Virus record (IMG/VR): IMGVR_UViG_3300034105_003891
Coordinates: 2,593-66,592 of that record
Length of the DNA: 64,000 nucleotides
Direction: 5' to 3' (one strand)
From: a virus
Below the pieces are notes generated by a model. That model ran no database searches and was not told the DNA's origin. It saw only the letters and a list, made by a program, of their open reading frames with translations. The translations under genes were made by a program, and so were the position numbers. Shown one piece after another: positions 1 through 64,000 of this stretch (positions are counted from its first letter, which is position 1; the number at the start of each line of letters is the position of its first letter).

Positions 1-88
1 AAGAAGTGTTAAAATTATTAAGAGAACTCGATAATGAAATTTGCGAAGTAGAATCTATTAAAGATTGGTTTGAAAAATTTAAAAAGAA

Positions 89-1445
89 ATGAAAGAAATA
101 GAAACAGAAGTAAATGTATATGATGTACGTTTAGATGTACATGGGTATTACTCTCCAGCAGAACCAATGGTTATGTATTATCCAGATGGATCTGGTTATC
201 CAGGATGTTCTGCTGAGTTTGAAATATCATCAGTTAAGTTAGAAGGAATAGTTATCACTGATTTACTTAGTTATGATGTATACAATGAAATAATAGAGAA
301 AGTAATAGAAAATATAAACAACTAAACTTATGATACCAACAGCAGAAGAATTATTAAGGAATAAATATAAACTAACTGGAGACAGAGGTGAATTAAGGAT
401 TAACCAAATAGTACTATTTATGACTGAGTTTGCAAAACTTCACGTAGAAGGTGCTAAAGAACAATTTAAAATAGTATTCAGTGAAATAGATGATCCTTAT
501 CCATTTGAGTACAATGATCCATTAGAAGATGTTTATCCTTTAACAAATATAAAATAGAAACTATGCAAACAGCAGTAGAATGGTTAGCAGAACAATTTGA
601 TAGTATTGTAGAATTGTATCCAAGTCAATTTGAAAAAATTAATAATGCTATTACACAAGCCAAAGAAATGGAAAAGCAACAAATTATTGAATTTGCAGAT
701 AAATATGATGCTTATGTAGTTCAAGGTGGTACTTTGACAGCAGAACGATACTATAACAAAACATTTAAACAAAACTAATTATGAAGATTATTAATGGTAG
801 ATGTGTTGATGATAACAACAATCCTGTAGACAATTTTAATGTTACAGAGTTCTTAAAAATAGGAGAGAATGTAAAGAAGATGTATGGGGAAGATATAACA
901 TATAGTAGAATCAATCTTGTTTCTGCTATTAAATCTCTTACACCACAACAAGAAGACTCTCTTGCTTATATATTAAGTCAAGATGGATTAATTGCAAAAC
1001 TAGCAGGATATTAGTTATGGAAATAAGTAAAGAGTTCATTCCGTATGAACAAGCATCAGCTCTTAAAGAATTAGGATTTGATAAACCTTGTTTTGGTGAT
1101 TATTATAAATTTGATAATAATGATATACATTTAGATACAGCTGATGATAGACATCGTATAATAACTGACAATAAAGATGAAGTTATTATAGAAATATCTG
1201 CCCCACTTTATCAACAAGCATTTAGATGGTTTAGAGAGAATTATGATTTAGTACACACAGTTTATTCAAATGCAAGTGGTTACATTTGGGAATTACACTA
1301 CAACCAAGAAAGAGGCGGTACTCATATTTGTGATTCAGGAGAAAGTGGAGACTGTGAAATGAGCGGAATGTTTACAACATACGAAAAAGCAGAACTTGAA
1401 TGTCTTAAAAAATTAATAGAAATCATAAAAGAAAAGAACCAATGA
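89..1445 (+). other. Five tandem small hypothetical phage ORFs (89-325, 330-557, 563-778, 781-1014, 1017-1445)
   Basis: Tightly packed co-directional ORFs with A-rich leaders; no recognisable catalytic motif. Confidence 0.75.
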
Positions 1446-1921
1446 AAGACTGGCTAAGAGCAAGCATAGAGATAACAAAACCCATACTTCTATTTGATTT
1501 AGATGGAGTTATCTGTGATTTTGATAAGAGAGCCAAGGAGTTGGAGGCTGAGGGTATTAAGGGTACCAAACTATTTAGTCACCCTTCAGCGTACAAGGAT
1601 CTGGAACCCATAGAGGGAGCAATAGAAGCTTGGCATGCTCTTCAAGATAAATATGAAACCTATATCCTTTCCACCCCACCCTGGTCGAATCCAGATGCCT
1701 GGGGTGAGAAGAGAAGATGGGTGGAGGAACATCTTGGCAAGTCAGCGCATAAGAAACTAATACTCTGCCACAACAAAGGTCTAGTGAGAGGTGATTTTCT
1801 AATCGATGACAGGATAGCAAATGGTGTTGCCGATTTTCAAGGGGAGCACATACACTTTGCAACACAACAATACCCGGACTGGACATCAGTCCTAGAGAAA
1901 CTTCTAACCAAAACCAAATAA
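1442..1921 (+). CDS. 5'(3')-deoxyribonucleotidase (NT5C-type HAD)
   Basis: FDLDGV motif I, ILSTPPW, K..W, GDFLIDDR motif IV. Confidence 0.9.
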   Translation: MKDWLRASIEITKPILLFDLDGVICDFDKRAKELEAEGIKGTKLFSHPSAYKDLEPIEGAIEAWHALQDKYETYILSTPPWSNPDAWGEKRRWVEEHLGKSAHKKLILCHNKGLVRGDFLIDDRIANGVADFQGEHIHFATQQYPDWTSVLEKLLTKTK

Positions 1922-1922
1922 C

Positions 1923-2354
1923 ATGTCAAGAGAATTCATAACCCATATGCAAGGTAAATTCCCAGAACTAGACATCGAAACCATCACAGATCTAGTTGAC
2001 AAGAATGTAGCAGAAATTAAACCCAACCCAGAAAATCCGGATCAGTCAGTTAAGATCTTTCCTGGATCAGATCTGAACAAGAACATCATCATCAAAATCA
2101 TCTCTGAATATCTAGAGTCCCAACAGAAGGCAAGAAAATTCTACTACACAGTGGATATTGATGTGGCAGACTTCGGTGATGATGTACTAGAGTGCACAGG
2201 TAGCAAACTAGTTACCATCTACGAGATTATCAACAATGAACCACAGCAGATGGAATTGATAGGCATGGATCTAGGCGAGGATGCTGAGCAAGAGGTAAGA
2301 GAGTACATGGCAGAAAAGCATCCGGATGTGAATCCAGAAGTGGATAGACTCTAA
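1923..2354 (+). CDS. Hypothetical acidic protein
   Basis: 143-aa ORF coupled to NT5C, followed by hairpin AATCCACC-TTCAT-GGTGGATT plus T-run. Confidence 0.7.
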   Translation: MSREFITHMQGKFPELDIETITDLVDKNVAEIKPNPENPDQSVKIFPGSDLNKNIIIKIISEYLESQQKARKFYYTVDIDVADFGDDVLECTGSKLVTIYEIINNEPQQMELIGMDLGEDAEQEVREYMAEKHPDVNPEVDRL

Positions 2355-2460
2355 GAATCCAAATAAAATCATAATCAAATCCACCTTCATGGTGGATTTT
2401 TTGTGGAATCTGGTCAAAAACCGGTCATCATTGGCATGCCAACAGGTAGATATATAGCAC

Positions 2461-2919
2461 ATGAAGCATCTACACACATTCTCCCAACACGTCAACGAAT
2501 CGGAATCCAGGGAACTCACCAGACAGGAGTTTAATGATCTTGCGGTGCAGTCCCTAGGAAATAGAGAACTCTACAGATGGGATCCAATAAACAAAGAGGA
2601 GGAAGCATCACTCGTCTCTCTCTTCGATTACATAAATTTTAAAAATGAAGACGGCAGTTACTATAAAAAGCTAACAGGAGAGGATCTAAGATTCAGAATG
2701 GTAATCAACCAGGATAGAACAGAAATAGGAAGGCAAGGTTACCCTAGAATACAGGTTGGTAAAATCTCCACCACCATGTGGACGGTGGACACCTCAGATG
2801 ACATCCCTGGTGAGACCTATCTTTCCAACTCCTACAACACTTTCAAGTCTCTACAAGATGCCATAGCATTCATTGCCGCCAAGTACGGACCAGGAATAGA
2901 ATGGGATCAAATTAGGTAA
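2461..2919 (+). CDS. Hypothetical protein with MKH-type N-terminal motif (putative head-packaged)
   Basis: Starts MKHLHTFSQHVNESE; GATATATA 4 nt upstream. Confidence 0.75.
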   Translation: MKHLHTFSQHVNESESRELTRQEFNDLAVQSLGNRELYRWDPINKEEEASLVSLFDYINFKNEDGSYYKKLTGEDLRFRMVINQDRTEIGRQGYPRIQVGKISTTMWTVDTSDDIPGETYLSNSYNTFKSLQDAIAFIAAKYGPGIEWDQIR

Positions 2920-2923
2920 CAGC

Positions 2924-2992
2924 ATGAAACACATACATACATTCTCCCAGCATCCCCACGAATCTCAGCAACTCACACCAGCCCTAGCCTGA
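2924..2992 (+). pseudogene. Truncated remnant of an MKHxHTFSQH gene start
   Basis: Near copy of the 5' ends of 2461 and 4181, stops after about 22 codons. Confidence 0.45.
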
Positions 2993-3044
2993 CAGGTAAA
3001 AAAAATAATTTATCGGGTGGATATATAAAAAAAACAACAGAAAA

Positions 3045-3530
3045 ATGAAACACGTAACACCTTTTGAGATTTTTGAAAATGAGAATATGGAATCACTAAT
3101 TCCCAAAATTGCTATTTTTAGCGAGGGTGACTACGATAAACTAAAGGAATACATAAAATCCAATAACATAAAGACTGATCTCATTCCTCACCATTTCACA
3201 TACGAGAAATATTACAGAGATAATATTAAACGTGGTGAGAGAGGCAATAATTTTTTCTATATCATCAACGATAAGGTTATGCTGTACCCAAGTCCAGGAT
3301 ACGATAAGGAATCAAAAAAACTAACCGATAGGGATCTGAATTTTCCCAAATCGCACAGAGCTGCATATATTAAGGATTTTAGGAATATCACCTTAGAGAA
3401 TCTTTATAATAATTCCGAAGAAATACTCGGATACTCAATATTTCTACTGGACAAACTTATAACAAAGGCAAAGGGAATGACAAAAACCAAAAGAACACCA
3501 TTCAAAGTGACACCATTTAATGAGGATTAA
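3045..3530 (+). CDS. Hypothetical protein, MKH-type N-terminus
   Basis: MKHVTPFEIFENE; GATATATA upstream. Confidence 0.75.
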   Translation: MKHVTPFEIFENENMESLIPKIAIFSEGDYDKLKEYIKSNNIKTDLIPHHFTYEKYYRDNIKRGERGNNFFYIINDKVMLYPSPGYDKESKKLTDRDLNFPKSHRAAYIKDFRNITLENLYNNSEEILGYSIFLLDKLITKAKGMTKTKRTPFKVTPFNED

Positions 3531-3610
3531 AAACACAAATAATTCCATTGCTTGAATAAAAATTAGATAAAAACACAGGATACTACCTGTAAATATAAAT
3601 AACAATCAAA

Positions 3611-4150
3611 ATGAAACACATAAAGGTATACGAATCATTCGAATCTTTAGATTCATCCGCTGATAAGATCATAGTGGTAAAGATATTTTTTTATTCTGTG
3701 GAGGAGGGAGAGACTAAAATGATCGGAATTTCTAAGGGATCTACACTACAAAAAACATTCGACGAACTAATTGTTGCACTATCCGAGTGGATAGGGGTAG
3801 ACGAGGAAACTCCAGGGGATTGGAAATACGAAATACCAGAAAATTCAACACCAGAAAAACTTGAAAACATTCTGAGGAATTGGGCTGACACGTGTGGTTG
3901 GTATGAATATGATGATAAGGATAAAATTGAGGTTAAAATTTTTGAATGTTCATCTGTTGCTCAAAGGGAACTTGATGCTATTAATATGGTAAGAAGAATA
4001 TCATACAAACCTAATATTGAAATCAGTAAGGAATATGCAGAAGCATTTAATCATCCTGGAAAAAGCACAGGGGAGATTGAGGAGATTGTTGATAGATTGA
4101 CTCCTGGCGAAGAAAATGAAAAAATAATTGATTTTATATCGTCATATTAG
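3611..4150 (+). CDS. Hypothetical protein, MKH-type N-terminus
   Basis: MKHIKVYESFES. Confidence 0.75.
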   Translation: MKHIKVYESFESLDSSADKIIVVKIFFYSVEEGETKMIGISKGSTLQKTFDELIVALSEWIGVDEETPGDWKYEIPENSTPEKLENILRNWADTCGWYEYDDKDKIEVKIFECSSVAQRELDAINMVRRISYKPNIEISKEYAEAFNHPGKSTGEIEEIVDRLTPGEENEKIIDFISSY

Positions 4151-4180
4151 ATTGATATAAACATGTTTCTAGAATAGCAC

Positions 4181-4630
4181 ATGAAACACCTACACACATT
4201 CTCACAGCATCTTAACGAATCAGCCTTGCTCAATCTACCAGACGGGGTAAGCAAGATGGATAATAAAACTTATGTAGATCTGGAGAGAAGACTCGGGAGG
4301 GAAAATCTTGGTGAGCCATTCACTGAGGAGGAGAAAAAGAAATTGGATGGCGTCCGTCAGTTACTCAGATTTGAAAAATACCCACGGGAGAATGACTATG
4401 AATTTGTGATGGTCCGCGAGTGGAGTTTGAATGCGGTTGGAAATGCTGGATATTCACCACCAGCAGCATGGCTTAAGAAGATGCGACAGGGGACATATGC
4501 TATGGCAATAGTTTTTGAAGATGGATATAAGAATCCCACAAAATACCACACCTCAAAATCACTGGACCAAATAATTCTATGTGTTAATGATTTGGTGGAT
4601 ACTGAGATTGAGTGGATCGAAATCGGATAA
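4181..4630 (+). CDS. Hypothetical protein, MKH-type N-terminus, paralog-like to 2461
   Basis: MKHLHTFSQHLNES; similar C-terminus (IEWIEIG vs IEWDQIR). Confidence 0.75.
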   Translation: MKHLHTFSQHLNESALLNLPDGVSKMDNKTYVDLERRLGRENLGEPFTEEEKKKLDGVRQLLRFEKYPRENDYEFVMVREWSLNAVGNAGYSPPAAWLKKMRQGTYAMAIVFEDGYKNPTKYHTSKSLDQIILCVNDLVDTEIEWIEIG

Positions 4631-4772
4631 ATCCCAAGAGGCCCGACCACCAATAGATGGACACACAAAAAAGCAGACTCAAGGTCTGCTTTTTTATCGG
4701 TGGCATTTTTACTGACAAATTATACCTTTATACTCTTGTATAAACCTATCACCTTTCTAAGCTGATCAGGAG

Positions 4773-5021
4773 TTATACCAATTGGGTGTCCTCCTTGTTT
4801 AGGTAATCAACACCATTAGGTCTGTTTGCATCAGGAACCACTTTCCACTTTTCTTTGCCATCCGTCCAGCTGGTTCCGGAATTGTCAGGCACCACTGTGA
4901 ATGTTTGTCCTACAAAATCTTTATACCAATACATCGGGTTGTCACATTTGGTGATTCTTACTCGAGTCACACTCTCCCCGTAAGGGGACTCTAAATTGTC
5001 AAATAGTTTTATATGTTTCAT
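4773..5021 (-). CDS. Hypothetical protein, MKH-type N-terminus
   Basis: MKHIKLFDNLES; GATATATA on minus strand near 5040-5047. Confidence 0.7.
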   Translation of the reverse strand: MKHIKLFDNLESPYGESVTRVRITKCDNPMYWYKDFVGQTFTVVPDNSGTSWTDGKEKWKVVPDANRPNGVDYLNKEDTQLV

Positions 5022-5367
5022 TATATTGATTTTTTCATCTATATATCATGGGTGAGGATCGAAATCAGGTAAACCCACTAAGGGCCGGCCGTCAGAGAGC
5101 ATACCACCACCATCACCTATAAATCTACATAAAGAGATCAACTTCATTAGAGTGCGTTTAAGCGACAACAATCTCATAACCCATATCTACATACTCATAG
5201 ACAATTACATCATAGCCACGAGTAAGTAACACATCACATTCACATAGAAGCAACTCACATTCATCTCATATATTAAGTAGCAAGACAGAGAACCTATAGA
5301 CATAGAGTAAGAGATCTAGCTAGAGAGTAACCACAACCATTTCTCTAGAGAGATAGACAAGAGAATA

Positions 5368-5547
5368 CCAACTCATATAGGAAGCTTCTAAGCCATCGCA
5401 GGAACCAAACCATATAGAGAGACAGCAAATGAAAACTGAGGGAGCACTGGCCAGTAGATCCCAACTCACATAGGAAGCTTCTAAGGGATCGCAGGAACCA
5501 AACCATATAGAGAGACATAGATGGGAAACTGAGGGAGCACTGGCCAG
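5368..5547. repeat. Tandem duplication, two 87-bp copies, 93-bp period
   Basis: 5368-5454 and 5461-5547 (CCAACTCAyATAGGAAGCTTCTAAG...GAGGGAGCACTGGCCAG). Confidence 0.9.
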
Positions 5548-6058
5548 GTAATCGCGTTTTAGAGGCCCTTTTGGAATCCCCTCTCCAGGCGTGAGTTCCC
5601 ACCCAGGGCCATATTAACAAGATTTCCTCGTCGCCCCGTTTCACCACTTCTCTCCACATCTTACCACTTCTTTCCACTGGGCAAGAGTTCCCAACAGAAA
5701 TCTGCATTTTCTTTTAGAAAAAATAAATATTTTATATATCCTAGATTCTAGGTCCGGTCTCCTAGTATCACCTTATCCATCTCGCCTCGTACTCTACCTC
5801 TATCTCTTCTCTCTTCATGCGGTATTGACCCATTGCCTCTCTATTAGAGACGGAACATCTTATGTGATGGGATTTTATTAGGTGGTTTTATTGGTATTCA
5901 CTATCGGGTTGGGCCGGGTCCTCTGGGTTGGCCTCCCCAAAATGGCTTCCCTCACCTACACCCCGACTTGCCTTTTTGATGGTGAAAACACGGGTTGGCT
6001 TCCAAAGAGCCATTTTAGGGGGACTAACCCGCGACATTTCCCCTTGGATATATAAGGT

Positions 6059-6730
6059 ATGAAAAACCTGAAGTTATACGAATCCTGGAAGCCAGAGTGG
6101 CCAGAGTGGGCTGACACACCTCAGCCAGAAGAAGCCGGTAGAGAGATAGAGCACACGGAAGCCGAGCAGCTCTTCACACCCATCTACACTACAGATGAAG
6201 AACCCTATCCTGATAGTCCAAAGAGAAGTGGCAACGGTCAACCTGACTTTGACATTGTGATGGACAAGACACCGGAGCGAGCCATCTGGGCGGTTGAAGT
6301 GATTGAGGATGCTGTGCCTAATGATTACAAGTCTTTGTGGCACACCGATGATGAAGACGACCAGTACATCACTGACACTGACTCCATTCTTGACTTTGCC
6401 ACTGATGAATTCAAAGCGGGTCGGTATGCGGAAGGCATTGAGTCATGGCAAGACACCGTGGAGGACTTCTCTAAGAAAGAGAGAATCTGTCTGGTTAAAC
6501 TTGTCTCACCAGAGGATGTGGATTTCATTCTGGAAGATCTATATGATTATCTGCGTCCCGGCTATGCTACATATGTTGCTAAACAAAGGGTACCCCGGCC
6601 GGGTTACACTGCTAATTATTTAACTTTAAAGGAGGGCGAGATTGCTAGAGTGAAGAGAGCGATCTCGACATTGTTAAGATATAAGAAGCGAATCGAATCA
6701 AACACCGTCGGCGGGCCTACACAAGCTTAA
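6059..6730 (+). CDS. Hypothetical acidic protein, MKN-type N-terminus
   Basis: MKNLKLYESW; GATATATA 4 nt upstream. Confidence 0.75.
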   Translation: MKNLKLYESWKPEWPEWADTPQPEEAGREIEHTEAEQLFTPIYTTDEEPYPDSPKRSGNGQPDFDIVMDKTPERAIWAVEVIEDAVPNDYKSLWHTDDEDDQYITDTDSILDFATDEFKAGRYAEGIESWQDTVEDFSKKERICLVKLVSPEDVDFILEDLYDYLRPGYATYVAKQRVPRPGYTANYLTLKEGEIARVKRAISTLLRYKKRIESNTVGGPTQA

Positions 6731-7697
6731 TCTTAGCACACCATGGAGTCCACTCTCCCGAGTCCAGTCCGGAACCCGGCCACATGAATGGCCATTCATT
6801 TTTCAAAAGCTAAAGTACAACAAATCCTCGGAATAAAAAAATATTCCGAGGATTTTTTTTATTCGAAATGTTTTCATATATTTGCATGGATAAAATTAAG
6901 GAACATTATAATGGGTGAAGTAAAGGTGACATGTTCCGAATGTGGGACGGTGATTAAGATGACTGAGGGTAAATCCTCGGATGGCGATTACTTGATAACG
7001 AAATGTTCCTGTGGAATAACAGTCGGAAAAAAGAAATAATAACAAGGCCCCACCTACATACTATGTTAGTAAGATACTATGTCTGGGACCACGAAACACG
7101 AACTATGCGCAGACTTAAGAACGGATGGGAGATCGCGGGAGCATTAATACTATGCGGAGCCCTCGCGACTGTGATTATATACATATCTGGATTATCTGGT
7201 TGTGTGAAAGACCAAGAGGAGATTAATCCAGTAGTAGCTACCATGATGGTTGCTCTCTACTTGTTCACACTCATCTGGAGCCGACCCGACTAAGGCCCAC
7301 CTAGATAGTATGTTAGTAAGATACTATGTCTGGGACCGATCTCGCACACATACACGAACTAAACTAATACACGATGAAGACTTACGAATTAAACACCACT
7401 TATGCCAACTACACTGTCTATCTAATAAATGCGGGCTCGTATGCGAACGGCCGTAAAGCTATACGCATAGTGGACGTGGAAGATGGCTCACCCATCATGA
7501 CAGCCACGGTGAACCTGCCTGATGTGCATTTAGAGGAGGATGAGGTGATCATTAAGAACTACTCAGAGAACGAAGGGTGCTTGCCCTTTCTTGTTGCCAA
7601 CGGTGTTGTGTCTCCTGCCATCAGAGGGGTTGGCCACGGTATGGCTGTTGTGAAGCTTCTGATAGACATAGATGATATATAGAGAAAACTCTATAGA

Positions 7698-8117
7698 ATG
7701 AAACATTTAATGCTTTTCGAAAGCTTCTTCCACCGAGGTGCGATTGATCCAACCGCTTTGCAATTGGTTAAAATCGGCGGTGCAAATAATCCGGCTTTAG
7801 GATTCCTTAAAAAGAACGATATTAATGTACTCACCGAAGCAGGTATAGAGACCACTATCGTCGGTGAAATCACACCCAAAGACAACTACGCTTTCTGGGA
7901 TGTCGATGGGATTTTATCCGATCCTTACTATGTGGCTTTTAGCCATCCAGGTAGGGAAAATTCACTCATGGCCAAGGAGAAGAACTTTGATATATTTCCT
8001 GGTAAAATATACCACAGGAAGAAGGGCGGTTGGACCAAAGAAAGTGTGCATGATTACATTGACACACTGAACATGTCTAACCTTCGAGATAAACTACACG
8101 CAGTTAAAAAAACCTGA
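7698..8117 (+). CDS. Hypothetical protein, MKH-type N-terminus
   Basis: MKHLMLFESF; GATATATA upstream; terminator follows. Confidence 0.7.
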   Translation: MKHLMLFESFFHRGAIDPTALQLVKIGGANNPALGFLKKNDINVLTEAGIETTIVGEITPKDNYAFWDVDGILSDPYYVAFSHPGRENSLMAKEKNFDIFPGKIYHRKKGGWTKESVHDYIDTLNMSNLRDKLHAVKKT

Positions 8118-8263
8118 TTGGAAAATCAGGTTTTTTTGTGCGCGGATGTTATGTGCACGCAGCATACACCGAGGGTGAAATTGGGTAGTAAAAAATATTT
8201 TGAAATTTCATGAATTTATTTGAAAAGATGTCATATATTTGCAAAACAAAATCAAACAAATCA

Positions 8264-8599
8264 ATGAGAGCATTCCACGCAACATCGGCATCAAATGTAC
8301 CATCCATCCAAAAAGATGGTCTGATCATCAAATGGGATTATGTTTACCTTACCGATTCAATCGATTCAGCACTCCGTTGGATTGGCTTCAGATTGCAAGT
8401 CACAGGTGAGAACACAATCGCTGTGATCGAAGTTGAAGTGGAAGCCTCAAAGCTTGAGGAAGGCATAGACCATTCACCGATGATGGAGAGCATATTCGGT
8501 GTTGGTAAATCATGGACCTCATCGGAACCAATTCCTGCTACTTCCATAAGGGAAGTGCATCTATATAGCATTAACAATAAAAAGACCCAATATGCCTAG
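8264..8599 (+). CDS. Putative ADP-ribosyltransferase-fold protein (KptA/Tpt1-like)
   Basis: FHAT...I...GL...VYLT pattern and C-terminal IP..SI; start chosen after the TATATTTG promoter. Confidence 0.5.
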   Translation: MRAFHATSASNVPSIQKDGLIIKWDYVYLTDSIDSALRWIGFRLQVTGENTIAVIEVEVEASKLEEGIDHSPMMESIFGVGKSWTSSEPIPATSIREVHLYSINNKKTQYA

Positions 8600-9116
8600 T
8601 CAAATTAAAAAAAGAACCTGGTGTACCCCATGCCAGGAGTTCGAACTATTCGAATCACATCTCACATCAGGGATAACGGTGTTGGATGCTGAGGGCAAGG
8701 AGATAAAGAAATTATCGAAGACAACTTGCGATATATGCGGTAATGAATATGTACCTTATAGCCTGTCCGAGGTGCCTGAGGAGAAGATTCAGGAACAAAG
8801 AGCAAGATACAAAAAGATGAAGAGAGAGAAATTCATCAAGATGTTAAGTGTCTATCAGGATATGAGCAGATCAAATATACTTGCCGATATGATGAGGGGG
8901 GTTGGTGACAAGTCAATCGGATACACGGTGAGAGAGGATGATGCAGGGCAAGAAGCGATTGATTCGGAGGAGAGAGCACAGAGAGAAGCTAGCAGATTGG
9001 CAGAGCAAGAGTTCAAAGCCAAGTACCACGGTGCACAACGCAATGACAAATGCCGATGTGATTCGGGATTAAAATATAAGAAGTGTTGCTTACCGAAGGT
9101 TGATGCAATCCAATAA
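8592..9116 (+). CDS. SEC-C motif and Zn-ribbon protein
   Basis: C-terminal RNDKCRCDSGLKYKKCC; N-terminal CxxC pairs. Confidence 0.8.
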   Translation: MPSQIKKRTWCTPCQEFELFESHLTSGITVLDAEGKEIKKLSKTTCDICGNEYVPYSLSEVPEEKIQEQRARYKKMKREKFIKMLSVYQDMSRSNILADMMRGVGDKSIGYTVREDDAGQEAIDSEERAQREASRLAEQEFKAKYHGAQRNDKCRCDSGLKYKKCCLPKVDAIQ

Positions 9117-11663
9117 ACATGCTATGTTAGTAACATACTATCCATACGCGTACATTTAAAATGAGAAATCCAATAAAAATATGGTGGAGCAACCTTTATC
9201 CTTATGAGAGGGTTAGCATAATCAACGCTATAATTCTCACAATTAAATGGATTCTGATAGGAATATTTTTCATTCACTTAATAAATAAATACTTATGCTA
9301 ATAGTTGCAATGGGGTTTGCAGGTTTCCTAGTTGGAATCGGAATCGGAGGTTATTTTGGAAAGATGTCAGAGAGAAGAGATTGGGACAAGCTCATAAAGG
9401 ATGGTGTCCTACCTATCCCAGGCCAACGGTGGAAACCAGAGGATTACAAAAAATCCGAAAAATCCGAAAAATAATTTTTTTCTTTAAAAAAGATTCCATA
9501 TATTTGCCATGTAATTAAAAACAAATATTATGGATAAATTTAAAACACAAAGGAAAAAACTTAAAGAACTAGAAGGTAAATTTTCTCTCTCTTCGTATTA
9601 TTGCACCGCACTCGACTGCTTAGATAACACATATATGACACCACCAAGAACCAGATTAGATAGCAATATTTATAATGGGTTATCGTTCATAGGAGAAAAT
9701 AATGGTCTCACTATAGATAGATTTTATCACTTCACCCCATTTTATTTATGGCTTCATGATTTCACTAAAAATAAGTATAATGGCACGGAAAGATGTCAAA
9801 TAAGAATAAATGCGGAGGATTTAGATACTCTCAATGAACTAATAGATTCTGGCGAATTTAAGAGTAAATATAAATTCATTTCAGATAAAATTGATTTATC
9901 TGATGAAAATTACGATTTGGAGCTATTAACTATTAAAAGAACCTTAATTTCATGGAGGTCAGCAATGAGAAGAAAATCGAACAAATCGTCAAAAGAAATA
10001 TGGTTTCTTTTAAATGGCATAGATACATTTCCTATTAAGTAAAAACAAATATTATGGCACATATAATAAAAGATATTGAAATAGACGGAGACTTATATGA
10101 TATAAAGTATTTCTTCGACGCGGACCAATCAGAAGATGGAATAGACATCTATAGAGCAGACGACGGTGCTCACATTGGAGAGATGATGGGAAGAGGATTT
10201 CCTGATCCCGATGATGAAGATGATATGGAGTACATCAAAAAGGAATTAAAGGACTGGTTAGATAACAACATATAATATGGCAAAGAGAAAAACCATCGGT
10301 GTTATAGAGATGATCGATTATGCCAACACCCAACTTGCAAGAAAGGATTCAGATGCCACAAAGGAATTCAAAGAAGGTGTTTGTGTGATGATTGAAAGAA
10401 TAATGTTTGATACAGATTGTTATTCTGGATTTCGATTCCTAGATAATAATGATTGCGAGATTCGAACATTAGGTCATGCCTCCAGAAAATATTACAAACC
10501 AGTCTTTAAAAAATAAAAAAATATTTTTTTATTTGTAAATGATTTATTATATTTGTCCTGTAATTAAAATAACAAATAACATGATGATTGGAAAAACAAC
10601 CCACGGGGAAGAAGAAAAATGTAAGGAAGCTTGGAAAAAACATCAAAATGGTGCTCATGAGGATGACCTGATACCTTATACAGAATTTAGAAGTGAGTAT
10701 GGATTACCCGATATAGAGGAAGAGGAGGATGCTTGGGATGATGATGGATCCGATGATTGGGATGATTATAACAATAATAACAATAATTATGATGAATAAT
10801 AAAAGAGTACTAGCAAGGTATCCGAATGCCATAGCACAGAGATTTGAAACTGAATTCGAAGAGGGATTTAGAGGTAAGGGTGTACCTGTCTATATCATTA
10901 AAGAAAATGAAGATCCAATATACACAATAGGATTTGGCTACACAGAAAAGGAAGCTTGGCAGATGGCAACGTCATGGTTAAACAATAAACCATCAAATTC
11001 CTCGACCTATATGGGTTATTTAATTAAGGATGCCATATTAGATATGGAATAATTTTTTTATTCAAAAATAATTTATTATATTTGCTCCGTAATCAAAACC
11101 CAATACAACCATGCTATCTTATCCAGCTGATCCAGAAAAACTAAAGGAGATACTTGAAATAGAAGAGACACTTCGATTTTTATTTGTAAGAAGAGGAATA
11201 CCAACAAATAACGAAATTAAAACTTCAGCCAGGTTAACACAAAAATACAAGGCACTTATGAATTGGGACCAACAAATATTAACAGGACCAATTTACCCAA
11301 CCACTTAAACTAGACAATCATGCCAGAATTAACTAGGGATCAAAAAATGGAAAAGATAAGAACCAATGTGGAAGTTTATCTTATCAAAAATGCAGAATCC
11401 TGTAATGTACCAATCACATCATTATTTAATGATGAAGCGAAGAATCATATCGTAAACATCGGAACGGCCATCATGGCAAATAAATTAGGTATCGAAACAT
11501 ATCCTGGATCATTCGTCAGAGCAATTTTGGATAACGACCTTTATGAAGCAATCAATAGAGCGGACTCAGTCAACAGAGGTGCTATTGCTTTCTATGTCAC
11601 GATGATTCATAATCTTGGCATTAATCTTGCACCATAATATTTTTTTATTACATAAAGTATTAT

Positions 11664-11687
11664 AAAGAGGCTTCGGCCTCTTTTTTT
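11664..11687 (+). terminator. Intrinsic terminator, same hairpin repeated at 13004-13028
   Basis: AAAGAGGC-TTCG-GCCTCTTT plus T-run. Confidence 0.9.
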
Positions 11688-14600
11688 GTGGTGTGCATCA
11701 TGCCTGCACAGTTACACCGTCGGCAACGGTGTTTCGGATGATGCATCATGTATGCCTTTCTTTTCCATATGACATCTTCATGCCTGCCTTATGGTAAACA
11801 CCGTGGCTAAAACTTTAACGATTCTTATCGTTTGTATCTAAAACCTATTCCGTATATTTGCTCTGTAATTAAAATCAAAATTAAATGAAAACAGAAACAC
11901 ACAAAATAGGAGACAAGGACAAGATATACAAAGTATCCGAGTCCGGTACCTATTACTCAGAAGAAACACCGGATGAGGTTATTAGAGTTTTAGAATCTCT
12001 TAGAAGTACCGATCAAAGAATCAAAATCTATCTTGGTGACAGAGTGACAGGTCGGGATTGGATGGAGGAGGATGGAAAGATAGGTAAGGCGGGCAGAAGC
12101 TCAGGTCCTATCAAAATACCTTTACTTATCCGAACTATTAATAGCCACGGTGGAGGTTCAATTATGGAAGACTCCATAGTTAAGATAGCAACCTCTCCGG
12201 CAGCATCATCAATAGTTCTATACCAGCATCCGAGGTATCATCAACCGGAAATGGTAATAAGAGAGGAAGGATTACCAGATAAGCCACAGTACACTCACAC
12301 AGTTAGAATCGACGGTGAAACATATAGCCGACACACATCGGAAAGATCAGCACAGAGATTGGTCGCATTATTACGATAAAAACTTTAACGAAAAATAACC
12401 AGAAAATTATTTTTTTATCTAAACGGAATTTTATACATTTACGAAGTAATTAATTAAACACTTAAATACAATCACCATGAACAAGAATGAAAAAAAAGGC
12501 GGAAACGCTACAGTAGCAACTCCAGTTGCAAAAGTTGAAAAAATGGCAAAAGCGGTTGTCAAAGAAACTGCTCAAGTAGAAGGTCCAGAGGCTTCAGTAG
12601 CAGAGGTGCCAGTACCGGTTGTACCACACATTGAAGGTGCATTCGAAGTTGGTTCAAGAATTGAAACTTCTTTAATCTCTCCGCTAAAAGTTTTCGGAAA
12701 GAAAGAAGCTACAGGTACTCCGGCTCAAATGAAGCCATGTGCTGCAATCATCTTGGAAAAGTTGGCCATCGCAGGTCCTACTGGTACTAACTTGATTAGA
12801 GTTAAAAAACCAGGTTCAACTCGTATCTTCTACACAACTGAGGAAAACCTAATCGTAGGAGAAGGTGCACCAACAGCGGTGGTAACGGCTCCAGTCGTTA
12901 AGGAAGAAAAACCAGCTCCTGCTCCAAAAGCAAAAGCTCAAAAAGCAGAAAAAGCTGAGGTTGTTGCAGAAGTTGCTGAGTAATCAGTACTGCCAACGGT
13001 ATTAAAAGAGGCTTCGGCCTCTTTTTTTATGGAATCAAAATGCATGTGTATCCAATTCCACCGCCGGCAACGGTGTATCACATCTGCCTATTCATTTATA
13101 TGTCAAAATCAATCCTGATAAATTTTAACGATTTTATTTGTGGTTATTTAAAATGTATATCTTATATTTGCATGTAATTAAAATCAAAACATTATGAGCA
13201 AAGAAACAAAAACAACAGAGGTAGAGGAAGTAGATTTCATTCTTGAGTTAAATGAGGAACTTAAGAAATTAGAAGACATTAGGGAATTATACATTGATAA
13301 ATGGGGATTTCGAGATTTAGATGGGATCGATGAGAGAATACTCAAGGATATTAAAATCCCAATATTGGACGGTGGTCAGGAATGTGGTAAAGTTGATATT
13401 GGCGAATATATCAGCTTATATCTCGATGATATTAAATATCGGGGAAAACCTGAGAGAGTCTTTTCAAAGAAAAGAAACCCATTCGAAGGGCCAAAAGAAA
13501 TACCAATCTTCAACGGTGATAAGTCAGGGCCACGAGAATTTTTAAAATGCGAAATATCGAAGGAGGATGAAGAGAAGATCTCAAATTTCGAGAGTAAGCA
13601 TATAAAATCAGAGGGACCGAGCGATACCGTAATTGGTGAATTATTCAGGGCATTCCAAAGAATCGAATATAGAGCCGGCAACGACGGTGACAACTTCATG
13701 TGTATTGGAACACCAAGTTTTGAATCGTTTCTTTATATTATGTCAACTATTGATATAATCAATTGGAGCTGGCTGTACGATAAGAAAATTGAATTGAAAA
13801 ATCCATTATTGCAATATTGGGTTTCTGATAACAGAATTTGCTGGGAGGGAGCATTATTTGAAATTAAATTTATCCAATTGGTTTTTATTGAATTATTAGA
13901 AACCGGGGTGATAACAGACAGAAAGAATGATATGGATTCTAGAAATTTTATGCAAATAAAATCCAATAATAATCGTTGGTAATTGGAAAAGATTTCTTAT
14001 ATTTGCATGTAATTAAAATCAAAACAACATGGAAAAGAAATTATTTTGTGTGATGTTCACCAGTCAGGATGACTGGGATTCACCAGAGGCAGTATTTGTT
14101 AATGCATCAGACAGGGACAAAGCTTTTTCCGCAGCTTTGAGGAAGATAGGATTTACTGAAGAGGAAGCTGAGGCGGTGAAGGAGGAAGGTAGCTTCAATG
14201 ACCTTGTTATCGAGGTGGATGATGTCATTGAGGAGGATTATCAACCAACGGAGGAATAATGGGAACAGGTAAAAGAAAGGACCCACTTCTAGGTTTATTC
14301 CTAGCGATGGTGATAACGCCAGCGGTGTTTTGCATTCTGACAATACCTCACATATCACTAATGCTTTTCGGCGTTGGATTTGTCTACCATCAAGTATGGA
14401 TATTATTTTGTTCATTTGTTTCGATAATAATTGGTCATTTAATATGTAATAAAATAAATTGTTAATATGGAAAAAATAATACAATGGCACAATGAAGCCA
14501 TCTACGGTGGTAACAACGACAAAGCACTAAACCTAGAGATGGCAAGGGAGTTAGGTAAGATGACTTCAATCACCTATGATGAATACACAAAGATGTGTAA

Positions 14601-16056
14601 GAGAATGGGTATAAGCCCAATGAGGGATGAAACATTCATAATAAAATATGGAAAACTTTAACGTTTTAAATCATTATGATTTAAAATAGATTTCATATAT
14701 TAGCTATGTAATTAAAATCAATCACATCATGACACAATTTAAACCAGGAGACCCAGTAAGGGTAACGCAAGTATCGAAATCTCAATTCAATCCGCAACCA
14801 ACGAAGGTTGGTATAGGACACGTCTACGCCCGACGCAATCAGAATAACAACCTGTCACTTTATGTGGCAGTGGCATGGGAAGATGGGAATTGTTGCAATG
14901 GTCTATTAACTTCCTTCACCACGGTGGAAAGTATCGACATCACAAGACGTTAATGAAACATTTGATATTATTCCTGCTATAATATTTGTTAAGTAGGATT
15001 TAAAGATTCAATTTGATATTCATGTTATGTTTTAAAGGAGCTACCCGGCTCCTTTTTTTCTGGATAAAACATACTATCTTAGTAACATACTATGTCCGCG
15101 AGCGTACTTTAACGTTTGGCCTCGTGCGTATATGAAAAGGATTTCTTATATTTGCTTTATAATTAAATGGAACATGAAGTTTTTTCTTGCCACATCAGAC
15201 GATATGCAAAAGCTAAGGGATAAGGTTAATGACTTCCTGGGAGAACATCCTAGTATCGTTATCCATAGTCATCAATTCGCAACATGCGGAACACAAAGTA
15301 AGAATAAATACGTTTCCATATTTTATGATGATGCACCAGAATATTTAACAATCAAAAATAAAAAAGATGACACAGGAGAAGAAAGATCTTTATAAAAGGA
15401 TCAAAGCAAAAGCAAAGGATAGAGGAGTAAAAACAGTGGACGAGTTACAGAATCTAATCGCAGATGAGTTTGACAACGACGGTGTAACTGGAGCAGACTT
15501 TGAATTCATCAAAGACTCGCTAAGGCTTAAGAGGTTTTAATTACACACACTTCTTTTTTGAAGAGGGCTTTCTTTTTAAGAAAGCCTTTTTTGTGTGCAA
15601 GAATATGGAAAAAGCATGGACATGCATGATTTCACCGCCGGCGACGGTGTGTGAGATGAATCAGGATTAATTCGGAAATTATTCGGATTAATCCGCGGCA
15701 TTTAAAAAAGATTCCATATATTTGCATCATGGTAACAAACACATTCATATATTATAATCATTTCAAGGAAATAAACAAATTCCTTATGGCTGCTTATTTC
15801 ATCGACGGTGAAACCTATGAGATATTTGAGGTGTTTGAAGATAACAGGAAATATATCTATGGTAACTTCCTTATCAATTATGTCATATCCGGGGTATATG
15901 AAGATCGGGCTACACCACAGGGATTTCCTATGAGTGATATAGAAATAAAAAAGATATTAAAGATTACCCAACCGTTAAAGTTTAAACAAATCCAGTAATA
16001 ATTTTTTTACTAAGAAATAAATTTGTATATTTGCATGTAATTAAAAAACAAACATC

Positions 16057-16242
16057 ATGAACGAAAAATTAAAAGGCAAGAGAATCACATTGATAAGAAT
16101 GGGCGATGATCCAAATCCCATTAAGGCAGGCGAACAGGGAACTATCCGGGGTGAAGATGGAATGGGACATATTCATGTTGATTGGGATAATGGAAGAGGA
16201 TTAGCACTAATCCCCGGTGTGGACATGTACAAGATAGAATAA
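16057..16242 (+). CDS. DUF4314-like protein
   Basis: GxxGT...D..G.IHVDWDNG..L.LIPGVD pattern. Confidence 0.7.
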   Translation: MNEKLKGKRITLIRMGDDPNPIKAGEQGTIRGEDGMGHIHVDWDNGRGLALIPGVDMYKIE

Positions 16243-16892
16243 TAATTGGTTATGTTTTAATTCAGAATTAGGCTTTCTTTATAAGAAAGCCTTTTTTGTG
16301 ACCAAAGGCAACATGCCTCTCAGAAGCACCGCCGTCGACGGTGGAAGATGTGAAAAGACATCCGGATGATGAGGAAGAACATGCAATGATAAAGAAAGCA
16401 TATCTTAATGCATGTATCCGCCCACCGCTGGTACATACTATGTTAGTAACATACTATCTACGCGCATGAATTTTAACGGTTTATATCGTGGCAACTAATA
16501 AGGTTTTATTATATTTGTATGTAATTAAAACAATTAAACATGGAAGAACAAATTAGAGAAGCAAGAGCATATTTTGGAGAACACCTATCTCACATGCACA
16601 TTAATCAGGTAAAAGATTCTGTTATAGCCGAACTCCTCGGGAGAGACTATATCCAAAGGCTAACATTCGATAGAAGAATGGATTGCCTTTATGATTATTT
16701 GCTTTCCCAATCTCTTTGTGATGTGACCGAATAAATCACATGAAAACACATATTCACCGCCGGCCGAGGTGTTCCGATGGAGCCGGATGGAGGAAAAAAA
16801 TTATCATGGGCACTTTGAAAATTTAACGTTTTATATCGTTTGTAATAAACTATTATGCCTTATATTTGCAAAGTAATTAAAATCAAAACATC

Positions 16893-17135
16893 ATGCAAGA
16901 AATCACACACACCCAATTAAAGACTCTCTTAAAGGACGGACCTTTAAGATTTTCCTTCTTCAAAACCAACGGTGAACTAAGGGAAGCCTATGGCACAACA
17001 AGCTTATCAAGAATTCCTCAGTCAGCCCACCCAAAAGGTGGCGACGGTCCTAGAGGAGCAACCTGCTATTTTGATTTGGACAAGGATGCTTGGAGAGCAA
17101 TAGGTGGTAATCAAATAATTATGTTAAATGAATAA
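16893..17135 (+). CDS. WYL_2/DUF2693-like SH3 beta-barrel protein
   Basis: F.F.K.NGELREAYGT...YFDLDKDAWR pattern. Confidence 0.7.
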   Translation: MQEITHTQLKTLLKDGPLRFSFFKTNGELREAYGTTSLSRIPQSAHPKGGDGPRGATCYFDLDKDAWRAIGGNQIIMLNE

Positions 17136-20132
17136 ACATGTAATCATAAGCCAAACACGAATCCTGTTAAACTCCGCGGGATTCGATGATATGGAATACA
17201 CCATAAGCTTACAGGGTCCAACGGTGATAATGGGAGAAGCCATGGAAGAAAAATTAACCGATGAATTAAGAGAAGAAATTCTAAAAACAGGAATGAAATT
17301 TTTATAACCAGCATATCTGCTTATGTTAGGTTATAGCCAAGGGGAGACATTTGAGAGTCTCCCTTTTTTTGTGGCATGAATTAGGTCCGGATACTTGTCC
17401 ACCGTCGACAACGGTGTATATGAATTCACATGCATTTTGATTCAGGATGAAGCAAGCAATTGTATATTATTGTATATTCCGAATCGGATGATGAGAAACA
17501 CCGTGAGAAAACTTTAACGTTTCCTATCGTTTGTTATCAATTATTATATCTTATATTTGCTAAGTAATTAAAACAAACAGATATGAAAAAAGATTCAGTT
17601 CAAACAGCGGCTAATGTTGCAAAGGTAGGATTAATTATTATGTGGGTATTTTTTATGATCGCACTAATTAAATCCCACGTTTAAATAATATAGAATCATG
17701 GCAAAAGAACTCACAATCATTAAAGAGAGAAGAGGTACCGAGACCGAGGTAACTGGCACCATTGGATATCTAATAGATTACTTCAGATACACTTTGGAAG
17801 TTGGTCAATCATGGGAACATGAAAAAGGCAATTCAAAAATCAATACAAATCCAAAATCTGGAGAAGCATTGGTTAAGAATCTTAATAACGCAAAAAGAAA
17901 CTCTGCAGCAAACGGAAACCCAGCGGAATATTTTAGACTTAGGAATTAAATAAATGATATGGAAAAATTTAAAGCAGGAGACATGGTAACCGTGGAAACG
18001 GAAAATTCCACAGGTATCGGATTTGTTTATAACACAGACTCAGCACAGCCTGAATGCGGGGTTCTTAGAGTATCGGTGGCTTGGAGCAACGGTGGATGCA
18101 GCGATGGCTTCGCGATTTCTGAATTCAAGAAGATAGAGAAATCCGGGGTGCTTACCGAAGAGAAAGGAAAGGCTATAATCGAAGAATTACATGAATTTGC
18201 TTCAGCTGTGGATAAGTATTCATTAGGCCTACCTGACTTCGCTGACCACACTGGAGAAATGATTCATATAATCCGAATCGGTCTGATCGCCGAGACCGTG
18301 GACTAAACTTTAACGCTTTTTATCGTTGTGATTACAAATAATTTATTACTTTTACTAAGTAATTAAAACCAATCATTATGAACATAACAACTTTTACTCT
18401 AACACAAGAGCAAATCGATGCAGTAGATATAGGGATCTACGGTAGTTTAGAAAACGCTAAAAAAGAAAAAGCCGAAGAGGATAAGCTATGGTGCAAATGC
18501 GAAGACACTGACCACGGTGCTTACTATGTACCAGACGGTCAACACCACGAATGCCACAAGCACCATTGGCGTTGTCATAATTGTAAAAAAATAGTTCAGA
18601 TAGGCTAAACTTTAACGAAATTTATCATTGCAGGGTAAAAGATTATTATTACTTTTACCCTGCAATTAAAATCAACTCATTATGGCTAAGATAACATTAA
18701 GACAACAATTGGAAGCATTCGATAGCGGTAAGTACCTAGATTCCGACGGTAAAGAAAGCTGGTGCTTCAACTTCTATGACTGGTTCTGTAAAGATGAATC
18801 TCTAAAAAGAAAAGCTGATACTCTTTTCAAACAGGTTAAGAAATTCGTAGCAGCAAACCCTGACATTGACCAGGATAAGCACTATATGTTCTTCAAGAAC
18901 AACTGTCCTGCTAATGGACCACTTTATGATGATTTCAGAATTTGTGACATTCAGGAGGGTGATGTTCAGTACAATGTGACCGCCAAGAGTGGACATAGTG
19001 GACAGGCCGAGGTGTACTCCAGATCCAATGGATTTAAAGAACCGGTAAGAACAGGAAAAACATTCACAGATTTAATAAGAACTAAATTATAAAAATATGA
19101 TAGGAATAATAATAACCTTTGTGATTGCATATATCATATCTTCTCTGGTAAGGTCTGAAAATGAGAGAGGAAGCGTATTCACTGATGCAATATTAGTAAC
19201 AGCTTTTGTAACATTATTTGAGTATCTAACTGGCGGAAGTATCCTATAAATAGCAAGAATTATCACTTTTGGGCCTCGTGTAAGCGAGGTCCTTTTTTTG
19301 TGGGTAAACGCTAAGCAATCCTGAAAGATGCTGTTACACCGATGACGACGGTGTTCCGGATGATGCATCAGGTATGCCTAATACATGAATTCTTTATGCT
19401 TGCCTTGTGGTAAACACCGTGAGAGAAACTTTAACGTTTGACATCATGGTTATAAAGAAAAGATTCCATATATTTGCTCTATAATTAAAACTAATCATTA
19501 TGACAATCAATCTAATCACTGAAAAAGAGCATGGTCAATTACTTGGGATATTTAAAGAATTTCCCAAGTTAACTTTACAAAATAAAGGCTATGAGTACAT
19601 AGGAAAAAATAATCTAACTGAAATGGAAAAAACTAAAATTATCGAGATTGAATCAATATTGAAAAGATCAATCCACGGTTTTAGTAGCTTTACCAACTTC
19701 AAGCTTGATGATAAAACACAGGAAATAAAAATACGCTTACAGTACGACTATGCCAGCGACGGTGGAAATGGTGCTCATTACTTTATAGGTGTTGGTTATA
19801 TTCTGTTGGATGAACTTTTAAATGGATTTAAAAATTAAAAAATGGCAATAGTAAACATCGATGAATTAAAGGTTGGGAATAAGGTTTGTTATGTACCTGA
19901 CCACGGAAAACCAAAGAATGGTATCATCAAAGAAATACCAGAGCACACCAAGCTTGCTGTTAGAGTTGTATATAACTGCAACGGTGAATGGCACAGATAT
20001 CAGGAGTACACCTCAGCAATGACATCTTTAAGAGATTTAGAAATAGGCTGGAAGTATTAAACTTTAACGTTTAATATCGTGCATATCTCATAAGCATTTC
20101 TTATATTTGCTCGGTAATTAAAACATATACAA

Positions 20133-20402
20133 ATGAGAAAATTCAAATACACAATATTAACACTGGCACTTATCCTAAGCCTATCCAGCTGCGCAGGTAC
20201 TGAGACCGTTGACGCTTGCTTGCAGGGACACACGTATGGATTTTGGAGCGGTTTTTGGCATGGTCTTATAACACCATTTAGTTTTATAGGATCATTGATC
20301 TGGGACGGCGTATCAGTCTATGCTGTTAACAACAACGGTGGATGGTACGATTTTGGTTTTCTGCTCGGAGTAGGAGGTTTGGGGTTTGGTGCAAATAGAT
20401 AA
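20133..20402 (+). CDS. Small membrane lipoprotein
   Basis: Lipobox LSSC; GFWxGFWHG...GGWYDFGFLLG. Confidence 0.7.
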   Translation: MRKFKYTILTLALILSLSSCAGTETVDACLQGHTYGFWSGFWHGLITPFSFIGSLIWDGVSVYAVNNNGGWYDFGFLLGVGGLGFGANR

Positions 20403-22183
20403 GAGTTAGGGTTTCCATAATACCTTAAATGTGGTTGGTTTTGATGAAAGGAAGGCTTCGGTCTTCCTTTTTTTGTGGTATTAAACGAGGGCTTCGTACT
20501 GCCCACCGATGTCAACGGTGTGGTAGGATTATGTAGGAGAAATTGATTTATCCGCAGGAGATTTTACTTTTTCAAACGGGTCCTGTGGAGAAACACCGCG
20601 AGAGAAACTTTAACGTTTGGTATCATTATCGATTCGAAAATGTTTCTTATATTTGCTTAGTAATTAAAAACCAATCATTATGATAAAACTTTGGATGTTA
20701 GTATTATTTGGATATGGCATTTACCTTGTCTTATTTAAGAAAGACCCTGTGCCGCCGGAATATATCCCAGCAGAAAGCAAGACCCAGAAAGATACTATGT
20801 TAGTAACATACTATCCTCGCGGGGGCAACGGTGCAAGACATGAGCCACATAGAAGACTTACACCAGGAGCAATAAGACTCCTGGCAAAGAACCATAAGGT
20901 ACCGAAGCCCTTTGATGAAAACTTCCTGGATAAGAACGCAGAGGTCACACCCTTCCTAGAGGTATAGATTGCTAACCTAAAACCGGGGTGCATCCCATGA
21001 GCCTGATTCGAAAGAGTCAGGCTTTTTTTATGCAGACATGTTTTGGCATGTAAATGGATGATGTATCCGATCACAGTCGTCCTCGGTGGAGTTGAAGGCA
21101 GGAAAAAGATATAAAAAAGTGATACCAAAGATTGTGCTAGTAGAATCGGAACACCGCCGTCCTCGGTGGAATTCCAGATGCAATCCAATGAGTGTTCCGA
21201 TTGGAATCTGGATAGGGATTCAATGGGAAACACCGTGAGAAAAACTTTAACGTTTCATTTCGTGGTTTATTAAAATAATTATCCTATATTTGCCAAGTAA
21301 TTAAAACCAATCAATATTATGAAAACACGCACAAAAATTCAAGTTAAAAATGGAAGATGGGTAATCAACGGTAAGACACTTGACGAATACAAAGGTGATA
21401 GATGGGCTATGGCATCTCTTCTAATGTCAAACTTCAAAGTCAACCAGATCCAAACACCGGTGGACGAATCGCACTTCGCATCTATCACCTTTGCTGATGC
21501 CATATCCGCGGTGAACCGATCACATCTCAAGGCACACAATCACATCTTTAAAAACCTCGGGGCACCTGCTAAAACCACAATCCCTGATTTCGCTGAGGGT
21601 TATCCAAACATAGCCTCGGTGAGCTTTGTGAGAGCGCTTGGAGAAGAATAACTCTAACAGTACTTTAACGGTTTAGATTTTTTTATCTAAACCGTTATCA
21701 TTATATTTGCTTGGTAATTAAAACTAATCAACATCATGACAGAAACCCAACTTGAGAGGGAAGTGCTAATGCACTTAGAAAACGCGGCCTGCATAGGAAG
21801 AACACCTCAGGATTACTCAGACTATTGTAAAAGACTTGCCCGAGGTCTTATGGTTGCGATAAACAAATACAAAGAGACAGAGAAGGTAATAGAAACCGTC
21901 GAAGAATAATCATACCTGTCAACGGTGTAGAAGAAGAGGCTCAGCCTCTTTTTTTGTGGGCTTTTGACATGAAATGCAAAGGCAGATAGGACTCACCGTT
22001 GCCCTCGGTGAAAGCGACTGTAAACACCTGTAAACACCTGGACATACTATATTAGTAACATACTCTGCACGCGGGAAGAAGATGAGGGCTTCTCTATATG
22101 AATCTCTCATACACTTACACCGACGCCGACGGAGGGTCTGCGTATTGCCTCTTTTAAATTTTCTGTATTTCCCAATAGGACAA

Positions 22184-22263
22184 CAAGAAAGGATCCGGTA
22201 GATAAACTACCAGATCCTCCTTACTAACCATTAAACCAAACAGGATGACTAAATCCTCAATTT
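22184..22263 (-). ncRNA. Putative ~80-nt small RNA from an inverted early-promoter cassette
   Basis: Minus-strand TATATTTG 22272-22279; hairpin 22191-22217 followed by a T-rich run; no ORF contained between them. Confidence 0.5.
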
Positions 22264-22811
22264 TAACAGAGCAAATATAAGAAATCATTTTTGAATTCGC
22301 ACGATACCAAACGTTAAAGTTCATCAACGGTGGGCAACATCTTGAAAGCATCATGAAAAATCCTCGTCAACGGTGGGTTACATCTTGCAGCATCATTGCA
22401 ACATCTTGCAGCATCATCACTCACCGTGAGAAAACTTTAACGTTTTATTTCATAATTTATTAAAATGATATTCTTATATTTGCTAATAATTTAAAAAATC
22501 AAATATGAGAAGTATAGAAGATTTAAGAGGAAGAGAATTTATCCATTACCAGGACGAATCCATAATTTACGTTGTGGGTAGAGGAAAAGATGGTAAGACT
22601 GTTATTCACTGGAAAGATGAAGCAAATACTACAGTTTACAGGGATGGACAAATAATGGATTTTTTTGAAAGAACAGTGTGGATTTTATTGTAAAAAAGTT
22701 GCATTCGATCTATTAAAGGAGAGCTTATTAATTTATTAATAAGCTTTTTTCGATATATCCCTGCACTCACCGTTTATTACATTTATATACACTTTAAACT
22801 CAATCACAACC

Positions 22812-23276
22812 ATGAAAAAACTCATTATCATCTTAGCTCTCACCCTCGGTGGAGCAGCTTCTGCTCAATGCAGAGCCCATTCAGATTCTCCTTCTTCAGT
22901 TTTCGCAACCTTCAGCGGTGGGTTTGCAAAGACGATGAACGCAGAATTATCATTAAGAATCAAATCAATTCATATTGGAGCCGGCGCCGGTGTGATGGTT
23001 GATAACACGCTGAGAGAGAAGAATGATATCATCTACACAAGAAACGATCATGCTTACTTCGTAAACCTCGGGTACCAGAAAGATAAAGTGTTCCTCGGTG
23101 GAAGAATCGGGAATCGAACTCTGGTTCATGTTACCAATATAAACAACCACATACCCGATGAACACGAATTTATGATAGGCGCACTTATCGGTTACTCCAT
23201 CACACCGCGAATGAGATTTAACCTAGGCTATGACTCATTCAACCAGGCCAACCTCGGTGTGGCATTTGGGTTGTAG
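22812..23276 (+). CDS. Secreted, outer-membrane beta-barrel-like protein
   Basis: Signal peptide cleaving before Q; alternating amphipathic strands; ends LGVAFGL. Confidence 0.55.
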   Translation: MKKLIIILALTLGGAASAQCRAHSDSPSSVFATFSGGFAKTMNAELSLRIKSIHIGAGAGVMVDNTLREKNDIIYTRNDHAYFVNLGYQKDKVFLGGRIGNRTLVHVTNINNHIPDEHEFMIGALIGYSITPRMRFNLGYDSFNQANLGVAFGL

Positions 23277-24419
23277 GTAAAGGTTAAGCCGTCACAAGAA
23301 AGCCCAAGATCACTTGGGCTTTCTTGTGCGTAAGGGCGGAATCAGAATCGGGAAACACATGCACACCGCCGGCATCGGTGTGCATGAGGAAGAGAGAAGA
23401 AGATAACAAAGATAACGAAAGATGCATGAAGATATAAATGATAGAGGAAGAAGATTCACATGCACACCGAGGATTAAACTTTAACGTTTACATTCGTGAT
23501 TTATCAATATAGATTTCTTATATTTGCATGTAATTAAAACCAAAGCAAAATGAAAATAGATTCAAGGGATTTTAAACCATATGTAATAAAATATGTAATA
23601 GCATTACTTCTATTTGTTATTATACTAGTAACAGCAAGTTGTAGCAGCAACCAATGCTTTCATAAATCAAGCACCTGGACACACAATAGCAGACGAGTTT
23701 AAATATAAATAATAAGCGCTATGAATTATATCAAACAAAGATTAGCTTATGCATGGGAACACCGTGAGACCATAGTAGGACTTCTAATACTCCTAACAAT
23801 TATAATCTGTGAAATTACATTATTAGTAGTTGTGATAGGAGAATCACTGTAGTGTCACGGTGTACACCATAGGCATAGACATATAACAATAGACACATAA
23901 GCATGTTTTAATTACACCGAACTGCCCGAAAAGAGGCTCAGAGTGATCTGGGCCCTTTTTGTGGAGTGCCCTTAAATTTTCATTATTGCGATCGGGACAC
24001 CTTGGGCCTCGGTGGTCCGATGTAAAGAGTGTCTTCTTTAATGCTTAAGCCATGGCCCGAGGTGTAATAAGGCAAATAAGGCAAAATGCCTGCATTTGCA
24101 TGTTTCCCCTGACCGAGGTGTTATCCCTTTACAAATCAAAAAATATTATGATTTGTTTTTCATAGGCACCGTGAAATCTGGTCCCCCTCCAAATAAATGG
24201 AGGGGGGTCAAAACGGGGTCCCTCGTAGGGGCTATAAAGCCCCCTCGTATAGAGTGGTTATGCAGGGCCTGGAATCGCTTATTAGGGGACCCTTATTTTG
24301 GAGAAAGGCGGGTTATACTCAGTAAGGGACCCCAATTTGGGAGGGGATTCTGAGGGGGCCTCGCGTGTGGCATAGTTAGCACACCCGGGGAACGCTTTCT
24401 AGCGGTTTGTCTAACAAGG

Positions 24420-24454
24420 GTCTATTGTCTATTGGCTATTGTCTATTGTCTATA
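24420..24454. repeat. Five tandem 7-mers G(T/G)CTAT(T/A)
   Basis: GTCTATT GTCTATT GGCTATT GTCTATT GTCTATA; related TTGDCTAWT at 24461, 24492, 24530. Confidence 0.85.
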
Positions 24455-24729
24455 AATAGTTTGACTAATAAGAGCTCTATGTCCATATGCTTTGGCTAAT
24501 AAGATACCAGAGTGTATGACATATTAATTTTGACTATTAGGAGTCAATGGTCAAATGGATGGAGGGGGATGTCGATTTGTGTCTCTCTTAGATGACTCCT
24601 ATCCCTAGTGCATTTGGGTTTCTTTGCGAGACCTGTTCAAATTTTTTTGCGTGCTGATTTTTTGGGAGTGCCCCTGGAGTGATCATCAGGATGTTCCGTC
24701 TGAATAGTAAACTTTTGAGTTACCTAGTA

Positions 24730-26535
24730 TTACTTTGTTAGATTGGTACATTCAGCATCAGTTAAAGCAGTTTTATATATTTGCATTCCTTTACATTTGC
24801 CATAAAATGGATTTCCTCCCCAATATAGTTTAAAATCAATTCTATTTAATGCAGTAGGTATTCCTGTACCAGTGCCAACTGCCAAAAGTGGAGTATATTT
24901 AGTACCATCAACATACATAGATATTCCACTTGTTCCTCCGCTACCACTCCATTTTATTAAACACTTATGCAAAGTAGTTGTATTCGCAACAGTAACTGTA
25001 CTCCTATAATTAGCAGTTGTTCCAACTCCAGTTTGACCATAAGTATCTAATCTAATTATATTACTTACATTTGAAAATTGAATTGAAATACTATTATAAT
25101 CTGTACCATCACTTAATGATATTATTCTTGATGTTAAATCGTTTGATAAAGCTGATATTTCAACATAAAATGTACCCTCTGATGGATTTAATATATCTGT
25201 TGAAACTCCTGTTTTTGTAATATCATCTAAATTCCTTGTAACTGTACTTGTTGTTGTTGGAATATATGATGTAGCATAAGAACCTTCTTCAAGTTGTGGC
25301 ATTGACAAAGTAATATCTCCAGTAACATTACCACTACTTCCAGCACCTACTCTAACAGAGAAAATATCTGCTAATGTACAAGTAAATTGTAATGAATAAG
25401 TATTTCCAGCTTCTATATTTGTAATGCCATTAATTACAACATTGTTTTTTAAAAATACAGATATTCCTGTTCCTGTTCCTGCTGATAAACGTAACATATT
25501 ATTTACAGTAATTGCTGTAGTAATGCTTTCTACATAAACGCTTAAACAAGTTACACTATTTAAAACAAGTGAAATATTTTGAGAAAACTCTATACGTTGT
25601 GTTGATGCTACAAACCTATATGCAGTTACGTTAGGGTTTTTAATACTTGTTACGGGAGTAGCAGTTCCCGTTGGCACACCACTAGACCAACTTGTAGGAA
25701 CAGAACCTCCACCTGCCCAAACACTATTTAAAAATAAATTAGTCCTCTGTGGTTCTAACAATATACTAGGACAACCTCCTGCTACATCATAGTTTAATCT
25801 AGGAACGTTTAATCTATCTGTTGTGTAGAAATAATCTTTTGGTACAGAACCTTGAACTAATTGTGCTCCCCAGATATAGGCATTACTTAATACCGTGTTT
25901 GAAGCTTCAAAACCAGCTATAGAAGTTAGGGTTGTTGGTGAAAAAACTAGAGAGACTTGTGTTATGTTTGATGCAAATGTAGTTGTTAGTATGATTCTGT
26001 ACCAACCATTACCTGCACTTATAATACTTGCTGATGTTAATGTATTTGTGCCTCCGTTTGCAGTTCCTATAATAGTTCCGTTTGATAAATTTACTAAAAC
26101 ATCTCCTCTATTTGGATAACTTCCTTGAATCCTAAATCCAAAATTTGTAGCAACAGTTCCTAATTTAGCATAAATTGTTGCCGTAAATGTATTTGATTTT
26201 GTGACAGAGTTTTTTGTAATTGTAGCAGCAGTACCAGTTGCGGTTCTTGATACTAAAGAGGCACTAATAGTTCCATTTGGAGCCGCTATTACATTAGCAG
26301 TTACGGTCATATTTGCTTTGAAATATAAAGCATTACTAAAATCTTCACTATAAGTAATTAAATTATAAGGACTATCTTCTATATACCCTAGTTCGTTAGT
26401 TAATGTGGCACTTGGAACTCCACCCCTAGTAAAATCCGCATCTCCATTACCGTTACTAGGTATAATGGAATAAACCTTACTTTCCTTAATAGCGTTTGGT
26501 GTCACCACCAAACTAGCTTGCTGTAATAAACTCAT
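24730..26535 (-). CDS. Virion fibre/spike protein, LamG/ConA-like
   Basis: LLEPQRTNL and QLEEGSYATSYIPT motifs; T/S/G-rich beta protein. Confidence 0.75.
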   Translation of the reverse strand: MSLLQQASLVVTPNAIKESKVYSIIPSNGNGDADFTRGGVPSATLTNELGYIEDSPYNLITYSEDFSNALYFKANMTVTANVIAAPNGTISASLVSRTATGTAATITKNSVTKSNTFTATIYAKLGTVATNFGFRIQGSYPNRGDVLVNLSNGTIIGTANGGTNTLTSASIISAGNGWYRIILTTTFASNITQVSLVFSPTTLTSIAGFEASNTVLSNAYIWGAQLVQGSVPKDYFYTTDRLNVPRLNYDVAGGCPSILLEPQRTNLFLNSVWAGGGSVPTSWSSGVPTGTATPVTSIKNPNVTAYRFVASTQRIEFSQNISLVLNSVTCLSVYVESITTAITVNNMLRLSAGTGTGISVFLKNNVVINGITNIEAGNTYSLQFTCTLADIFSVRVGAGSSGNVTGDITLSMPQLEEGSYATSYIPTTTSTVTRNLDDITKTGVSTDILNPSEGTFYVEISALSNDLTSRIISLSDGTDYNSISIQFSNVSNIIRLDTYGQTGVGTTANYRSTVTVANTTTLHKCLIKWSGSGGTSGISMYVDGTKYTPLLAVGTGTGIPTALNRIDFKLYWGGNPFYGKCKGMQIYKTALTDAECTNLTK

Positions 26536-26831
26536 TATATATTACTTAAATTTGTTAGTAGATCAATCAGACATTGTTGGCTTTGGAAAATCCCACCATT
26601 CGCAAGCACCCTTGTCTGGAAGTTATCCACCATCTCAGCGATATTAATTTGATTCGTCATTCCTGCAGGTCCACCTGCAGGTCCACCTGCGGAAAACCTC
26701 TCCACGTTTGCTAGTGCCTCTATGTGCATTGCCAGCTCTTGCTCCCTGATGAGCTGAAGACGCATTCTTTCCAGCTCCTCCTTGGGTATGCCTAGATGCT
26801 TAAATCTATCTTCTAATTGTGTCTTTCTCAT
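26535..26831 (-). CDS. Hypothetical protein
   Basis: Coupled to the fibre gene; GATATATA on minus strand upstream. Confidence 0.65.
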   Translation of the reverse strand: MRKTQLEDRFKHLGIPKEELERMRLQLIREQELAMHIEALANVERFSAGGPAGGPAGMTNQINIAEMVDNFQTRVLANGGIFQSQQCLIDLLTNLSNI

Positions 26832-26890
26832 TTGTGTTTCTTTTGTCCATTATATATCGACTCAGCAGATATATAAACCAAACAAAACTT

Positions 26891-27214
26891 ATGAAACACA
26901 TTCAGGTATTTGAAGCATTCGGCTGGGCCACATCAGGCACTGGCAGGCTCATCATCGTGGAAGGCATAGCACCTTTTGCTCCCAAGATCCAAGAGATCAT
27001 AGATGGCATGGAGGAGTCCGGAGAGTTGGTCATCGTGGACATGTCCACTTGCGATGTGGCAGAGATCGAAGACGCTGTGGCATCTGGAGCCAAAAAGATT
27101 CTCTTTGTGAACGGAGATGAGTGCGAGAGACCCATCAGATATGCTGTCATGGATTTGCATCCTGAGATCATCCCTGCTGATGCGATGACAGAAGAAGATC
27201 TAAAACACCAATAG
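26891..27214 (+). CDS. Hypothetical protein, MKH-type N-terminus
   Basis: Start re-assigned to MKHIQVFEAF after GATATATA. Confidence 0.7.
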   Translation: MKHIQVFEAFGWATSGTGRLIIVEGIAPFAPKIQEIIDGMEESGELVIVDMSTCDVAEIEDAVASGAKKILFVNGDECERPIRYAVMDLHPEIIPADAMTEEDLKHQ

Positions 27215-27216
27215 CC

Positions 27217-27897
27217 ATGAAACACATAGATGAATACGAGCTTTTCGAAGCTCTGGCACAACCCAACCAGGAAGCCATTAAGAGAAGGATAGCAGATAGA
27301 TTTGCTAGACTGGCACGACAAGCTGCTCAGACTCCCACTTCACCTGAGGAGAGGGCAAAGAAGTGGATCAAGACCAAATATGGCATTGATCTAGGAGCAT
27401 TCTTAGGGGAGCTCACTTCATTCATTACCAAAGCATCAAGTGAACAGATACCAAACATTTTACGAGGTGTTAAAGGAGACGAATTTGCTAGATACATTGA
27501 TGGCAAGGTGATCTCCATGCTAAAGGACACCACCAAGAAGGCTTTTACAACAGGAGGTGCTAAAGGCAAAGCTGGCATGATCCGTACTGCTTATCTGCTT
27601 GGAGGCAAGAAGGGACTTGTTAAGGATGCATTCAAGGGGTACAAAGCCAAGAAGCTTACTGAGGGAGGAACTGCTTTAATAGACACCCTCACTGGACTGA
27701 TCTATCGTTTGGGTACAGACGTGAGTCAAGGCACGAGACTTGACCCTGCTGGAAGCTCAGATGAACTTCCTGAGATGAAGGCGTACTCTGCTGCTATTAG
27801 AAAATGGGAGGATGAGTATGACTCTTACTTCTCCGATCGGGATAAGATCCTAATGACATACCTGGATGCTGTGGCAACTGCCGTCTGGGAGTCCTAG
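27217..27897 (+). CDS. Hypothetical protein, MKH-type N-terminus
   Basis: MKHIDEYELFE. Confidence 0.7.
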   Translation: MKHIDEYELFEALAQPNQEAIKRRIADRFARLARQAAQTPTSPEERAKKWIKTKYGIDLGAFLGELTSFITKASSEQIPNILRGVKGDEFARYIDGKVISMLKDTTKKAFTTGGAKGKAGMIRTAYLLGGKKGLVKDAFKGYKAKKLTEGGTALIDTLTGLIYRLGTDVSQGTRLDPAGSSDELPEMKAYSAAIRKWEDEYDSYFSDRDKILMTYLDAVATAVWES

Positions 27898-28244
27898 CGT
27901 TACGAGTGATACCCACCCCATCTCTAGATTAAATAGCCATCCCAACCCAAGGGCCCGGCCCCTAGAAAATCAATACAAAATGGGCTCAAGGCGCCTTTCC
28001 CTTGGTCTTCTTGGTGATATATATTGGTGATATATAAAATAAAAATCAAACCATGTCAAAATCAAAAAAGGTTGGTAAGAAAAAAGCCAACTCCGGCAAC
28101 CAAGCCAAGAGAAGACGACTCATTCAAGCTAATGAAGCCATTCTCTCTAAACTAAAGGGATAATTTAAGGGTTTCATTATGATGGTGGTGAAACCTCTTA
28201 TCAAGTTTATACTAGGACAAGTACACGTTATTAAAATAAAATTT

Positions 28245-28628
28245 ATGACAAAGAAAGATAGAGAAATTATTTTCAATAAGTATAACCGTAAATGTGCCTA
28301 CTGTGGCTGTGATTTACAAAAAGGTTGGCATGCTGACCATATAGAACCGATAGTGAGGGATTTTATTTATAATAAAGATAAACAAAGATTTGAATCAAAC
28401 GGAATTTGCAGAAATCCAGAAAATGAAACTTTATCTAATTATAATCCAAGCTGTGCAAGTTGCAACATCCAAAAAAACTCCTACACGTTAGAGCAATTTA
28501 GGGAAAATATAAAACAATTTATAAATTCTCTGAACCAATATTCAACACAGTATAAATTTGCTAAAAAATATGGATTGGTACAAGAAACCGGAGTTGATGT
28601 AAAATTCTATTTTGAAACTATAGGGTAA
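28245..28628 (+). CDS. HNH endonuclease
   Basis: CAYCG...ADHIEP...N..PSCASCN. Confidence 0.85.
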   Translation: MTKKDREIIFNKYNRKCAYCGCDLQKGWHADHIEPIVRDFIYNKDKQRFESNGICRNPENETLSNYNPSCASCNIQKNSYTLEQFRENIKQFINSLNQYSTQYKFAKKYGLVQETGVDVKFYFETIG

Positions 28629-28781
28629 TATTTACACTAGTATTTATATACGGAACGGAGATGTCAGGAGAGATAATTTAAAAAAGTTCACCATCAGTGT
28701 GAACTTTTTTTTGATCCTCACCTTCTTCCCGAGAATTTTTTATATATTTGTGCCTTAATAAACCCAACATTTAACCCGCAC

Positions 28782-29144
28782 ATGGCCGATGTAAAAACTA
28801 TTGAATTCATTTATTACGAGCATCTTGGCGTTCTTGTACCCGATGCGGAAAAACGTTTGGCTGATGGTGTTCGCTACTCAGTAAATTTTTTTGAGCGTGA
28901 CGGTAGTTTTCGTCCTTCCTTGTCGGGAATATTAAAGAGTGGAAAAATTGTACCCAGTGATATTGTTATTGCCAGTGGATCTACATATCTCCAATGTGTG
29001 ACATCCATAACAATGACACCAGTATGGATAAGAACGGATGCTGATGTAAAATTTTATATCAACAGGTACGACGAGGAAGGCATGGATATTATAGAGCGCA
29101 TCAGAATAAGCGAAAGCGAAAAGGAATGGGTGACAGTCAAGTAG
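28782..29144 (+). CDS. Hypothetical protein
   Basis: 120-aa ORF after TATATTTG promoter. Confidence 0.65.
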   Translation: MADVKTIEFIYYEHLGVLVPDAEKRLADGVRYSVNFFERDGSFRPSLSGILKSGKIVPSDIVIASGSTYLQCVTSITMTPVWIRTDADVKFYINRYDEEGMDIIERIRISESEKEWVTVK

Positions 29145-29195
29145 ATGCTGACAAATTGATGAGTGGGCCAGAATGGCGGGCAACGAAATGATTTT

Positions 29196-29951
29196 CTATT
29201 TCACATTCAACCAATCGAATTCATAGCATCTAAAAAGAGTAAAGAATTCAACGTCATTGAGTTCGGAGGGTATGGATCCACTACATCCTATAAACACACG
29301 AGTCGACGTAATGGACGTCATAAAGGGTAACCATTTATTTAATATGCTCTCTATGGCTCTCCTCCCCATGTGCTGGAAATCGTCAATGAAAAGCACATCT
29401 ATATTTCTACACAGATGTCTATCAGGTGACCAAGCTGATATTCTTGCTCCATTTTCAAATTTAACACTTTCTGCCTCCATGCTCACCACTCCTGGTTTCA
29501 TATAGAATGGAAGCTCCCTGTACATTTCAATGATTCCTTTTATGATATCTTTTGATCTTTCCATTTTGACACAGCATATAACAATATCAGCACATTTGAA
29601 TATAAGATCGTGCAGTGCCATAAATTGTATGGAAGAAGTTAATCCGGACTGCCTTTCTAAAAATACCGGATAAAATCTTTCAGTTCCGTGATCCATTAGG
29701 GTCTTCTCCTGATGCGAATTCAATATGGGATTGCATCTATTTCCACTCGGATAAACTATCCCATATTGATGTATAAAACTGACCGGATTTCTACTACATT
29801 CATACAACGTAACAATCTCCTGATCGGTAATGCTTATATTAATTCCTGATGCTCTTATACCAGCACGACCCCTATACAACAAAGAACTTATTGCAGGATC
29901 GTCGGTTGACTCCATCAGATCTATTTCCCTTTGCGCGTATATTTTTTCCAT
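29196..29951 (-). CDS. Degenerate T4 gp17-like terminase ATPase-domain paralog
   Basis: C..NPV.F...Y, HQ, RQSGLTS, LPFYMKPGV, FENGARI, LFIDDF; no nuclease domain. Confidence 0.7.
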   Translation of the reverse strand: MEKIYAQREIDLMESTDDPAISSLLYRGRAGIRASGINISITDQEIVTLYECSRNPVSFIHQYGIVYPSGNRCNPILNSHQEKTLMDHGTERFYPVFLERQSGLTSSIQFMALHDLIFKCADIVICCVKMERSKDIIKGIIEMYRELPFYMKPGVVSMEAESVKFENGARISAWSPDRHLCRNIDVLFIDDFQHMGRRAIESILNKWLPFMTSITSTRVFIGCSGSIPSELNDVEFFTLFRCYEFDWLNVK

Positions 29952-30020
29952 GCGGATATTATATAAAAATGCAGAGGTATGTTCCGGATATATAAGGTAT
30001 GAAAATAGGACAATGATAAT

Positions 30021-30593
30021 ATGAAAAATATAAAATACTTTAAACAACTCTTTGAGGGTTTCACGAATGATAATAAGATCAAAATTGTTTCCTTCGGAGA
30101 AAATGAATTCGAGGAATTCCAGAACTATTGTACCAATAATTCAATGAGCAATTGGGATATGCTTGGAAGATTTGTTTTTTCGAAGTATATTGGTAAATTT
30201 GGTAAATTTTATATTATAAATGATGCATTTCTTGTTCAGTGCGAAGGAGAAACTCCAGAGGATATAGTAATAACGAACGGTGCGGATGTAAATAATGCTC
30301 ATGTTTGGGATATCGACGCGATTGGGAAGATAGCTAAAAAAATTGGATGTCCCGAACCACTTTTGAGAATCTCCCTCATTGTTGCTAAAAAAATACCAGA
30401 ATTTTCAATCGATCCTGATCAAAATGTGGAATCAGCGGATGTGATGACACTTTTATGTGATTACTTCAAAAAGAATCCTCTCAAAATTTATACCCTAGAT
30501 AATTCGCCACAATTAAAAAGTGAGGTGATTAAGAGAACAGGAATTAGGGACTATGGAAAAATAGGTAGAGGACTAGATAATGGACTTATATAA
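30021..30593 (+). CDS. Hypothetical protein, MK-type N-terminus, C-terminus shared with next gene
   Basis: DYFKKNPL...TGIRDYGKIGRGLDNGLI. Confidence 0.7.
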   Translation: MKNIKYFKQLFEGFTNDNKIKIVSFGENEFEEFQNYCTNNSMSNWDMLGRFVFSKYIGKFGKFYIINDAFLVQCEGETPEDIVITNGADVNNAHVWDIDAIGKIAKKIGCPEPLLRISLIVAKKIPEFSIDPDQNVESADVMTLLCDYFKKNPLKIYTLDNSPQLKSEVIKRTGIRDYGKIGRGLDNGLI

Positions 30594-31366
30594 TGAAAAG
30601 AATTAAATCATTTTCCCAGCTATTTGAGAGCCAAATACAATTAAGGCCATCACGCTATTGGTTATTTGACACGTATATAGAGGAGAAAAATAAAATAGCT
30701 AGGTTCCTGGTATCCGGGGATTCAACCAGATCTATAACAAGAAAATTTCTAGAAACCCTCCTGCCTGAATATCTAGGCTTCGATTCGTTATACACTCTAT
30801 CATCGGATATTGCTCCTCCTGAGATAGATAACTATGATGCATTTAACGAGTGGGTTTATCAGAATGTTGAAGAATTATCAGCTAGTGTCGGAATTGATAA
30901 TATTTATATAAGCGGAAAAGAAATACTTAACGGAAAGGATTTCCCGGAATTTATTGGTGCCTGGGATAATGAGTGGTTTGATAAGACAACAGAGGAAGAA
31001 TACACAGAGATATCAGGAAATCCCGATTCGATTGCTTGGCTTCTATGGAATTATCTTAAGTACTCAAATGCTTTTGGCGATAATTACGGCGATAGAATAA
31101 TCGTGATTTTTGATTTGTTTAATAGTAAAGTTGGTGACACGCTAAAAATCAAAAATGGGGACCTAGCTATATGGGAAAAATATTCGGATATACTTAGATC
31201 ACTATTTAATTCTAATGAATCCGATCAAATATACGATTATTTCAAAGAAAATCCACTTGAGCTACATATGGTGCATGATCCACAATTGAAGGAAATGATC
31301 AGGGAGAAGACCGGTATAATGGACTTTGGTAAAATAGGAGGACTTTTAAAAAATGGCCTGATATAA
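30593..31366 (+). CDS. Hypothetical protein, paralogous C-terminus
   Basis: DYFKENPL...TGIMDFGKIGGLLKNGLI. Confidence 0.7.
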   Translation: MKRIKSFSQLFESQIQLRPSRYWLFDTYIEEKNKIARFLVSGDSTRSITRKFLETLLPEYLGFDSLYTLSSDIAPPEIDNYDAFNEWVYQNVEELSASVGIDNIYISGKEILNGKDFPEFIGAWDNEWFDKTTEEEYTEISGNPDSIAWLLWNYLKYSNAFGDNYGDRIIVIFDLFNSKVGDTLKIKNGDLAIWEKYSDILRSLFNSNESDQIYDYFKENPLELHMVHDPQLKEMIREKTGIMDFGKIGGLLKNGLI

Positions 31367-31764
31367 TGGATATCATTAAAAAATTATCTGAATTTTTAAA
31401 CGAAAATTCCACCGACGCACTTTCATTAAGAAGAGAAAGTGTCGATGGAACAGATTCTGCTGTTAGTCTCGGATGGATTCTTAATGGCAAGGAGATAGGT
31501 GAAATGCTAGTGGCTATAGAAAATGATAGAGCGTCCATAGTTCTATATAGCAGATATAAGCACATACAATCAATGCCAGGTATTGGTTACACATTTATAA
31601 AAATGTGCATTGATTCACTTCTGGAGGAGGGACTTGATGTTGTGTCAGGAGACACATCTAGAAATCCTGGATCCAATCTCGTCTGGGATAAATTGAAAAA
31701 AGATTATGATGTTCAGGATTCGATGCATCGGGGATCACCATGTAAAATAATATATTCAAAATAA
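31366..31764 (+). CDS. Possible GNAT-fold acetyltransferase
   Basis: PGIG motif-A-like segment and N.GS..VWDKL. Confidence 0.4.
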   Translation: MDIIKKLSEFLNENSTDALSLRRESVDGTDSAVSLGWILNGKEIGEMLVAIENDRASIVLYSRYKHIQSMPGIGYTFIKMCIDSLLEEGLDVVSGDTSRNPGSNLVWDKLKKDYDVQDSMHRGSPCKIIYSK

Positions 31765-32149
31765 AAATAGACTCAGTAGAGTTTATTTTTTTGTTTATTA
31801 TTTTTTTGTGTCGCATTTATTTAATATTTTTGCATCATGAAAGAATTAACAAAGAAAGCGATAACCGAAAAATTAATAAGTGACAGGTGTAGACTTGTTA
31901 AATTTATATACTGGAGACACTTTTCATTTATGGATATACTTGGTTATTGCGGAGCATATTTTATACCAGATAATAGATATGAACTTGAAAAATATGAACT
32001 TGATGGAGTTTTTATCACTGGCGAATTTAGAAGGGTCGATAATACAACATTTAGTGCAACCTTTGTATTAAATATAGAGGAGACCATAACCATTACCGAT
32101 GAAACAAGTGAGGTAAGATGGAAACATATATCCGGGTGATATATACAGC

Positions 32150-32464
32150 ATGAAAAATTTATTATTATTTGAGATGTTTTCCAATAAGAGAGAAATTGTT
32201 TTAACATCAAGGCAGAACAGAAATATCAACATCACCTTATTAGGAGGTCGTATCGACACGATTGATAATGAATCAGGGGTAAACTTCCCTTTCAGCGTAG
32301 GCCAGCAATACACACGATCTATTGAGGTGTGGGCATGCAATAACGGATTCAAAATGGATGGAAAAGATCCTTGTCCGGAGGAGAAGATATTTGGTATAAG
32401 AAAAAAAGATATACCATCCGGGCATGAACTTCGAATGTTATATCCAAGCAAATTTAAAAAATAA
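32150..32464 (+). CDS. Hypothetical protein, MKN-type N-terminus
   Basis: MKNLLLFEMF; GATATATA 4 nt upstream. Confidence 0.7.
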   Translation: MKNLLLFEMFSNKREIVLTSRQNRNINITLLGGRIDTIDNESGVNFPFSVGQQYTRSIEVWACNNGFKMDGKDPCPEEKIFGIRKKDIPSGHELRMLYPSKFKK

Positions 32465-32466
32465 AA

Positions 32467-33612
32467 ATGATGAGAATAAAGGGTTTCACTGAATTTATAA
32501 ATGAAGCAGAAAGTGCCTCAGCAGAATCATCCGCAGGAGCTAGATTTCAATTTCCAAAGGGTAAATATAAAACTCAGGACATAGTACCCACAGATTTAGC
32601 AAAGCTTAGAGGAAATATAGCAACCGACATATTATCTAAACTCAAAGAGGGTTATGGATGGAGTGAGGGTACAGAGATAGAATTGGTAGCATCAACATCA
32701 TCTATAAATGTAACACAAGGTCTTAGAAAACAATTGGAAAAAGAGGGATTTCCAGAAAAAGAGGGAGATAAAACTGGTAATTATGCACTATGCCAAGCAA
32801 GATTAAAAACAATAAGGGATATTATGTTCCAAATGTTGCAGATAGATCCAAATAATAAAGAGCAGATGGCACAATTCCAATCTATTTGCACAATTAAGGA
32901 AACTCCTATGCCTGATCAGAGTCCAAGTGAGGAATCACAGTATATCGAATCAACCGTTAGATATAAAGGTCAAAAAATTAAAGATCAGATAAGCTGCGAC
33001 AAACCTCTACGATTGAAGGGAAGTCGGGCAGATGAAAGTAAAAAATTTGTGGGATATTCTAATGATAGCGTTGCTCTTGTTGCGTCTCCAAACACAAAGA
33101 TCGCATTCAAGTTTGCACCGGGTAATATCCCTGATTGTCTATTTTGGTATCAGAATTCAAAAAGCTATGGTCTCACACCATTTCTAGGTAATAAATTATC
33201 AAGAGAAAAAAGCGGAGATGGTGTATATAAAGGAAAGGTTAACGCAGTGAAATCGTACGAGAAGGAGGGAAGTTTCGAGATTAGATTGAATAATAAAAGA
33301 GATGCAATTGTAAAATCGATCATAACTGAAATATCAAAGATGGTAGGATCTGCTGAGGCCAAAAGATTAGTGGATGAAAATATCCTTGGAAAGGATGGCA
33401 AAATATTGGTTAGAGAGGAGACGCCTGAAAATGCTGCTCTCTATAATATAGAGGTTATAAAAAGTCCATACACTAAGGGTGTTAAGATTAGAGTATTCTC
33501 ACCATTAAGCGATACTGAATTTGAAATAAGCACTCTGTGCTCTGTGCCAAAGATAGATACAGCTACTGGAAAAATATCGGGATATGTTCCATACAAACCC
33601 GTGCAAGCATAA
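32467..33612 (+). CDS. Hypothetical protein, possible divergent OmpA-C-like region
   Basis: MRIKGFTEFINE start; F..GK...ASTS...N..L..AR pattern. Confidence 0.5.
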   Translation: MMRIKGFTEFINEAESASAESSAGARFQFPKGKYKTQDIVPTDLAKLRGNIATDILSKLKEGYGWSEGTEIELVASTSSINVTQGLRKQLEKEGFPEKEGDKTGNYALCQARLKTIRDIMFQMLQIDPNNKEQMAQFQSICTIKETPMPDQSPSEESQYIESTVRYKGQKIKDQISCDKPLRLKGSRADESKKFVGYSNDSVALVASPNTKIAFKFAPGNIPDCLFWYQNSKSYGLTPFLGNKLSREKSGDGVYKGKVNAVKSYEKEGSFEIRLNNKRDAIVKSIITEISKMVGSAEAKRLVDENILGKDGKILVREETPENAALYNIEVIKSPYTKGVKIRVFSPLSDTEFEISTLCSVPKIDTATGKISGYVPYKPVQA

Positions 33613-33682
33613 GAAAAAATATAAAACATAAAAAAGCAGGTCATTTCTAAGTGACCTGCTTTTTTATGTTTCATCATTGCAT

Positions 33683-34036
33683 TTATTTTATTCTGTCTTC
33701 TATTATCTTAAGATTGGTTTTATTTAAAACCATTTCTATTATCCATGGATCTTTACACATCGTCGAAACACCTTCAGTTTTGTACACCCAATCGTTATAT
33801 AATTCTATGGATGGATTATCGTCATCCTCTATGAATATTTCATATGATTCTATTTTTCTTGCAATTTCATCATCAACCGGACAAGGGTTAGATTCAAAAA
33901 ATTTAGCAAGAGATCCTTTATATTTGATCTTACCATTCTCTGCCATCTCCTCCGATGTGTATATACCGATTATATGAGTCACGTAATCCTCATAAAATCC
34001 AGATGATGTCATTAATATGTATACTTTTTCTGTCAT
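33683..34036 (-). CDS. Hypothetical protein
   Basis: Coupled downstream of the sigma gene. Confidence 0.65.
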   Translation of the reverse strand: MTEKVYILMTSSGFYEDYVTHIIGIYTSEEMAENGKIKYKGSLAKFFESNPCPVDDEIARKIESYEIFIEDDDNPSIELYNDWVYKTEGVSTMCKDPWIIEMVLNKTNLKIIEDRIK

Positions 34037-34938
34037 TAGAAAATATCTGATATTTTATAATTCAACTTATTGGCATATCTACTCATTTTTTTTATACCCT
34101 TCACGTATCTTATTCTTATAGTCTCGCTGGTTAGACACATTCCCATATTAATAGCTATTTGTGAATAACTTTCTTCCTGTTCATCGTATGGTGCTACCCC
34201 ATGTTTTCTTAGAATTATTTCAGTCTCCTCCGAATCTAGAGCCTCTATTAGCTTCAGTAATATGGAGTTCTTTTGATTTGTTTCTGTTTTTTCGTCGCTA
34301 TAACAATCACCAGAGTCCATCATATCTATTAATGTTGATGAACCAGATTCGTCACCCAATGGGGAATCAAGAGAAGTTGGTCTTGAATCTGCACCAATCG
34401 CATCATGTATTATGCTAGTCTTTATTCTGGAAAATTTATCAAGTTTTTTAATTTCATCCAGAGATTCCTCGAAGGTTGCATTTCTACCTTCCTTCATTGA
34501 TATCTCGTTTGATACATCTCTCATTGCCTTCAGAGTATTTATCTGGTTTGTTGGAATTCTAACTGTTCTTCCGTTATCACTGAGGTGCTTCAATATTTCT
34601 TTTCTTATATGCCATACAGCAAAAGAAATAAATCTGAATCCCCTGCTTGGGTCAAACATAGATGCGGCTTCAACAAGACCAATATTTCCTACTGCAACTA
34701 TTTCAGCATAATGTTCAGGGTCTCTAGCATAATTCTTAGCTACTGTTAATACGAATCTTAAATTCGAATTTATTAATTTTAATCTTGCCTCATCGTCACC
34801 ATTATGTGCAAGAAATGCGATCTCTGCTTCCTTCTGCGGATCCATCACTTTTGTCCTATCCACTTCGTTTAAATATAACGCAGATGCTTTTGTTACTCTT
34901 GGCGTAAAAGCTTCCTTGTTAACTTTGATTTGTCTCAT
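34036..34938 (-). CDS. Sigma-70 family factor resembling the Bacteroidota primary sigma
   Basis: MRQIKV start, NLRFV, GNIGL..AA..FDPSRGFRFISFAVWHIR, RTVRIP, region-4 HTH; own TATCTTTG promoter 34973-34980. Confidence 0.9.
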   Translation of the reverse strand: MRQIKVNKEAFTPRVTKASALYLNEVDRTKVMDPQKEAEIAFLAHNGDDEARLKLINSNLRFVLTVAKNYARDPEHYAEIVAVGNIGLVEAASMFDPSRGFRFISFAVWHIRKEILKHLSDNGRTVRIPTNQINTLKAMRDVSNEISMKEGRNATFEESLDEIKKLDKFSRIKTSIIHDAIGADSRPTSLDSPLGDESGSSTLIDMMDSGDCYSDEKTETNQKNSILLKLIEALDSEETEIILRKHGVAPYDEQEESYSQIAINMGMCLTSETIRIRYVKGIKKMSRYANKLNYKISDIF

Positions 34939-35048
34939 TTTTTTGTTTTATAGTTCCTTTATTAATTTTACGCAAAGATATAGAATGTGTGCGGGACAAA
35001 AAAATAAAAATTGATTTTTTTGATATATAGATAAAATAGAATACCAGC

Positions 35049-35717
35049 ATGAACAACATAAAAGGGTTTAAAGATTACGTTTCAATGGTTAATGAGGCAA
35101 TCATAATGCCAAAGAACACTGGGGAAATGATAGAAAGACTTAGAGGAGATATAGCAAGGAAGGGATTATTATCACTGGATGAGGCCAATGATATAGCGGA
35201 AGAGTATGGTGTTATCTTTATGGATTATGCCGATTTCTATAGAGGATTAGCTGATGAACTTAAACATACAGCACCGCCAAGAAACACACCAGTTTTTGGA
35301 TTCTTCAGGGAGGATGGGACTATATGCATAGTTATTACTGGATTGGATAGAAGAGGATTTGAAGGGACACCCCGTATATCAGCAATGAATTTGGGTTTTA
35401 TAAATCATATAATTCAGCACGAAAGTATACACGCTGATCAATGGAAAAGAAGAGATGGCAAGGCGGAATACACGCTACCAGACCCGAAGGACAGCGAAGC
35501 ATATTTTTCTAACAAAGACGAAATAATGGCATTTTCCCAATCCATGATAGAGATGATGATGTCCCACGAGGGATTAAGAAACATTTCACAGCTTAAGGAA
35601 TTACTTGATAGAAATCGTTTATGGCAGGGCATAAAGAAATCTGGTGTATCTGAGGAGGTTAAAAAAAGATACCTAAAATACATATACCAATACGCAGAGG
35701 AATATCTAAACCAATAA
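35049..35717 (+). CDS. Putative zincin-like metalloprotease
   Basis: HESIH plus downstream Y....DEIMAF. Confidence 0.5.
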   Translation: MNNIKGFKDYVSMVNEAIIMPKNTGEMIERLRGDIARKGLLSLDEANDIAEEYGVIFMDYADFYRGLADELKHTAPPRNTPVFGFFREDGTICIVITGLDRRGFEGTPRISAMNLGFINHIIQHESIHADQWKRRDGKAEYTLPDPKDSEAYFSNKDEIMAFSQSMIEMMMSHEGLRNISQLKELLDRNRLWQGIKKSGVSEEVKKRYLKYIYQYAEEYLNQ

Positions 35718-35720
35718 TCA

Positions 35721-36299
35721 ATGAAATATATTAAAACATTTGAATCACAGACAAATGACTTCTCGCAAATAAGCGAGGGTCTTAGATACCATCTTAATGA
35801 GGGTATAGCACTTATGGAAAGCGTATACAGAATAGAATCTGATGCGTGGTTAGATCTTATTAACGAGGCAAGATTATTATGGGAGGAAAATAAGATTGAT
35901 CTTGAGGATGATGATCTATTTCTAATAGGTACTGATGCTGGAAATCACGGAATATATGAGAATGAATTGGTGATGCTCGACGTTCCGTTCTATACAGATT
36001 CAGATATAGATGAGGCTGAATATCAAGGTAAAAAAGTCGATCTTAATAAACCAAGAAGAACACCAGGAGGTCCTAGAAAATTTACAGTCTACACTAAAAA
36101 TGAAAGCGGAAAAGTTGTGCAGGTAAGATTTGGTCAACCCGGTATGAGAGTAAATAATAACGATCCCAAGAAATCTGCATCATTCAGAGCAAGAATGCAA
36201 TGCGATAATCCTGGACCTAGATGGAAGGCGAGATGGTGGTCATGTAACGTAGCGAGGTATAGAAAATTGTTAGGAATAAAATCTAGCAGACCATGGTGA
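35721..36299 (+). CDS. Conserved large-phage protein (DUF6321-like C-terminus)
   Basis: EAEYQGKKV.LNKP...V.FG...SFRAR..C...ARWWSC. Confidence 0.6.
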   Translation: MKYIKTFESQTNDFSQISEGLRYHLNEGIALMESVYRIESDAWLDLINEARLLWEENKIDLEDDDLFLIGTDAGNHGIYENELVMLDVPFYTDSDIDEAEYQGKKVDLNKPRRTPGGPRKFTVYTKNESGKVVQVRFGQPGMRVNNNDPKKSASFRARMQCDNPGPRWKARWWSCNVARYRKLLGIKSSRPW

Positions 36300-36559
36300 T
36301 ACCATACACAGAAACATCCATATCCGATAGCGAGGTAATACGAATATTTGGTACTGATGTTGAAAGCGAGGAACTTAAATGGCACTGGGACGATGAAGAT
36401 AGGATTATTGAATCAATGGAAAAAACAGATTGGAAATTTCAGTTCGATAATCAACTACCAATTAAGATCGAGGGAAAGATAGAAATAAAGAAAGGTGTTT
36501 GGCACAGATTAATAAAAGGTAGTCGCGACATAAGCATGAAAATCAAAAAAATAAGCTAA
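36293..36559 (+). CDS. Cupin-like small protein
   Basis: WHWDDEDR...WKFQFDN.LP...WHRLIKG. Confidence 0.55.
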   Translation: MVIPYTETSISDSEVIRIFGTDVESEELKWHWDDEDRIIESMEKTDWKFQFDNQLPIKIEGKIEIKKGVWHRLIKGSRDISMKIKKIS

Positions 36560-36570
36560 TGTAGATTAGC

Positions 36571-37263
36571 TTATTTTTTGTTTATTAGGTTAGTGTATTC
36601 CTTCGATATATTTCTTAGATAAGCACCTGAATCTTTTGCAGCCTTGGTTATAGCATCTGCAACTTGCGAGCCCTTTCCTTTTTTATATGTTACCTTGTAA
36701 ACCATATATTCATATTCTCCATCAGTTACTATGGGAGGAGCAATGTTTTTAATCTTATCTATTTTAGGCATAACAACAGCAGTATTATCTCTAGCAAGCT
36801 CAAATTTAACAGCACTTCCATTCTCTTTTATTTTGAATGTAACATTCTGCTCCGCATTTGCCTGGGCACTGTTGGGTATAGTTGCTTTACCTACAACATA
36901 ATTTGCAATATATCTCTCGGTATTAACGCCAGCATTCTTAAGAGCAGCGATAAAATTTTTAGCCCTATCCTCCGCTAATTTTTTATTATTATACCCCTTA
37001 TCATTACCAACCGCTGATGCTGATCCAGTAACAACTATTGTCGAATCCTTCATTGGTTTAAGTATTTCAACCGCCTTTTTGAATTGATCGTTATTTGTAT
37101 CTATTTGATCCTTACCTAATTTGAATAATGAACCATCAAGTACCACTATTCTAGAATAGTTGAAGTTTTTAACCCCACCCTCCTTTGTGTTATCTCTTCC
37201 CCCGCCGAGGGACTCGTTAAGACGGGAATCGGAGAAATTAGAGAAATGTACTATATTTTCCAT
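36571..37263 (-). CDS. OmpA-C-like (peptidoglycan-binding) domain protein
   Basis: LF..GK...V.GSASAVG...N.KLAEDRA; start re-assigned to MENIVHF. Confidence 0.6.
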   Translation of the reverse strand: MENIVHFSNFSDSRLNESLGGGRDNTKEGGVKNFNYSRIVVLDGSLFKLGKDQIDTNNDQFKKAVEILKPMKDSTIVVTGSASAVGNDKGYNNKKLAEDRAKNFIAALKNAGVNTERYIANYVVGKATIPNSAQANAEQNVTFKIKENGSAVKFELARDNTAVVMPKIDKIKNIAPPIVTDGEYEYMVYKVTYKKGKGSQVADAITKAAKDSGAYLRNISKEYTNLINKK

Positions 37264-37317
37264 AATTTGCTTAATATTAATTAAATTTGGATATATATCC
37301 AAAATCAATTATCAATA

Positions 37318-37775
37318 ATGGAAAACATAAAAAACTACTCAGATTTTCTATTCGAAGCAAAGGGAATAAGTCCAGCAATATATGCAGATTTACAAAAATA
37401 CTTTGCAACAGAGGGCAAGCACACCTACGATGGTGCAAAAGAATTTCTTAGTAGATCAAAAAAGAAATGGAATTTAACGGAGGAAGATTTCGTTGAGGCA
37501 GCTATAGAATTTAAAAATAAAAAATAATTATGCCTACAGTATTAACAGCAAGATATAATAAGGATTATAAACACATCCGGGAATTTAGCGTTAAAGGCTA
37601 TGATGACGAGGTTGTTGAGTTATTTAAAGAATTTCACGAGGAGTACAAAAACAGATGCGAATGCGATGTTGAATACGAAAAGGATATAGCAACAATAAGA
37701 ATAAGCCTATCCCAGTATTCTGAGATCGATCCCGATTTATTTATAAAAAGACTCGATTCAAAGATTAATTATTAA
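37318..37775 (+). other. Two small hypothetical ORFs (37318-37527, 37530-37775)
   Basis: Downstream of palindromic GGATATATATCC shared with the divergent gene; terminator follows. Confidence 0.65.
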
Positions 37776-37853
37776 AAATAAGGAGGTATCAAAAAAGATG
37801 TCTCCTTATTTTTTTATATCGAAATGTTTATTTAATTTTACAAAAATAAAAAA

Positions 37854-38408
37854 ATGAAAGACCAAATAAGATTCTCGATCGTAACTACATTACAGGTTAC
37901 ATTAATGTGTTTAGTTTCGATAGTACTATATTTAGCGACTGACGTAATTCTAAGTGGGAATTACCCGTACTATATCGTAATAAATCCATTTACCAGTGGG
38001 CTGCTTCACGCAAATTTTAACCATCTTTTATCTAATATATTCATCATATTTATAACATTAAATATGCGATGTAATAGATTTTACACAGTTGAAAAGATAT
38101 TCTGGGTAACGTCATTAATAGCAATATTATATTTACCGATTATAATAATAGAACCAGAATTTTCAGCCATAGGGATATCAGGAACCTGCTACTTTTTGCT
38201 TATGAGAGGACTTGGTTCTACGAGGAAGGTAAAAATTCTAGCTTACTTTCTCATAGCGGTTATTCTGACAAGTGAATTTTTAAAACTTGGTAATAATGAT
38301 AGAATAGCACACGCTGTTCATATTATTGGATCGATACTTGGTCTTATATCATTATACCCATATGGATTAAAATTTATACATGAAAAAATATATGAAATAA
38401 TAAGTTAA
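37854..38408 (+). CDS. Rhomboid-family intramembrane serine protease
   Basis: H....H...N, GISG, AH..H..G motifs; multiple TM helices. Confidence 0.85.
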   Translation: MKDQIRFSIVTTLQVTLMCLVSIVLYLATDVILSGNYPYYIVINPFTSGLLHANFNHLLSNIFIIFITLNMRCNRFYTVEKIFWVTSLIAILYLPIIIIEPEFSAIGISGTCYFLLMRGLGSTRKVKILAYFLIAVILTSEFLKLGNNDRIAHAVHIIGSILGLISLYPYGLKFIHEKIYEIIS

Positions 38409-38457
38409 TTTTTTTATCCGCAAATATTTATTAATCTTGCACCATAAAACAAATATC

Positions 38458-39195
38458 ATGAAAAAATTAATACTAGCAGCGTTTCTATTTTTAACCATAA
38501 CCTGCATATCACAAGATTATAAAAAAACATATTCAAAAATCCATCTATCCAGAAGTATAGACGATCACTTTAGTAAATACTATAAAAGGTATACAGCTAA
38601 ATATTTCTACGAAACTACAGGTAAAAGAAGAATAATAGAGAGAGATCCAGTTCTGGATACAGTTGCTTCCGGAAGAAGCGAATACTCAATGGTTGTTTTT
38701 AGAGAATCGTCTAAATATGATTCATTTTCATATCTTCTCCGTAATGTACCTGATGGGGAAAGCGCACATAAAAGATACTATAGAAATCCATCGATATTTA
38801 AGGAACCAAGAGGGTGCATTTTTCCGAATAAGAATAATTTGGATATTCTAAAACGTAATGGTCTCACCTGGAGTTCAGAACTTTTCGTACAGTGTTCATA
38901 TTCATTTAAAACATCGAACGGCAGTATGGAAAATAGGGATATCCTACAGAAGTATATGAACTATCTAAGAAGAGAAACAGATTTTTCCTCAGAGGACACG
39001 TTTCTAAACAGCTATCTTGGTTCACAGGCACACAAAAATGCCATACGTAAGCATGGCAATTGGAAATTCGGATGTAGCACTATGTTTCTAATAGCTAAGC
39101 AGTATGATAAATCCAGAGGTATGTGGAAATATGAAGTTTTTACCTGCAATACTGTAATAATAGTAAAGAATTTTACAGATTCAAATGTTTATTGA
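38458..39195 (+). CDS. Secreted protein, possible CAP/SCP-like domain
   Basis: Signal peptide; YLGSQAHKNAI resembles the W..S.GH..N motif. Confidence 0.45.
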   Translation: MKKLILAAFLFLTITCISQDYKKTYSKIHLSRSIDDHFSKYYKRYTAKYFYETTGKRRIIERDPVLDTVASGRSEYSMVVFRESSKYDSFSYLLRNVPDGESAHKRYYRNPSIFKEPRGCIFPNKNNLDILKRNGLTWSSELFVQCSYSFKTSNGSMENRDILQKYMNYLRRETDFSSEDTFLNSYLGSQAHKNAIRKHGNWKFGCSTMFLIAKQYDKSRGMWKYEVFTCNTVIIVKNFTDSNVY

Positions 39196-39197
39196 AA

Positions 39198-39791
39198 TTA
39201 TCTAAGTGAGATAAGATATTTAGTTTGATCCACCGCAGCGATTATTTCATCGATAATATTAACTATCTCGCTATCAGATTTTTCATCAAAATGAGATCTA
39301 CACTCTTCCCTGTAACATCTGTATAGATCGTCTATGAATTTTGAAAGATCACCATTTTTTGCATCCTCGAAATTATAAAGGGTAATATTAAGATCTTCTG
39401 AATCCAATATAGGTCTACCGTATTTACCCATTATGGTTTCAATTAAGGTATCACCTATTTTTCTTATCTGATTAAAAAGTTCATCAAGTGCTATGTGTTG
39501 TCCATAAAGCTGACATTGCCAATGTAGCAATTTAGTTTGCGACATGTTTTGAAGCACCATTTTTACAACCTTACCATGTTTATTTTCTTTGGTCAACTCA
39601 GTTTTATTTTTAGCAATAACGGATCTAAAATCTAAACTCCTTTCCGGTGAATCCATATATTTAAAATCATCAACATCGCTTGGTGCTGGTAATGCTTTTT
39701 GAGGCTCTTCCGTAGACATGGTGTCTTTTTTATACTTTGGGTCTTCTATAACGTCACCAAATGCGCTAAGATTTAATACTCGTGGCTCCAT
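39198..39791 (-). CDS. Ferritin/Dps-like protein (DUF5856-like)
   Basis: LHWQ...YGQH.ALD...D..IE...GKYGR...N..DEI...KYL. Confidence 0.75.
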   Translation of the reverse strand: MEPRVLNLSAFGDVIEDPKYKKDTMSTEEPQKALPAPSDVDDFKYMDSPERSLDFRSVIAKNKTELTKENKHGKVVKMVLQNMSQTKLLHWQCQLYGQHIALDELFNQIRKIGDTLIETIMGKYGRPILDSEDLNITLYNFEDAKNGDLSKFIDDLYRCYREECRSHFDEKSDSEIVNIIDEIIAAVDQTKYLISLR

Positions 39792-39896
39792 ATAATTAAA
39801 TTATTTTGAATTATATATCCAATTTGAAGTTGTCTATTATATACGGAAACAAAACTTCAATATATAGCTTAAATAAACCAATAAATATTTTTAACC

Positions 39897-40349
39897 ATGG
39901 AATGGAAAAGTCTAACAACGAAAAAGACCATCGACCTATCCAGCTACCTAGCTGATTGGATGGCAAACAACCCTGAAGACAAGATCTATATAGGGTGTGA
40001 TTCACAGAATCACAACGGCACCACGACATTCGCTACGGTTATTGTATTACATCAACCGAACAGGGGAGGACATGTGCTTTACAACAAGATGACCGTACCT
40101 AGAATCCAAGCTAGATACGAAAGATTATGGAAGGAGATTGAGCTGAGCGTGGAAACTGCACATTGGATAATTGAGAATTGCGGGCACACCCCAGATTTCG
40201 TGGATGTTGATCTTAACCCAGATCCTAGACATCAATCCAACACATTGCTAAGATCCGCTGTTGGCTTAATAGAGGGGATGGGTTTAAAGGCTAGATATAA
40301 AAGTGCATCTAACTGGTCAATATCCATCGCTGATTCCATATGTAAATAG
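39897..40349 (+). CDS. RNase H-like YkuK family protein
   Basis: IYIGCDSQ, RLWKE, DVDLN, ADS motifs. Confidence 0.8.
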   Translation: MEWKSLTTKKTIDLSSYLADWMANNPEDKIYIGCDSQNHNGTTTFATVIVLHQPNRGGHVLYNKMTVPRIQARYERLWKEIELSVETAHWIIENCGHTPDFVDVDLNPDPRHQSNTLLRSAVGLIEGMGLKARYKSASNWSISIADSICK

Positions 40350-40430
40350 AAAAATAATAATTAATTGGAACAATTTTATAAATCCCAATATAATTATCGA
40401 TATATAAAATCAATAATAAAAAAATTAAAA

Positions 40431-40610
40431 ATGAAAAGGACATTATTCTTACTTGCAGTACTCTTCTCACTGAGTCTGTCATCATGCAAAAAAGTAGATG
40501 GTAAAACCACTACCGACGTAGCAGCTGATAGCACAGCGGTTGATACAACTAAAGTTGACACTACAACAGTAGACACAACATCAGTTAAAGTAGACACAAC
40601 AAAGGCATAA
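40431..40610 (+). CDS. Small lipoprotein with DT-rich repeats
   Basis: Lipobox LSSC, VDTT repeats. Confidence 0.7.
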   Translation: MKRTLFLLAVLFSLSLSSCKKVDGKTTTDVAADSTAVDTTKVDTTTVDTTSVKVDTTKA

Positions 40611-40733
40611 ATCCAAACAAGGTTTATATCGAAAGGGTCTAGTTTTACTAGACCCTTTTTTATTTATAAAAGATCCGAAAAGATTTTTTTTATTTGGAAT
40701 GTTTTCATATATTTGCAATGTAATTAAAAAAAA

Positions 40734-40806
40734 GGCCGGGTAGCTCAATGGATAGAGCAACTGGTTTCTACCCAGTAGGTTGTAGGTTCGAGTCCTACCT
40801 CGGTCA
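40734..40806 (+). tRNA. tRNA-Arg(TCT)
   Basis: Cloverleaf; loop TT-TCT-AC; promoter 40708-40715. Confidence 0.9.
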
Positions 40807-40820
40807 CTAATAACTAAAAA

Positions 40821-40847
40821 ATGAAAAAGAAATTCGATATGCATTAG
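40821..40847 (+). CDS. 8-aa upstream ORF MKKKFDMH
   Basis: A-rich leader; TAG lies in a hairpin reaching the next start codon. Confidence 0.4.
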   Translation: MKKKFDMH

Positions 40848-40867
40848 GTTAATTTAACCAATGCGAT

Positions 40868-41116
40868 ATGTCAAAAAATAGAAACCGAGCAAAGCTCAAT
40901 GAATGTCTGACTCCAAGAGAGTATAAACTAGCATACTTAAAGCACGAATATGATTACTGCTTTATATGTTGCAAAAGAAGTGGAAGCTTCTATTATGATT
41001 GTTCACCCATGTCAATGAAAAGAAAAGGGAGACATGGGAACGGTAAACTAATTTCTACATTCGATGCTAGATCTTATAGAACCTGGAAGCATACTAGAAG
41101 AACACAGTATAAATAA
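40868..41116 (+). CDS. Small basic Cys-containing protein
   Basis: 82-aa ORF between tRNAs. Confidence 0.65.
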   Translation: MSKNRNRAKLNECLTPREYKLAYLKHEYDYCFICCKRSGSFYYDCSPMSMKRKGRHGNGKLISTFDARSYRTWKHTRRTQYK

Positions 41117-41125
41117 GTCTTACCC

Positions 41126-41201
41126 ACCCCTGTGGGCAAACTGGAAAAGCCGCCTGATTTAGGCTCAGGAGATTTTACGGGTTCGACTCCCGTCAGGGGT
41201 A
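41126..41201 (+). tRNA. tRNA-Leu(TAG), short variable loop
   Basis: Cloverleaf; loop TT-TAG-GC. Confidence 0.8.
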
Positions 41202-41217
41202 CAATTATTAAAACATT

Positions 41218-41640
41218 ATGATATCAATCTATCTAGACGACACCAGAACGCCATTAGAACACCCAGCAGGGAAAGAATGGACAGTAGTAAGAGATTATGA
41301 TCAATTCGTAGATCTGGTCACTAAAACAGGTCTAAATAACGTTGAATTGATATCATTGGATCATGATCTTGGTCCCTTAGCCATCAAACATTTCTTCGAT
41401 AACACCAGAGCAAACTACACCATAAATTATGCTTTCATTAGGGAGAATACAGGTATGGATGTGGTTAAATGGCTGATTAATCTGGCAAGAGAATTGGATC
41501 TTGATTTACCCCAATGTTATGTTCATAGCGCAAATCCAATAGGCTGTGGCAATATGATGGGACACATCAACATGTACCACAAAGAAAGAAGAAAACACCA
41601 GACTTGCGTAAGGGTCAAATGGAAGCATTCTAGCAAATAA
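41218..41640 (+). CDS. Cyclic-phosphate-processing receiver-like domain protein
   Basis: YLDDTR, ISLDHDLG, TGMD, VHSANPIG. Confidence 0.8.
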   Translation: MISIYLDDTRTPLEHPAGKEWTVVRDYDQFVDLVTKTGLNNVELISLDHDLGPLAIKHFFDNTRANYTINYAFIRENTGMDVVKWLINLARELDLDLPQCYVHSANPIGCGNMMGHINMYHKERRKHQTCVRVKWKHSSK

Positions 41641-41667
41641 AAATGGTGCATCTGCGATATATAACGG

Positions 41668-43472
41668 ATGAAACATTTACAATTATTTGAAGAGTTTACA
41701 AGTTCTGATGAACAGTTAAAAGAGGATCTATTAGCTGACATGGTAGACAAAGCAAAAAGAGGTCTAGCAACTGGAGCATTAGTAGCTGCTCTTTTAACAT
41801 CACCTGATGTGTCACCTCAGGACGTAGCAGCAATCAAACAAGCAAATACCGAAATAGAGGCACCGCAGGAAGCTAATGGTGTTGGTGTTGGCATATCACC
41901 AGATCTTTCATTCTCAAAAGAGGTATCACTAACAAGAGCTATTACTGATCTTGCAAAGAATTTACCAGAAGGAACTACGTTATCGTATGAAATCATAGAT
42001 CAGAAAACGGTTATGGATGGTAGCAACTATAAGACAACAACGATAATCAAAATATCCACAGAAGGTACAAAGATAAACCCAGGTCAGCTAACAATAAAAA
42101 AGAAGGCAGTAGTAAGAGATGATGCTAGAATCAAAAGAGAAGCTCGTATGATTGATTATAGAGCGGAACTACTAGCAAGAGCTAAAAGATTTGGATTTGA
42201 TACAGTTGAGGAATACTACGCTTGGCAAGCGGAAAGAAATAAAGGGGAGGATGTAGGAATGGATAATTTGAACGATCCTTCGTTCTCACATACAAGCTGT
42301 GGCATCTCTAAAGCAGGTGCTAAGGATGCTAAAAGAGAATGGAAAAAGAAATAAATCACATGGGCATAAAAAAATTCAACGACTTCATAAACGAGTCGGA
42401 CCAAAGCGAGGAGATCAAAAAAGCATTAGAGTTACTTAGAAATTCTGGTTATCACATCGAGAAAATAGAACCAGAAAAGGTAACAAAAATAGGAACATAT
42501 CAAGCTCCAACCTTCGATACTCTTATGTTAATTCCAAAATTTTCTGAACTGCAGAAAATATTCGAGCTTGAGGAGGTAAGAAAATTAGATCCAAAAAAAT
42601 ACAGAGGAAATAAAAAAAATCTATATTTTTTTCCGGGGGTAATGGAGAATAAAGGAGGAAGCGTACCCCTTTTTAATTTATCAAGTCCAAAAGAAAACAT
42701 GATTCGGCTTTCGTTTGGTAACGGAAGGCCAGAAGTATCCGATATTCTTTCATTTACAGGTAGACCAATAATAAGCAATGCATTTTTTAATACTGCTAGA
42801 GAAAAAAATGCCGTAGTAGAAATAATAGAAAAATACTTATATTTAATTTACATTGGGCTGTGGAAGGAGGACATTAAAAAAATAACAGAGAAGGATCCGG
42901 GTAGCATGGACCTAGTGATAAAAGCATACGGAGAAAGCAAAGTACCTGCTGATGAATTATCGGAAAAGTCGCTAATGTATACATTAAATCTTATAGATTC
43001 ATTTGATATAAAATCTTTTGCAAGAGAAATTAAAAAAATTCCAGAAAATAAATCAATGAATATAATTACCGCTGTACTTGATACTCCAAGGATTTCGCAT
43101 ATACTTTCAAACTATCTTGAAAAAAACCATGATCTATTTAAAAAATAAAATGATATATACAATAAAAATAAAGAAATGAAACACATTAAATTATTTGGAG
43201 CGATACAGTCCAAAATTAACGAAAGCATGGGAATTGAACTCCCAGAGGGTTACGAATTCACACTATTTAATCCGAATGATAAAGCAGATTGCAAAAGACA
43301 TTTTGAGGAGGGAGATACAGAAAACTGGAGCGGAATGACCTTCGAGGAATGGATGGGAACATTGGATCAAATGGGGGAAATTGATTACCAGTCAGGAAAT
43401 AGCTACTATAGGGGAGTCATAGATTGGGAAGAAATGGGAATATCATACATATACGAGATACATCCAATATAA
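41668..43472 (+). other. Three hypothetical genes with MK-type N-termini (41668-42354, 42360-43148, 43176-43472)
   Basis: MKHLQLFEEF, MGIKKFNDFINES, MKHIKLF; GATATATA before the first and third. Confidence 0.7.
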
Positions 43473-43482
43473 CAAAAATCGG

Positions 43483-43558
43483 AAATAATTTTTTTATTCG
43501 AAACATTTTCCTAAATTTGCATAAAATATTAAAATCAATTAGATATATAAATCTATAA
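43483..43558 (+). promoter_or_regulatory. Dual promoter block (TAAATTTG 43512, GATATATA 43542), duplicated at 52311-52387
   Basis: About 76 bp differing by one substitution and one T indel. Confidence 0.9.
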
Positions 43559-43571
43559 TTTAAAAAACACA

Positions 43572-43700
43572 ATGAAAACAACTTTCAGAAATACTGTCAA
43601 TCCGTTTATGCCGCAAAGCATTGCACCCTTTAACCAGGTGGGCACTGCCAAATGGTATAATGGGAAAGATAAAGGATCTGGAGGTCACAATATAATTTAA
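43572..43700 (+). CDS. Attenuator leader peptide 1 (42 aa)
   Basis: MKTTFRNTVNPFMPQSIAPFNQVGTAKWYNGKDKGSGGHNII; not in ORF track; 3' codons complementary to the terminator arm. Confidence 0.8.
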   Translation: MKTTFRNTVNPFMPQSIAPFNQVGTAKWYNGKDKGSGGHNII

Positions 43701-43736
43701 TGTAAAGCACTAGTCAAATAAGCATTAAATATTTTT

Positions 43737-43770
43737 ACTCCAGATCTTAAAAGATCTGGAGTTTTTTTTT
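43737..43770 (+). terminator. Attenuator terminator 1
   Basis: ACTCCAGATCT-TAAA-AGATCTGGAGT plus T-run, 13 nt before tRNA-Pro. Confidence 0.9.
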
Positions 43771-43783
43771 GGACTAGAATTAA

Positions 43784-43859
43784 CGGGGAGTGGACTAATT
43801 GGCTAAGTCGCCTGATTTGGATTCAGGACATCATCAGAGTTCGAGTCTCTGTTCCCCGA
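43784..43859 (+). tRNA. tRNA-Pro(TGG)
   Basis: Cloverleaf; loop TT-TGG-AT. Confidence 0.85.
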
Positions 43860-43875
43860 CAAATAAATAAATGAA

Positions 43876-44103
43876 ATGGCAACAATAAAAGAAATCGTAA
43901 AAGACAACAAAGTTAGATTCTCGCATTTAAAGAATGACATAGCTTACTATAATGTATTCGTAGAGGGAGCGGATCACACATTCCCAGTTAGACTGAATGA
44001 TATAGGTGAAGCAACTTTGTTAGCTGAAGATAATGCCATCTTCTTTATGAGGTACATTAGAAAGGCTTTAGAAAACAACGAGTTTCATAAGGCAACTAGG
44101 TAA
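43876..44103 (+). CDS. Hypothetical protein
   Basis: 75-aa ORF between tRNAs. Confidence 0.7.
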   Translation: MATIKEIVKDNKVRFSHLKNDIAYYNVFVEGADHTFPVRLNDIGEATLLAEDNAIFFMRYIRKALENNEFHKATR

Positions 44104-44107
44104 ACAA

Positions 44108-44178
44108 ACGGGCTTGGTGCAATGGTAGCATGCCGGTCTCCAAAACCGTTGATGAAAGTTCGAATCTTTCAGTCCGTG
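44108..44178 (+). tRNA. tRNA-Trp(CCA)
   Basis: Cloverleaf; loop CT-CCA-AA. Confidence 0.88.
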
Positions 44179-44232
44179 CTGGCGCTTTTTCGTACTTTAG
44201 TTTGGATATATAAGCTAAACTAAAATATAGAA

Positions 44233-44901
44233 ATGGCAAGAAAAGAAAAACAGTTTAATTATCTTTATAAGATAACAAACACAAAAAATGATAAATATTA
44301 CATAGGAATGCATTCAACAGATAATCTGAATGATGGTTATATGGGTGGAGGTAAAAGAATTAGAAATTCGATTAGAAAGCATGGAAAAGAGATACACGAA
44401 AAGGAAATATTAGAATTTCATGAATCGAGGGAGGAATTGGCTATAAGAGAGAAAGAGATTGTGAATATTGAATTAATTAAATTCGACCCATTATGTATGA
44501 ATCTCTGTGTAGGAGGTGAAGGAGGTCCAAGAGGTGGAGGTGATAAATTTAAGAGAGCAAACGAGGTTAATAAAACGGAGGAAGGGAATAGGAAAATACG
44601 AAAATCTATATCAATATCAATGAAGAAAAAATATGAGGACCCTATATACAGAGAAAAAGCAAACCTAATATTAAAAAATACAGGTGGATTTGGTTCACGA
44701 AAACACACCGACGAATCAAAGGAAATGATAGGGAAGACAAATTCGGTTTCCCAATCTGGCGAAAGAAATTCACAATTTGGGAAACTTTGGATAAAGAACG
44801 ATTTACTTATGTTAAACAAAAGGATAAATCCAGATGAGCTTGACTATTATATCAATGAGGGATTTTCAAAGGGCATGAATATGAAATATTTTAGAAAGTA
44901 A
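44233..44901 (+). CDS. GIY-YIG homing endonuclease (Seg-like, NUMOD3-like motif)
   Basis: YLYKITN...YYIG; KHTDESK..I. Confidence 0.85.
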   Translation: MARKEKQFNYLYKITNTKNDKYYIGMHSTDNLNDGYMGGGKRIRNSIRKHGKEIHEKEILEFHESREELAIREKEIVNIELIKFDPLCMNLCVGGEGGPRGGGDKFKRANEVNKTEEGNRKIRKSISISMKKKYEDPIYREKANLILKNTGGFGSRKHTDESKEMIGKTNSVSQSGERNSQFGKLWIKNDLLMLNKRINPDELDYYINEGFSKGMNMKYFRK

Positions 44902-44910
44902 ACAATAAAT

Positions 44911-44983
44911 TGGGATATGATGCAATTGGTTAGCATACGACACTTTGACTGTCGCTATTAGTGTTCGAGTCACTATATCCCAA
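44911..44983 (+). tRNA. tRNA-Gln(TTG)
   Basis: Cloverleaf; loop CT-TTG-AC. Confidence 0.88.
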
Positions 44984-45037
44984 CAAAAGATTAAAAAATT
45001 ATAGAAAAAAATATTTTCTTAATCCGAAAGCATTTCA

Positions 45038-45082
45038 TATATTTGCGATGTTAATAAAAAGGTTCTTTGACATAACGGAAAC
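45038..45082 (+). promoter_or_regulatory. Internal promoter plus boxA-like site
   Basis: TATATTTG 45038-45045; GTTCTTTGACAT 45062-45073. Confidence 0.65.
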
Positions 45083-45155
45083 TAAATCATCACGATAAAG
45101 TGGAAACCGTTTAATAAACCAGGCAGGTTTATTAAACAAAAACAACTTTATTAAT

Positions 45156-45229
45156 GACCTCGTAGCTCAGTTGGCTAGAGCATCGCACTTTTAATGCGGG
45201 AGTCGTCGGTTCGAGCCCGACCGGGGTCA
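45156..45229 (+). tRNA. tRNA-Lys(TTT)
   Basis: Cloverleaf; loop CT-TTT-AA. Confidence 0.92.
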
Positions 45230-45234
45230 CAACG

Positions 45235-45312
45235 GGGATATTGGCACAGCGGCGACTGCACCTGACTGTAAATCAGGCATACCACACGGAGGTTCGAGTC
45301 CTCCATATCCCA
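45235..45312 (+). tRNA. tRNA-Tyr(GTA)
   Basis: Cloverleaf; loop CT-GTA-AA. Confidence 0.85.
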
Positions 45313-45317
45313 CAAAC

Positions 45318-45428
45318 GGAGTAAAAGGGCTGGGAAATGCCTGATAGGGTCTGCTTCAGATTCTAGATAGCAAGAGCAAGACTATTAGTGCTTATCCCAG
45401 AGAGCGTGGTTCAATTCCAGCTGCTCCA
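45318..45428 (+). ncRNA. tRNA-like RNA (acceptor stem, T arm, long irregular stem)
   Basis: GGAGTA/TGCTCC-A; TGG-TTCAATT-CCA; CTGGGA/TCCCAG. Confidence 0.55.
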
Positions 45429-45442
45429 CAAAATATTAATAT

Positions 45443-45515
45443 TCCAGAGTATTTCAATGGTCAGAAGACGGTACTGTTAATACCGAGGTTGCTGGTTCGA
45501 GCCCAGCCTCTGGAG
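45443..45515 (+). tRNA. tRNA-Asn(GTT)
   Basis: Cloverleaf; loop CT-GTT-AA. Confidence 0.9.
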
Positions 45516-45549
45516 CAAATAATAAAAAAATAAAAATAGTATTATTTCT

Positions 45550-46548
45550 ATGGTGAGAAATAAAAAAAGTTGCTTAAAATGCAATAAGGAGATAAGTTTA
45601 TCAAATTACACGAAACACGAAGAAACGTGCAAAGGTTCAAAAATTAAACTTAATTTGAATGACATAGTTAATGAAGCAGGTTTATGTATATGTCCGCATT
45701 GCCAAAAAGAATATAATATTAAAGGCATAGGGACGCATATATGGGCATCGCATGGGGATGGACTAAATACAAATCGAAAAAAAGGAAATGTTCCATGGAA
45801 TCACGGTCTAAATAAAAAAACTGATGAAAGAGTAGCCAGGCAAGCATTGATTTTATCAGAAGGATATAAAAACGGAAACATACACCCATCCTTCCTGGGT
45901 AAATCACACACGGAGCTAACAATCAATCAAATGAAAAAAAATCCAAAGTGTGGTGGAATAAGAAAGGGAAGCGGCAGGGGAAAAAGTGGATGGTATAGAG
46001 GCTATTATTGTGATAGCACATGGGAATTAGCATATGTTATATACAATATGGAAAATAAAATATATTTTGAAAGAAATACGAGAGGATTCCAATATATTTA
46101 CGAAAACGAAATACATTTATACTATCCAGATTTTATACAGCAAGACGGAAAATATGTTGAAATAAAGGGATACATGGATAGCAAAAACATAGAAAAAATA
46201 AAGGAATTTAGGAAAAATAATATACTTATTGTACTTGATGAAAAAGAAATTAGAAAATATTTAATTTACGCAAAAGAAAAATACGGTAAGGATCTATCCC
46301 TCCTCTATGATTCAGAGGAAATTAACAAAAAAGAAAAAACCAGGATGGAAATAATCAGAGATGAAAGAAAATCTATAATAAGGGAAAGCAATATAAATTT
46401 TAAAGAATATGGCTGGGGCAAAGAACTATCATTACTATTAAATATATCATCACAGAAATCAATAAAATGGGTAATTGATAATATGATGGATGAATTAAAC
46501 CCAAAATTATCACATATAAATAAAAAAGCGGGGGTAGCTCAGAGGTAG
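45550..46548 (+). CDS. Putative PD-(D/E)XK homing endonuclease with Zn fingers
   Basis: CxxC motifs, GKSHT, YYPDF...VEIKG; stop codon lies inside tRNA-Phe. Confidence 0.75.
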   Translation: MVRNKKSCLKCNKEISLSNYTKHEETCKGSKIKLNLNDIVNEAGLCICPHCQKEYNIKGIGTHIWASHGDGLNTNRKKGNVPWNHGLNKKTDERVARQALILSEGYKNGNIHPSFLGKSHTELTINQMKKNPKCGGIRKGSGRGKSGWYRGYYCDSTWELAYVIYNMENKIYFERNTRGFQYIYENEIHLYYPDFIQQDGKYVEIKGYMDSKNIEKIKEFRKNNILIVLDEKEIRKYLIYAKEKYGKDLSLLYDSEEINKKEKTRMEIIRDERKSIIRESNINFKEYGWGKELSLLLNISSQKSIKWVIDNMMDELNPKLSHINKKAGVAQR

Positions 46549-46602
46549 AGCACTGTGTTGAAGCTGCAGGTGTCGCGGGTTCGATTCCCGCTCTCCGCAC
46601 CA
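46528..46602 (+). tRNA. tRNA-Phe(GAA), encoded CCA
   Basis: Cloverleaf; loop TT-GAA-GC. Confidence 0.88.
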
Positions 46603-46661
46603 CAAATTAGATGAATCATGATAAGGAAACTTATTCGTAGAAATCATCTAAAATAATAAAT

Positions 46662-46733
46662 TCCTCTCTCGTATATCGGTTATTACGGATGACTGTTAAT
46701 CATCTTAGCTAGGTTCAATTCCTAGGGGAGGAG
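46662..46733 (+). tRNA. tRNA-Asn(GTT), second divergent copy
   Basis: Cloverleaf; loop CT-GTT-AA. Confidence 0.8.
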
Positions 46734-46831
46734 CAAATTAAAAGTGTGCCTGGTCAAGCCTCTTACTTCATTGTAACGTAACTAGTGGGTATAGAACTAA
46801 CATCAAACTTAGTTCGACGCTACCCAAAAAT

Positions 46832-46904
46832 GCGATAGTAGCTCAATTGGTAGAGCGCGACCTTGCCAAGGTCGAGGTTGCCGGATCGTGCCCGGTTTAT
46901 CGCT
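46832..46904 (+). tRNA. tRNA-Gly(GCC)
   Basis: Cloverleaf; atypical T loop ATCGTGC. Confidence 0.85.
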
Positions 46905-46950
46905 CACATGCCGGAAGATCCACGATTGAATCATCGTGCCGGCTCCAATA

Positions 46951-47024
46951 TAATAGGTCTTTGGTTCTAAGTCCGAGATAGTAATATCCGAAATCCGTCC
47001 AGAACGGTAAGCTGAGACCTATTA
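46951..47024 (+). ncRNA. Small structured RNA candidate
   Basis: Closed by TAATAGGTCT/AGACCTATTA; inner GTTCT/AGAAC and GATA-GTAA-TATC. Confidence 0.4.
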
Positions 47025-47030
47025 TTTAAT

Positions 47031-47108
47031 GCATGTATCGCCTAGTTGGTTATGGCATCACACTTCCAATGTGAAATAACGTCAGTTCGAATCTGACTAC
47101 ATGCTCCA
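47031..47108 (+). tRNA. tRNA-Gly(TCC), encoded CCA
   Basis: Cloverleaf; loop CT-TCC-AA. Confidence 0.9.
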
Positions 47109-47132
47109 GGTATTAAAAAGAATTATAAAAAT

Positions 47133-48047
47133 ATGTTGGGTTCGGAAAAAGTTTTAATTAGAGTCAATTCAAACCATCTAAAATATTATAGAGATCTTGG
47201 ATATTCAGCTAATAATCTAGATACGATATATGTATTACCACGTCATCTGCCACATGGAAGTCACGTAAAAATTAACATTTCATGTGACTACTGTAATATA
47301 ATAAACTATATTGAATTTAGATCGATTAGCGACAAAATAAATTTTATATATTCGTGTAGGTCCTGCTCATCCAAAGCAAGTTCATTAAAATATCCTTCTG
47401 TTTTTAGGAATTCAGAATTACAGAGGGAGCTGTCATTAAGAAATGATGCAAATTCCTTGATTAAGAGGAAAAAATCCAGATTAACCAAATACGGAGATGA
47501 AAATTACAATAATCAAAGTAAGAGAAAGTGGACATTAAAATCCAAATATGGCGATGAAAATTATAACAATACTGATAAACGAAGGGAAACATCTAAAACC
47601 ATATATGGTGATTCGAACTATAATAACCAGAGCAAGAAAATAGAAACCTGTAAAAAGAAATATGGGGTTGAGTATACTAGCCAACTAGAATCTGTGTGGA
47701 AAAAGATACAAAAATCATCGTACAAAACACACGATTATAAAAATACAGGGATACACTATCAGGGAAGCTATGAATTAGATTTCTTAGAATATTGCACTTC
47801 TAATGATATCAAGATAAGTAACGGTCCATCAATTAATTATATTTTTAAAGGAAAGAAAAGGAAATACTATCCTGATTTCATAATCGAAAATAATAATCTA
47901 GTAGTAGAAATAAAATCAACATACACGTTAAATTATGATATGGAATGCAATATAGCTAAACAAAATGCAGTTAAACTAGCCGGTTATAATTTCATTTTTG
48001 TAGTAGATAAAAATTACAAAGATCTGAAAGAAATAATTAGGGTGTAA
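47133..48047 (+). CDS. Putative PD-(D/E)XK homing endonuclease with KYGxxN repeats
   Basis: KYGDENYNN repeats; YYPDF...VEIKS. Confidence 0.75.
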   Translation: MLGSEKVLIRVNSNHLKYYRDLGYSANNLDTIYVLPRHLPHGSHVKINISCDYCNIINYIEFRSISDKINFIYSCRSCSSKASSLKYPSVFRNSELQRELSLRNDANSLIKRKKSRLTKYGDENYNNQSKRKWTLKSKYGDENYNNTDKRRETSKTIYGDSNYNNQSKKIETCKKKYGVEYTSQLESVWKKIQKSSYKTHDYKNTGIHYQGSYELDFLEYCTSNDIKISNGPSINYIFKGKKRKYYPDFIIENNNLVVEIKSTYTLNYDMECNIAKQNAVKLAGYNFIFVVDKNYKDLKEIIRV

Positions 48048-48119
48048 TAAAATAAACATATATTAGCAAAGTATGCTAATGATAATGCGAATAAATTATT
48101 TTAAAAATAAAACAAATAA

Positions 48120-48146
48120 ATGAAAACAATCATCGACTCCTCATAG
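48120..48146 (+). CDS. 8-aa upstream ORF MKTIIDSS
   Basis: TAG lies in a hairpin that pairs with the ATG of 48169. Confidence 0.45.
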   Translation: MKTIIDSS

Positions 48147-48168
48147 TTTTGGCAATTAGCTAAAAATT

Positions 48169-48402
48169 ATGACTCAGAAATTGAGAATTTGGAGAGTAGT
48201 TCCTACCAGTAAGACTGGTGTTCAGGCTCCCACTTTTTTCGTAGAGACTACGGAAGAAGGTCGTGAGAAGGCAGAGCAATCTGCAATTAAACAAGCAAGA
48301 CAAAGATCTGGCTTGGGTGTGTTTCAAAACTGGAATTTTAACCTTACCAAAATGGAGGTTAGAGTTGATCGATTTGGCAGATATGTCAAACATCATCAGT
48401 AG
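48169..48402 (+). CDS. Small basic hypothetical protein
   Basis: 77-aa ORF; start codon in predicted hairpin. Confidence 0.65.
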   Translation: MTQKLRIWRVVPTSKTGVQAPTFFVETTEEGREKAEQSAIKQARQRSGLGVFQNWNFNLTKMEVRVDRFGRYVKHHQ

Positions 48403-48442
48403 AAGTGATTGTTTTCATAGGTTCAATAAAAACCTATGATTT

Positions 48443-48516
48443 GGCGGGGTAGCTCAGATGGTTAGAGCGCGGGTTTCATACACCCGAGGCCGGTGGTTCG
48501 ATTCCACTTCCCGCTA
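48443..48516 (+). tRNA. tRNA-Met(CAT), probably elongator
   Basis: Cloverleaf; loop TT-CAT-AC. Confidence 0.85.
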
Positions 48517-48524
48517 CTAAGAAT

Positions 48525-48597
48525 GGGTCGGTAGCTCAATTGGCTGAGCACTTCACTTGCACTGAAGATGATGGGAGTTCGAGTCTCCTCCGATCCA
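48525..48597 (+). tRNA. tRNA-Ala(TGC)
   Basis: Cloverleaf; G3:U70 present. Confidence 0.92.
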
Positions 48598-48689
48598 CAA
48601 GATATTTTATTTTTAAAATGAAGTAAAATAAATTGAAAAATATTTTTTAATCACGAATGTTTGGATTACATTTGTAAAAAATTAAAACA

Positions 48690-49259
48690 ATGGCAAAGAA
48701 GGAAGAAGATTTAAAATTCTATGAGTACTCTCAGAATAACACTGGTGGGTCATTCGTAACTGATGATAAACTATGCCATAGATTATTCATAGAAGCGGAA
48801 AGCGAGTCTGAGGCAGATTCGATAGCGGAAGATCTAGGCTGTTATTGGAATGGCGTCAATGAAGGTCAAGATTGTCCATGCTGCGGTGATCGCTGGTATG
48901 GTGGTCATGAAGTTAATCTAATGAACATGACAAGAGAAAAGGATGGCACATATCCAGTAGAGGAATGGGTTGATAAAAGAAAATCAACGCCAGAGGAAGC
49001 ATTGGAATCATTAAGATCCAGATATTCAGAATTTGAATGGGTTAAAGCACCATCATTAGGTGACAAATATGGATCACCTATCATAGAAGGTGTGGTTAAA
49101 CTTAATAGCATAGAGGATTATGCACAGGTAATGGCTGATCAATTTGGTTGGACCTACCCAGATACTAGAATATTCTATCGCGACGGCAGAGTAAAAGAGA
49201 TATTTTCTTATAAGGTGGAAGCACCTAAGAAAAAAGGTAAAAAAATAGAAATAGAATAA
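48690..49259 (+). CDS. Conserved phage hypothetical protein
   Basis: QNNTGGSF...IEA...DCPCCGDRW; TACATTTG promoter 48667. Confidence 0.7.
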   Translation: MAKKEEDLKFYEYSQNNTGGSFVTDDKLCHRLFIEAESESEADSIAEDLGCYWNGVNEGQDCPCCGDRWYGGHEVNLMNMTREKDGTYPVEEWVDKRKSTPEEALESLRSRYSEFEWVKAPSLGDKYGSPIIEGVVKLNSIEDYAQVMADQFGWTYPDTRIFYRDGRVKEIFSYKVEAPKKKGKKIEIE

Positions 49260-49281
49260 ACCGGTAGCAATACCAGTAACC

Positions 49282-49356
49282 GGTTCCTTAGCTCAGTTGA
49301 TTCAGAGCGCTTCGTTTACACCGAAGAGGCCGTAGGTTTGAATCCTACAGGAATCA
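49282..49356 (+). tRNA. tRNA-Val(TAC)
   Basis: Cloverleaf; loop TT-TAC-AC. Confidence 0.88.
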
Positions 49357-49360
49357 CAAA

Positions 49361-49550
49361 AGATCCAATTAGTTCGAAAGAGCAAAAAAGGACGAATAAG
49401 ATGAACAGACGAAAGTCATCTCCAGAGGGTAGAAAATGAAAGGCTGACGCATCAGTCGACGGATTGATGAATGGTTTGATTCCGTTCCCAGAAGGTTTCA
49501 AGAGTATGGGATCAAGGTGTTAGTAGCGGTCTAAAATCTGAATTGGATCT
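49361..49550 (+). ncRNA. Structured RNA candidate, about 190 nt
   Basis: Closed by AGATCCAATT/AATTGGATCT; GNRA hairpins inside. Confidence 0.5.
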
Positions 49551-49560
49551 TGATAAAAAA

Positions 49561-49638
49561 TGTAGCTCACAAGGACACCTATTTATAGCTCAATTTCGAG
49601 CTCTTTTGAGCTTAAAGTTGGGGGCTTTGTGAGCTACA
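49561..49638 (+). ncRNA. Structured RNA candidate, 78 nt
   Basis: 14-bp closing stem TGTAGCTCACAAGG/CTTTGTGAGCTACA. Confidence 0.4.
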
Positions 49639-49641
49639 AAT

Positions 49642-49734
49642 CGATTGGATGATATAGTGGCAGTATTAGGTCGGGGGTCTTACGTGAGTGAGTTGCCTCT
49701 GGTCCAGCACAGGTTCGATTCCTGTTTCAATCGC
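49642..49734 (+). ncRNA. tRNA-like RNA with elongated anticodon arm capped by GTGA
   Basis: CGATTGGA/TTCAATCG acceptor; ACAGG-TTCGATT-CCTGT T arm. Confidence 0.6.
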
Positions 49735-49754
49735 TAATTTTTAAATATTTCAAA

Positions 49755-50144
49755 ATGGACAAGGAAAGATTGGAATCATTAGCTAATAGATTATTAGAGA
49801 TTCCTGCAAAGATTGTTGAAGCACAATTAGAGTTATTGACATTAACTGAAACTTCACAATCACAATCAGACAAGATCACACAGATCGAATCTGTAATTAG
49901 AGCTGAGATAGGTGCTACCGTTGATGGCTCTGGTAAAAAAGCTTACAGTAATGCGGAAGCAAGGGATGCTGCTTTTGTTGAAAAAACTGCAGATAATTAC
50001 GAATTGATTGTTGCTAAAACCGATCTTGCTAAAACACAAAGATCAGTACAAGAAAAAAGGATTAAGATAGAGGCTCTCGGAAGCGATCAGAGAAATATTA
50101 GATCAGTTCTATATTTTATAGGTGGCGGGGAAGGATCAATCTAA
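49755..50144 (+). CDS. Coiled-coil hypothetical protein
   Basis: 129 aa, helical; YSNAEARDA. Confidence 0.7.
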   Translation: MDKERLESLANRLLEIPAKIVEAQLELLTLTETSQSQSDKITQIESVIRAEIGATVDGSGKKAYSNAEARDAAFVEKTADNYELIVAKTDLAKTQRSVQEKRIKIEALGSDQRNIRSVLYFIGGGEGSI

Positions 50145-50226
50145 AAATTAAAAAATTTAAAATTAATTTTTTTATCCCGAAAGGTAATCATATATTTGCA
50201 TCATAATAATTAATAACAAATAAAAG

Positions 50227-50400
50227 ATGGCTACAGCAGCAAAAAGATCCAGACAATCAAGAGCATTATCAATGTTAGAAAAACAACTAGCAAGCGGGGT
50301 TAAAACAGAAAAAGGTACAAGGGACGGTAAAGTCGATTTATCTGATTCTGATGTAAAACGTCTTAACAAGGAGATCGGTATTTTACAAGGAAGACTGTAA
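50227..50400 (+). CDS. Small basic hypothetical protein (57 aa, not in track)
   Basis: MATAAKRSRQSRAL... after TATATTTG 50191. Confidence 0.6.
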   Translation: MATAAKRSRQSRALSMLEKQLASGVKTEKGTRDGKVDLSDSDVKRLNKEIGILQGRL

Positions 50401-50407
50401 TAAAGTT

Positions 50408-50479
50408 GGTCCCATAGTTCAACGGATAGAACACCTGACTACGGATCAGGAGATGGGGGTTCGAATCCCTTTGGGATCT
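50408..50479 (+). tRNA. tRNA-Arg(ACG)
   Basis: Cloverleaf; loop CT-ACG-GA. Confidence 0.9.
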
Positions 50480-50486
50480 CAAAATC

Positions 50487-50560
50487 CGGTAGGTAGCTCA
50501 GTTGGTTAGAGCGTCGCACTGATACTGCGAAGGTCGGAGGTCCAAGTCCTCCTCTACCGA
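50487..50560 (+). tRNA. tRNA-Ile(GAT)
   Basis: Cloverleaf; loop CT-GAT-AC. Confidence 0.88.
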
Positions 50561-50628
50561 CAGCAATGAAACATTAAAGGAAACATCAATATAAATATCA
50601 GAAATTATAAATAAATTTAAGGGAAATT

Positions 50629-51552
50629 ATGAAAAGAAATTCGTTAGCATCAACAGGTTTATCTATGTCTCAAGCTCAGTCAATCTCAAATCTTTGTAAC
50701 CAAAGATCTAAAGATATCACTGCAACATTGAGCGACATTAACAATGCATCAAAAACAATAAACATAGACAAGATAGACCACGATTTAGAAGTGGGCAAAC
50801 CTTTGCCGGTAAATGTTATAGAATTGCTTAAAGATAAGGCAAGATTGCATGCAACTCAAGCTTTTCTTATGGAAAATACAAAAGCCAAAGATGCTCTAAT
50901 TAATAAAATCAAAGGCGAGCATTTTGACTATGAATCTGGAAATCCAGGTCCTCTAAGGGAATCAACTATTTATCCTGAAGTTCAATCACAAGTAACTGAA
51001 GATTGGGGATGGGATCAACTTTCCACTCTAGAGTATAATGAGTTTATTGAGGCTGAGGCTTATGCTTCGCACATTGGTCAATTCATACATAGAGGTGGAA
51101 CTCTTGATCGATTGAGAAGTGAATTACCTAAGATTCAAACCTTGGAGTTCATGGAGATCGAGAAGGATAAGAAAACACCAGTTAAGATCAAAGCGCATCA
51201 CAAGTCAGAGGATCTTTTAAAAACTCACGAAGAGTTAGCAGCTCTTCACAGAGGTTACGAACAGAGAGTTAACTACTTCAAATCGAAGGTTAAGAACTCA
51301 GTAACCAAAGAGAATGCAAGGATTTCTAAAGTTAATGCGGATGCTCAGGCAGAAGCTAACGAAAAGAATGCTCTTTCATTGAACGAGTATTCTAAAAAGA
51401 AAGAGACTTGGTTGGCTGAATATAAAAGAGCAAGTCTTGATTTTGAGACAGAGCGTCAAAATCGAATTGGCGAGGCAGTAAATCTTAAAATTCAAGTGGA
51501 TGCTAGATTCCAACCAGTTGTTGACGAGTTTTTAAAACAACTAGAAAAATAA
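50629..51552 (+). CDS. Helical/coiled-coil hypothetical protein
   Basis: 307 aa; HIGQFIH segment; long helical C-terminus. Confidence 0.8.
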   Translation: MKRNSLASTGLSMSQAQSISNLCNQRSKDITATLSDINNASKTINIDKIDHDLEVGKPLPVNVIELLKDKARLHATQAFLMENTKAKDALINKIKGEHFDYESGNPGPLRESTIYPEVQSQVTEDWGWDQLSTLEYNEFIEAEAYASHIGQFIHRGGTLDRLRSELPKIQTLEFMEIEKDKKTPVKIKAHHKSEDLLKTHEELAALHRGYEQRVNYFKSKVKNSVTKENARISKVNADAQAEANEKNALSLNEYSKKKETWLAEYKRASLDFETERQNRIGEAVNLKIQVDARFQPVVDEFLKQLEK

Positions 51553-51558
51553 AAAATA

Positions 51559-51940
51559 AATTGAGGTGCTGAAGGGGTAAGCAAAAGCCGATTCCCCTGA
51601 TGCTTTGATTCGGAGAGATGAAGTCCTAAAAAACAATGGCTCCAAGCCATTATCTTATTAGATAAATGACTATTAATCATATACAGCAATTAGAGATGTA
51701 TCCTCCGGGATCTCTCAAAACTCCGCTTCTTCTATAAAATTAAACAGAACTGAGATAGAACTCAAACGTTAGACAAGTTACTGAAAGCAATAGAGAAAGA
51801 TAAATCTTTACCACTAGGCAGATAATTGGCTAACACTCGAGACTTAGTTTTTGTCCTTGCCTTTGCGATAGAGGAAGGTCTTTGACATTGATCTTGCATT
51901 TGACTTAGTCTATATGCTTTATCTTTTCGATAACTCAATT
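51559..51940 (+). ncRNA. Structured RNA candidate, about 380 nt, with 6-nt periodic TTG/TAG runs
   Basis: AATTGAG/CTCAATT ends; 51726-51735 pairs with 51868-51877; terminator 51961-51990. Confidence 0.55.
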
Positions 51941-52030
51941 TTATAATATTCACACATAACAAAAAAGTCATCACATACGATGACTTTTTTGTTGTTATAT
52001 AGATGGATATATAAAATAAAAAATATCAAT

Positions 52031-52303
52031 ATGAAACATTTAGAATCATACGAATTAAAGAATCAGAAAATCGACGAGGGATTCGGGACAGATGAAACTG
52101 CAGTAATTAAAGAGTTAAAAGCTGATCTTGAGGGACTCGTAAAACAAAATGTTGCGGTAACAGATTTTAGCACTACAAAATTTGAGCAGAGAGAAAAAAG
52201 ATTAGATGAGATATTACACGATCTAAGTTTTATCGTTGCTAGATATGCTGATATCACTGATAGTGGCGACTTTGTTGCTAAACCTTTAAATGAAATTCAA
52301 TAA
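52031..52303 (+). CDS. Hypothetical protein, MKH-type N-terminus
   Basis: Start re-assigned to MKHLESYE after GATATATA. Confidence 0.7.
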   Translation: MKHLESYELKNQKIDEGFGTDETAVIKELKADLEGLVKQNVAVTDFSTTKFEQREKRLDEILHDLSFIVARYADITDSGDFVAKPLNEIQ

Positions 52304-52310
52304 AAATCAA

Positions 52311-52387
52311 AAATAATTTTTTTTATTCGAAACATTTTCTTAAATTTGCATAAAATATTAAAATCAATTAGATATATAAATCTATAA
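52311..52387 (+). promoter_or_regulatory. Second copy of dual promoter block (TAAATTTG 52341, GATATATA 52371)
   Basis: Near-identical to 43483-43558. Confidence 0.9.
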
Positions 52388-52398
52388 AAATAAAAACG

Positions 52399-52491
52399 AT
52401 GTCACAAATACAGTACATATTAGATACATTACATTTAGATCACACAAGTTCGACTTGTGAATCGTCTATTGTAATGAGGAGAGAGTATTGA
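52399..52491 (+). CDS. Attenuator leader peptide 2 (30 aa)
   Basis: MSQIQYILDTLHLDHTSSTCESSIVMRREY; not in ORF track; last codons complementary to the terminator arm. Confidence 0.8.
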   Translation: MSQIQYILDTLHLDHTSSTCESSIVMRREY

Positions 52492-52514
52492 TATTAAGTC
52501 ACATAATAATATCT

Positions 52515-52545
52515 AAAAGGTCTCCTCGCAAAGGAGACCTTTTTT
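52515..52545 (+). terminator. Attenuator terminator 2
   Basis: AAAAGGTCTCCT-CGCAA-AGGAGACCTTTTTT. Confidence 0.9.
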
Positions 52546-52548
52546 ATT

Positions 52549-52568
52549 GTTCATTGAAATAGCGGAAA
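52549..52568 (+). promoter_or_regulatory. boxA-like site
   Basis: GTTCATTGAAATAGCGGAAA, matches 45062 GTTCTTTGACATAACGGAAA at 17/20. Confidence 0.6.
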
Positions 52569-52576
52569 AACAAATT

Positions 52577-52660
52577 GGAGGTGTGGACAGCTGGTTGTCA
52601 AACGGTCTTGAAAATCGTCGCTCGTTTTTCGGGTTGCAGGTTCGAATCCTGTCACCTCCG
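52577..52660 (+). tRNA. tRNA-Ser(TGA)
   Basis: Cloverleaf, long variable arm. Confidence 0.88.
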
Positions 52661-52666
52661 CTAATC

Positions 52667-52752
52667 GGAGATTAATACTAAACGGTGATAGTCCATGCCT
52701 GGAAAGCATCGGGTGCGGGTAACTGCATAGGGTTCGATCCCCTTGATCTCCT
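52667..52752 (+). tRNA. tRNA-Ser(GGA)
   Basis: Cloverleaf, long variable arm; atypical T discriminator. Confidence 0.75.
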
Positions 52753-52790
52753 CTGGCGCTTTTTCGCACAAAGTAAGAAAAAGTAAAACT

Positions 52791-52864
52791 GCTTCCAACG
52801 CATAAGTGGTGGTGCACGGGATTTGTAACCCCGAATAGACTCAGTTCGATCCTGAGTGGAAGCT
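52791..52864 (+). tRNA. tRNA-Thr(TGT)
   Basis: Cloverleaf; loop TT-TGT-AA. Confidence 0.82.
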
Positions 52865-52874
52865 CTATAATCAC

Positions 52875-52957
52875 GGTGCCTTGCCTGAGTGGCTGAAAGG
52901 GGCGGTCTGCAAAACCGCTAGAGAAATCTCGCGTCAGTTCGAATCTGACAGGCACCT
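52875..52957 (+). tRNA. tRNA-Cys(GCA) with long variable arm
   Basis: Loop CT-GCA-AA; U73; extra arm GAG-AAAT-CTC. Confidence 0.82.
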
Positions 52958-52976
52958 CTAATAAAAATTAGTAATC

Positions 52977-53414
52977 ATGGAACAAGACAAAAAAGAAAAA
53001 ATTGAAAAGATCAAAAGGTTCCTTGAAGAAAAAAGGGAAATAGATCGAAGAAATTATCACGAGCTTCGAAGAAAAAAATGGGATAATTTAAAGCCATTTA
53101 AAACACCGCAGGATGTACCAGAAATACCAAAAGTTAGTGAGCAGGAATATAAGGAATATTATATACCAAAACTCATCGAAGCTGGTGCAATTCCAAAAGC
53201 TGAACTCGAAGATGGAGCTTTCTATCTTGGAGATCACAGAAGATGCAAGATTGGTAAATGGAACGCCGCTGAGAATGTCTTTGGGTATTGGAGAAACAAA
53301 TTTGGTAATGGTTTCATTGACAAATGCAACCACTTCGAAGACGATGAGGGATTCGCTTTATTTACTCCAATAAAAAAAGTGACAGAAGAGGAATTTAATA
53401 AAACAAAAGAATAG
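52977..53414 (+). CDS. Hypothetical protein
   Basis: 145-aa ORF inside tRNA block 2. Confidence 0.75.
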   Translation: MEQDKKEKIEKIKRFLEEKREIDRRNYHELRRKKWDNLKPFKTPQDVPEIPKVSEQEYKEYYIPKLIEAGAIPKAELEDGAFYLGDHRRCKIGKWNAAENVFGYWRNKFGNGFIDKCNHFEDDEGFALFTPIKKVTEEEFNKTKE

Positions 53415-53469
53415 CATCTCCCTAGGGAGAAGGCACTGGCTGGCGATCTGGCCTTATAGATCGCAACAT

Positions 53470-53541
53470 GGTGATTGTGGTGTAACGGTAACACGCCTGG
53501 TTGTGGTTCAGGTAATGGCAGTTCGATTCTGCTCTTTCACA
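53470..53541 (+). tRNA. tRNA-His(GTG), degenerate acceptor stem
   Basis: Loop TT-GTG-GT; G-1 present, two T:T mismatches, A73. Confidence 0.65.
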
Positions 53542-53547
53542 CAAAAT

Positions 53548-53632
53548 GCTACTGTGGTGTAATGGAAGCCACGCCAGACTTAAAATCTGGTGTTCAGTAA
53601 TGGACGTGCCGGTTCGATCCCGGCCAGTAGTA
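53548..53632 (+). tRNA. tRNA-Leu(TAA)
   Basis: Cloverleaf, long variable arm. Confidence 0.9.
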
Positions 53633-53637
53633 CAAAA

Positions 53638-53723
53638 AGAGAAGTAAGCATAACGGTACTGCCGCGGATTGCTAATCCGTTCATCATTAATTTGGTGTGT
53701 GGGTTCGAATCCCATCTTCTCTG
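53638..53723 (+). tRNA. tRNA-Ser(GCT)
   Basis: Cloverleaf, long variable arm, G73. Confidence 0.85.
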
Positions 53724-53807
53724 CAAAGATAATTAAAAAAATATCAAAAATTATTTTTTTATCGCGAAAGAATATCATACTTTTGCAATATAATAATAAA
53801 CAAAAAA

Positions 53808-53879
53808 GGTCCTGTAGCTCAGCGGTAGAGCAAGTTCCTCATAAGAACGAGGCCGGGATATCGTAATTCCCCAGGACCA
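53808..53879 (+). tRNA. tRNA with CAT anticodon, probably Ile2 (lysidine)
   Basis: GGTCCTG acceptor, loop CT-CAT-AA; identity inferred; atypical T loop. Confidence 0.7.
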
Positions 53880-53881
53880 CT

Positions 53882-54032
53882 AGAAATAATGGGATTTCCT
53901 ACTTATTGATGTCGACAATCATGGGTAGATCAAGAAATTCATCACCCCCTGAAAAGGAATCTGCCGAGGCCTCGTAAAACTACGATTAAGCAGTTAAGAA
54001 TGGAGCGAGACGGGTACTCCATCATTATTTCT
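53882..54032 (+). ncRNA. Structured RNA candidate, about 150 nt
   Basis: Closed by AGAAATAATG/CATTATTTCT; ATGGAG/CTCCAT hairpin near 3' end. Confidence 0.45.
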
Positions 54033-54037
54033 TAACC

Positions 54038-54110
54038 GCTGCCATCGTCTAACGGTAAAGGACCTATGGTTTTCATCCATAAAATGGGAGTTCGATTCTC
54101 CCTGGCAGTA
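54038..54110 (+). tRNA. tRNA-Glu(TTC)
   Basis: Cloverleaf; loop TT-TTC-AT. Confidence 0.88.
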
Positions 54111-54119
54111 CAAATGGAT

Positions 54120-54319
54120 ATGAGATGTCCATCAGTCTTTGATCTAAGACTCATTTAACAATAGATTGGCTATTGGACCGGACAGCCTTAACGACGGTCT
54201 CGTGGGAAATAAAAGGCAGGTAACAGAGCCTCCCAGTAGTTTGACTAATTTCACCGGGTAAGACCAGCAGGTTTATTGAAAAGTAAGAAAACCGATCTAT
54301 CCACACCGAAATATCTCAT
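54120..54319 (+). ncRNA. Structured RNA candidate, about 200 nt
   Basis: ATGAGATGT/ATATCTCAT and ATAGATTGG/CCGATCTAT nested stems. Confidence 0.45.
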
Positions 54320-54331
54320 CGGTGGCAATTT

Positions 54332-54403
54332 GGTCCATTCGTTCAACGGCTAGGATGCTACCCTGTCACGGTAGAGAAGAGATTTCGATTATCTCATGGA
54401 CCG
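54332..54403 (+). tRNA. tRNA-Asp(GTC)
   Basis: Cloverleaf; loop CT-GTC-AC; G73. Confidence 0.88.
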
Positions 54404-54452
54404 CAAAGCTTTGAATTAATTACCCAAAGCATGACAGGTTCGAAACTGTCGA

Positions 54453-54543
54453 TTGATTATGGTGTAAAGGTGCACAGTAGAACGGAGTAGCCGTGGAGGC
54501 GAAAGGGGAAACAGGATTGGAGTTCAAATCTCCTTTAATCAGC
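54453..54543 (+). ncRNA. tRNA-like RNA without a canonical anticodon arm
   Basis: TTGATTA/TAATCAG acceptor, D-like arm, GGAG-TTCAAAT-CTCC T arm. Confidence 0.5.
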
Positions 54544-54544
54544 T

Positions 54545-54615
54545 TGCGTAAAAGTGTAAAGGTTGCATGGGACCCTCATAAGGTCTACGGGCCGGATCGT
54601 TCCCGGAATACGCTA
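54545..54615 (+). tRNA. Atypical tRNA with CAT anticodon
   Basis: GGACC-CTCATAA-GGTCT; mismatched acceptor ends. Confidence 0.55.
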
Positions 54616-54619
54616 CTAC

Positions 54620-54654
54620 AAGCCATGGCTTTACCGGATGCCATGGCTTTTTTG
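54620..54654 (+). terminator. Terminator ending tRNA block 2
   Basis: AAGCCATGGC...GCCATGGCTT plus T-run. Confidence 0.8.
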
Positions 54655-54712
54655 TTTCCCGCGAAAATAGTTTCTACCTCTTAGATATATAACAGAAATA
54701 AAAAAATTCGAT

Positions 54713-55042
54713 ATGAAAAATATAGAAACGTTTGAGAACTTTATCAACGAGGAATCGGAAAATGAGATATCAGAAAAAATGAATGCAGGATTTAGAGCTT
54801 ATCTAGATAAACAAAAAGCTAAAAGAGAAGCTAAATCAGGGGATAAACCAAAAAGCAAAGCAAAGCCTGATTTTCTAGATCTTGATAAGGACGGAGACAA
54901 GGACGAGACAATGAAAAAAGCAGCAGCCGATAAAAAAGAAAATGATGGCGAGCCAGCAAATACTCCAAAAAAGGGACTAACTGATAAACAAAAAACCCTA
55001 CCAAAAGCCTTACAAGCAGCTATTCTTAAAAAACAGAAATAA
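54713..55042 (+). CDS. Small charged virion-type protein
   Basis: MKNIETFENFINEE; KPDFLDLDKDGDKDETMKKAA motif. Confidence 0.7.
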   Translation: MKNIETFENFINEESENEISEKMNAGFRAYLDKQKAKREAKSGDKPKSKAKPDFLDLDKDGDKDETMKKAAADKKENDGEPANTPKKGLTDKQKTLPKALQAAILKKQK

Positions 55043-55163
55043 ATCCCACAATAGTTAAAAAAGTCCGATATCCACAATATCGGACTTTTTTGTTTCCCGT
55101 GCAAATAGCCGGATTTTTTTCGAATATATAGCTTGTCGTATTCGATTATAATCAAAGACTTAA

Positions 55164-55970
55164 ATGGGAAATATATTAAACTTCAAAGGGTTTCTTAACG
55201 AAGCAGAAACACAAGATGATGCACATCTACTATTTAACGGTAACACTCTAGATTTTATAGAGGGTGGTAGAGTTGTTAAGTCGTGGCGTGCGTGCTCGGG
55301 AAGAACCTACTATCACTGGTATGTTAAACCAGAATCATGGAAAAAGAGATATAACATGTCACCAGTTGAATGGTCCAAGATTAAATCGGAAGGTCCGATT
55401 CCACAAGGCACATATAAACTTGGTCCGACAGAAGAGAGAGATCTTAATGCAAGGTGGAGAAACGACGAGAACTTTGCCAAACTAACTCTTGCTAAACAAA
55501 CAGTCCTTCTGCTTCCAGATAATGATGTCACATTAAACACGGATGATTTCAAGAAGATAACAGACCCATCCAGAATAGCATGGGGTAATTTTAGATTTGC
55601 ATTAACCCCACAAAAAGGAGCTAACTCGTTCGGGAGAGGTGGTTTCTTTTTGCATGGGGGTAGCTTACCGGGTTCGATTGGCTGTATTGATCTTGTTACA
55701 GGGATAAAAGATTTTGGACAGTTCTATAAAGATTGGCTACAAAAAACTGGTAACACCACGATAGATCTTATTGTTGATTATAAAACTTTTGACAAAAACG
55801 AAACCATCGATGTTGACACCCAACCTTATAAGATGAACTATGATCCTCTGGCACCAGATGCAGGGTATAAAAAATGGTACGATGAAAGCGATGCACAGAT
55901 AAAGGATATATTATCAACTAATAAAGTAAGAATGGATTATGATAAAGTCCTTTCCCGAAGAAGAAATTAA
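55164..55970 (+). CDS. Tlde1/DUF2778-like L,D-transpeptidase-fold protein
   Basis: GPIPQGTY, RGGFFLHGG...GSIGCI (His...Cys). Confidence 0.75.
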   Translation: MGNILNFKGFLNEAETQDDAHLLFNGNTLDFIEGGRVVKSWRACSGRTYYHWYVKPESWKKRYNMSPVEWSKIKSEGPIPQGTYKLGPTEERDLNARWRNDENFAKLTLAKQTVLLLPDNDVTLNTDDFKKITDPSRIAWGNFRFALTPQKGANSFGRGGFFLHGGSLPGSIGCIDLVTGIKDFGQFYKDWLQKTGNTTIDLIVDYKTFDKNETIDVDTQPYKMNYDPLAPDAGYKKWYDESDAQIKDILSTNKVRMDYDKVLSRRRN

Positions 55971-56017
55971 ATCATCAAGATTGAATATATACAGAGAAGC
56001 AAAAAAATCAAACCAAA

Positions 56018-56650
56018 ATGGCATATAGAATATTATTAAGAAGAGACTCATTAGGAAACTGGCAATCAAATAATCCGGTTCTATTATCTGGTGAACCTGG
56101 CTACGAAACCAACACAGGAAAACTTAAAGTTGGTGACGGTATTACCCCATGGAATCAACTTAGTTATTACTATGGTGCAACTGGAGGTACTGGTGCAACT
56201 GGTCCTATCGGTGCAACTGGACCAACTGGATCTATCGGTGTAACTGGAGCAATGGGGGTTACTGGTCCAACTGGTTCAATAGGGGTTACTGGTCCAACTG
56301 GTTCAATAGGTCCAACTGGTGCAACAGGATTGGATTTTTCACTAATATTAACAAATGAACAGACTGGAAATTATTCATTGGAACTTATCGATAAAAACAA
56401 GATTGTAAATATTACATCCACAAATCCACAGTCACTTCTATTAATTCCTGCTGATGCTTCCGATAATTTTGAAGCTGGATCTAAAATATTAATATCAAGA
56501 GGAGGCACTGGTGGCGTTGGAATAACTGGAGAGGGGGGAGTTATTATTAAAACAGCTCAAGGATTTTTAAATCTAAAATATCAATATTCTGTTGCGATAT
56601 TATTGAAAAATGAAAGTAACACATGGACACTGTTTGGTGATCTTTCTTAA
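56018..56650 (+). CDS. Fibre protein, Mtd/hyaluronidase-N-like domain plus collagen repeats
   Basis: RRD...W...[23 protein letters not shown]; GxT triplets. Confidence 0.8.
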
Positions 56651-56665
56651 AAAATATAAATATTA

Positions 56666-58690
56666 ATGGCATTTAGAGTTCAGATAAGAAGGGATCCATC
56701 GGGAAAATGGATAGTAAATAATCCAATTCTACTAAGTGGTGAATTTGGTTATGAAACTGATACCACTCTAATAAAGATAGGAGACGGTGTAACGCCATGG
56801 GTCTATCTTCCTTATTGGGGAGGTGGTAATAGTGGAGGCGGTGCTACTGGAGCAACAGGAGCAACTGGTACAAGTGGTTCCTCAGGAACTAGTGGTTCAT
56901 CAGGAACTAGTGGAGCAACAGGAGATCCAGGATCTAGCGGTTCATCAGGAACTAGTGGAGCAACAGGAGATCCAGGATCTAGCGGTTCATCAGGAACTAG
57001 CGGTTCATCAGGAACTAGCGGGGATGCAGGAGCAACAGGAGATCCAGGATCTAGTGGTTCATCAGGATCTAGTGGTTCATCAGGAACTAGTGGTTCATCA
57101 GGAACTAGTGGTTCATCAGGAACTAGTGGTTCATCAGGAACTAGTGGTTCATCAGGAACTAGTGGTTCATCAGGAACTAGCGGGGATACAGGAGCAACAG
57201 GAGCTCCAGGAACTAGTGGTTCATCAGGAACTAGTGGAGCAACGGGAGCAACAGGGGCAACCGGTAATAATGGGGTTAGCTCAGGCCAAGTCTATTATTT
57301 TAACAACTCAATTTCACAAACACCTGCGCCATATAAGCAAATCGAAAAGCTACCATCAGGAGCAGCTCAACAAAGTATATTAAGGACCACTACAGGATCT
57401 ACTCCAGTTTTAGTGCAGGAATTTATTACTGATTCATTGGATGTAATTATTATACCACCAGGGTTTCAGAGATTCCATTTACATTTTCTGAAAGAAGGGC
57501 AAAGCAATGCAACAAATTGCTATGCAACCATACAACTTGCAGACTCCACAGGCACACCATTTGGGGATACTATATCAACAAATCAATCAGAAATTGGCTG
57601 GTTTAATAGCTCATTATCAGTTGAAACTTATGTGGATTTGGTTATACCTGCTTCTTTTTTTATAGATGTCACGGATAGAATGATCGTAAAACTTTATGTG
57701 GTTGATCAGGGTTCAGGAAGTCATGATGTTACTTGGTACACGGAAGGAACCGAAAATTATTCATATGTGATTACATCTCTGAGTGTTAATTCAACATCAG
57801 GAACTAGTGGTTCATCAGGAACTAGCGGAGCAACTGGATCTAATGGTTCATCAGGAACTAGCGGAGCAACCGGAGCAACTGGATCTAGTGGTTCATCAGG
57901 AACTAGTGGTTCATCAGGAACCAGCGGTTCATCAGGAACATCTGGATTAATAGGATCATTATCCGCAATAGGCCCTTCTCCTAACGCTAACGCTGCTACA
58001 CTGACAGGTAGCGTATTAAACCTACAACCTGCATCTGCTTCTTTTGGGGGTGTTGTAACAACAGGAACACAATTTTTTGCTGGTAATAAGACATTTAGTG
58101 GTCAAACTATTCTTGGTGGCGGAGATATTGGCACTCCATTTAATGGATTAGCACCACAAGCAACAGCAGGTTCTACAGGCGGGGGTGTGTTTGATATAAG
58201 AAATACTAATACCTCTGTAGTGGCTGGAAACACTATAGGGACATTACAATTTTCTGTAAAAGATGACCAATCTGTCGGCTATACAAATGCACAGATAAAA
58301 ACATTAGTAAGTACAGATTCTGGAAGTGGTTCTTCTGGTACATCAGAATTAGTGTTTTTAATAAATGCTGGTGGAGGTGGAGGTGCTCCAATTGAAAGAA
58401 TGAGATTGAATAATGTTGGGTTATTACTTACTAATCAAACAGCATCTACAATAGCTTCATTTAATGCTAATAAAAATGTAGTTAGTTTACCACTTGCAAC
58501 ATATCCAAGTCTAACAGAATTAGCCACTGTAAAGGGGGTTACCGGCGGTACCATACAAGCACAATTAGATAATAAAATTTCTAAAAATACTGGAGGTACA
58601 TATACAACAAATGCTATCACAACGGTTAGTGCAGCTGAATATGCAGCAATAGGAACAAAAAATCCTGACACACTTTATTTTATAATATAA
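56666..58690 (+). CDS. Long fibre protein with GTS/GSS collagen-like repeats
   Basis: Same N-terminal domain; two G-X-Y tracts. Confidence 0.8.
   Translation: MAFRVQIRRDPSGKWIVNNPILLSGEFGYETDTTLIKIGDGVTPWVYLPYWGGGNSGGGATGATGATGTSGSSGTSGSSGTSGATGDPGSSGSSGTSGATGDPGSSGSSGTSGSSGTSGDAGATGDPGSSGSSGSSGSSGTSGSSGTSGSSGTSGSSGTSGSSGTSGSSGTSGDTGATGAPGTSGSSGTSGATGATGATGNNGVSSGQVYYFNNSISQTPAPYKQIEKLPSGAAQQSILRTTTGSTPVLVQEFITDSLDVIIIPPGFQRFHLHFLKEGQSNATNCYATIQLADSTGTPFGDTISTNQSEIGWFNSSLSVETYVDLVIPASFFIDVTDRMIVKLYVVDQGSGSHDVTWYTEGTENYSYVITSLSVNSTSGTSGSSGTSGATGSNGSSGTSGATGATGSSGSSGTSGSSGTSGSSGTSGLIGSLSAIGPSPNANAATLTGSVLNLQPASASFGGVVTTGTQFFAGNKTFSGQTILGGGDIGTPFNGLAPQATAGSTGGGVFDIRNTNTSVVAGNTIGTLQFSVKDDQSVGYTNAQIKTLVSTDSGSGSSGTSELVFLINAGGGGGAPIERMRLNNVGLLLTNQTASTIASFNANKNVVSLPLATYPSLTELATVKGVTGGTIQAQLDNKISKNTGGTYTTNAITTVSAAEYAAIGTKNPDTLYFII
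57083..57172 (+). repeat. Five perfect 18-bp tandem repeats GGAACTAGTGGTTCATCA
   Basis: Encode GTSGSS; further dispersed copies 56870-57940. Confidence 0.9.
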
Positions 58691-59673
58691 TGGGAAATGT
58701 TGCATTAGGTCTAAATAATTTATCGAATATAAAATTTGGAGATAACCAGGTGTCATCAGTTTATCTTGGGACCAATTTGGTGTGGAGTAGTTATACTTAT
58801 ATTTTGGATCTATATGGTCCTGCATATCATGCTTATTCACTTAGAAAACTAAGTAGCACCTACACAGGTAAAGCTATGAGAGTAAGAAGATTAACAAGCA
58901 CACCATCCGCAGTGACCACTACTGTAGATGTTGCTTTCGATTCAAATAATAGAGTAAGTTTGGATAGCGCAATTAATTTCATTTCCGGATCACCGACAAC
59001 GGCAGGAAATTTAGGACAGTTTGCTGCTGCTGTAGCATCGGGCTATACAAACCCAGACGGTGTTAATACTAACATGGATATTTTTGTTGTAACGTGGTTT
59101 GACCAAAGTGGCAATACTAAAAACCCAACACAAGCATCAACACCTTTACAACCAAAGATAGTGAGCGCGGGAATATTAGAAGGGATAGATGGTAGTGCAG
59201 GAGTTAGATTTACATCTGCAAGTTCTCAGTTTTTAAATTTAATTGATTCATCCACTTCTTATAACAATATGTCTTGTTACGCATTAGGAAACTCTTTATC
59301 AGCAACAGTAAACACATCTATTTATGGGCAAGGACATTTTGGGGTAAATGCAAGGTTATTTTTACCACAAGGTCCGAATATATCTTATAATACATTTGAT
59401 ACTTTTCCTATTGCAGATATTACTGCAAATGTTGATAGATTGTATGAATTAATATGTGGTGCAGCTACAACAAGTGCTTATTCAAATGGAACACAATCAT
59501 CTGTTGTATCAGTTCCTTCTGTAAGTGTTGCTAATATTTATATCAGAATTGGTGCAAATGGCTCTCCATCTGTTTTTATGAATGGACACGTAAAAGAAGT
59601 GATAGCTTTTATAGGAACAGCAAACAGAACAAATATAGAAACAAACATAAATCAATATTACACGGTATGGTAA
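58690..59673 (+). CDS. LamG/ConA-like putative receptor-binding protein
   Basis: AYSLRKL...VTWFDQSGN...IETNINQYY. Confidence 0.7.
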   Translation: MGNVALGLNNLSNIKFGDNQVSSVYLGTNLVWSSYTYILDLYGPAYHAYSLRKLSSTYTGKAMRVRRLTSTPSAVTTTVDVAFDSNNRVSLDSAINFISGSPTTAGNLGQFAAAVASGYTNPDGVNTNMDIFVVTWFDQSGNTKNPTQASTPLQPKIVSAGILEGIDGSAGVRFTSASSQFLNLIDSSTSYNNMSCYALGNSLSATVNTSIYGQGHFGVNARLFLPQGPNISYNTFDTFPIADITANVDRLYELICGAATTSAYSNGTQSSVVSVPSVSVANIYIRIGANGSPSVFMNGHVKEVIAFIGTANRTNIETNINQYYTVW

Positions 59674-59867
59674 AAATGGGATTCAAATACAACACGTTAG
59701 AAGAGGCACAGGCAGCATTAGAGATGGCAAATACTTTCTTTGGATTGCCCTGTGCAGAATCTTTAAGATGTGCAGATATCGAAGAGGGTGATGGTTTTTG
59801 GTACATGTCAGCATTTAGATTAGAGGAAGCCTTAGGTGATCCTGTAGAAATAGAAATAATCGAGTAA
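59667..59867 (+). CDS. Small acidic protein, possible fibre assembly factor
   Basis: Coupled to the preceding gene. Confidence 0.5.
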   Translation: MVKMGFKYNTLEEAQAALEMANTFFGLPCAESLRCADIEEGDGFWYMSAFRLEEALGDPVEIEIIE

Positions 59868-60002
59868 AAGATATGACAAATCAGGATAAAAAATTCATAT
59901 TGTTTTGGGTATATGTTATTGTGTCATCTGTATCTGTTTTATATTTAACTCATCAGATATAACAATTTAATTATAAACCCATAACCAAAATAAAAGGAAA
60001 CA

Positions 60003-60503
60003 ATGCCATATAGAATACTACTTAGAAGGGACTTATCACAGAATTGGGACTATAATGATCCTGTACTTATGACAGGGGAACCTGGTTACGAAATTGACAC
60101 CAGAAAGTTTAAAATGGGAGATGGTCAAACCCCGTGGTCACAACTTCCGTATTATTGTGGTGTAACCGGGCCAGCGGGTCCAACATTACCATATAAATCA
60201 TATACTGCTTTATTAACACAGACTGAAGAAAATGATCCGGTTGCGACTATACTTGAAAATACCATCGGTGATATAGTATGGACAAGGCTGGGAGCTGGTT
60301 CTTACCTAGCAACAAGCGATAATTTATTCACAGAAAATAAAACAACTATATTTATGACAGGAAACAGTAGTTTAGTTTTTGGAATTTACCCAAGCATCAA
60401 TACACCAGGAACAGAAATAACAGTAGAAACTGGTTCTCCTAATGAAACACATCTTGATCAAATACTAGATAATACCCCAATAGAAATAAGAGTATATAAT
60501 TAA
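60003..60503 (+). CDS. Third Mtd-N-like fibre-associated protein
   Basis: RILLRRD...DPVLMTGEPGYEIDTRKFKMGDG. Confidence 0.75.
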   Translation: MPYRILLRRDLSQNWDYNDPVLMTGEPGYEIDTRKFKMGDGQTPWSQLPYYCGVTGPAGPTLPYKSYTALLTQTEENDPVATILENTIGDIVWTRLGAGSYLATSDNLFTENKTTIFMTGNSSLVFGIYPSINTPGTEITVETGSPNETHLDQILDNTPIEIRVYN

Positions 60504-60583
60504 AAATTAAATAATCAAATTTTATTTTTAATTTTCGAAATTTTATCCTACATTTGCATAAAATAAAGGATAAAATTTTTTCT

Positions 60584-62677
60584 ATGAAAACCGGAGACTA
60601 CAAAAAGAAAATCTCGCCATCCATGGACAAGCACCAAGGAGAAGACGATGAAGATTACCAAAGCGATTATAAAGGAAAAAAGACCACAAGCAAAACACCA
60701 ATGCTTGATGCACACTCAACGAATTTAACGGATATTGCACTAAGGGGTGAACTAGATCCCATTATAGGAAGAGATCCTGAGATTGAAAGGATATCCCAGA
60801 TTCTTTCCAGAAGAAAAAAGAACAATCCTGTGCTTATAGGGGAACCTGGAGTTGGTAAATCAGCAATAGCTGAGGGACTTGCCATAAAAATAGTTCAGAG
60901 AAAGGTTTCACAAACATTATTAAATAAAAGAATTCTAACCCTAGATATGGGTTCATTAGTTGCTGGTACGAAATACAGAGGACAATTCGAAGAAAGAATT
61001 AAATCAATCATCGATGAACTTAAAAAGAATAGAGACATTATTATTTTTATCGATGAGCTACATACAATAATAGGTGCAGGTGGATCCTCGGGATCACTTG
61101 ATGCTTCGAATATGTTCAAGCCAGCTCTAGCAAGGGGAGAGATACAGTGCATTGGTGCTACAACACTTAATGAATACCGCCAGCATATCGAAAAAGATGG
61201 TGCTTTAGAAAGAAGATTCCAAAAGGTTCTTGTAAACCCACCAGATACGGAAACAACCATCGAGATTCTAAATAGTGTAAAATCCAAATATGAGGATCAT
61301 CATAACGTAAAATACACAGACGATGCCATAATCAATTGTGTAAAACTCACAGAACGCTATATAACGGATCGAAACTTCCCGGACAAGGCTTTAGATGCAT
61401 TAGATGAAGCAGGCAGTAGAACGCAGCTAAGCGATGTTAAAGTACCCGAGACGATAACAAGGCTAGAAAAGAATTTACTTCAGATAGCAATTGACAAGCA
61501 AATTGCAGTTAGAAAGCAAGATTATGAAGGTGCAGCAAAATTCAGGGATCTGCAAAGACACACTGAGGTGTCATTAGAATCAGAAACAAAACTCTGGGAA
61601 GCAAAACTTAAAGGTAAAAAGAAAACAGTTGATGGGGAAAAGGTTGCTGAGGTTGTAGCTATGATGTCGGGTGTACCGCTCAAAAAGGTAAACCAAGATG
61701 AAAACTTAAAGCTTGCCAATATGAGCACAGATCTAAAAGGTAAAGTTATCGGGCAAGATCATGCAATCGAAAAAGTATCGAGAGCAGTTCTAAGAAACCG
61801 CATGGGAATAAAAGACCCAAATAAACCAATTGGTACTTTTCTTTTTCTTGGTCCAACAGGTGTGGGTAAAACCGAATTAGCTAAGGAACTTGCTAAGCAT
61901 ATGTTCGGTGAAAGTGATTCACTAATAAGAATTGACATGAGTGAATATGGGGAAAAGTTCGATGCAACTAAAATGTTTGGCGCACCTCCTGGATATGTTG
62001 GACACGAGGAAGGTGGACAGTTAACAGAAAAGGTTAGAAGAAAGCCATACTCCATTGTGCTATTCGACGAGATTGAGAAAGCTCATCCCGAGATATTTAA
62101 TACGCTCCTACAGATACTGGATGAGGGACATTTAACAGACGGGCAAGGCAGAAAGATCAATTTTAAAAACACGTTGATTATACTGACATCCAACGTTGGT
62201 CAAAGGAAATTATCGGAGTTCGGTACTAGCAGTGGATTTATAACCTCTGCAAAATCGACAAGTAAAGAATTTGAAAACGAAGCTCTACTTAAAAAAGAAT
62301 TGGAAAAGAAATTCTCACCTGAATTTATAAACAGACTGGACGATATCATTTACTTTAAAGAGCTTGGTAAAGAAAACATGTTGGATATCCTTGATGTCGA
62401 ACTAGTAAAAACCATACCAAGAATAGAAGCGTTGGGATATAAGATAAAAATTTCACAGGATCTTAAAGAAAAAATATGTGAGGATGGATTTAACCCAAAA
62501 TTTGGTGCTAGACCATTAAAGAGAGTCATTCAAAAATATATTGAAGACACGCTAGCTGATTTAATGGTTCAAACAAAAATAGGGGAAGGAGATTCTATAA
62601 CTTTGTCATTCGATAAAACCAAGGATGGAGGCATACAACCACCAGTAAAAGTCAGGATAATCTCAAAAAAGAAATAA
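60584..62677 (+). CDS. clpC: ClpC-like Hsp100 AAA+ ATPase lacking the Clp N-domain
   Basis: GEPGVGKS and GPTGVGKT Walker A; FIDELH; LFDEIEKAH; UVR-like QDYEGAAKFRD middle domain. Confidence 0.85.
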   Translation: MKTGDYKKKISPSMDKHQGEDDEDYQSDYKGKKTTSKTPMLDAHSTNLTDIALRGELDPIIGRDPEIERISQILSRRKKNNPVLIGEPGVGKSAIAEGLAIKIVQRKVSQTLLNKRILTLDMGSLVAGTKYRGQFEERIKSIIDELKKNRDIIIFIDELHTIIGAGGSSGSLDASNMFKPALARGEIQCIGATTLNEYRQHIEKDGALERRFQKVLVNPPDTETTIEILNSVKSKYEDHHNVKYTDDAIINCVKLTERYITDRNFPDKALDALDEAGSRTQLSDVKVPETITRLEKNLLQIAIDKQIAVRKQDYEGAAKFRDLQRHTEVSLESETKLWEAKLKGKKKTVDGEKVAEVVAMMSGVPLKKVNQDENLKLANMSTDLKGKVIGQDHAIEKVSRAVLRNRMGIKDPNKPIGTFLFLGPTGVGKTELAKELAKHMFGESDSLIRIDMSEYGEKFDATKMFGAPPGYVGHEEGGQLTEKVRRKPYSIVLFDEIEKAHPEIFNTLLQILDEGHLTDGQGRKINFKNTLIILTSNVGQRKLSEFGTSSGFITSAKSTSKEFENEALLKKELEKKFSPEFINRLDDIIYFKELGKENMLDILDVELVKTIPRIEALGYKIKISQDLKEKICEDGFNPKFGARPLKRVIQKYIEDTLADLMVQTKIGEGDSITLSFDKTKDGGIQPPVKVRIISKKK

Positions 62678-62955
62678 CCAATAAAAAAGCCTAGATATCA
62701 TCTAGGCTTTTTTATTTTGAAGAATTTTTTCATTTTGATTATATATGATAAAAAATATACAATCATGGGAGATGAAACAAAAAATGATAATCTACTTTCA
62801 GAAAATATTATTCTAAAAAATAGGATGTCTTTCTATGCTGGATCTTTGGAAGCAGTTAACTATCTTTTAAATAAAGATGAAGACGTAGTCGGCAAGAATC
62901 TAGAACATATAAAATACATAGTTTCGACAATTCTGGATGGGTTGAAGAAAGAAAT

Positions 62956-63507
62956 CTAGATAACTTTTATTATTTCTATACTGGAACCTTTATAACCCTC
63001 AGTCTCCTTTGCAAGTCTGAGATTATCCTCGCTATCATCGAAGAATATAAGATCTGTATACCCATCATCTATAAATTCCTTTATTGCTTGTTTTTTCATT
63101 TCTGCAACTGATCCAGTATAGTCATACATGGGATCATTAATTGCAATAACAAGGTCAGGATGTATATCTATTCCATTCTCAAGAAAGAATTCTCTAACCA
63201 TTTCCGATGAACTTCTAGCAGTCAATATCGAAACGGGAACACCGGAATTATAATATTCCTTTAGTCTATCAAACACATAAAATATAAACTTACCAAGCCT
63301 TAGTATTTCTGGACAATTAAAATCATCAAAATCCAAAATGTGTGTGGATTTAGTTCTAAATAAATTAAATTCCTCAGGTGACAGTTCTCTTATTATTACT
63401 CCAGTCTTTCTATCTATTATCTTAATCTTTGCATCAGTTCTAATAATAGTATCATCAAGATCAAATATAACCAATTTATTCTCCTTTATGTCCTTCAGTT
63501 TTATCAT
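62956..63507 (-). CDS. HAD-family phosphatase
   Basis: FDLDDT, ILTARS, K, FFDDSEDN. Confidence 0.8.
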   Translation of the reverse strand: MIKLKDIKENKLVIFDLDDTIIRTDAKIKIIDRKTGVIIRELSPEEFNLFRTKSTHILDFDDFNCPEILRLGKFIFYVFDRLKEYYNSGVPVSILTARSSSEMVREFFLENGIDIHPDLVIAINDPMYDYTGSVAEMKKQAIKEFIDDGYTDLIFFDDSEDNLRLAKETEGYKGSSIEIIKVI

Positions 63508-64000
63508 TTATATTTTAACGTTTATATAAACAGCATTTGGTGTTATGTTTTTTTCACCTGTTTTTTCGTAAACTAGAGTTGATAATCCATCACCCATAAT
63601 AGTTTCGATTGTTGGATTACTACGGAAATCAAAAAACTTGTTTAGGTTTTTCTGATATGGTATTCCGTCTATATGTCTACTATGATCCAGCGATTTATAT
63701 CTGCATGATTTTCTTGATGTTTGTACACCCAACATAGCGCATCTAAGAAGAACGTCATCATCCTCCGCTCCCCATCCCCAATATTCATTTGCATAGCCAT
63801 TTATTTTTCTAAAGTTTGCTTTATCAAATATGGTAACACCGCCAAAATATCCATCATACGGAAGCTTAAATTCAAACTGCTCAACCTCAGTTGCCAAATG
63901 AGTAGGTTCTTCAACATAACTATAATCTGAATCAGTTGGAAGCATATCGACATCATGAAATGCAAAATAATCAAATTCCTCAGATTCTTTAAACCCAACG
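63508..64000 (-). CDS. GT7-family (beta-1,4-galactosyltransferase-like) glycosyltransferase, 5' end outside window
   Basis: FHDVDMLP, YFGGV, NGY.N.YWGWGAEDDD. Confidence 0.88.
   Translation of the reverse strand, partial: VGFKESEEFDYFAFHDVDMLPTDSDYSYVEEPTHLATEVEQFEFKLPYDGYFGGVTIFDKANFRKINGYANEYWGWGAEDDDVLLRCAMLGVQTSRKSCRYKSLDHSRHIDGIPYQKNLNKFFDFRSNPTIETIMGDGLSTLVYEKTGEKNITPNAVYINVKI

Follow-up and report, generated by a model that had tools for sequence, protein, structure and literature searches.

Leader-peptide attenuators control amino-acid biosynthesis in the trp, his, leu and thr operons, and multivalent attenuation has been described for ilvGMEDA and ilvBN, whose leaders combine codons of two or three related amino acids, each of them able to relieve termination. 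The pheST attenuator (leader pheM) controls a synthetase through Phe codons only, and T-box leaders bind uncharged tRNA directly and do not need translation. The known control of tRNA genes is exerted at the promoter (growth rate, stringent response). To our knowledge, all described leader-peptide attenuators regulate amino-acid biosynthesis or a synthetase operon, and a literature search returned no described precedent for an attenuator of tRNA genes.

The portion of PMC3082878 that sets out the pheL/pheA leader-peptide attenuator model defines regions 1–4, which form helices 1:2, 2:3 and 3:4, with stalling freeing region 2. Phage tRNA arrays are thought to replace depleted or cleaved host tRNAs, countering tRNA-targeting defence (PMC10264068, PMC11555353); the opening lines of their abstracts concern tRNA function and name no upstream leader peptide or attenuator.

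The window analysed here, a 64,000-nt stretch of the IMG/VR record IMGVR_UViG_3300034105_003891, contains two units that resemble the amino-acid operon attenuators in placing a short, presumably translated leader between promoter and first gene, and in having an intrinsic terminator and regions 2–4, to which leader 1 adds region 1. In contrast to those attenuators, they are phage-borne and the genes that follow are tRNAs rather than biosynthetic enzymes or synthetases. Instead of a run of one amino acid, the leaders hold one to a few codons for each of approximately 12 or approximately 7; region 1 of leader 1 lies at codons 4–6, upstream of the stall zone (the codons between region 1 and region 2) and not inside it, and region 2 lies within the ORF, ahead of the stop codon. 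The presence of several amino acids in one leader is shared with ilvGMEDA and ilvBN, although those of the phage leaders are unrelated and appear to be set by the tRNA content of the operon. As in pheST, leader-peptide attenuation would act on a component of the translation apparatus with feedback through charged tRNA, except that the product here is the very tRNA read in the leader, whereas that of pheST is the synthetase. T-box leaders likewise sense tRNA status through a terminator/antiterminator switch ahead of translation-related genes, but the phage leader ORFs are under coding constraint, whereas a T-box needs no translation. On the combined sequence evidence, each unit is very probably a ribosome-mediated (trp/his-type) transcription attenuator gating a phage tRNA operon. 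This interpretation was put forward in a first-pass annotation of the window, and every test proposed there that could be run computationally came out in its favour.

Organization of the leader–tRNA units

The two units comprise the following features.

43489..43568, plus strand: promoter and shared 5'UTR, copy 1 (80-nt repeat, 94% identical to 52318-52397)
43512-43519, plus strand: TAAATTTG box of promoter copy 1
43572..43700, plus strand: leader ORF 1 (42 aa; stop codon 43698-43700)
43784..50561, plus strand: tRNA block 1, 15 tRNA genes (Pro Trp Gln Lys Tyr Asn Phe Asn Gly Gly Met Ala Val Arg Ile)
52318..52397, plus strand: promoter and shared 5'UTR, copy 2 (direct repeat of 43489-43568)
52399..52491, plus strand: leader ORF 2 (30 aa)
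52577..54404, plus strand: tRNA block 2, 10 tRNA genes (Ser Ser Thr Cys His Leu Ser Met Glu Asp)

The carrier of both units is a lake-water giant phage. A tRNA gene search bore out the block 1 list of the first-pass annotation; of the two CAT tRNAs that it had placed in block 2, ARAGORN and Rfam give one, at 53808. ORFs are interspersed among the tRNAs of block 1. The common promoter claimed at the head of both blocks was recovered as the 80-nt repeat, which includes a 45-nt core (43512-43556 and 52341-52385) that is identical in the two copies, against a chance expectation of 0 matches. The promoter pattern CGAAA..TAnnTTTG occurs eight times in the window versus 0.47 expected.

A short ORF had also been claimed before each tRNA block, and ORFs of 42 and 30 aa were found there. 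The order in each unit is promoter, short ORF, intrinsic terminator and first tRNA (Pro at 43784 in block 1 and Ser at 52577 in block 2), with the first tRNA starting 8–30 nt past the T run, a space too short for a further promoter. Because promoter, ORF and terminator precede the first tRNA at this distance, the tRNAs are expected to be made only by read-through. An internal contrast is provided by the upstream tRNA-Arg(TCT), which shows the ordinary order of ORF, terminator, own promoter and tRNA.

Conservation and coding constraint of the leader ORFs

Orthologous leaders were sought in viral and metagenome collections, and the unit was present in every related locus having sufficient sequence, yielding 23 distinct leader-1 and nine distinct leader-2 peptides. 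In the RNA runs, contigs of relatives were all that appeared. The leader-1 ORF, terminator and tRNA were recognized by script in 23 of 24 representative loci and by eye in the remaining one (L074). Coding constraint on the leader ORFs is evident: no variant has lost the start, the stop or the frame, lengths change by whole codons only (40, 42 or 45 in leader 1; 28–33 in leader 2), the variable columns at codon positions 1, 2 and 3 number 13, 13 and 20 of 30, and the invariant Pro, Gly and Ala residues are each encoded by the full set of their synonymous codons. The start contexts are A-rich and contain no Shine–Dalgarno sequence, in both respects like those of the other genes of the phage, and the ORFs are presumably translated. 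In leader 1, 18 of the 42 columns are invariant in the peptide; such strong conservation could also reflect a function of the peptide. Neither leader peptide matches a Pfam family.

Conserved alternative RNA structures

The predicted RNA elements are as follows.

43582..43589, plus strand: region 1 of attenuator 1 (CTTTCAGA, codons 4–6), pairing with 43677-43684 in the full-length MFE
43674..43684, plus strand: region 2 of attenuator 1 (GGATCTGGAGG, codons 35–38), the site that pairs best with the terminator 5' arm (−17.0 kcal/mol)
43689..43733, plus strand: inner stem of antiterminator 1, enclosing stop codon 43698-43700 (MFE of segment 43673-43747)
43737..43771, plus strand: intrinsic terminator 1 (regions 3 and 4 plus T run; hairpin 43737-43762)
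52476..52482, plus strand: region 2 of attenuator 2 (GAGGAGA, codons 26–29), pairing with TCTCCTC at 52521-52527
52515..52549, plus strand: intrinsic terminator 2 (hairpin 52515-52543 with T run)

Leader 1 carries the full attenuator anatomy. Its last codons contain GGATCTGGAG (43674-43683), which is complementary to CTCCAGATCT (43738-47), and region 2 has two alternative partners, namely region 1 and region 3. The elements named in the first-pass annotation were recovered in both units: complementary segments that would form an antiterminator in the last codons, an inner stem that by MFE lies over or adjoins the stop codon, and a hairpin with T run ahead of the first tRNA. Folding of both leaders, as had been proposed, confirmed that the alternative structures are present and conserved.

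Covariation is strong for leader-1 helix 1:2 (21 sequences), in which 87.5% of cells are paired versus 23–63% in slid controls, 3 of 8 pairs show changes in both partners, and none of 500 shuffles attains the covariation score. It is likewise strong for helix 3:4 (19 sequences; 99.5% paired, three pairs changed on both sides). For leader-1 helix 2:3 it is modest, with 81.3% paired versus 24–54% in slid controls, a percentage reached by 13 of 500 shuffles, and one double-change pair; in group B this helix is weak (−6.8 to −10 kcal/mol). Region 2 of leader 2 varies among relatives in step with the terminator stem, and helix 2:3 of the C/D-type leader 2 is 98.6% paired, versus 28–61% in slid controls.

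Across units, 2:3 complementarity was found in all 36, and the best target of the terminator 5' arm lies 1–18 nt before the stop codon in 34 of them; at loci L016 and L079 the best duplex site is elsewhere than the expected region 2. Duplexes between the tails of the two leaders and their own terminator arms average −12.9 and −11.1 kcal/mol, versus −6.9 and −5.5 kcal/mol with the arms of the other leader. Upstream pairing of region 2 appears in the full-length MFE of 34/36 units, and in leader 2 of the window the candidate upstream helix (52427-33/52470-76) only touches region 2.

Covariation of this kind reveals an RNA structure but not its operator, and the helices might be worked by some different agent (for example an RNA-binding protein of the phage or the host, uncharged tRNA as in a T-box, or a small molecule) instead of by the ribosome, with the ORFs being incidental. 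This is very unlikely in view of the start, stop and frame kept in the 23 and nine variants, the restriction of indels to whole codons, the synonymous variation at invariant residues, and the tie between leader composition and tRNA sets. Furthermore, a cmscan of 40000-56000 gave only tRNA hits and weak hits at chance level, with no match of the leaders to T-box RF00230 or other Rfam cis-regulatory families at E up to 0.1, and none to the Rfam leader families of amino-acid operons (His, Leu, Thr, Trp and Phe leaders).

The ORFs could instead be ordinary small-protein genes with their own terminators, in which case the tRNAs would arise from leaky read-through or other promoters and the composition of the leaders would reflect peptide function. 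The 18 invariant residues of leader 1 and the Ser/Thr/Cys-rich cores of leader 2, which recall some modified-peptide precursors, would fit such an explanation, and the absence of a Pfam match leaves room for a novel peptide. We nevertheless consider it highly improbable, as a promoter cannot fit between the terminator and the first tRNA, the 1:2 covariation sits inside coding sequence, and the ORF-internal region 2 copies the terminator 3' arm and tracks its changes, once in another reading frame. In addition, leader 2 peptides have little sequence in common beyond their amino-acid set.

Correspondence between leader codons and tRNA content

The codons of each stall zone correspond almost entirely to the tRNAs of its own block. 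Over 12 loci, 263 of 285 stall-zone codons in leader 1 and 180 of 189 in leader 2 are for amino acids of own-block tRNAs, and the positions belonging to the other block alone number 13 and 6, respectively. The first-pass annotation had reported that leader 1 is without L, C and E and leader 2 without P, W, K, N, F, G and A, which proved correct, and the leader/array codon match exceeded expectation by permutation. A Fisher test of leader 1 versus leader 2 gave p = 3e-4 for the window and p = 3e-7 for group B, and both composition thresholds were reached by a fraction of 1.3e-4 of 200,000 random proteome segments. Codons 8–23 of leader 2 form a run of 16 block-2 residues that no other of the record's 445 short ORFs equals, the next-best run being 11; the longest in long ORFs is 7.

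The match is not strict. Asn codons are retained at loci L066 and L068, where tRNA-Asn was not seen in block 1, Ile codons are present at L016, where tRNA-Ile was not seen, and Met(CAT) is absent from block 1 in several loci. No codon in the stall zone corresponds to the block 1 tRNA for Arg, and strict wobble leaves GCC/GCT, CCC/CCT, ACT and GTC/GTT without an assigned tRNA, as well as GGC/GGT where Gly(GCC) is absent. Residues outside the expected sets are explained by constraints of RNA structure on their positions; at codon 6, for example, an AGA/GGA change covaries with UCUGGA/UCCGGA in region 2.

Alternatively, a genuine RNA switch with a translated leader might respond to how fast translation proceeds as a whole (through ribosome availability, host shut-off or ribosome–polymerase coupling) rather than to single tRNAs, the codon make-up being due to descent and RNA-structure constraints. 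In favour of this, the sequence of leader 1 hardly differs between lineages, and it stays unchanged where Asn, Ile and Met tRNAs have come or gone in block 1; a leader whose codons cover more than 10 amino acids would also respond to any general slowdown. A sensor of this type would, however, need neither disjoint amino-acid sets nor the tracking of Leu codons. The near-disjoint sets of the two leaders mirror their own blocks, and leader 2 diverges freely yet stays within the block-2 set, its Leu codons coming and going with the Leu tRNAs, so that sensing of overall pace appears unlikely.

A further check proposed in the first-pass annotation was whether leader codons co-vary with tRNA content in relatives; they do, and Leu gives the clearest case. 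All nine loci with Leu tRNA(s) in block 2 have at least three Leu codons in the leader-2 stall zone, and all five loci without one have 0. Moreover, lineages with only Leu(TAA) use TTA only, and those with both Leu(TAA) and Leu(TAG) use TTA and CTN. The independent evolutionary events behind the codon–tRNA match are few: leader 2 and block 2, being neighbours, may be inherited together, and given the noise and mosaicism of the tRNA trees, perhaps no more than two events underlie the Leu covariation.

Proposed mechanism of tRNA operon control

In the proposed attenuation mechanism, a host-type promoter would fire and the transcript would begin with the short translated ORF. Region 2, in the last codons, would have two possible partners: region 1 upstream (codons 4–6 in the case of leader 1) and region 3 downstream, which supplies the 5' arm of the intrinsic terminator. 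An unhindered ribosome reaching the stop codon would mask region 2 and the inner stem, allowing the 3:4 terminator to form and leaving the tRNA genes silent. A ribosome stalled between regions 1 and 2, presumably coupled to RNA polymerase, would leave region 2 free to pair with the newly made region 3, and this 2:3 pairing would block the terminator, with the polymerase continuing into the tRNA genes. We infer that stalling causes read-through, the proposed direction of the response, and that starvation or an anticodon nuclease is the natural trigger.

As the stall zone consists almost wholly of own-operon codons, shortage of any such tRNA would induce its own supply, and the newly made tRNAs would switch the operon off again, constituting a negative feedback loop, or tRNA homeostat. 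A leader that lists the codons of its own tRNAs would close this loop directly, since what is read in it is also what is regulated. It is somewhat more probable than its opposite that each leader acts as a codon-by-codon poll of its own operon, in which depletion of any of approximately 12 (block 1) or approximately 7 (block 2) tRNA species, whether through starvation, host shut-off or anticodon-nuclease defence, lifts termination and induces precisely the operon carrying its replacement, as a self-regulating supply.

If this is true, tRNA genes would for the first time be seen under leader-peptide attenuation, and no known multivalent attenuator would be broader; if the leaders list the codons of the tRNAs that they control, attenuation would be able to integrate a dozen inputs. 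The reason for the presence of tRNA arrays in large phages, and the timing of their use, would become open to test, as the leaders predict which tRNA shortage induces which array. They may also provide a sensor, compact and portable, for the availability of individual tRNAs.

Promoter-like sites within the tRNA blocks

The first-pass annotation had cautioned that internal promoters at 45038, 48667, 50191 and 53778 may provide basal expression of distal tRNAs. Three of these positions fall inside promoter-like sites, at 45025-45045 and 50178-50198 in block 1 and at 53765-53785 in block 2; the copy around the fourth, at 48635-48675, is just 63% like the promoter-family reference. The distal tRNAs can be fed independently by these putative internal promoters in the lineage of the window. 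The caveat does not extend to the relatives, in which the strict promoter pattern places promoters solely before the two leaders.

Layout of the tRNA blocks and their leaders

The window, which covers 64 kb of a viral record 66.6 kb long and has a G+C content of 36.6 %, carries 27 tRNA genes as identified by ARAGORN, every one of them on the + strand. The features considered here are as follows.

40734 and 41126, + strand: two tRNA genes before the blocks (ARAGORN)
43489–43568 and 52318–52397: copies 1 and 2 of a shared 80-nt head sequence, 94 % identical overall and without any difference over a 45-nt core
43572–43700: leader ORF 1, 42 aa
43582–43589: region 1 of leader 1, codons 4–6
43674–43684: region 2 of leader 1, codons 35–38, a near copy of the terminator 3′ arm
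43737–43771 and 52515–52549: terminator hairpins with T runs
43784 to 50561, + strand: block 1, 15 tRNAs (ARAGORN)
52399–52491: leader ORF 2, 30 aa
52577 to 54404, + strand: block 2, 10 tRNAs (ARAGORN)

The observation from which this analysis started, that two leader units of the same build precede the tRNA blocks, was confirmed in the sequence. The second CAT tRNA assigned to block 2 by the first-pass annotation was found by neither ARAGORN nor Rfam. A weak extra tRNA-like match at 49643–49733 (33 bits, Rfam) corresponds to no ARAGORN call, and the stretches between block-2 tRNAs at 53880–54030, 54110–54330 and 54410–54660, which are richer in G+C and lack ORFs, may be tRNA remnants or structured RNAs of another kind.

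The shared 80-nt sequence includes a TAnnTTTG box, which we take to be the −7 element of Bacteroidota promoters. The gap between terminator and first tRNA (8 nt in block 1, 30 nt in block 2) is too short to accommodate a promoter, and the proximal tRNAs can therefore be made solely by terminator read-through. The tRNA-Arg(TCT) gene at 40734 provides an internal contrast, as it follows the ordinary order of ORF, terminator, own promoter (TATATTTG at 40708–40715) and tRNA. A third attenuator before this gene, formed by ORF 40431–40610 and its terminator, was rejected because of the separate promoter between terminator and tRNA. The 59-aa product of this ORF is lipoprotein-like, with a signal peptide ending in LSSC followed by VDTT-type repeats; the ORF has its own terminator (40631–40659) and is kept in the related loci L002, L050 and L051.

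Related loci and sample

Related loci were gathered with a protein search, with DNA patterns and with a scan using a peptide profile, from viral contigs of 117–434 kb, some of which have terminal repeats and are rated complete, and from 25 metagenome contigs. A DNA search of a phage collection with 43176–45600 revealed no relative, its matches being limited to similarity with tRNAs and homing endonucleases. Across the relatives, 23 distinct leader-1 peptides (40, 42 or 45 aa) and nine distinct leader-2 peptides (28–33 aa) were obtained. The order leader 1, terminator and tRNA was recovered by script in 23 of 24 representative loci; in the remaining one, L074, a 9-nt terminator loop lies outside the limits of the script and the unit was confirmed by eye. 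Wherever a locus extends as far as block 2 (15 loci), leader 2 is present.

The public DNA runs containing the window's sequence are lake-water metagenomes, while RNA or possible-RNA runs hold less than 10 % of its words, and their contigs consist of relatives at 90–95 % likeness and tRNA-like pieces of other organisms, with nothing else. In one metatranscriptome contig of a relative (run X24, record 21), position 44179 is linked to 43871; this permuted or tandem arrangement of 309 nt spans a 75-aa ORF and tRNA-Trp and may be an assembly artefact.

Coding constraint on the leader ORFs

Start and stop codons are present in all leaders, and length differences amount to whole codons. Among 19 leader-1 sequences, the varying columns at codon positions 1, 2 and 3 number 13, 13 and 20 of 30 (codons 2–31), the invariant Pro, Gly, Ala, Gln and Lys are each encoded by several synonymous codons, and leader 2 of the group A lineage shows synonymous changes only. 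By these measures, selection acts on the coding content of both leader ORFs. The start context is A-rich and lacks a Shine–Dalgarno sequence, as in 18 other genes of the phage (A fraction of 0.55 and 0.65 for the leaders, a mean of 0.54 for the 18 genes and 0.35 genome-wide). The reading of the ORFs as ordinary small-protein genes has a low probability. Neither the leaders nor the adjoining small ORFs matched a Pfam family.

Anticodon-TTA tRNAs (read as TAA suppressors) or TCA-type tRNAs lie inside block 1 of some relatives (L047 at 5794, in minus-strand orientation; L051 at 15008 and 16259; L054 at 15435; L071 at 4082 and 6593; L072 at 12091) and may reflect stop-codon recoding in part of the phage group. 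Read-through of a leader TAA or TGA stop by suppressor tRNAs would alter the behaviour of the attenuator.

Alternative RNA structures

Leader 1 is built like a classical attenuator, with none of the four regions missing. Region 2 pairs with the terminator 5′ arm at −17 kcal/mol, and the full-length fold places region 2 with region 1 and leaves the terminator formed. The comparison across relatives is summarized below.

Table. Helices of leader 1 in aligned relatives
Helix 1:2 (anti-antiterminator); 21 sequences; 87.5 % of cells paired; slid controls 23–63 %; both-side changes in 3 of 8 pairs (26 cells); covariation score reached by 0 of 500 shuffles
Helix 2:3 (antiterminator); 19 sequences; 81.3 % paired; slid controls 24–54 %; one both-side change (CG 7, UA 4, UG 4); paired percentage reached by 13 of 500 shuffles
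Helix 3:4 (terminator); 19 sequences; 99.5 % paired; slid controls at most 51 %; both-side changes in 3 of 11 pairs; 0 of 500 shuffles

On these alignments, helices 1:2 and 3:4 are well supported as real, and helix 2:3 is supported mainly through conserved complementarity; in group B it is weak and broken by an internal loop. The change between R6 and G6 (AGA/GGA) covaries with UCUGGA/UCCGGA and is the coding face of the 1:2 covariation.

In leader 2, region 2 tracks the terminator stem through very different sequences: GAGGAGA or AGGAGA with GGUCUCCU in groups A and B, where the reading frames differ, CUAAGGGA with GG(U/C)CCCUUAG in groups C and D, and ACCGAGGGAU with GUCUCUUGGU in L074. The 13-sequence alignment (A3) yields no single 2:3 consensus, the A/B and C/D registers being one column apart; the pairing count was accordingly made on eight C/D-type rows (A5), in which 98.6 % of cells are paired versus 28–61 % when slid, with one double change, while the five A/B rows were left out because of their different register and compared by duplex energies. 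For leader 2 in general, region 1 is a candidate only, and in the window the upstream helix does no more than abut region 2.

Folding of both leaders, as had been proposed, revealed conserved alternative structures. In 34 of 36 distinct units the terminator 5′ arm finds its best site 1–18 nt before the stop codon, in all 36 the stretch spanning regions 2 and 3 forms the outer 2:3 helix, and region 2 is paired upstream in 34 full-length folds. Leader tails pair with their own arms at means of −12.9 and −11.1 kcal/mol and with the arms of the other leader at −6.9 and −5.5 kcal/mol. Folding energies lie between −8.7 and −20.8 kcal/mol for the antiterminators and between −13.9 and −23.0 kcal/mol for the terminators; in most lineages the antiterminator would therefore have to win by forming first. 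As a control of duplex strength, codon shuffling is often weak for leader 2 (6–15 % of shuffles reach the value in A/B types), and reliance was therefore placed on position and covariation rather than on energy. A switch operated by something other than the ribosome is improbable; an Rfam search with E up to 0.1 detected no T-box, leader or other cis-regulatory family at the leaders.

Codon content of the leaders

After Met1, the window's leader 1 contains block-1 and block-2 amino acids at 32:8 and leader 2 at 10:18 (Fisher p = 3e-4 for leader 1 versus leader 2), and the corresponding group B values are 36:4 and 10:22 (p = 3e-7). Both window composition thresholds were reached in 1.3e-4 of draws of random segments from the phage's long ORFs, and the 16-residue run of block-2 amino acids in leader 2 is unique among 445 short ORFs. 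Out-of-set residues sit at both ends of the leaders, the parts in which the RNA has to form region 1, region 2 and the inner stem.

The stall zone, scored from codon 7 to four codons before region 2, was compared at 12 loci with the tRNAs found in each locus's own blocks. In leader 1, 263 of 285 zone codons correspond to the own block and 13 to the other block only, and in leader 2 the numbers are 180 of 189 and six; since the rows are related, these totals indicate consistency and are not independent trials. Together with the Fisher tests they favour the proposal that each leader reads the codons of its own array. Nearly all amino acids with a block tRNA occur in the zone, the exceptions being Arg, Met, His (found at codon 6 in C/D types, outside the zone) and the extra Gly (whose tRNA lies in block 2 of L066–68). 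L083 is an example of the compact relatives: its uninterrupted block 1 encodes the tRNAs for Phe, Lys, Pro, Ala, Trp, Gln, Ile, Asn, Gly, Val and Tyr and its leader-1 zone holds exactly these 11 amino acids and Met. There are also mismatches: L066 and L068 retain Asn codons but showed no block-1 tRNA-Asn, no tRNA-Ile was seen in L016, Met(CAT) was not seen in block 1 at several loci, the block-1 Arg tRNA has no matching codon in the zone, and under strict wobble several four-box codons are matched by no tRNA of the set. A sensor of the global pace of translation, as another reading of the leaders, has little probability.

Covariation with tRNA content

Orthologous leaders were found in relatives, and their codons follow tRNA content as anticipated, most clearly for Leu. 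The sequence of leader 2 diverges freely while its amino acids remain within the block-2 set. All nine loci with Leu tRNA(s) in block 2 (the window, L001, L002, L016, L079, L073, L072, L071 and L074) have at least three Leu codons in the leader-2 zone, and all five loci without one (L047, L083 and L066–68) have none; the Leu tRNAs of L047 (as seen in L048/L054) and of L066 belong to the small upstream block. Group A, with Leu(TAA) only, uses TTA only, and lineages with Leu(TAA) and Leu(TAG) use TTA and CTN.

Leader 2 is identical in L083 and L066–68, which differ in leader 1 and block-1 tRNAs, an indication that leader 2 and block 2 have been exchanged among phage lineages as one entire module. 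Concatenated tRNA trees are noisy and the blocks disagree; given this and the adjacency of leader 2 and block 2, the independent Leu events may be few, as low as two.

Mechanism and comparison with known attenuators

Ribosome-mediated attenuation of tRNA operons is the most likely mechanism on the comparative sequence data, and the earlier attenuator interpretation thereby gains independent comparative support. The phage leaders share the anatomy of trp/his/pheA-type attenuators. Unlike these, they are carried by a phage and precede tRNA genes; their regulatory codons cover many amino acids, each represented once or a few times, the stall zone begins only after region 1, and region 2 is contained in the ORF. 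The tRNA-Phe genes of E. coli might have an attenuator-like leader; this precedent was not borne out at pheV of K-12, where the promoter directly precedes the tRNA, with no ORF or terminator. The pheL model of leader-peptide attenuation is described in PMC3082878. Full-text literature searches, on material outside most subscription journals, old scans and supplements, turned up no paper in which tRNA genes are preceded by an attenuator or leader peptide, and a printed precedent is possible. The phage leaders are probably a variant, apparently undescribed, of a known attenuation mechanism.

Promoters, upstream signals and mobile genes in the arrays

The caveat that internal promoters may sustain expression of distal tRNAs holds for the window and its close relatives L001 and L002, in which extra in-block promoters fit the strict pattern CGAAA..TAnnTTTG, and does not extend to the other lineages, where this pattern, which other promoter types may escape, occurs solely before the two leaders. 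On this count, a layout of one leader and one operon is the commoner among the lineages examined.

Nuclease-type ORFs are located inside the window's array, between tRNAs, at 44233–44901, 45550–46548 and 47133–48047. One array ORF has a SegE-like GIY-YIG domain right at the Pfam cut-off, a second a weak endonuclease I match, and a third DUF7487 and a weak TnsA-like match. As the compact arrays of relatives are devoid of such ORFs, mobile endonuclease genes seem to have enlarged the array of the window.

The sequence GATATATAA occurs 15 times in the window versus 1.8 expected (40399, 41656, 43542–43550, 44205, 52371–52379, 54684 and nine more positions). It lies 4–30 nt upstream of a gene start in all six copies checked (40399, 41656, 43542, 44205, 52371 and 54684), those at 43542 and 52371 being situated in the leader 5′ UTRs, and most relatives retain its core AGATATATA in their leader UTRs. 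The sequence may constitute a second, phage-specific promoter, with a resemblance to the T4 late promoter, TATAAATA, or else a UTR signal.

What the first reader, a model, noticed from the sequence alone, without database searches (positions are those of the whole stretch)
43572..43770. Attenuator 1 detail
Codons 9-34 (VNPFMPQSIAPFNQVGTAKWYNGKDK): 23 of 26 are amino acids served by block 1, including three Pro, two Gln and one Trp for the three proximal tRNAs, with varied synonymous codons (CCG, CCC, CAA, CAG, GGC, GGG). GATCTGGAG 43675-43683 pairs with terminator arm CTCCAGATC 43738-43746 (11 bp with flanking pairs). The inner stem ATTTAATG 43695-43702 / CATTAAAT 43723-43730 includes the stop.
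Basis: seen in the sequence. Interest (0 to 1): 0.85.

Follow-up and report, generated by a model that had tools for sequence, protein, structure and literature searches.

The report
Leader-peptide attenuator gating phage tRNAs
A giant lake phage places a tiny translated test gene, spelled almost only in the amino acids whose tRNA genes follow it, and a switchable transcription stop in front of a tRNA block, so it probably makes these tRNAs mainly when ribosomes read those codons slowly.

Summary
Observation confirmed. All coordinates are exact. The 42-codon ORF 43572-43700 is followed by an 11-bp terminator with a T9 run (43737-43770). tRNA-Pro starts 13 nt later, with no room for a promoter.

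The terminator's 5' arm pairs with 43673-43683 in the ORF's last codons at -17.3 kcal/mol (0 of 3000 shuffles as good). That segment also pairs with codons 4-6. Nascent-RNA minimum-energy folds run 1:2, then 2:3, then 3:4.

- **Conservation.** All three helices stay about 93% paired in 12 homologues. One lineage shows a three-way compensatory change.
- **Coding.** The ORF evolves as coding sequence, pN/pS 0.25-0.49.
- **Alphabet.** In 23 distinct leaders, 77 of 87 column states before the switch belong to the block-1 tRNA alphabet (P = 4e-8). The tail relaxes to background.
- **Promoter.** The same promoter cassette drives a second leader spelled in the other block's amino acids.

Best reading: a multivalent leader-peptide attenuator of tRNA genes, confidence about 0.7.

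Caveats: there is no expression test, internal promoters exist, and the leader does not match each lineage's tRNA set exactly.

I found no published case. This scan has noted the same kind before on other phage DNA.

The parts
43476..43523 (+). Promoter half of a repeated cassette: a T run, CGAAA, and TAAATTTG (43512-43519), which is a Bacteroidota-type -7 box.
   Evidence: The cassette is near-identical at 43476-43559 and 52305-52388. There are 2 matches in the window and 0 of 100 shuffles with any. There are only 2 in the whole 66.6-kb contig. The -33/-7 consensus TTTG/TANNTTTG comes from passages of PMC6847099.
43524..43571 (+). Predicted 5' UTR, A/T-rich and without a Shine-Dalgarno sequence, with A at -3 and -6. 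The start site is inferred from the -7 box and is not mapped.
   Evidence: Sequence. The spacing rule (G at -5) and the A-3/A-6 determinants come from PMC6847099 passages. This part is inference.
43572..43700 (+). Leader ORF of 42 codons plus TAA: MKTTFRNTVNPFMPQSIAPFNQVGTAKWYNGKDKGSGGHNII.
   Evidence: ORF. pN/pS is 0.25-0.49 in 6 of 6 lineage pairs. It has no Pfam or PHROG family.
43581..43589 (+). Region 1 (codons 4-6), which pairs with region 2.
   Evidence: Seen in the MFE folds. This helix is paired in 92.6% of cells across 12 sequences, with 2 pairs changed on both sides.
43595..43671 (+). Conserved hairpin inside the coding region (codons 8-34, the codon-sensing stretch). It is also a possible RNA polymerase pause hairpin.
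   Evidence: helices 2 and 3 are 90.5% and 93.9% paired. A pause function is inference only.
43673..43685 (+). Region 2 (codons 34-38). Bases 43677-85 pair with region 1, and bases 43673-83 pair with the terminator's 5' arm to form the antiterminator.
   Evidence: 0 of 3000 shuffles as good; 93.2% paired, with 3 pairs changed on both sides. The same bases are kept in another reading frame in L026.
43695..43730 (+). Inner A/T-rich stem-loop (43695-43703 with 43722-43730) that contains the stop codon.
   Evidence: helix 4 is 93.4% paired, with 3 pairs changed on both sides.
43737..43770 (+). Intrinsic terminator. Region 3 is 43737-43747, the loop is 43748-51, region 4 is 43752-43762, and the T9 run is 43762-43770.
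   Evidence: 11 pairs, 5 of them G-C. One search gives -16.3 kcal/mol; helix 5 is 93.2% paired.
43784..43860 (+). tRNA-Pro(UGG), the first gated gene, 13 nt after the T run.

Best explanation
This is a ribosome-mediated (leader-peptide) transcription attenuator in front of a phage tRNA block.

**Proposed mechanism**
- A Bacteroidota-type promoter (-7 box at 43512) starts a transcript whose first 42 codons are translated.
- Codons 2 to about 32 are written almost only in the amino acids whose tRNA genes follow (Pro, Trp, Gln, Lys, Tyr, Asn, Phe, Gly, Met, Ala, Val, Arg, Ile), and many are codons rare in the phage.
- If the ribosome runs through to the TAA, it covers or abuts region 2 (43673-85), or region 2 re-pairs with region 1. 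The 11-bp/T9 terminator then forms and transcription stops 13 nt before tRNA-Pro.
- If the ribosome stalls at any sensor codon because its tRNA is scarce, region 2 is free. It pairs with the terminator's 5' arm as soon as that arm emerges, and RNA polymerase reads on into the tRNA genes.
- The new tRNAs speed up leader translation and shut the gate again. This would be a feedback loop on tRNA supply.

**Shown here:** the anatomy, the competing helices and their conservation, coding-type evolution, and the restricted alphabet.

**Inferred:** translation, the sense of the switch, and the physiological signal.
For: 1. **No other route to the first tRNA.** The terminator is strong and lies 13 nt before tRNA-Pro. 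In three other lineages it lies 2-4 nt before tRNA-Phe. No promoter fits between, so the first tRNA needs read-through.
2. **Antiterminator beyond chance.** It scores -17.3 kcal/mol with 0 of 3000 shuffles as good, while the control terminator has none. In 11 of 11 distinct close homologues the best upstream partner of the 5' arm is this same site.
3. **Order of folds.** Nascent-RNA MFE states run 1:2 (up to 43742), 2:3 (43744-43758), then 3:4 (from 43760). The same order appears in 4 of 4 lineages.
4. **Both exclusive structures are kept.** 1:2 is 92.6% paired, 2:3 is 93.2% and 3:4 is 93.2%, against 35-43% when partners are slid by 1-3 columns. L039 changed T:A:T to C:G:C in regions 2, 3 and 4 together. 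L028 replaced both arms and still has a 5+4-bp 2:3 helix. L026 keeps region 2 in a different reading frame.
5. **Coding-type evolution.** Differences are in excess at third codon positions, and pN/pS is 0.25-0.49 in 6 of 6 pairs. All homologues are open for 40-45 codons.
6. **Alphabet.** Among 23 distinct leaders, 77 of 87 column-residue states before the switch lie in the block-1 set (P = 4e-8). No Leu, Glu, His or Cys occurs there. Four leaders have no outsider at all. The tail after WYNG is about 65% in-set, which is background.
7. **A second, complementary cassette.** The same promoter cassette occurs exactly twice per genome, each time before a tRNA block. The second leader is spelled in the other block's amino acids (Fisher P = 3e-4; a run of 16 such residues was not reached by any of 200,000 random windows of this phage's proteins). 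Its sequence differs in L026 and G006 while its composition is kept.
8. **Rare codons.** Sensor codons 9-31 are rare in the phage (P = 0.006).
9. **Precedent for sensing tRNA dose.** Loss of one tRNA-Phe gene derepresses pheA 6- to 7-fold (PMC3082878 passage).
Against: - **No direct test.** There is no expression or functional test, and the host is unknown. RNA-library contigs are low-depth and uninformative.
- **No codon runs.** No regulatory codon is repeated in a run. Trp and Tyr occur once each, so sensitivity per tRNA is uncertain.
- **Outsider residues.** 8 of the 42 window residues (4 Thr, 2 Ser, 1 Asp, 1 His) belong to the other block's alphabet; 6 of them (4 Thr, 1 Ser, 1 Asp) lie in codons 2-33.
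- **Imperfect tracking of tRNA content.** The G006 block has no Ile tRNA but its leader has 4 Ile codons. L026 block 1 has no Met tRNA. L039 shows no Ala, Met or Arg tRNA in the array downstream of its leader within the 18 kb held (its only Arg tRNA there lies upstream).
- **Internal promoters.** Promoters of the same type lie inside the block at 45038, 48667 and 50191. Strictly, the gate covers only Pro, Trp and Gln before other promoters add transcription.
- **One broken helix.** L022 has a C-A mismatch in 2:3 (-10.4 kcal/mol).
- **Incomplete masking at the stop codon.** Region 2 ends 12-17 nt before the stop, so a terminating ribosome only abuts it.
- **Uncertain default state.** Without a ribosome, the nascent fold prefers 2:3 over 1:2 by 6.7 kcal/mol, so the untranslated state is unclear.
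- **Conserved peptide core.** The order-conserved core QVGIAKWYNG could reflect a peptide function or an RNA function of its own.
Confidence: 0.72

Rival explanations
1. It is an ordinary small phage protein gene with its own terminator. The tRNAs behind it are made by constitutive leak-through or from other promoters, and the match between peptide composition and tRNA set is coincidence or shared ancestry.
For: - The peptide core PFMPQ..PF.QVGIAKWYNG keeps its order across lineages.
- Internal promoters exist in the block.
- The composition match in the window alone is modest (P = 0.01-0.015).
- The leader does not track lineage-specific tRNA losses.
Against: - It does not explain a terminator-arm complement that 0 of 3000 shuffles equal, nor its three-way covariation.
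- It does not explain why the alphabet restriction stops exactly where the RNA switch begins.
- It does not explain the second cassette with the complementary alphabet, whose peptide sequence turns over while its composition is kept.
- The peptide matches no known protein family.
Confidence: 0.1
2. It is an attenuator that senses general translation capacity or transcription-translation coupling, or that turns ON when the leader is translated. It is not specific for the tRNAs encoded downstream.
For: - The same three helices serve either logic.
- A ribosome at the stop codon only abuts region 2.
- With no ribosome, 2:3 is favoured by 6.7 kcal/mol in the nascent RNA.
- The sensor covers 13 amino acids, with several present only once.
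Against: A general sensor needs no restricted alphabet. Yet 77 of 87 states lie in the block-1 set, and Leu, Glu, His and Cys are absent. The sister leader uses the complementary set.
Confidence: 0.12
3. It is a non-coding small RNA of about 245 nt (promoter to terminator). The shared 5' end of the two cassette transcripts acts as a seed, and the ORF is incidental.
For: - The layout is promoter, a structured RNA (z = -5.2), then a terminator.
- The two cassettes share an identical 5' part.
Against: - Substitutions follow a coding pattern, with pN/pS 0.25-0.49 and an excess at third positions.
- The frame is open in all 23 distinct homologues.
- No Rfam family matches the region.
- This role is not exclusive. 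A terminated leader RNA could also act in trans.
Confidence: 0.04

Closest known systems
Multivalent leader-peptide attenuators of enterobacterial amino-acid operons (thr leader for Thr + Ile, ilvGMEDA leader for Ile/Leu/Val; also trpL, hisL, pheL). Named from established knowledge. The pheL mechanism was read in passages of PMC3082878.
   Same: A promoter-proximal short ORF, regulatory codons matched to what the operon supplies, 1:2 / 2:3 / 3:4 alternative helices, and an intrinsic terminator before the first gene. Such attenuators are known to respond to tRNA gene dose (the pheR case).
   Different: - The gated genes are tRNA genes, not biosynthetic enzymes or synthetases.
- The sensor is a 12- to 13-amino-acid alphabet spread over about 30 codons, with no codon runs.
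- The stop codon lies inside the antiterminator loop, downstream of region 2.
- The setting is a phage with Bacteroidota-type signals and no Shine-Dalgarno sequence.
- There is no sequence homology, and no Rfam leader family matches this region.
The silent long tRNA array (trn operon) of Anabaena sp. PCC 7120, induced under translational stress (PMC8421152, search listing and start of abstract only; PMC10272220, abstract).
   Same: An accessory tRNA array is kept off and switched on when translation is impaired.
   Different: According to the abstract, control there is by a ribbon-helix-helix protein repressor, TrcR, and not by a translated leader with a terminator switch. It is cellular, not viral.
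T-box riboswitches (recalled from established knowledge; mentioned in PMC2965389 passages).
   Same: A terminator/antiterminator decision that reports the state of a specific tRNA.
   Different: A T-box binds uncharged tRNA directly, needs no ORF, and controls synthetase or amino-acid genes. No T-box match was found here.

Membership tests
Leader-peptide (ribosome-mediated) transcription attenuator | A short ORF directly after the promoter that is translated. | tested here: inconclusive
   The ORF lies 48 nt after the predicted start site, with A at -3 and -6. pN/pS is 0.25-0.49 in 6 of 6 pairs, and the frame is open in 23 of 23 distinct homologues. Translation itself has not been observed.
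Leader-peptide (ribosome-mediated) transcription attenuator | Regulatory codons enriched for the amino acid(s) that the controlled genes serve. | tested here: met
   34 of 42 residues are in the set and all 13 set members are present (joint P = 6e-4). At family level, 77 of 87 states are in the set (P = 4e-8), and the tail relaxes to background. Exceptions are Thr and Ser codons, and lineage-specific tRNA losses that the leader does not track.
Leader-peptide (ribosome-mediated) transcription attenuator | An intrinsic terminator between the leader ORF and the first controlled gene. | tested here: met
   An 11-bp stem at -16.3 kcal/mol with a T9 run, 13 nt before tRNA-Pro. It is conserved in 12 of 12 aligned homologues.
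Leader-peptide (ribosome-mediated) transcription attenuator | An antiterminator that excludes the terminator and is placed so that ribosome position decides which one forms. | tested here: met
   2:3 scores -17.3 kcal/mol with 0 of 3000 shuffles as good. Region 2 sits in codons 34-38, 12-17 nt before the stop in four lineages. The helix is 93.2% paired, with 3 pairs changed on both sides. Whether a ribosome at the stop codon fully masks it cannot be decided in silico.
Leader-peptide (ribosome-mediated) transcription attenuator | A 1:2 (anti-antiterminator or pause) helix. | tested here: met
   43581-89 pairs with 43677-85 in the MFE. It is 92.6% paired with 2 compensated pairs and is present in the full-length MFE of 4 of 4 lineages. 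It is weaker than 2:3 by 6.7 kcal/mol.
Leader-peptide (ribosome-mediated) transcription attenuator | Read-through rises when the cognate charged tRNA is limiting. | not testable with these tools
   The only RNA data are low-depth metatranscriptome contigs. One ends at 43770 and one bridges 43617-43834. These are not informative.
T-box riboswitch | Stem I with a specifier loop and a conserved T-box sequence in the antiterminator. | tested here: not met
   An Rfam scan at E <= 1 gives no T-box match and no other match in 43572-43770.

The most novel reading that the evidence does not exclude
Giant phages of Bacteroidota-like hosts run a tRNA homeostat. Their tRNA genes are sorted into isotype blocks, and each block is gated by a leader whose codon alphabet equals the block's amino acids. 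Depletion or cleavage of particular host tRNAs, for example by host shut-off or by anticodon-nuclease defences, would then switch on exactly the matching phage tRNAs, and the new tRNAs would close the gate again. That would be leader-peptide attenuation used to sense tRNA supply rather than amino-acid supply, with a sensor for a dozen tRNAs at once.
Probability: 0.55. Interest if true: 0.9.

Novelty: new variant of a known kind. Interest (0 to 1): 0.8.

Why it matters
Ribosome-mediated attenuation is a textbook mechanism, but it is known for amino-acid biosynthesis and synthetase genes. Here the same logic appears to regulate tRNA genes themselves, with a leader that polls about 13 tRNA species at once.

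If true, several things follow:
- It explains how tRNA-rich jumbo phages time and dose their tRNAs.
- It gives a direct molecular read-out of which tRNAs become limiting during infection, which bears on the open question of why phages carry tRNAs (codon usage or counter-defence).
- It offers a compact, programmable sensor of tRNA availability.
- It extends leader-peptide attenuation to phages with Bacteroidota-type expression signals.

The prediction that the two gates respond to complementary sets of synthetase inhibitors makes the idea directly testable.

Tried and rejected
**Searches and checks that led nowhere or ruled something out**
- INPHARED phage records hold no close relative. Only homing-endonuclease and tRNA pieces match.
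- Rfam finds nothing in 43572-43770. A weak Phe_leader hit (30 bits against a gathering score of 55, E = 0.12) lies at the second attenuator, is below threshold, and is not used.
- The sigma-70 promoter scan is uninformative: 56 sites found against 52.7 expected.
- Equilibrium folding of the full transcript with a ribosome footprint at different codons nearly always gives the terminator. The antiterminator appears in 1 of 10 positions. A full-length MFE cannot decide a kinetic switch, so I used nascent-length folds instead.
- RNAduplex misses the bulged 2:3 helix of L028 and gives -7.2 kcal/mol to region 1. The nascent MFE shows the helix.
- L027/G007, a relative of L026, lacks leader and terminator. 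Half a promoter is fused directly to a tRNA-like gene. I read this as a deletion variant and it is not informative.
- RNA libraries: contigs of 4 of 4 chosen metatranscriptome runs touch relatives of the leader at depth 2-4. One ends at 43770, one ends at 43705, one at 43664 with a loose end, and one bridges into tRNA-Pro. Contigs cannot show ends or levels, and the runs were chosen for holding these words, so no conclusion is drawn.
- In one search one of the 23 leaders (the P0007 type, with DNWY) was not parsed by my KWY anchor in the per-sequence list. It is included in the column count.

**Literature.** Searches found no account of leader-peptide attenuation of tRNA genes, in phages or otherwise. 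'tRNA array' + phage + attenuator returned 0 papers. An older report, for example on E. coli tRNA-Phe gene leaders which I only dimly recall, could have been missed.

Full report
**Setting**

The window is 64 kb of a 66.6-kb virus contig with 36.6% G+C and holds 27 tRNA genes, all on the + strand. Close relatives are complete 430-kb phage genomes with terminal repeats. DNA runs that hold the stretch are mostly labelled lake-water metagenomes. Genes in the tRNA region are preceded by a T run, CGAAA and TAnnTTTG. That is the -7 consensus of Bacteroidota promoters, according to passages of PMC6847099. There is no Shine-Dalgarno sequence. ORFs between the tRNA genes are GIY-YIG or Seg-like homing endonucleases.

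**The observation**

- The ORF runs 43572-43700 and has 42 codons.
- GATCTGGAG lies at 43675-83 and CTCCAGATC at 43738-46.
- The inner stem is 43695-702 with 43723-30 and spans the TAA stop codon.
- The terminator is 43737-47 / 43752-62 with a T9 run to 43770 (11 pairs, 5 of them G-C; -16.3 kcal/mol).
- tRNA-Pro starts at 43784.
- Codons 9-34 hold 23 of 26 residues from the set of amino acids whose tRNA genes lie between this element and the next one (P W Q K Y N F G M A V R I).

By itself the 23-of-26 count is modest: P = 0.003, or 0.015 after correcting for the choice of window. For the whole leader, 34 of 42 residues are in the set and all 13 set members are present, joint P = 6e-4 against random windows of this phage's own proteins.

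**The RNA switch**

The region folds far better than shuffles (z = -5.2, 0 of 200 as good). The full-length MFE has four parts:
- codons 4-6 (43581-89) paired with 43677-85 (helix 1:2);
- a hairpin inside the ORF;
- the inner stem over the stop codon;
- the terminator.

The terminator's 5' arm has an 11-bp partner at 43673-83 (helix 2:3). It scores -17.3 kcal/mol against -7.1 +/- 1.7 in dinucleotide shuffles, and 0 of 3000 shuffles are as good. A control terminator at 40631 has no such partner (838 of 1000 shuffles as good).

Folding the nascent RNA at growing lengths shows three phases:
- Region 2 is held by region 1 up to 43742.
- The minimum-energy fold switches to 2:3 for ends 43744-43758 (-46.8 against -40.1 kcal/mol for a forced 1:2).
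- It switches to 1:2 plus terminator from 43760 (-56.9 against -52.7 kcal/mol for a forced 2:3).

This is the anatomy of a three-helix attenuator. No promoter fits in the 13 nt between the T run and tRNA-Pro, so that tRNA depends on read-through.

**Relatives**

The 42-nt core of the promoter cassette has exact matches in 6 viral loci. In each of four larger records it occurs exactly twice, each time before a tRNA block, and once in a 16-kb fragment. The reversed control pattern gives 0 matches. In this contig it also occurs exactly twice.

Leader homologues came from several searches:
- 9 protein clusters, all 42 aa long and 76-98% identical;
- 7 metagenome loci;
- 4 viral loci next to a neighbouring gene;
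- two further lineages, L028/G006 and L039;
- 8 representatives at E <= 1e-3 among 1.84 billion proteins, 7 of them new.

In 11 of 11 distinct close sequences, the best upstream partner of the terminator's 5' arm is the same site at ORF nt 111-113 of the ORF. Energies range from -10.4 kcal/mol (L022, which has a C-A mismatch) to -17.6 kcal/mol.

On a 12-sequence alignment, 1:2 is 92.6% paired, 2:3 is 93.2% and 3:4 is 93.2%. Two, three and one pairs respectively are changed on both sides. Sliding the partners by 1-3 columns gives 35-43% paired. Ten of the 12 sequences are close relatives and the structure was derived from the window, so the percentages are inflated. The compensated pairs come from the distant lineages.

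Those distant lineages are the telling cases:
- **L039** changed one position together in regions 2, 3 and 4, from T:A:T in the window to C:G:C.
- **L026** keeps AGATCTGGA although the reading frame over it has shifted, and its terminator carries an A-T to G-C change.
- **L028** replaced both terminator arms (CTCCGATTCT / AGAATCGGAG). Its region 2 (GAGAA..CCGGA) still forms a 5+4-bp helix with the new 5' arm in the nascent MFE.

The order of fold states (unpaired, 2:3, 3:4) and a closing 1:2 helix recur in 4 of 4 lineages. In the three lineages other than the window's, tRNA-Phe starts 2-4 nt after the T run.

**Is the ORF read?**

Between four lineages, differences pile up at third codon positions (for example 4, 4 and 14). 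pN/pS is 0.25-0.49 in 6 of 6 pairs. All 23 distinct homologues are open for 40-45 codons. The peptide matches no Pfam or PHROG family. Translation itself is not shown.

**The alphabet**

In 23 distinct leaders aligned from residue 2 to the conserved WYN(G), 77 of 87 distinct column-residue states belong to the block-1 set (background 0.62, P = 4e-8). In variable columns alone the figure is 66 of 76 (P = 2e-6). The ten outsider states are 5 Thr, 4 Ser and 1 Asp. Leu, Glu, His and Cys never occur, although Leu and Glu together make up 15% of the phage's proteins. Four leaders have no outsider at all. After WYNG, where the RNA switch begins, the in-set share falls to roughly 55-80%, near background.

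The partition cuts through codon boxes (Gln/His, Asn/Asp, Phe/Leu, Trp/Cys), so base composition cannot produce it. This last point is my inference from the genetic code.

Sensor codons 9-31 are rare codons in the phage (mean log RSCU -0.23, P = 0.006; GC3 0.52 against 0.27). RNA structure could also cause that.

**The sister element**

The second cassette (52305-52388) drives MSQIQYILDTLHLDHTSSTCESSIVMRREY plus a terminator (52515-43) before Ser, Ser, Thr, Cys, His, Leu, Ser, Met, Glu and Asp tRNA genes.
- 20 of 30 residues are in that set and all 8 set members are present.
- A run of 16 in-set residues was not reached by any of 200,000 random windows.
- A Fisher test of the two leaders against the two sets gives P = 3e-4.
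- L026 and G006 have second leaders with different sequences but the same composition: MKNLFHTGTSSSTSTTSCDEDNLRYTKG and MKQVQYTLSSLHLDTTSTSCELSLCVEKEKVLV.
- Its 2:3 complement is weak in my test (243 of 3000 shuffles as good).

These results support the general reading, but they concern another finding.

**Against the reading**

- There are no codon runs. Trp and Tyr occur once each.
- 8 of the 42 window residues are Thr, Ser, Asp or His.
- The leader does not follow lineage-specific tRNA content. G006's block shows no Ile tRNA, L026's block 1 shows no Met tRNA, and L039's array downstream of its leader shows no Ala, Met or Arg tRNA within 18 kb, yet the codons remain.
- Promoters of the same type lie inside the block at 45038, 48667 and 50191. 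In this genome the gate strictly covers Pro, a 75-aa ORF, Trp, a GIY-YIG ORF and Gln before other promoters add transcription. The blocks are compact in G006 and L026.
- No + strand terminator-like site lies between 43770 and 51635.
- Region 2 ends 12-17 nt before the stop codon, so a terminating ribosome abuts it rather than covering it.
- Without a ribosome, 2:3 is thermodynamically preferred while the 3' arm is still unmade.
- RNA-library contigs give no usable evidence.

**Mechanism proposed**

Fast translation to the stop codon lets the terminator form. A stall at any sensor codon leaves region 2 free to take the terminator's 5' arm, and transcription enters the tRNA genes. Their products then relieve the stall. 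Leader-peptide attenuators are known to respond to tRNA dose: loss of one tRNA-Phe gene derepresses pheA 6- to 7-fold (PMC3082878, passage). Confidence that this is a ribosome-mediated attenuator of the tRNA block is about 0.7. The sense and the specificity of the switch are inferred.

**Comparison with what is known**

It works like the multivalent thr and ilvGMEDA leaders (named from established knowledge) but gates tRNA genes. It polls a dozen isotypes without runs and has its stop codon inside the antiterminator loop. It is not a T-box.

The nearest published case I found is the Anabaena trn tRNA array, which is induced under translational stress. By its abstract, a protein repressor, TrcR, controls it (PMC10272220; PMC8421152, listing only).

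Searches found no report of leader-peptide attenuation of tRNA genes. A 2010 survey of attenuators mentions none in the passages I read (PMC2965389).

Earlier notes of this scan describe the same kind of element in several other giant-phage contigs and at the second cassette of this one. I treat them as leads, not as evidence.

**Verdict**

This is a new variant of a known kind of control, and it is of high interest.

Noticed in passing
window 40708, 45038, 48667, 50191, 53778 (+ strand): Further promoters of the same build (T run, CGAAA-like element, TAnnTTTG) lie inside and before the tRNA blocks. None is followed by a leader ORF and terminator. The one at 40708 sits directly before tRNA-Arg(UCU).
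   Followed up: partly
window 44233-44901 and 45550-46548: Homing-endonuclease-type ORFs lie between the tRNA genes. One is GIY-YIG / SegE-like, and the other is a weak match to Phage_endo_I that falls below the family cut-off. In the relatives G006 and L026 the same tRNAs are packed tightly, so these ORFs look like insertions that broke up an older compact array.
   Followed up: partly
L039 14435-14507: A relative carries a tRNA with anticodon UUA, called 'tRNA-Stop' by ARAGORN, which would be an ochre-suppressor type. All leaders seen here end in TAA.
   Followed up: no
L027 8290-8400 (record G007): Half of the promoter cassette is fused directly to a tRNA-like gene with a 2-base 'anticodon' call. 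The leader and terminator are absent, apparently through deletion.
   Followed up: partly
window 49643-49733: Rfam gives a tRNA match of 33 bits (gathering score 29) that ARAGORN did not call. It may be a tRNA-like RNA with an unusual anticodon arm.
   Followed up: no
window 40433-40610: A small ORF has a lipoprotein-like signal peptide, a Cys, and a Thr/Val/Asp-rich repeat. It is followed by a strong terminator (40631-40659) that has no upstream complement.
   Followed up: partly
L026 16105-16190 and L038 7555-7640: A Ser(UGA)-like tRNA sequence lies directly after the second terminator, and ARAGORN did not call it. I read it by eye only.
   Followed up: no
window 43546-43561 and 52375-52390: The shared 5' UTR contains a small TAGAT/ATCTA hairpin (TAGATATATAAATCTA). 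The element GATATATAA is also kept in the diverged UTRs of L026 and G006. Its function is unknown.
   Followed up: no

Follow-up and report, generated by a model that had tools for sequence, protein, structure and literature searches.

The locus described here raises the question of how a virus controls the transcription of a block of tRNA genes that is preceded by a short open reading frame (ORF) and an intrinsic terminator. The window, by which we mean the entire 64-kb stretch of DNA that was analysed, has a G+C content of 36.7% and originates from a viral record of 66.6 kb with an estimated completeness of 31%. A total of 27 tRNA genes, all on the + strand, span positions 40734–54404. Near-identical DNA was present in many lake-water metagenomes, and 5–10% of sampled words were found in RNA-labelled sequencing runs. 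A blastn search of a phage collection with positions 51900–54500 as query returned nine records, with tRNA-Glu matches only and no close known relative in that collection; the sole isolates with a DNA match were Cellulophaga phages phi4:1 and phi17:2, via tRNA-Glu.

The motif TANNTTTGC, which we take to be the consensus of the Bacteroidota −7 promoter box, occurred 40 times in the window against 14 occurrences expected. Sigma-70 promoters were also considered and showed no enrichment (29 found versus 28.6 expected), and the Bacteroidota −7 box was preferred. A Shine-Dalgarno-like 4-mer preceded 8 of the 59 long ORFs in the window, and the 20 nt upstream of long ORFs contained 49% A compared to 35% window-wide. 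Taken together, the enrichment of TANNTTTGC, the scarcity of Shine-Dalgarno sequences alongside A-rich upstream regions, and the matches to Cellulophaga phages suggest that the host of this phage belongs to the Bacteroidota.

At Rfam gathering scores, tRNAs alone were matched in the window (24 matches), with no cis-regulatory family; in E-value mode, positions 52250–52600 gave sub-threshold matches only, mostly to terminator-like sRNAs. Neither of the two leader peptides described below had a Pfam match, nor did the nearby ORFs at 52031, 52977 and 50629. The unit in front of the second tRNA block (block 2), together with the genes behind it, consists of the following features:

52302–52387, + strand: promoter and 5' leader cassette, 95% identical to positions 43474–43558 ahead of a twin unit (attenuator 1)
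52341–52348, + strand: Bacteroidota-type −7 promoter box TAAATTTG, assigned at the level of the motif
52369–52384, + strand: imperfect palindrome TAGATATATAAATCTA in the 5' leader
52399–52491, + strand: leader ORF of 30 codons plus TGA, MSQIQYILDTLHLDHTSSTCESSIVMRREY, with a coding signature
52420–52467, + strand: regulatory run, codons 8–23 of the leader, 16 consecutive codons of downstream tRNAs (codon match)
52443–52459, + strand: 7-bp hairpin within the run (−5.7 kcal/mol), putative RNA polymerase pause hairpin
52469–52482, + strand: predicted antiterminator 5' strand UUGU..GAGGAGA, within leader codons 24–28 (partial-transcript fold)
52490–52513, + strand: inner hairpin GAUAUUA/UAAUAUC enclosed by the predicted antiterminator (fold)
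52515–52543, + strand: intrinsic terminator with a 12-bp stem and 5-nt loop (−15.7 kcal/mol), then TTTTTTATTG
52577–54404, + strand: putatively regulated block of ten tRNAs plus the ORF at 52977–53414 (tRNA and ORF calls)
55060–55088, + strand: terminator probably closing the operon, after the ORF at 54713–55042 (terminator call)

Leader ORF and the downstream tRNA genes

Block 2 encodes, in order, Ser-TGA, Ser-GGA, Thr-TGT, Cys-GCA, the 145-aa product of the ORF at 52977–53414, His-GTG, Leu-TAA, Ser-GCT, Met-CAT, Glu-TTC and Asp-GTC. In the initial annotation, codons 8–23 of the leader were read as 16 consecutive codons for amino acids of this block. The series (TTA GAT ACA TTA CAT TTA GAT CAC ACA AGT TCG ACT TGT GAA TCG TCT) was confirmed base for base, as was its agreement with the downstream tRNA list, and every sequence string named in that annotation was recovered in its place. 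All three Ser tRNAs are represented in the run (AGT, TCG, TCT), all three Leu codons are TTA with Leu-TAA in the block, and the run contains one or more cognate codons for nine of the ten block anticodons, with CAT as the sole exception. The two ATA codons that had been linked to a putative Ile2 tRNA are present, at positions 4 and 7 of the leader. The tRNA-CAT at 53808–53880 may be such a lysidine-dependent Ile2 species, a reading based on its acceptor pairs C4-G69 and C5-G68 (ARAGORN drawing), presumably determinants for TilS; 49% of the window's Ile codons are ATA.

Taking the long ORFs of the window as background, the amino acids of the block have a frequency of 0.40, and a run of at least 16 in 29 codons would arise by chance with P = 4.3e-6. 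No other run of at least 16 codons, and none that is longer, occurred when all six reading frames of the window were scanned. Measured at the level of codons, it extended to 17 under relaxed wobble rules (P = 1.3e-6) and to 11 under strict rules (P = 6e-5); under the latter, 15 of the 16 run codons are read by block tRNAs, and ACT requires U34 to read U. When tRNA sets were swapped, the leader's own set ranked first of 25, better than 24 others. Completeness of this checklist of tRNAs, conditional on the codons being in-set, was not significant for the block-2 leader (P = 0.18). Each tRNA is represented by just one to four codons, where classical leaders have tandem runs, so the element probably integrates delay over the whole run rather than at a single codon.

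Conservation of the leader was assessed in a six-way alignment of the window and five related contigs (L132, L133, which is the contig of L008, L134, which is the contig of L009, L136 and L137). The leader peptide was identical in the five related contigs, in which ORF145 protein identity was 81–83% where measured and tRNA spacing differed. Across the six sequences, none of the 62 first and second codon positions of the leader ORF varied, compared to 4 of the 31 third positions (hypergeometric P = 0.011 for all four changes falling at third positions). All four changes were synonymous and each stayed within the codons of one tRNA (CAG/CAA, ACA/ACG, TCG/TCA, GTA/GTG). In the same alignment, 7 of the 25 positions of the spacer from stop codon to terminator were variable. 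The four sequencing runs compared consisted of low-depth DNA contigs, whose uncovered parts do not count as evidence: one contig had no changes in the ORF versus seven outside it, and a second had two synonymous changes and one non-synonymous change in the ORF, the latter converting codon 2 from TCA to CTA, outside codons 8–23. The context upstream of the ORF is A-rich with A at −3, resembling that of the window's long ORFs. From the sequence we infer that the leader ORF is translated.

Promoter, alternative hairpins and modelled ribosome positions

The promoter motif suggests that transcription starts a few bases downstream of the box at 52341–52348. This box, inside the cassette, is the sole copy of TAnnTTTG on the + strand between 52341 and 53777; the next copy past the leader promoter is TACTTTTG at 53778, a candidate internal promoter box. 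With no + strand TAnnTTTG in 52349–53777, the first seven block-2 tRNAs would depend on read-through of the terminator, and the last three may be transcribed separately from the box at 53778. Positions 52316–52396 were invariant except for two columns in the six-sequence alignment. The palindrome at 52369–52384 was identical in both units of the window and in all relatives fetched, an identity that is by selection in the relatives, which were retrieved using the palindrome sequence itself.

The terminator at 52515–52543 is followed by a U-tract. In the six sequences, one of the 22 positions in its arms was variable (A to G, with a G-U pair kept), as were three of the six loop positions. Its 5' arm (52521–52531) also serves as the 3' strand of the predicted antiterminator. 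When a transcript ending at the terminator loop was folded, UUGU/GCAA and GAGGAGA/UCUCCUC paired around GAUAUUA/UAAUAUC (−16.2 kcal/mol); when the 3' arm was present, or a ribosome stood at the stop codon, the terminator formed instead.

Of the helices named in the initial annotation, the inner stem, GATATTA at 52490–52496 with TAATATC at 52507–52513, was recovered in the fold, and is one to two pairs longer in relatives. The strings GAGGAGA (52476–52482) and TCTCCTC (52521–52527) lie where they were placed and are predicted to pair, and the antiterminator core is retained in L008 and L009, yet the pairing was no better than that of shuffled sequences: 502 of 1000 dinucleotide shuffles of the block-2 unit paired at least as many bases of the terminator 5' arm, and 128 of 1000 folded at least as stably (MFE P = 0.128). 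In the same shuffle test, five other units gave P values of 0.001–0.032. The proposed extension of the helix by TTGT/GCAA (52469–52472 and 52528–52531, positions by fold and sequence) appeared in the predicted fold and is not kept in relatives, where the loop is TAAAA or GAAAA. A further hairpin within the run, CACAAGTTCGACTTGTG at 52443–52459, exists as described (CACAAGU pairing with ACUUGUG across a UCG loop) and persists in relatives, where one A-U pair has become G-U; any role in pausing is a guess.

The geometry of the proposed switch was examined by placing a model ribosome at each codon and letting it cover 13 or 16 nt downstream of the A site. With stalls as far as codon 22–24 the antiterminator stayed free in the model, and with stalls further on it was blocked; codon 23 is the last of the matched run. 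Each of the six units treated in this way showed such a coincidence, the last stall codon compatible with the antiterminator falling 0–3 codons from where the matched run ends.

Twin unit, phage phi4:1 and other viral contigs

A second unit of the same kind lies about 43.5 kb into the window:

43572–43762, + strand: twin unit, attenuator 1, with leader ORF 43572–43700, antiterminator strand 43673–43683 and terminator 43737–43762

The 85-nt promoter and leader at 43474–43558 is the counterpart of the block-2 cassette; peptide and terminator differ between the two units. Leader 1 (43572–43700) encodes MKTTFRNTVNPFMPQSIAPFNQVGTAKWYNGKDKGSGGHNII, and behind it stand tRNA-Pro at 43784, then Trp, Gln and 12 further tRNAs (14 after Pro). 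This leader was weakly enriched in codons for its own block (33 of 41 in-set, binomial P = 0.009), and its longest run was not significant. Nine homologous proteins of leader 1 (76–98% identity) displayed no clear bias of substitutions towards in-set residues. In a diverged homologue of leader 1 from the contig sample described below (L120), the terminator had changed, the antiterminator strand had changed correspondingly and the N-terminal peptide was kept, a case of covariation. The terminator at 40632, ahead of tRNA-Arg, showed no codon match (P = 0.55); with its promoter placed behind the terminator, it represents an ordinary gene end and served as a negative control.

Cellulophaga phage phi4:1 (NC_021788) carries three units, each with a repeated promoter and a short ORF, plus a copy of the antiterminator and a terminator ahead of the tRNA block:

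Unit A: leader MKIQRLHLQELEQPIISGGTGV; block Pro, Glu, Gln, His, Leu-TAG, Leu-TAA, Arg-ACG
Unit B: leader containing TKTGITVIDKTKGARA; block Ala, Lys, Ile, Gly, Met, Asp, Thr, Val, Arg-TCT, Met
Unit C: leader beginning MKTNYCTYNNSNWSFSY; block Tyr, Ser-GCT, Asn, Trp, Phe

Runs matching the unit's own tRNA set were QRLHLQELEQP in leader A (11 codons, P = 8.8e-6), TKTGITVIDKTKGARA in leader B (16 codons, P = 1.5e-4) and YNNSNWSFSY in leader C (10 codons, P = 6.2e-6), and each was longer than any other of its kind across the six frames of the 24-kb locus. Agreement extended to isoacceptors: Arg is encoded by CGT in leader A, with Arg-ACG in its block, though CGN accounts for 5% of phi4:1 Arg codons, and by AGA in leader B, with Arg-TCT in its block. 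The joint probability of the isoacceptor agreement (Arg CGT, Arg AGA and three Leu TTA) was about 0.004. As a counter-point, the run of leader C has three Ser codons, of which Ser-GCT reads just one. The promoter of the phi4:1 units differs from that of the window and there is almost no 5' leader. In the phi4:1 annotation, gp075 starts inside a promoter, and leaders A and C are unannotated. A search of IMG/VR for relatives of phi4:1, with its helicase as bait, found phi4:1 itself only; phage phi17:2 is nearly identical to phi4:1 in the three units and hence provides no independent evidence. Across the two lineages (the window and phi4:1), the own-set run of four of the five leaders is the longest anywhere in the locus concerned.

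An unbiased sample of 119 viral contigs picked by a tRNA-Glu pattern yielded 41 units in which a terminator precedes tRNA genes. Twenty-two of these had hairpins less stable than −11 kcal/mol and were excluded; the remaining 19 were scored together with six from the window and phi4:1. A unit's own tRNA set ranked first in 6 of the 25 scored units and within the top three in 12; in 13 of the 25, a convincing codon match was absent. One contig, L043, carries leader MLKNSTTNITCWPPNNRGTS before Trp, Pro and Cys, with a sigma-70-like promoter upstream. The sample supports recurrence of the design and gives no frequency for it, since loci were often partial and four members (L034, L043, L097 and L117) constitute one family.

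Proposed mechanism, alternatives and known systems

We read the anatomy, codon match, coding signature, recurrence and geometry described above as those of a ribosome-mediated (leader-peptide) transcription attenuator that gates the phage tRNA operon, with a probability of roughly 0.75; ribosome-polymerase coupling and the switch itself are what we infer from them. The core reading of the initial annotation, namely an attenuator whose leader codons mirror the tRNAs of block 2, is supported by the coding signature, the promoter layout, the twin, the phi4:1 units and the geometry.

Under this mechanism, transcription would begin at the promoter with the −7 box at 52341–52348, and ribosomes, recruited to the A-rich leader, would translate the 30 codons of the ORF as RNA polymerase advances. 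In the off state, fast decoding of codons 8–23 would bring the ribosome to codons 24–30 or the stop codon, where it would mask positions 52469–52482, so that the terminator at 52515–52543 would fold and transcription would stop ahead of the tRNA genes. In the on state, slow reading of one or several run codons would cause the ribosome to lag and leave the strand at 52469–52482 free to capture the terminator 5' arm at 52521–52531, allowing polymerase to read the ten tRNA genes and two small ORFs. The newly made tRNAs would then quicken decoding of the leader and shut the operon again, and the unit would act as a demand-driven homeostat of tRNA supply.

The best surviving alternative, which we nevertheless consider unlikely, keeps the same attenuator and takes the signal to be amino-acid starvation or host translation capacity (charging) rather than tRNA abundance. 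The phage would then tune the operon, including the two protein genes at 52977–53414 and 54713–55042, to host physiology, without feedback through tRNA supply. Classical leader-peptide attenuators do respond to the level of charged tRNA, the operon does include these two ORFs, and charging and abundance are inseparable by sequence alone. Against this, in both phage lineages the codons of the leaders correspond to the tRNA block behind each, down to the isoacceptor, and amino-acid starvation is not relieved by more tRNA. As the block and isoacceptor match would otherwise be hard to explain, the product of the operon is the likely sensed quantity.

Somewhat more improbable, in our view, is that the ORF plays no sensing part and that a protein of phage or host origin, or else timing, overrides the terminator via the 5' leader and the palindrome at 52369–52384, as one antitermination or repression switch common to both tRNA operons. 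Such a factor would fit the 95% identity of the 85-nt promoter and leader cassette in both units, the near-invariance of positions 52316–52396 (apart from two columns) in six sequences and a block-2 antiterminator helix that lacks statistical support. It leaves unexplained the 16-codon match and the variation of the ORF at third positions only, and the same design recurs in phi4:1 despite a different promoter and almost no 5' leader. Factor-dependent and leader-peptide controls could coexist.

Least probable, and already disfavoured, is a separate small gene, for a 30-aa micropeptide or for a small RNA of ~190 nt, with its own promoter and terminator, the tRNAs being made from read-through or unrecognised promoters: a promoter, short ORF and strong terminator are indeed small-gene anatomy too, the sub-threshold Rfam matches are mostly to sRNA terminators and the peptide has no Pfam family, but the codon match would have to be a coincidence that recurs in four of five leaders from two lineages as the longest own-set run of the locus, with own sets first in 6 and in the top three in 12 of 25 units and with no match at the ordinary terminator at 40632 before tRNA-Arg.

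Leader-peptide attenuation has been a textbook mechanism of amino-acid operons for 50 years. Enterobacterial leaders include trpL, hisL, leuL and pheL as well as multivalent ones such as thrL (Thr and Ile) and ilvL/ivbL (Leu, Val and Ile). The phage unit, as read here, resembles them in having a promoter, a short ORF of putative regulatory codons and antiterminator and terminator hairpins that are predicted to be mutually exclusive, in the overlap of the 3' end of the ORF with the predicted antiterminator strand, and in the prediction of termination upon fast decoding. It differs in its target, since enterobacterial leaders control biosynthetic enzymes whereas the phage unit precedes tRNA genes, and in composition, since they repeat one to three amino acids whereas the phage leader samples seven amino acids and 9–10 tRNAs, each between one and four times. 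It is further set apart by a Bacteroidota-type promoter and the lack of a Shine-Dalgarno sequence, and its tRNA product would feed back directly on the sensor. An aminoacyl-tRNA synthetase is subject to leader-peptide attenuation through the pheM leader of the pheST operon, which is likewise a case of a translation-apparatus gene serving the same codons; there the target is a synthetase for one amino acid, whereas here it would be the tRNAs themselves, for many amino acids. T-box elements are alike in tying translation-supply genes to the state of cognate tRNAs by a choice between terminator and antiterminator, but they bind uncharged tRNA directly, are ORF-free and are specific for one tRNA, whereas the phage unit has a leader ORF. 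The Rfam T-box model gave no match in the window at gathering score or in 52250–52600 in E-value mode. The block-2 unit falls outside the curated Rfam leader families, as its best match, to Phe_leader, scored 30.3 bits against a gathering score of 55; this match covers mainly the terminator.

Full-text searches of the literature turned up no account of tRNA genes under leader-peptide control. The hardware is of the trpL, hisL, thrL and ilvL type, and the tRNA-gene target, the checklist composition and the phage setting differ. Replacement by phage tRNAs of host tRNAs lost to anticodon nucleases is the subject of PMC10264068, PMC11464382 and PMC11555353; these papers concern the function of phage tRNAs and offer a reason for a phage to sense shortage of particular tRNAs. 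The passages of PMC10264068 contain no instance of 'attenuat-', 'leader peptide', 'terminator' or 'promoter'. Likewise, 'attenuat-', 'leader', 'terminator' and 'promoter' are absent from the passages of PMC6409571, an in-silico survey of viral tRNA clusters in which Cellulophaga phages are included.

As a broader and distinctly tentative proposal, which we hold as possible rather than probable, the tRNA arrays of large Bacteroidota phages, and of some phages with sigma-70-type promoters, may be demand-driven homeostats in which each block is gated by a 'checklist' leader ORF acting as an OR-gate over 5–13 tRNA species, such that depletion of any of these host tRNAs would switch on the replacement set within seconds. 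Depletion under this reading could stem from codon mismatch, phage-induced host shut-off or anticodon-nuclease defences. If true, this would be the first instance of tRNA genes whose control depends on translating the codons they serve, and would also constitute an inducible counter-defence. The proposal bears on why phages carry tRNAs, whether for codon compensation or for replacing tRNAs destroyed by host defences. The small leader ORFs of such units get missed or mis-annotated, and the culturable pair of Cellulophaga baltica and phage phi4:1 has three such units. Each leader would be a natural reporter of the tRNAs that are limiting during infection and, if the mechanism is real, phages would gauge how fast individual codons are decoded and regulate the supply of their own tRNAs.

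Promoter and leader cassette of the tRNA operons

An 85-nt promoter and leader cassette was common to both tRNA operons of the window (43474-43558 and 52302-52387). In each copy the cassette box was TAAATTTG, whereas most promoters at 6.8-24.8 kb carried TATATTTG instead. The cassettes of both operons also contained the palindrome TAGATATATAAATCTA, a candidate site that could be recognised by a regulator common to the two. A further terminator was found with an ORF located directly upstream of the tRNA-Arg-TCT promoter, and this region was ruled out as an attenuator because the promoter comes after the terminator.

Window 40433-40659: small lipoprotein-like ORF (MKRTLFLLAVLFSLSLSSCKK.., VDTT repeated) with its own terminator

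Unusual tRNAs and protein genes of the tRNA region

The following features were identified in the window and in the related viral contigs L008, L009 and L010.

Window 52875-52958: tRNA called Cys(GCA), 84 nt
L008 9900-9983 and L009 9899-9982: its counterparts
L009 3869-3943 (= L010 13486-13560): tRNA with anticodon TTA (ARAGORN)
L008 1980-2070: atypical tRNA of 91 nt, its anticodon only two bases long (ARAGORN)
Window 44233-44901: 222-aa ORF between tRNA-Trp and tRNA-Gln, SegE_GIY-YIG match
Window 55164-55970: 268-aa ORF 3' of the tRNA region, near-threshold domain scores

As drawn from the tRNA prediction, the putative tRNA-Cys(GCA) combines a 3-bp D stem with a long variable arm in all three genomes, a combination resembling class II tRNAs (Ser, Leu, Tyr). 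The 'tRNA-Pseudo' of Cellulophaga phage phi4:1 (L007 15509-15582), with GCA at the anticodon position, appeared similar by eye. In the close relative L009/L010, the putative TTA-anticodon tRNA, predicted to read the stop codon TAA, occupies the stretch where the window carries tRNA-Ile-GAT.

Judged by its sequence match to SegE_GIY-YIG (PF19835; E = 2e-5, 25.2 bits, cut-off 25), the 222-aa ORF resembles homing-endonuclease genes and interrupts the tRNA array, an arrangement likewise seen in T4. The 268-aa ORF fell slightly below the cut-off for both the Tlde1 (29.7 bits, cut-off 30.1) and YkuD L,D-transpeptidase domains (22.9 bits, cut-off 23.4).

Leader units in other phages

In phi4:1 (NC_021788), leaders A and C (L007 11721-11789 and 14427-14525) lack any GenBank annotation. 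The start of gp075 (L007 12645-12764 region) was set there at a TTG inside the repeated promoter.

L007 14773-14874: gp076, between tRNA-Tyr and tRNA-Ser (GenBank)

The leader-2 unit was also present on L136 and L137, two viral contigs 430 and 434 kb long. Genomes in this phage group may far exceed the ~210 kb suggested for the window's phage by the record's 31% completeness estimate.

A minimal unit was found in one family of unrelated viral contigs.

L043 760-883, - strand: minimal leader/terminator/tRNA unit; also in L034, L097 and L117

In L043, a TTGACA..TATA-type promoter lies upstream of a 20-aa ORF (MLKNSTTNITCWPPNNRGTS), followed by a terminator and tRNAs Trp, Pro and Cys; the ORF contains CWPP immediately ahead of the position at which ribosome stalling would occlude the predicted antiterminator. 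Given such units behind a promoter of this type in unrelated contigs, the leader/terminator/tRNA design may extend beyond phages of Bacteroidota.
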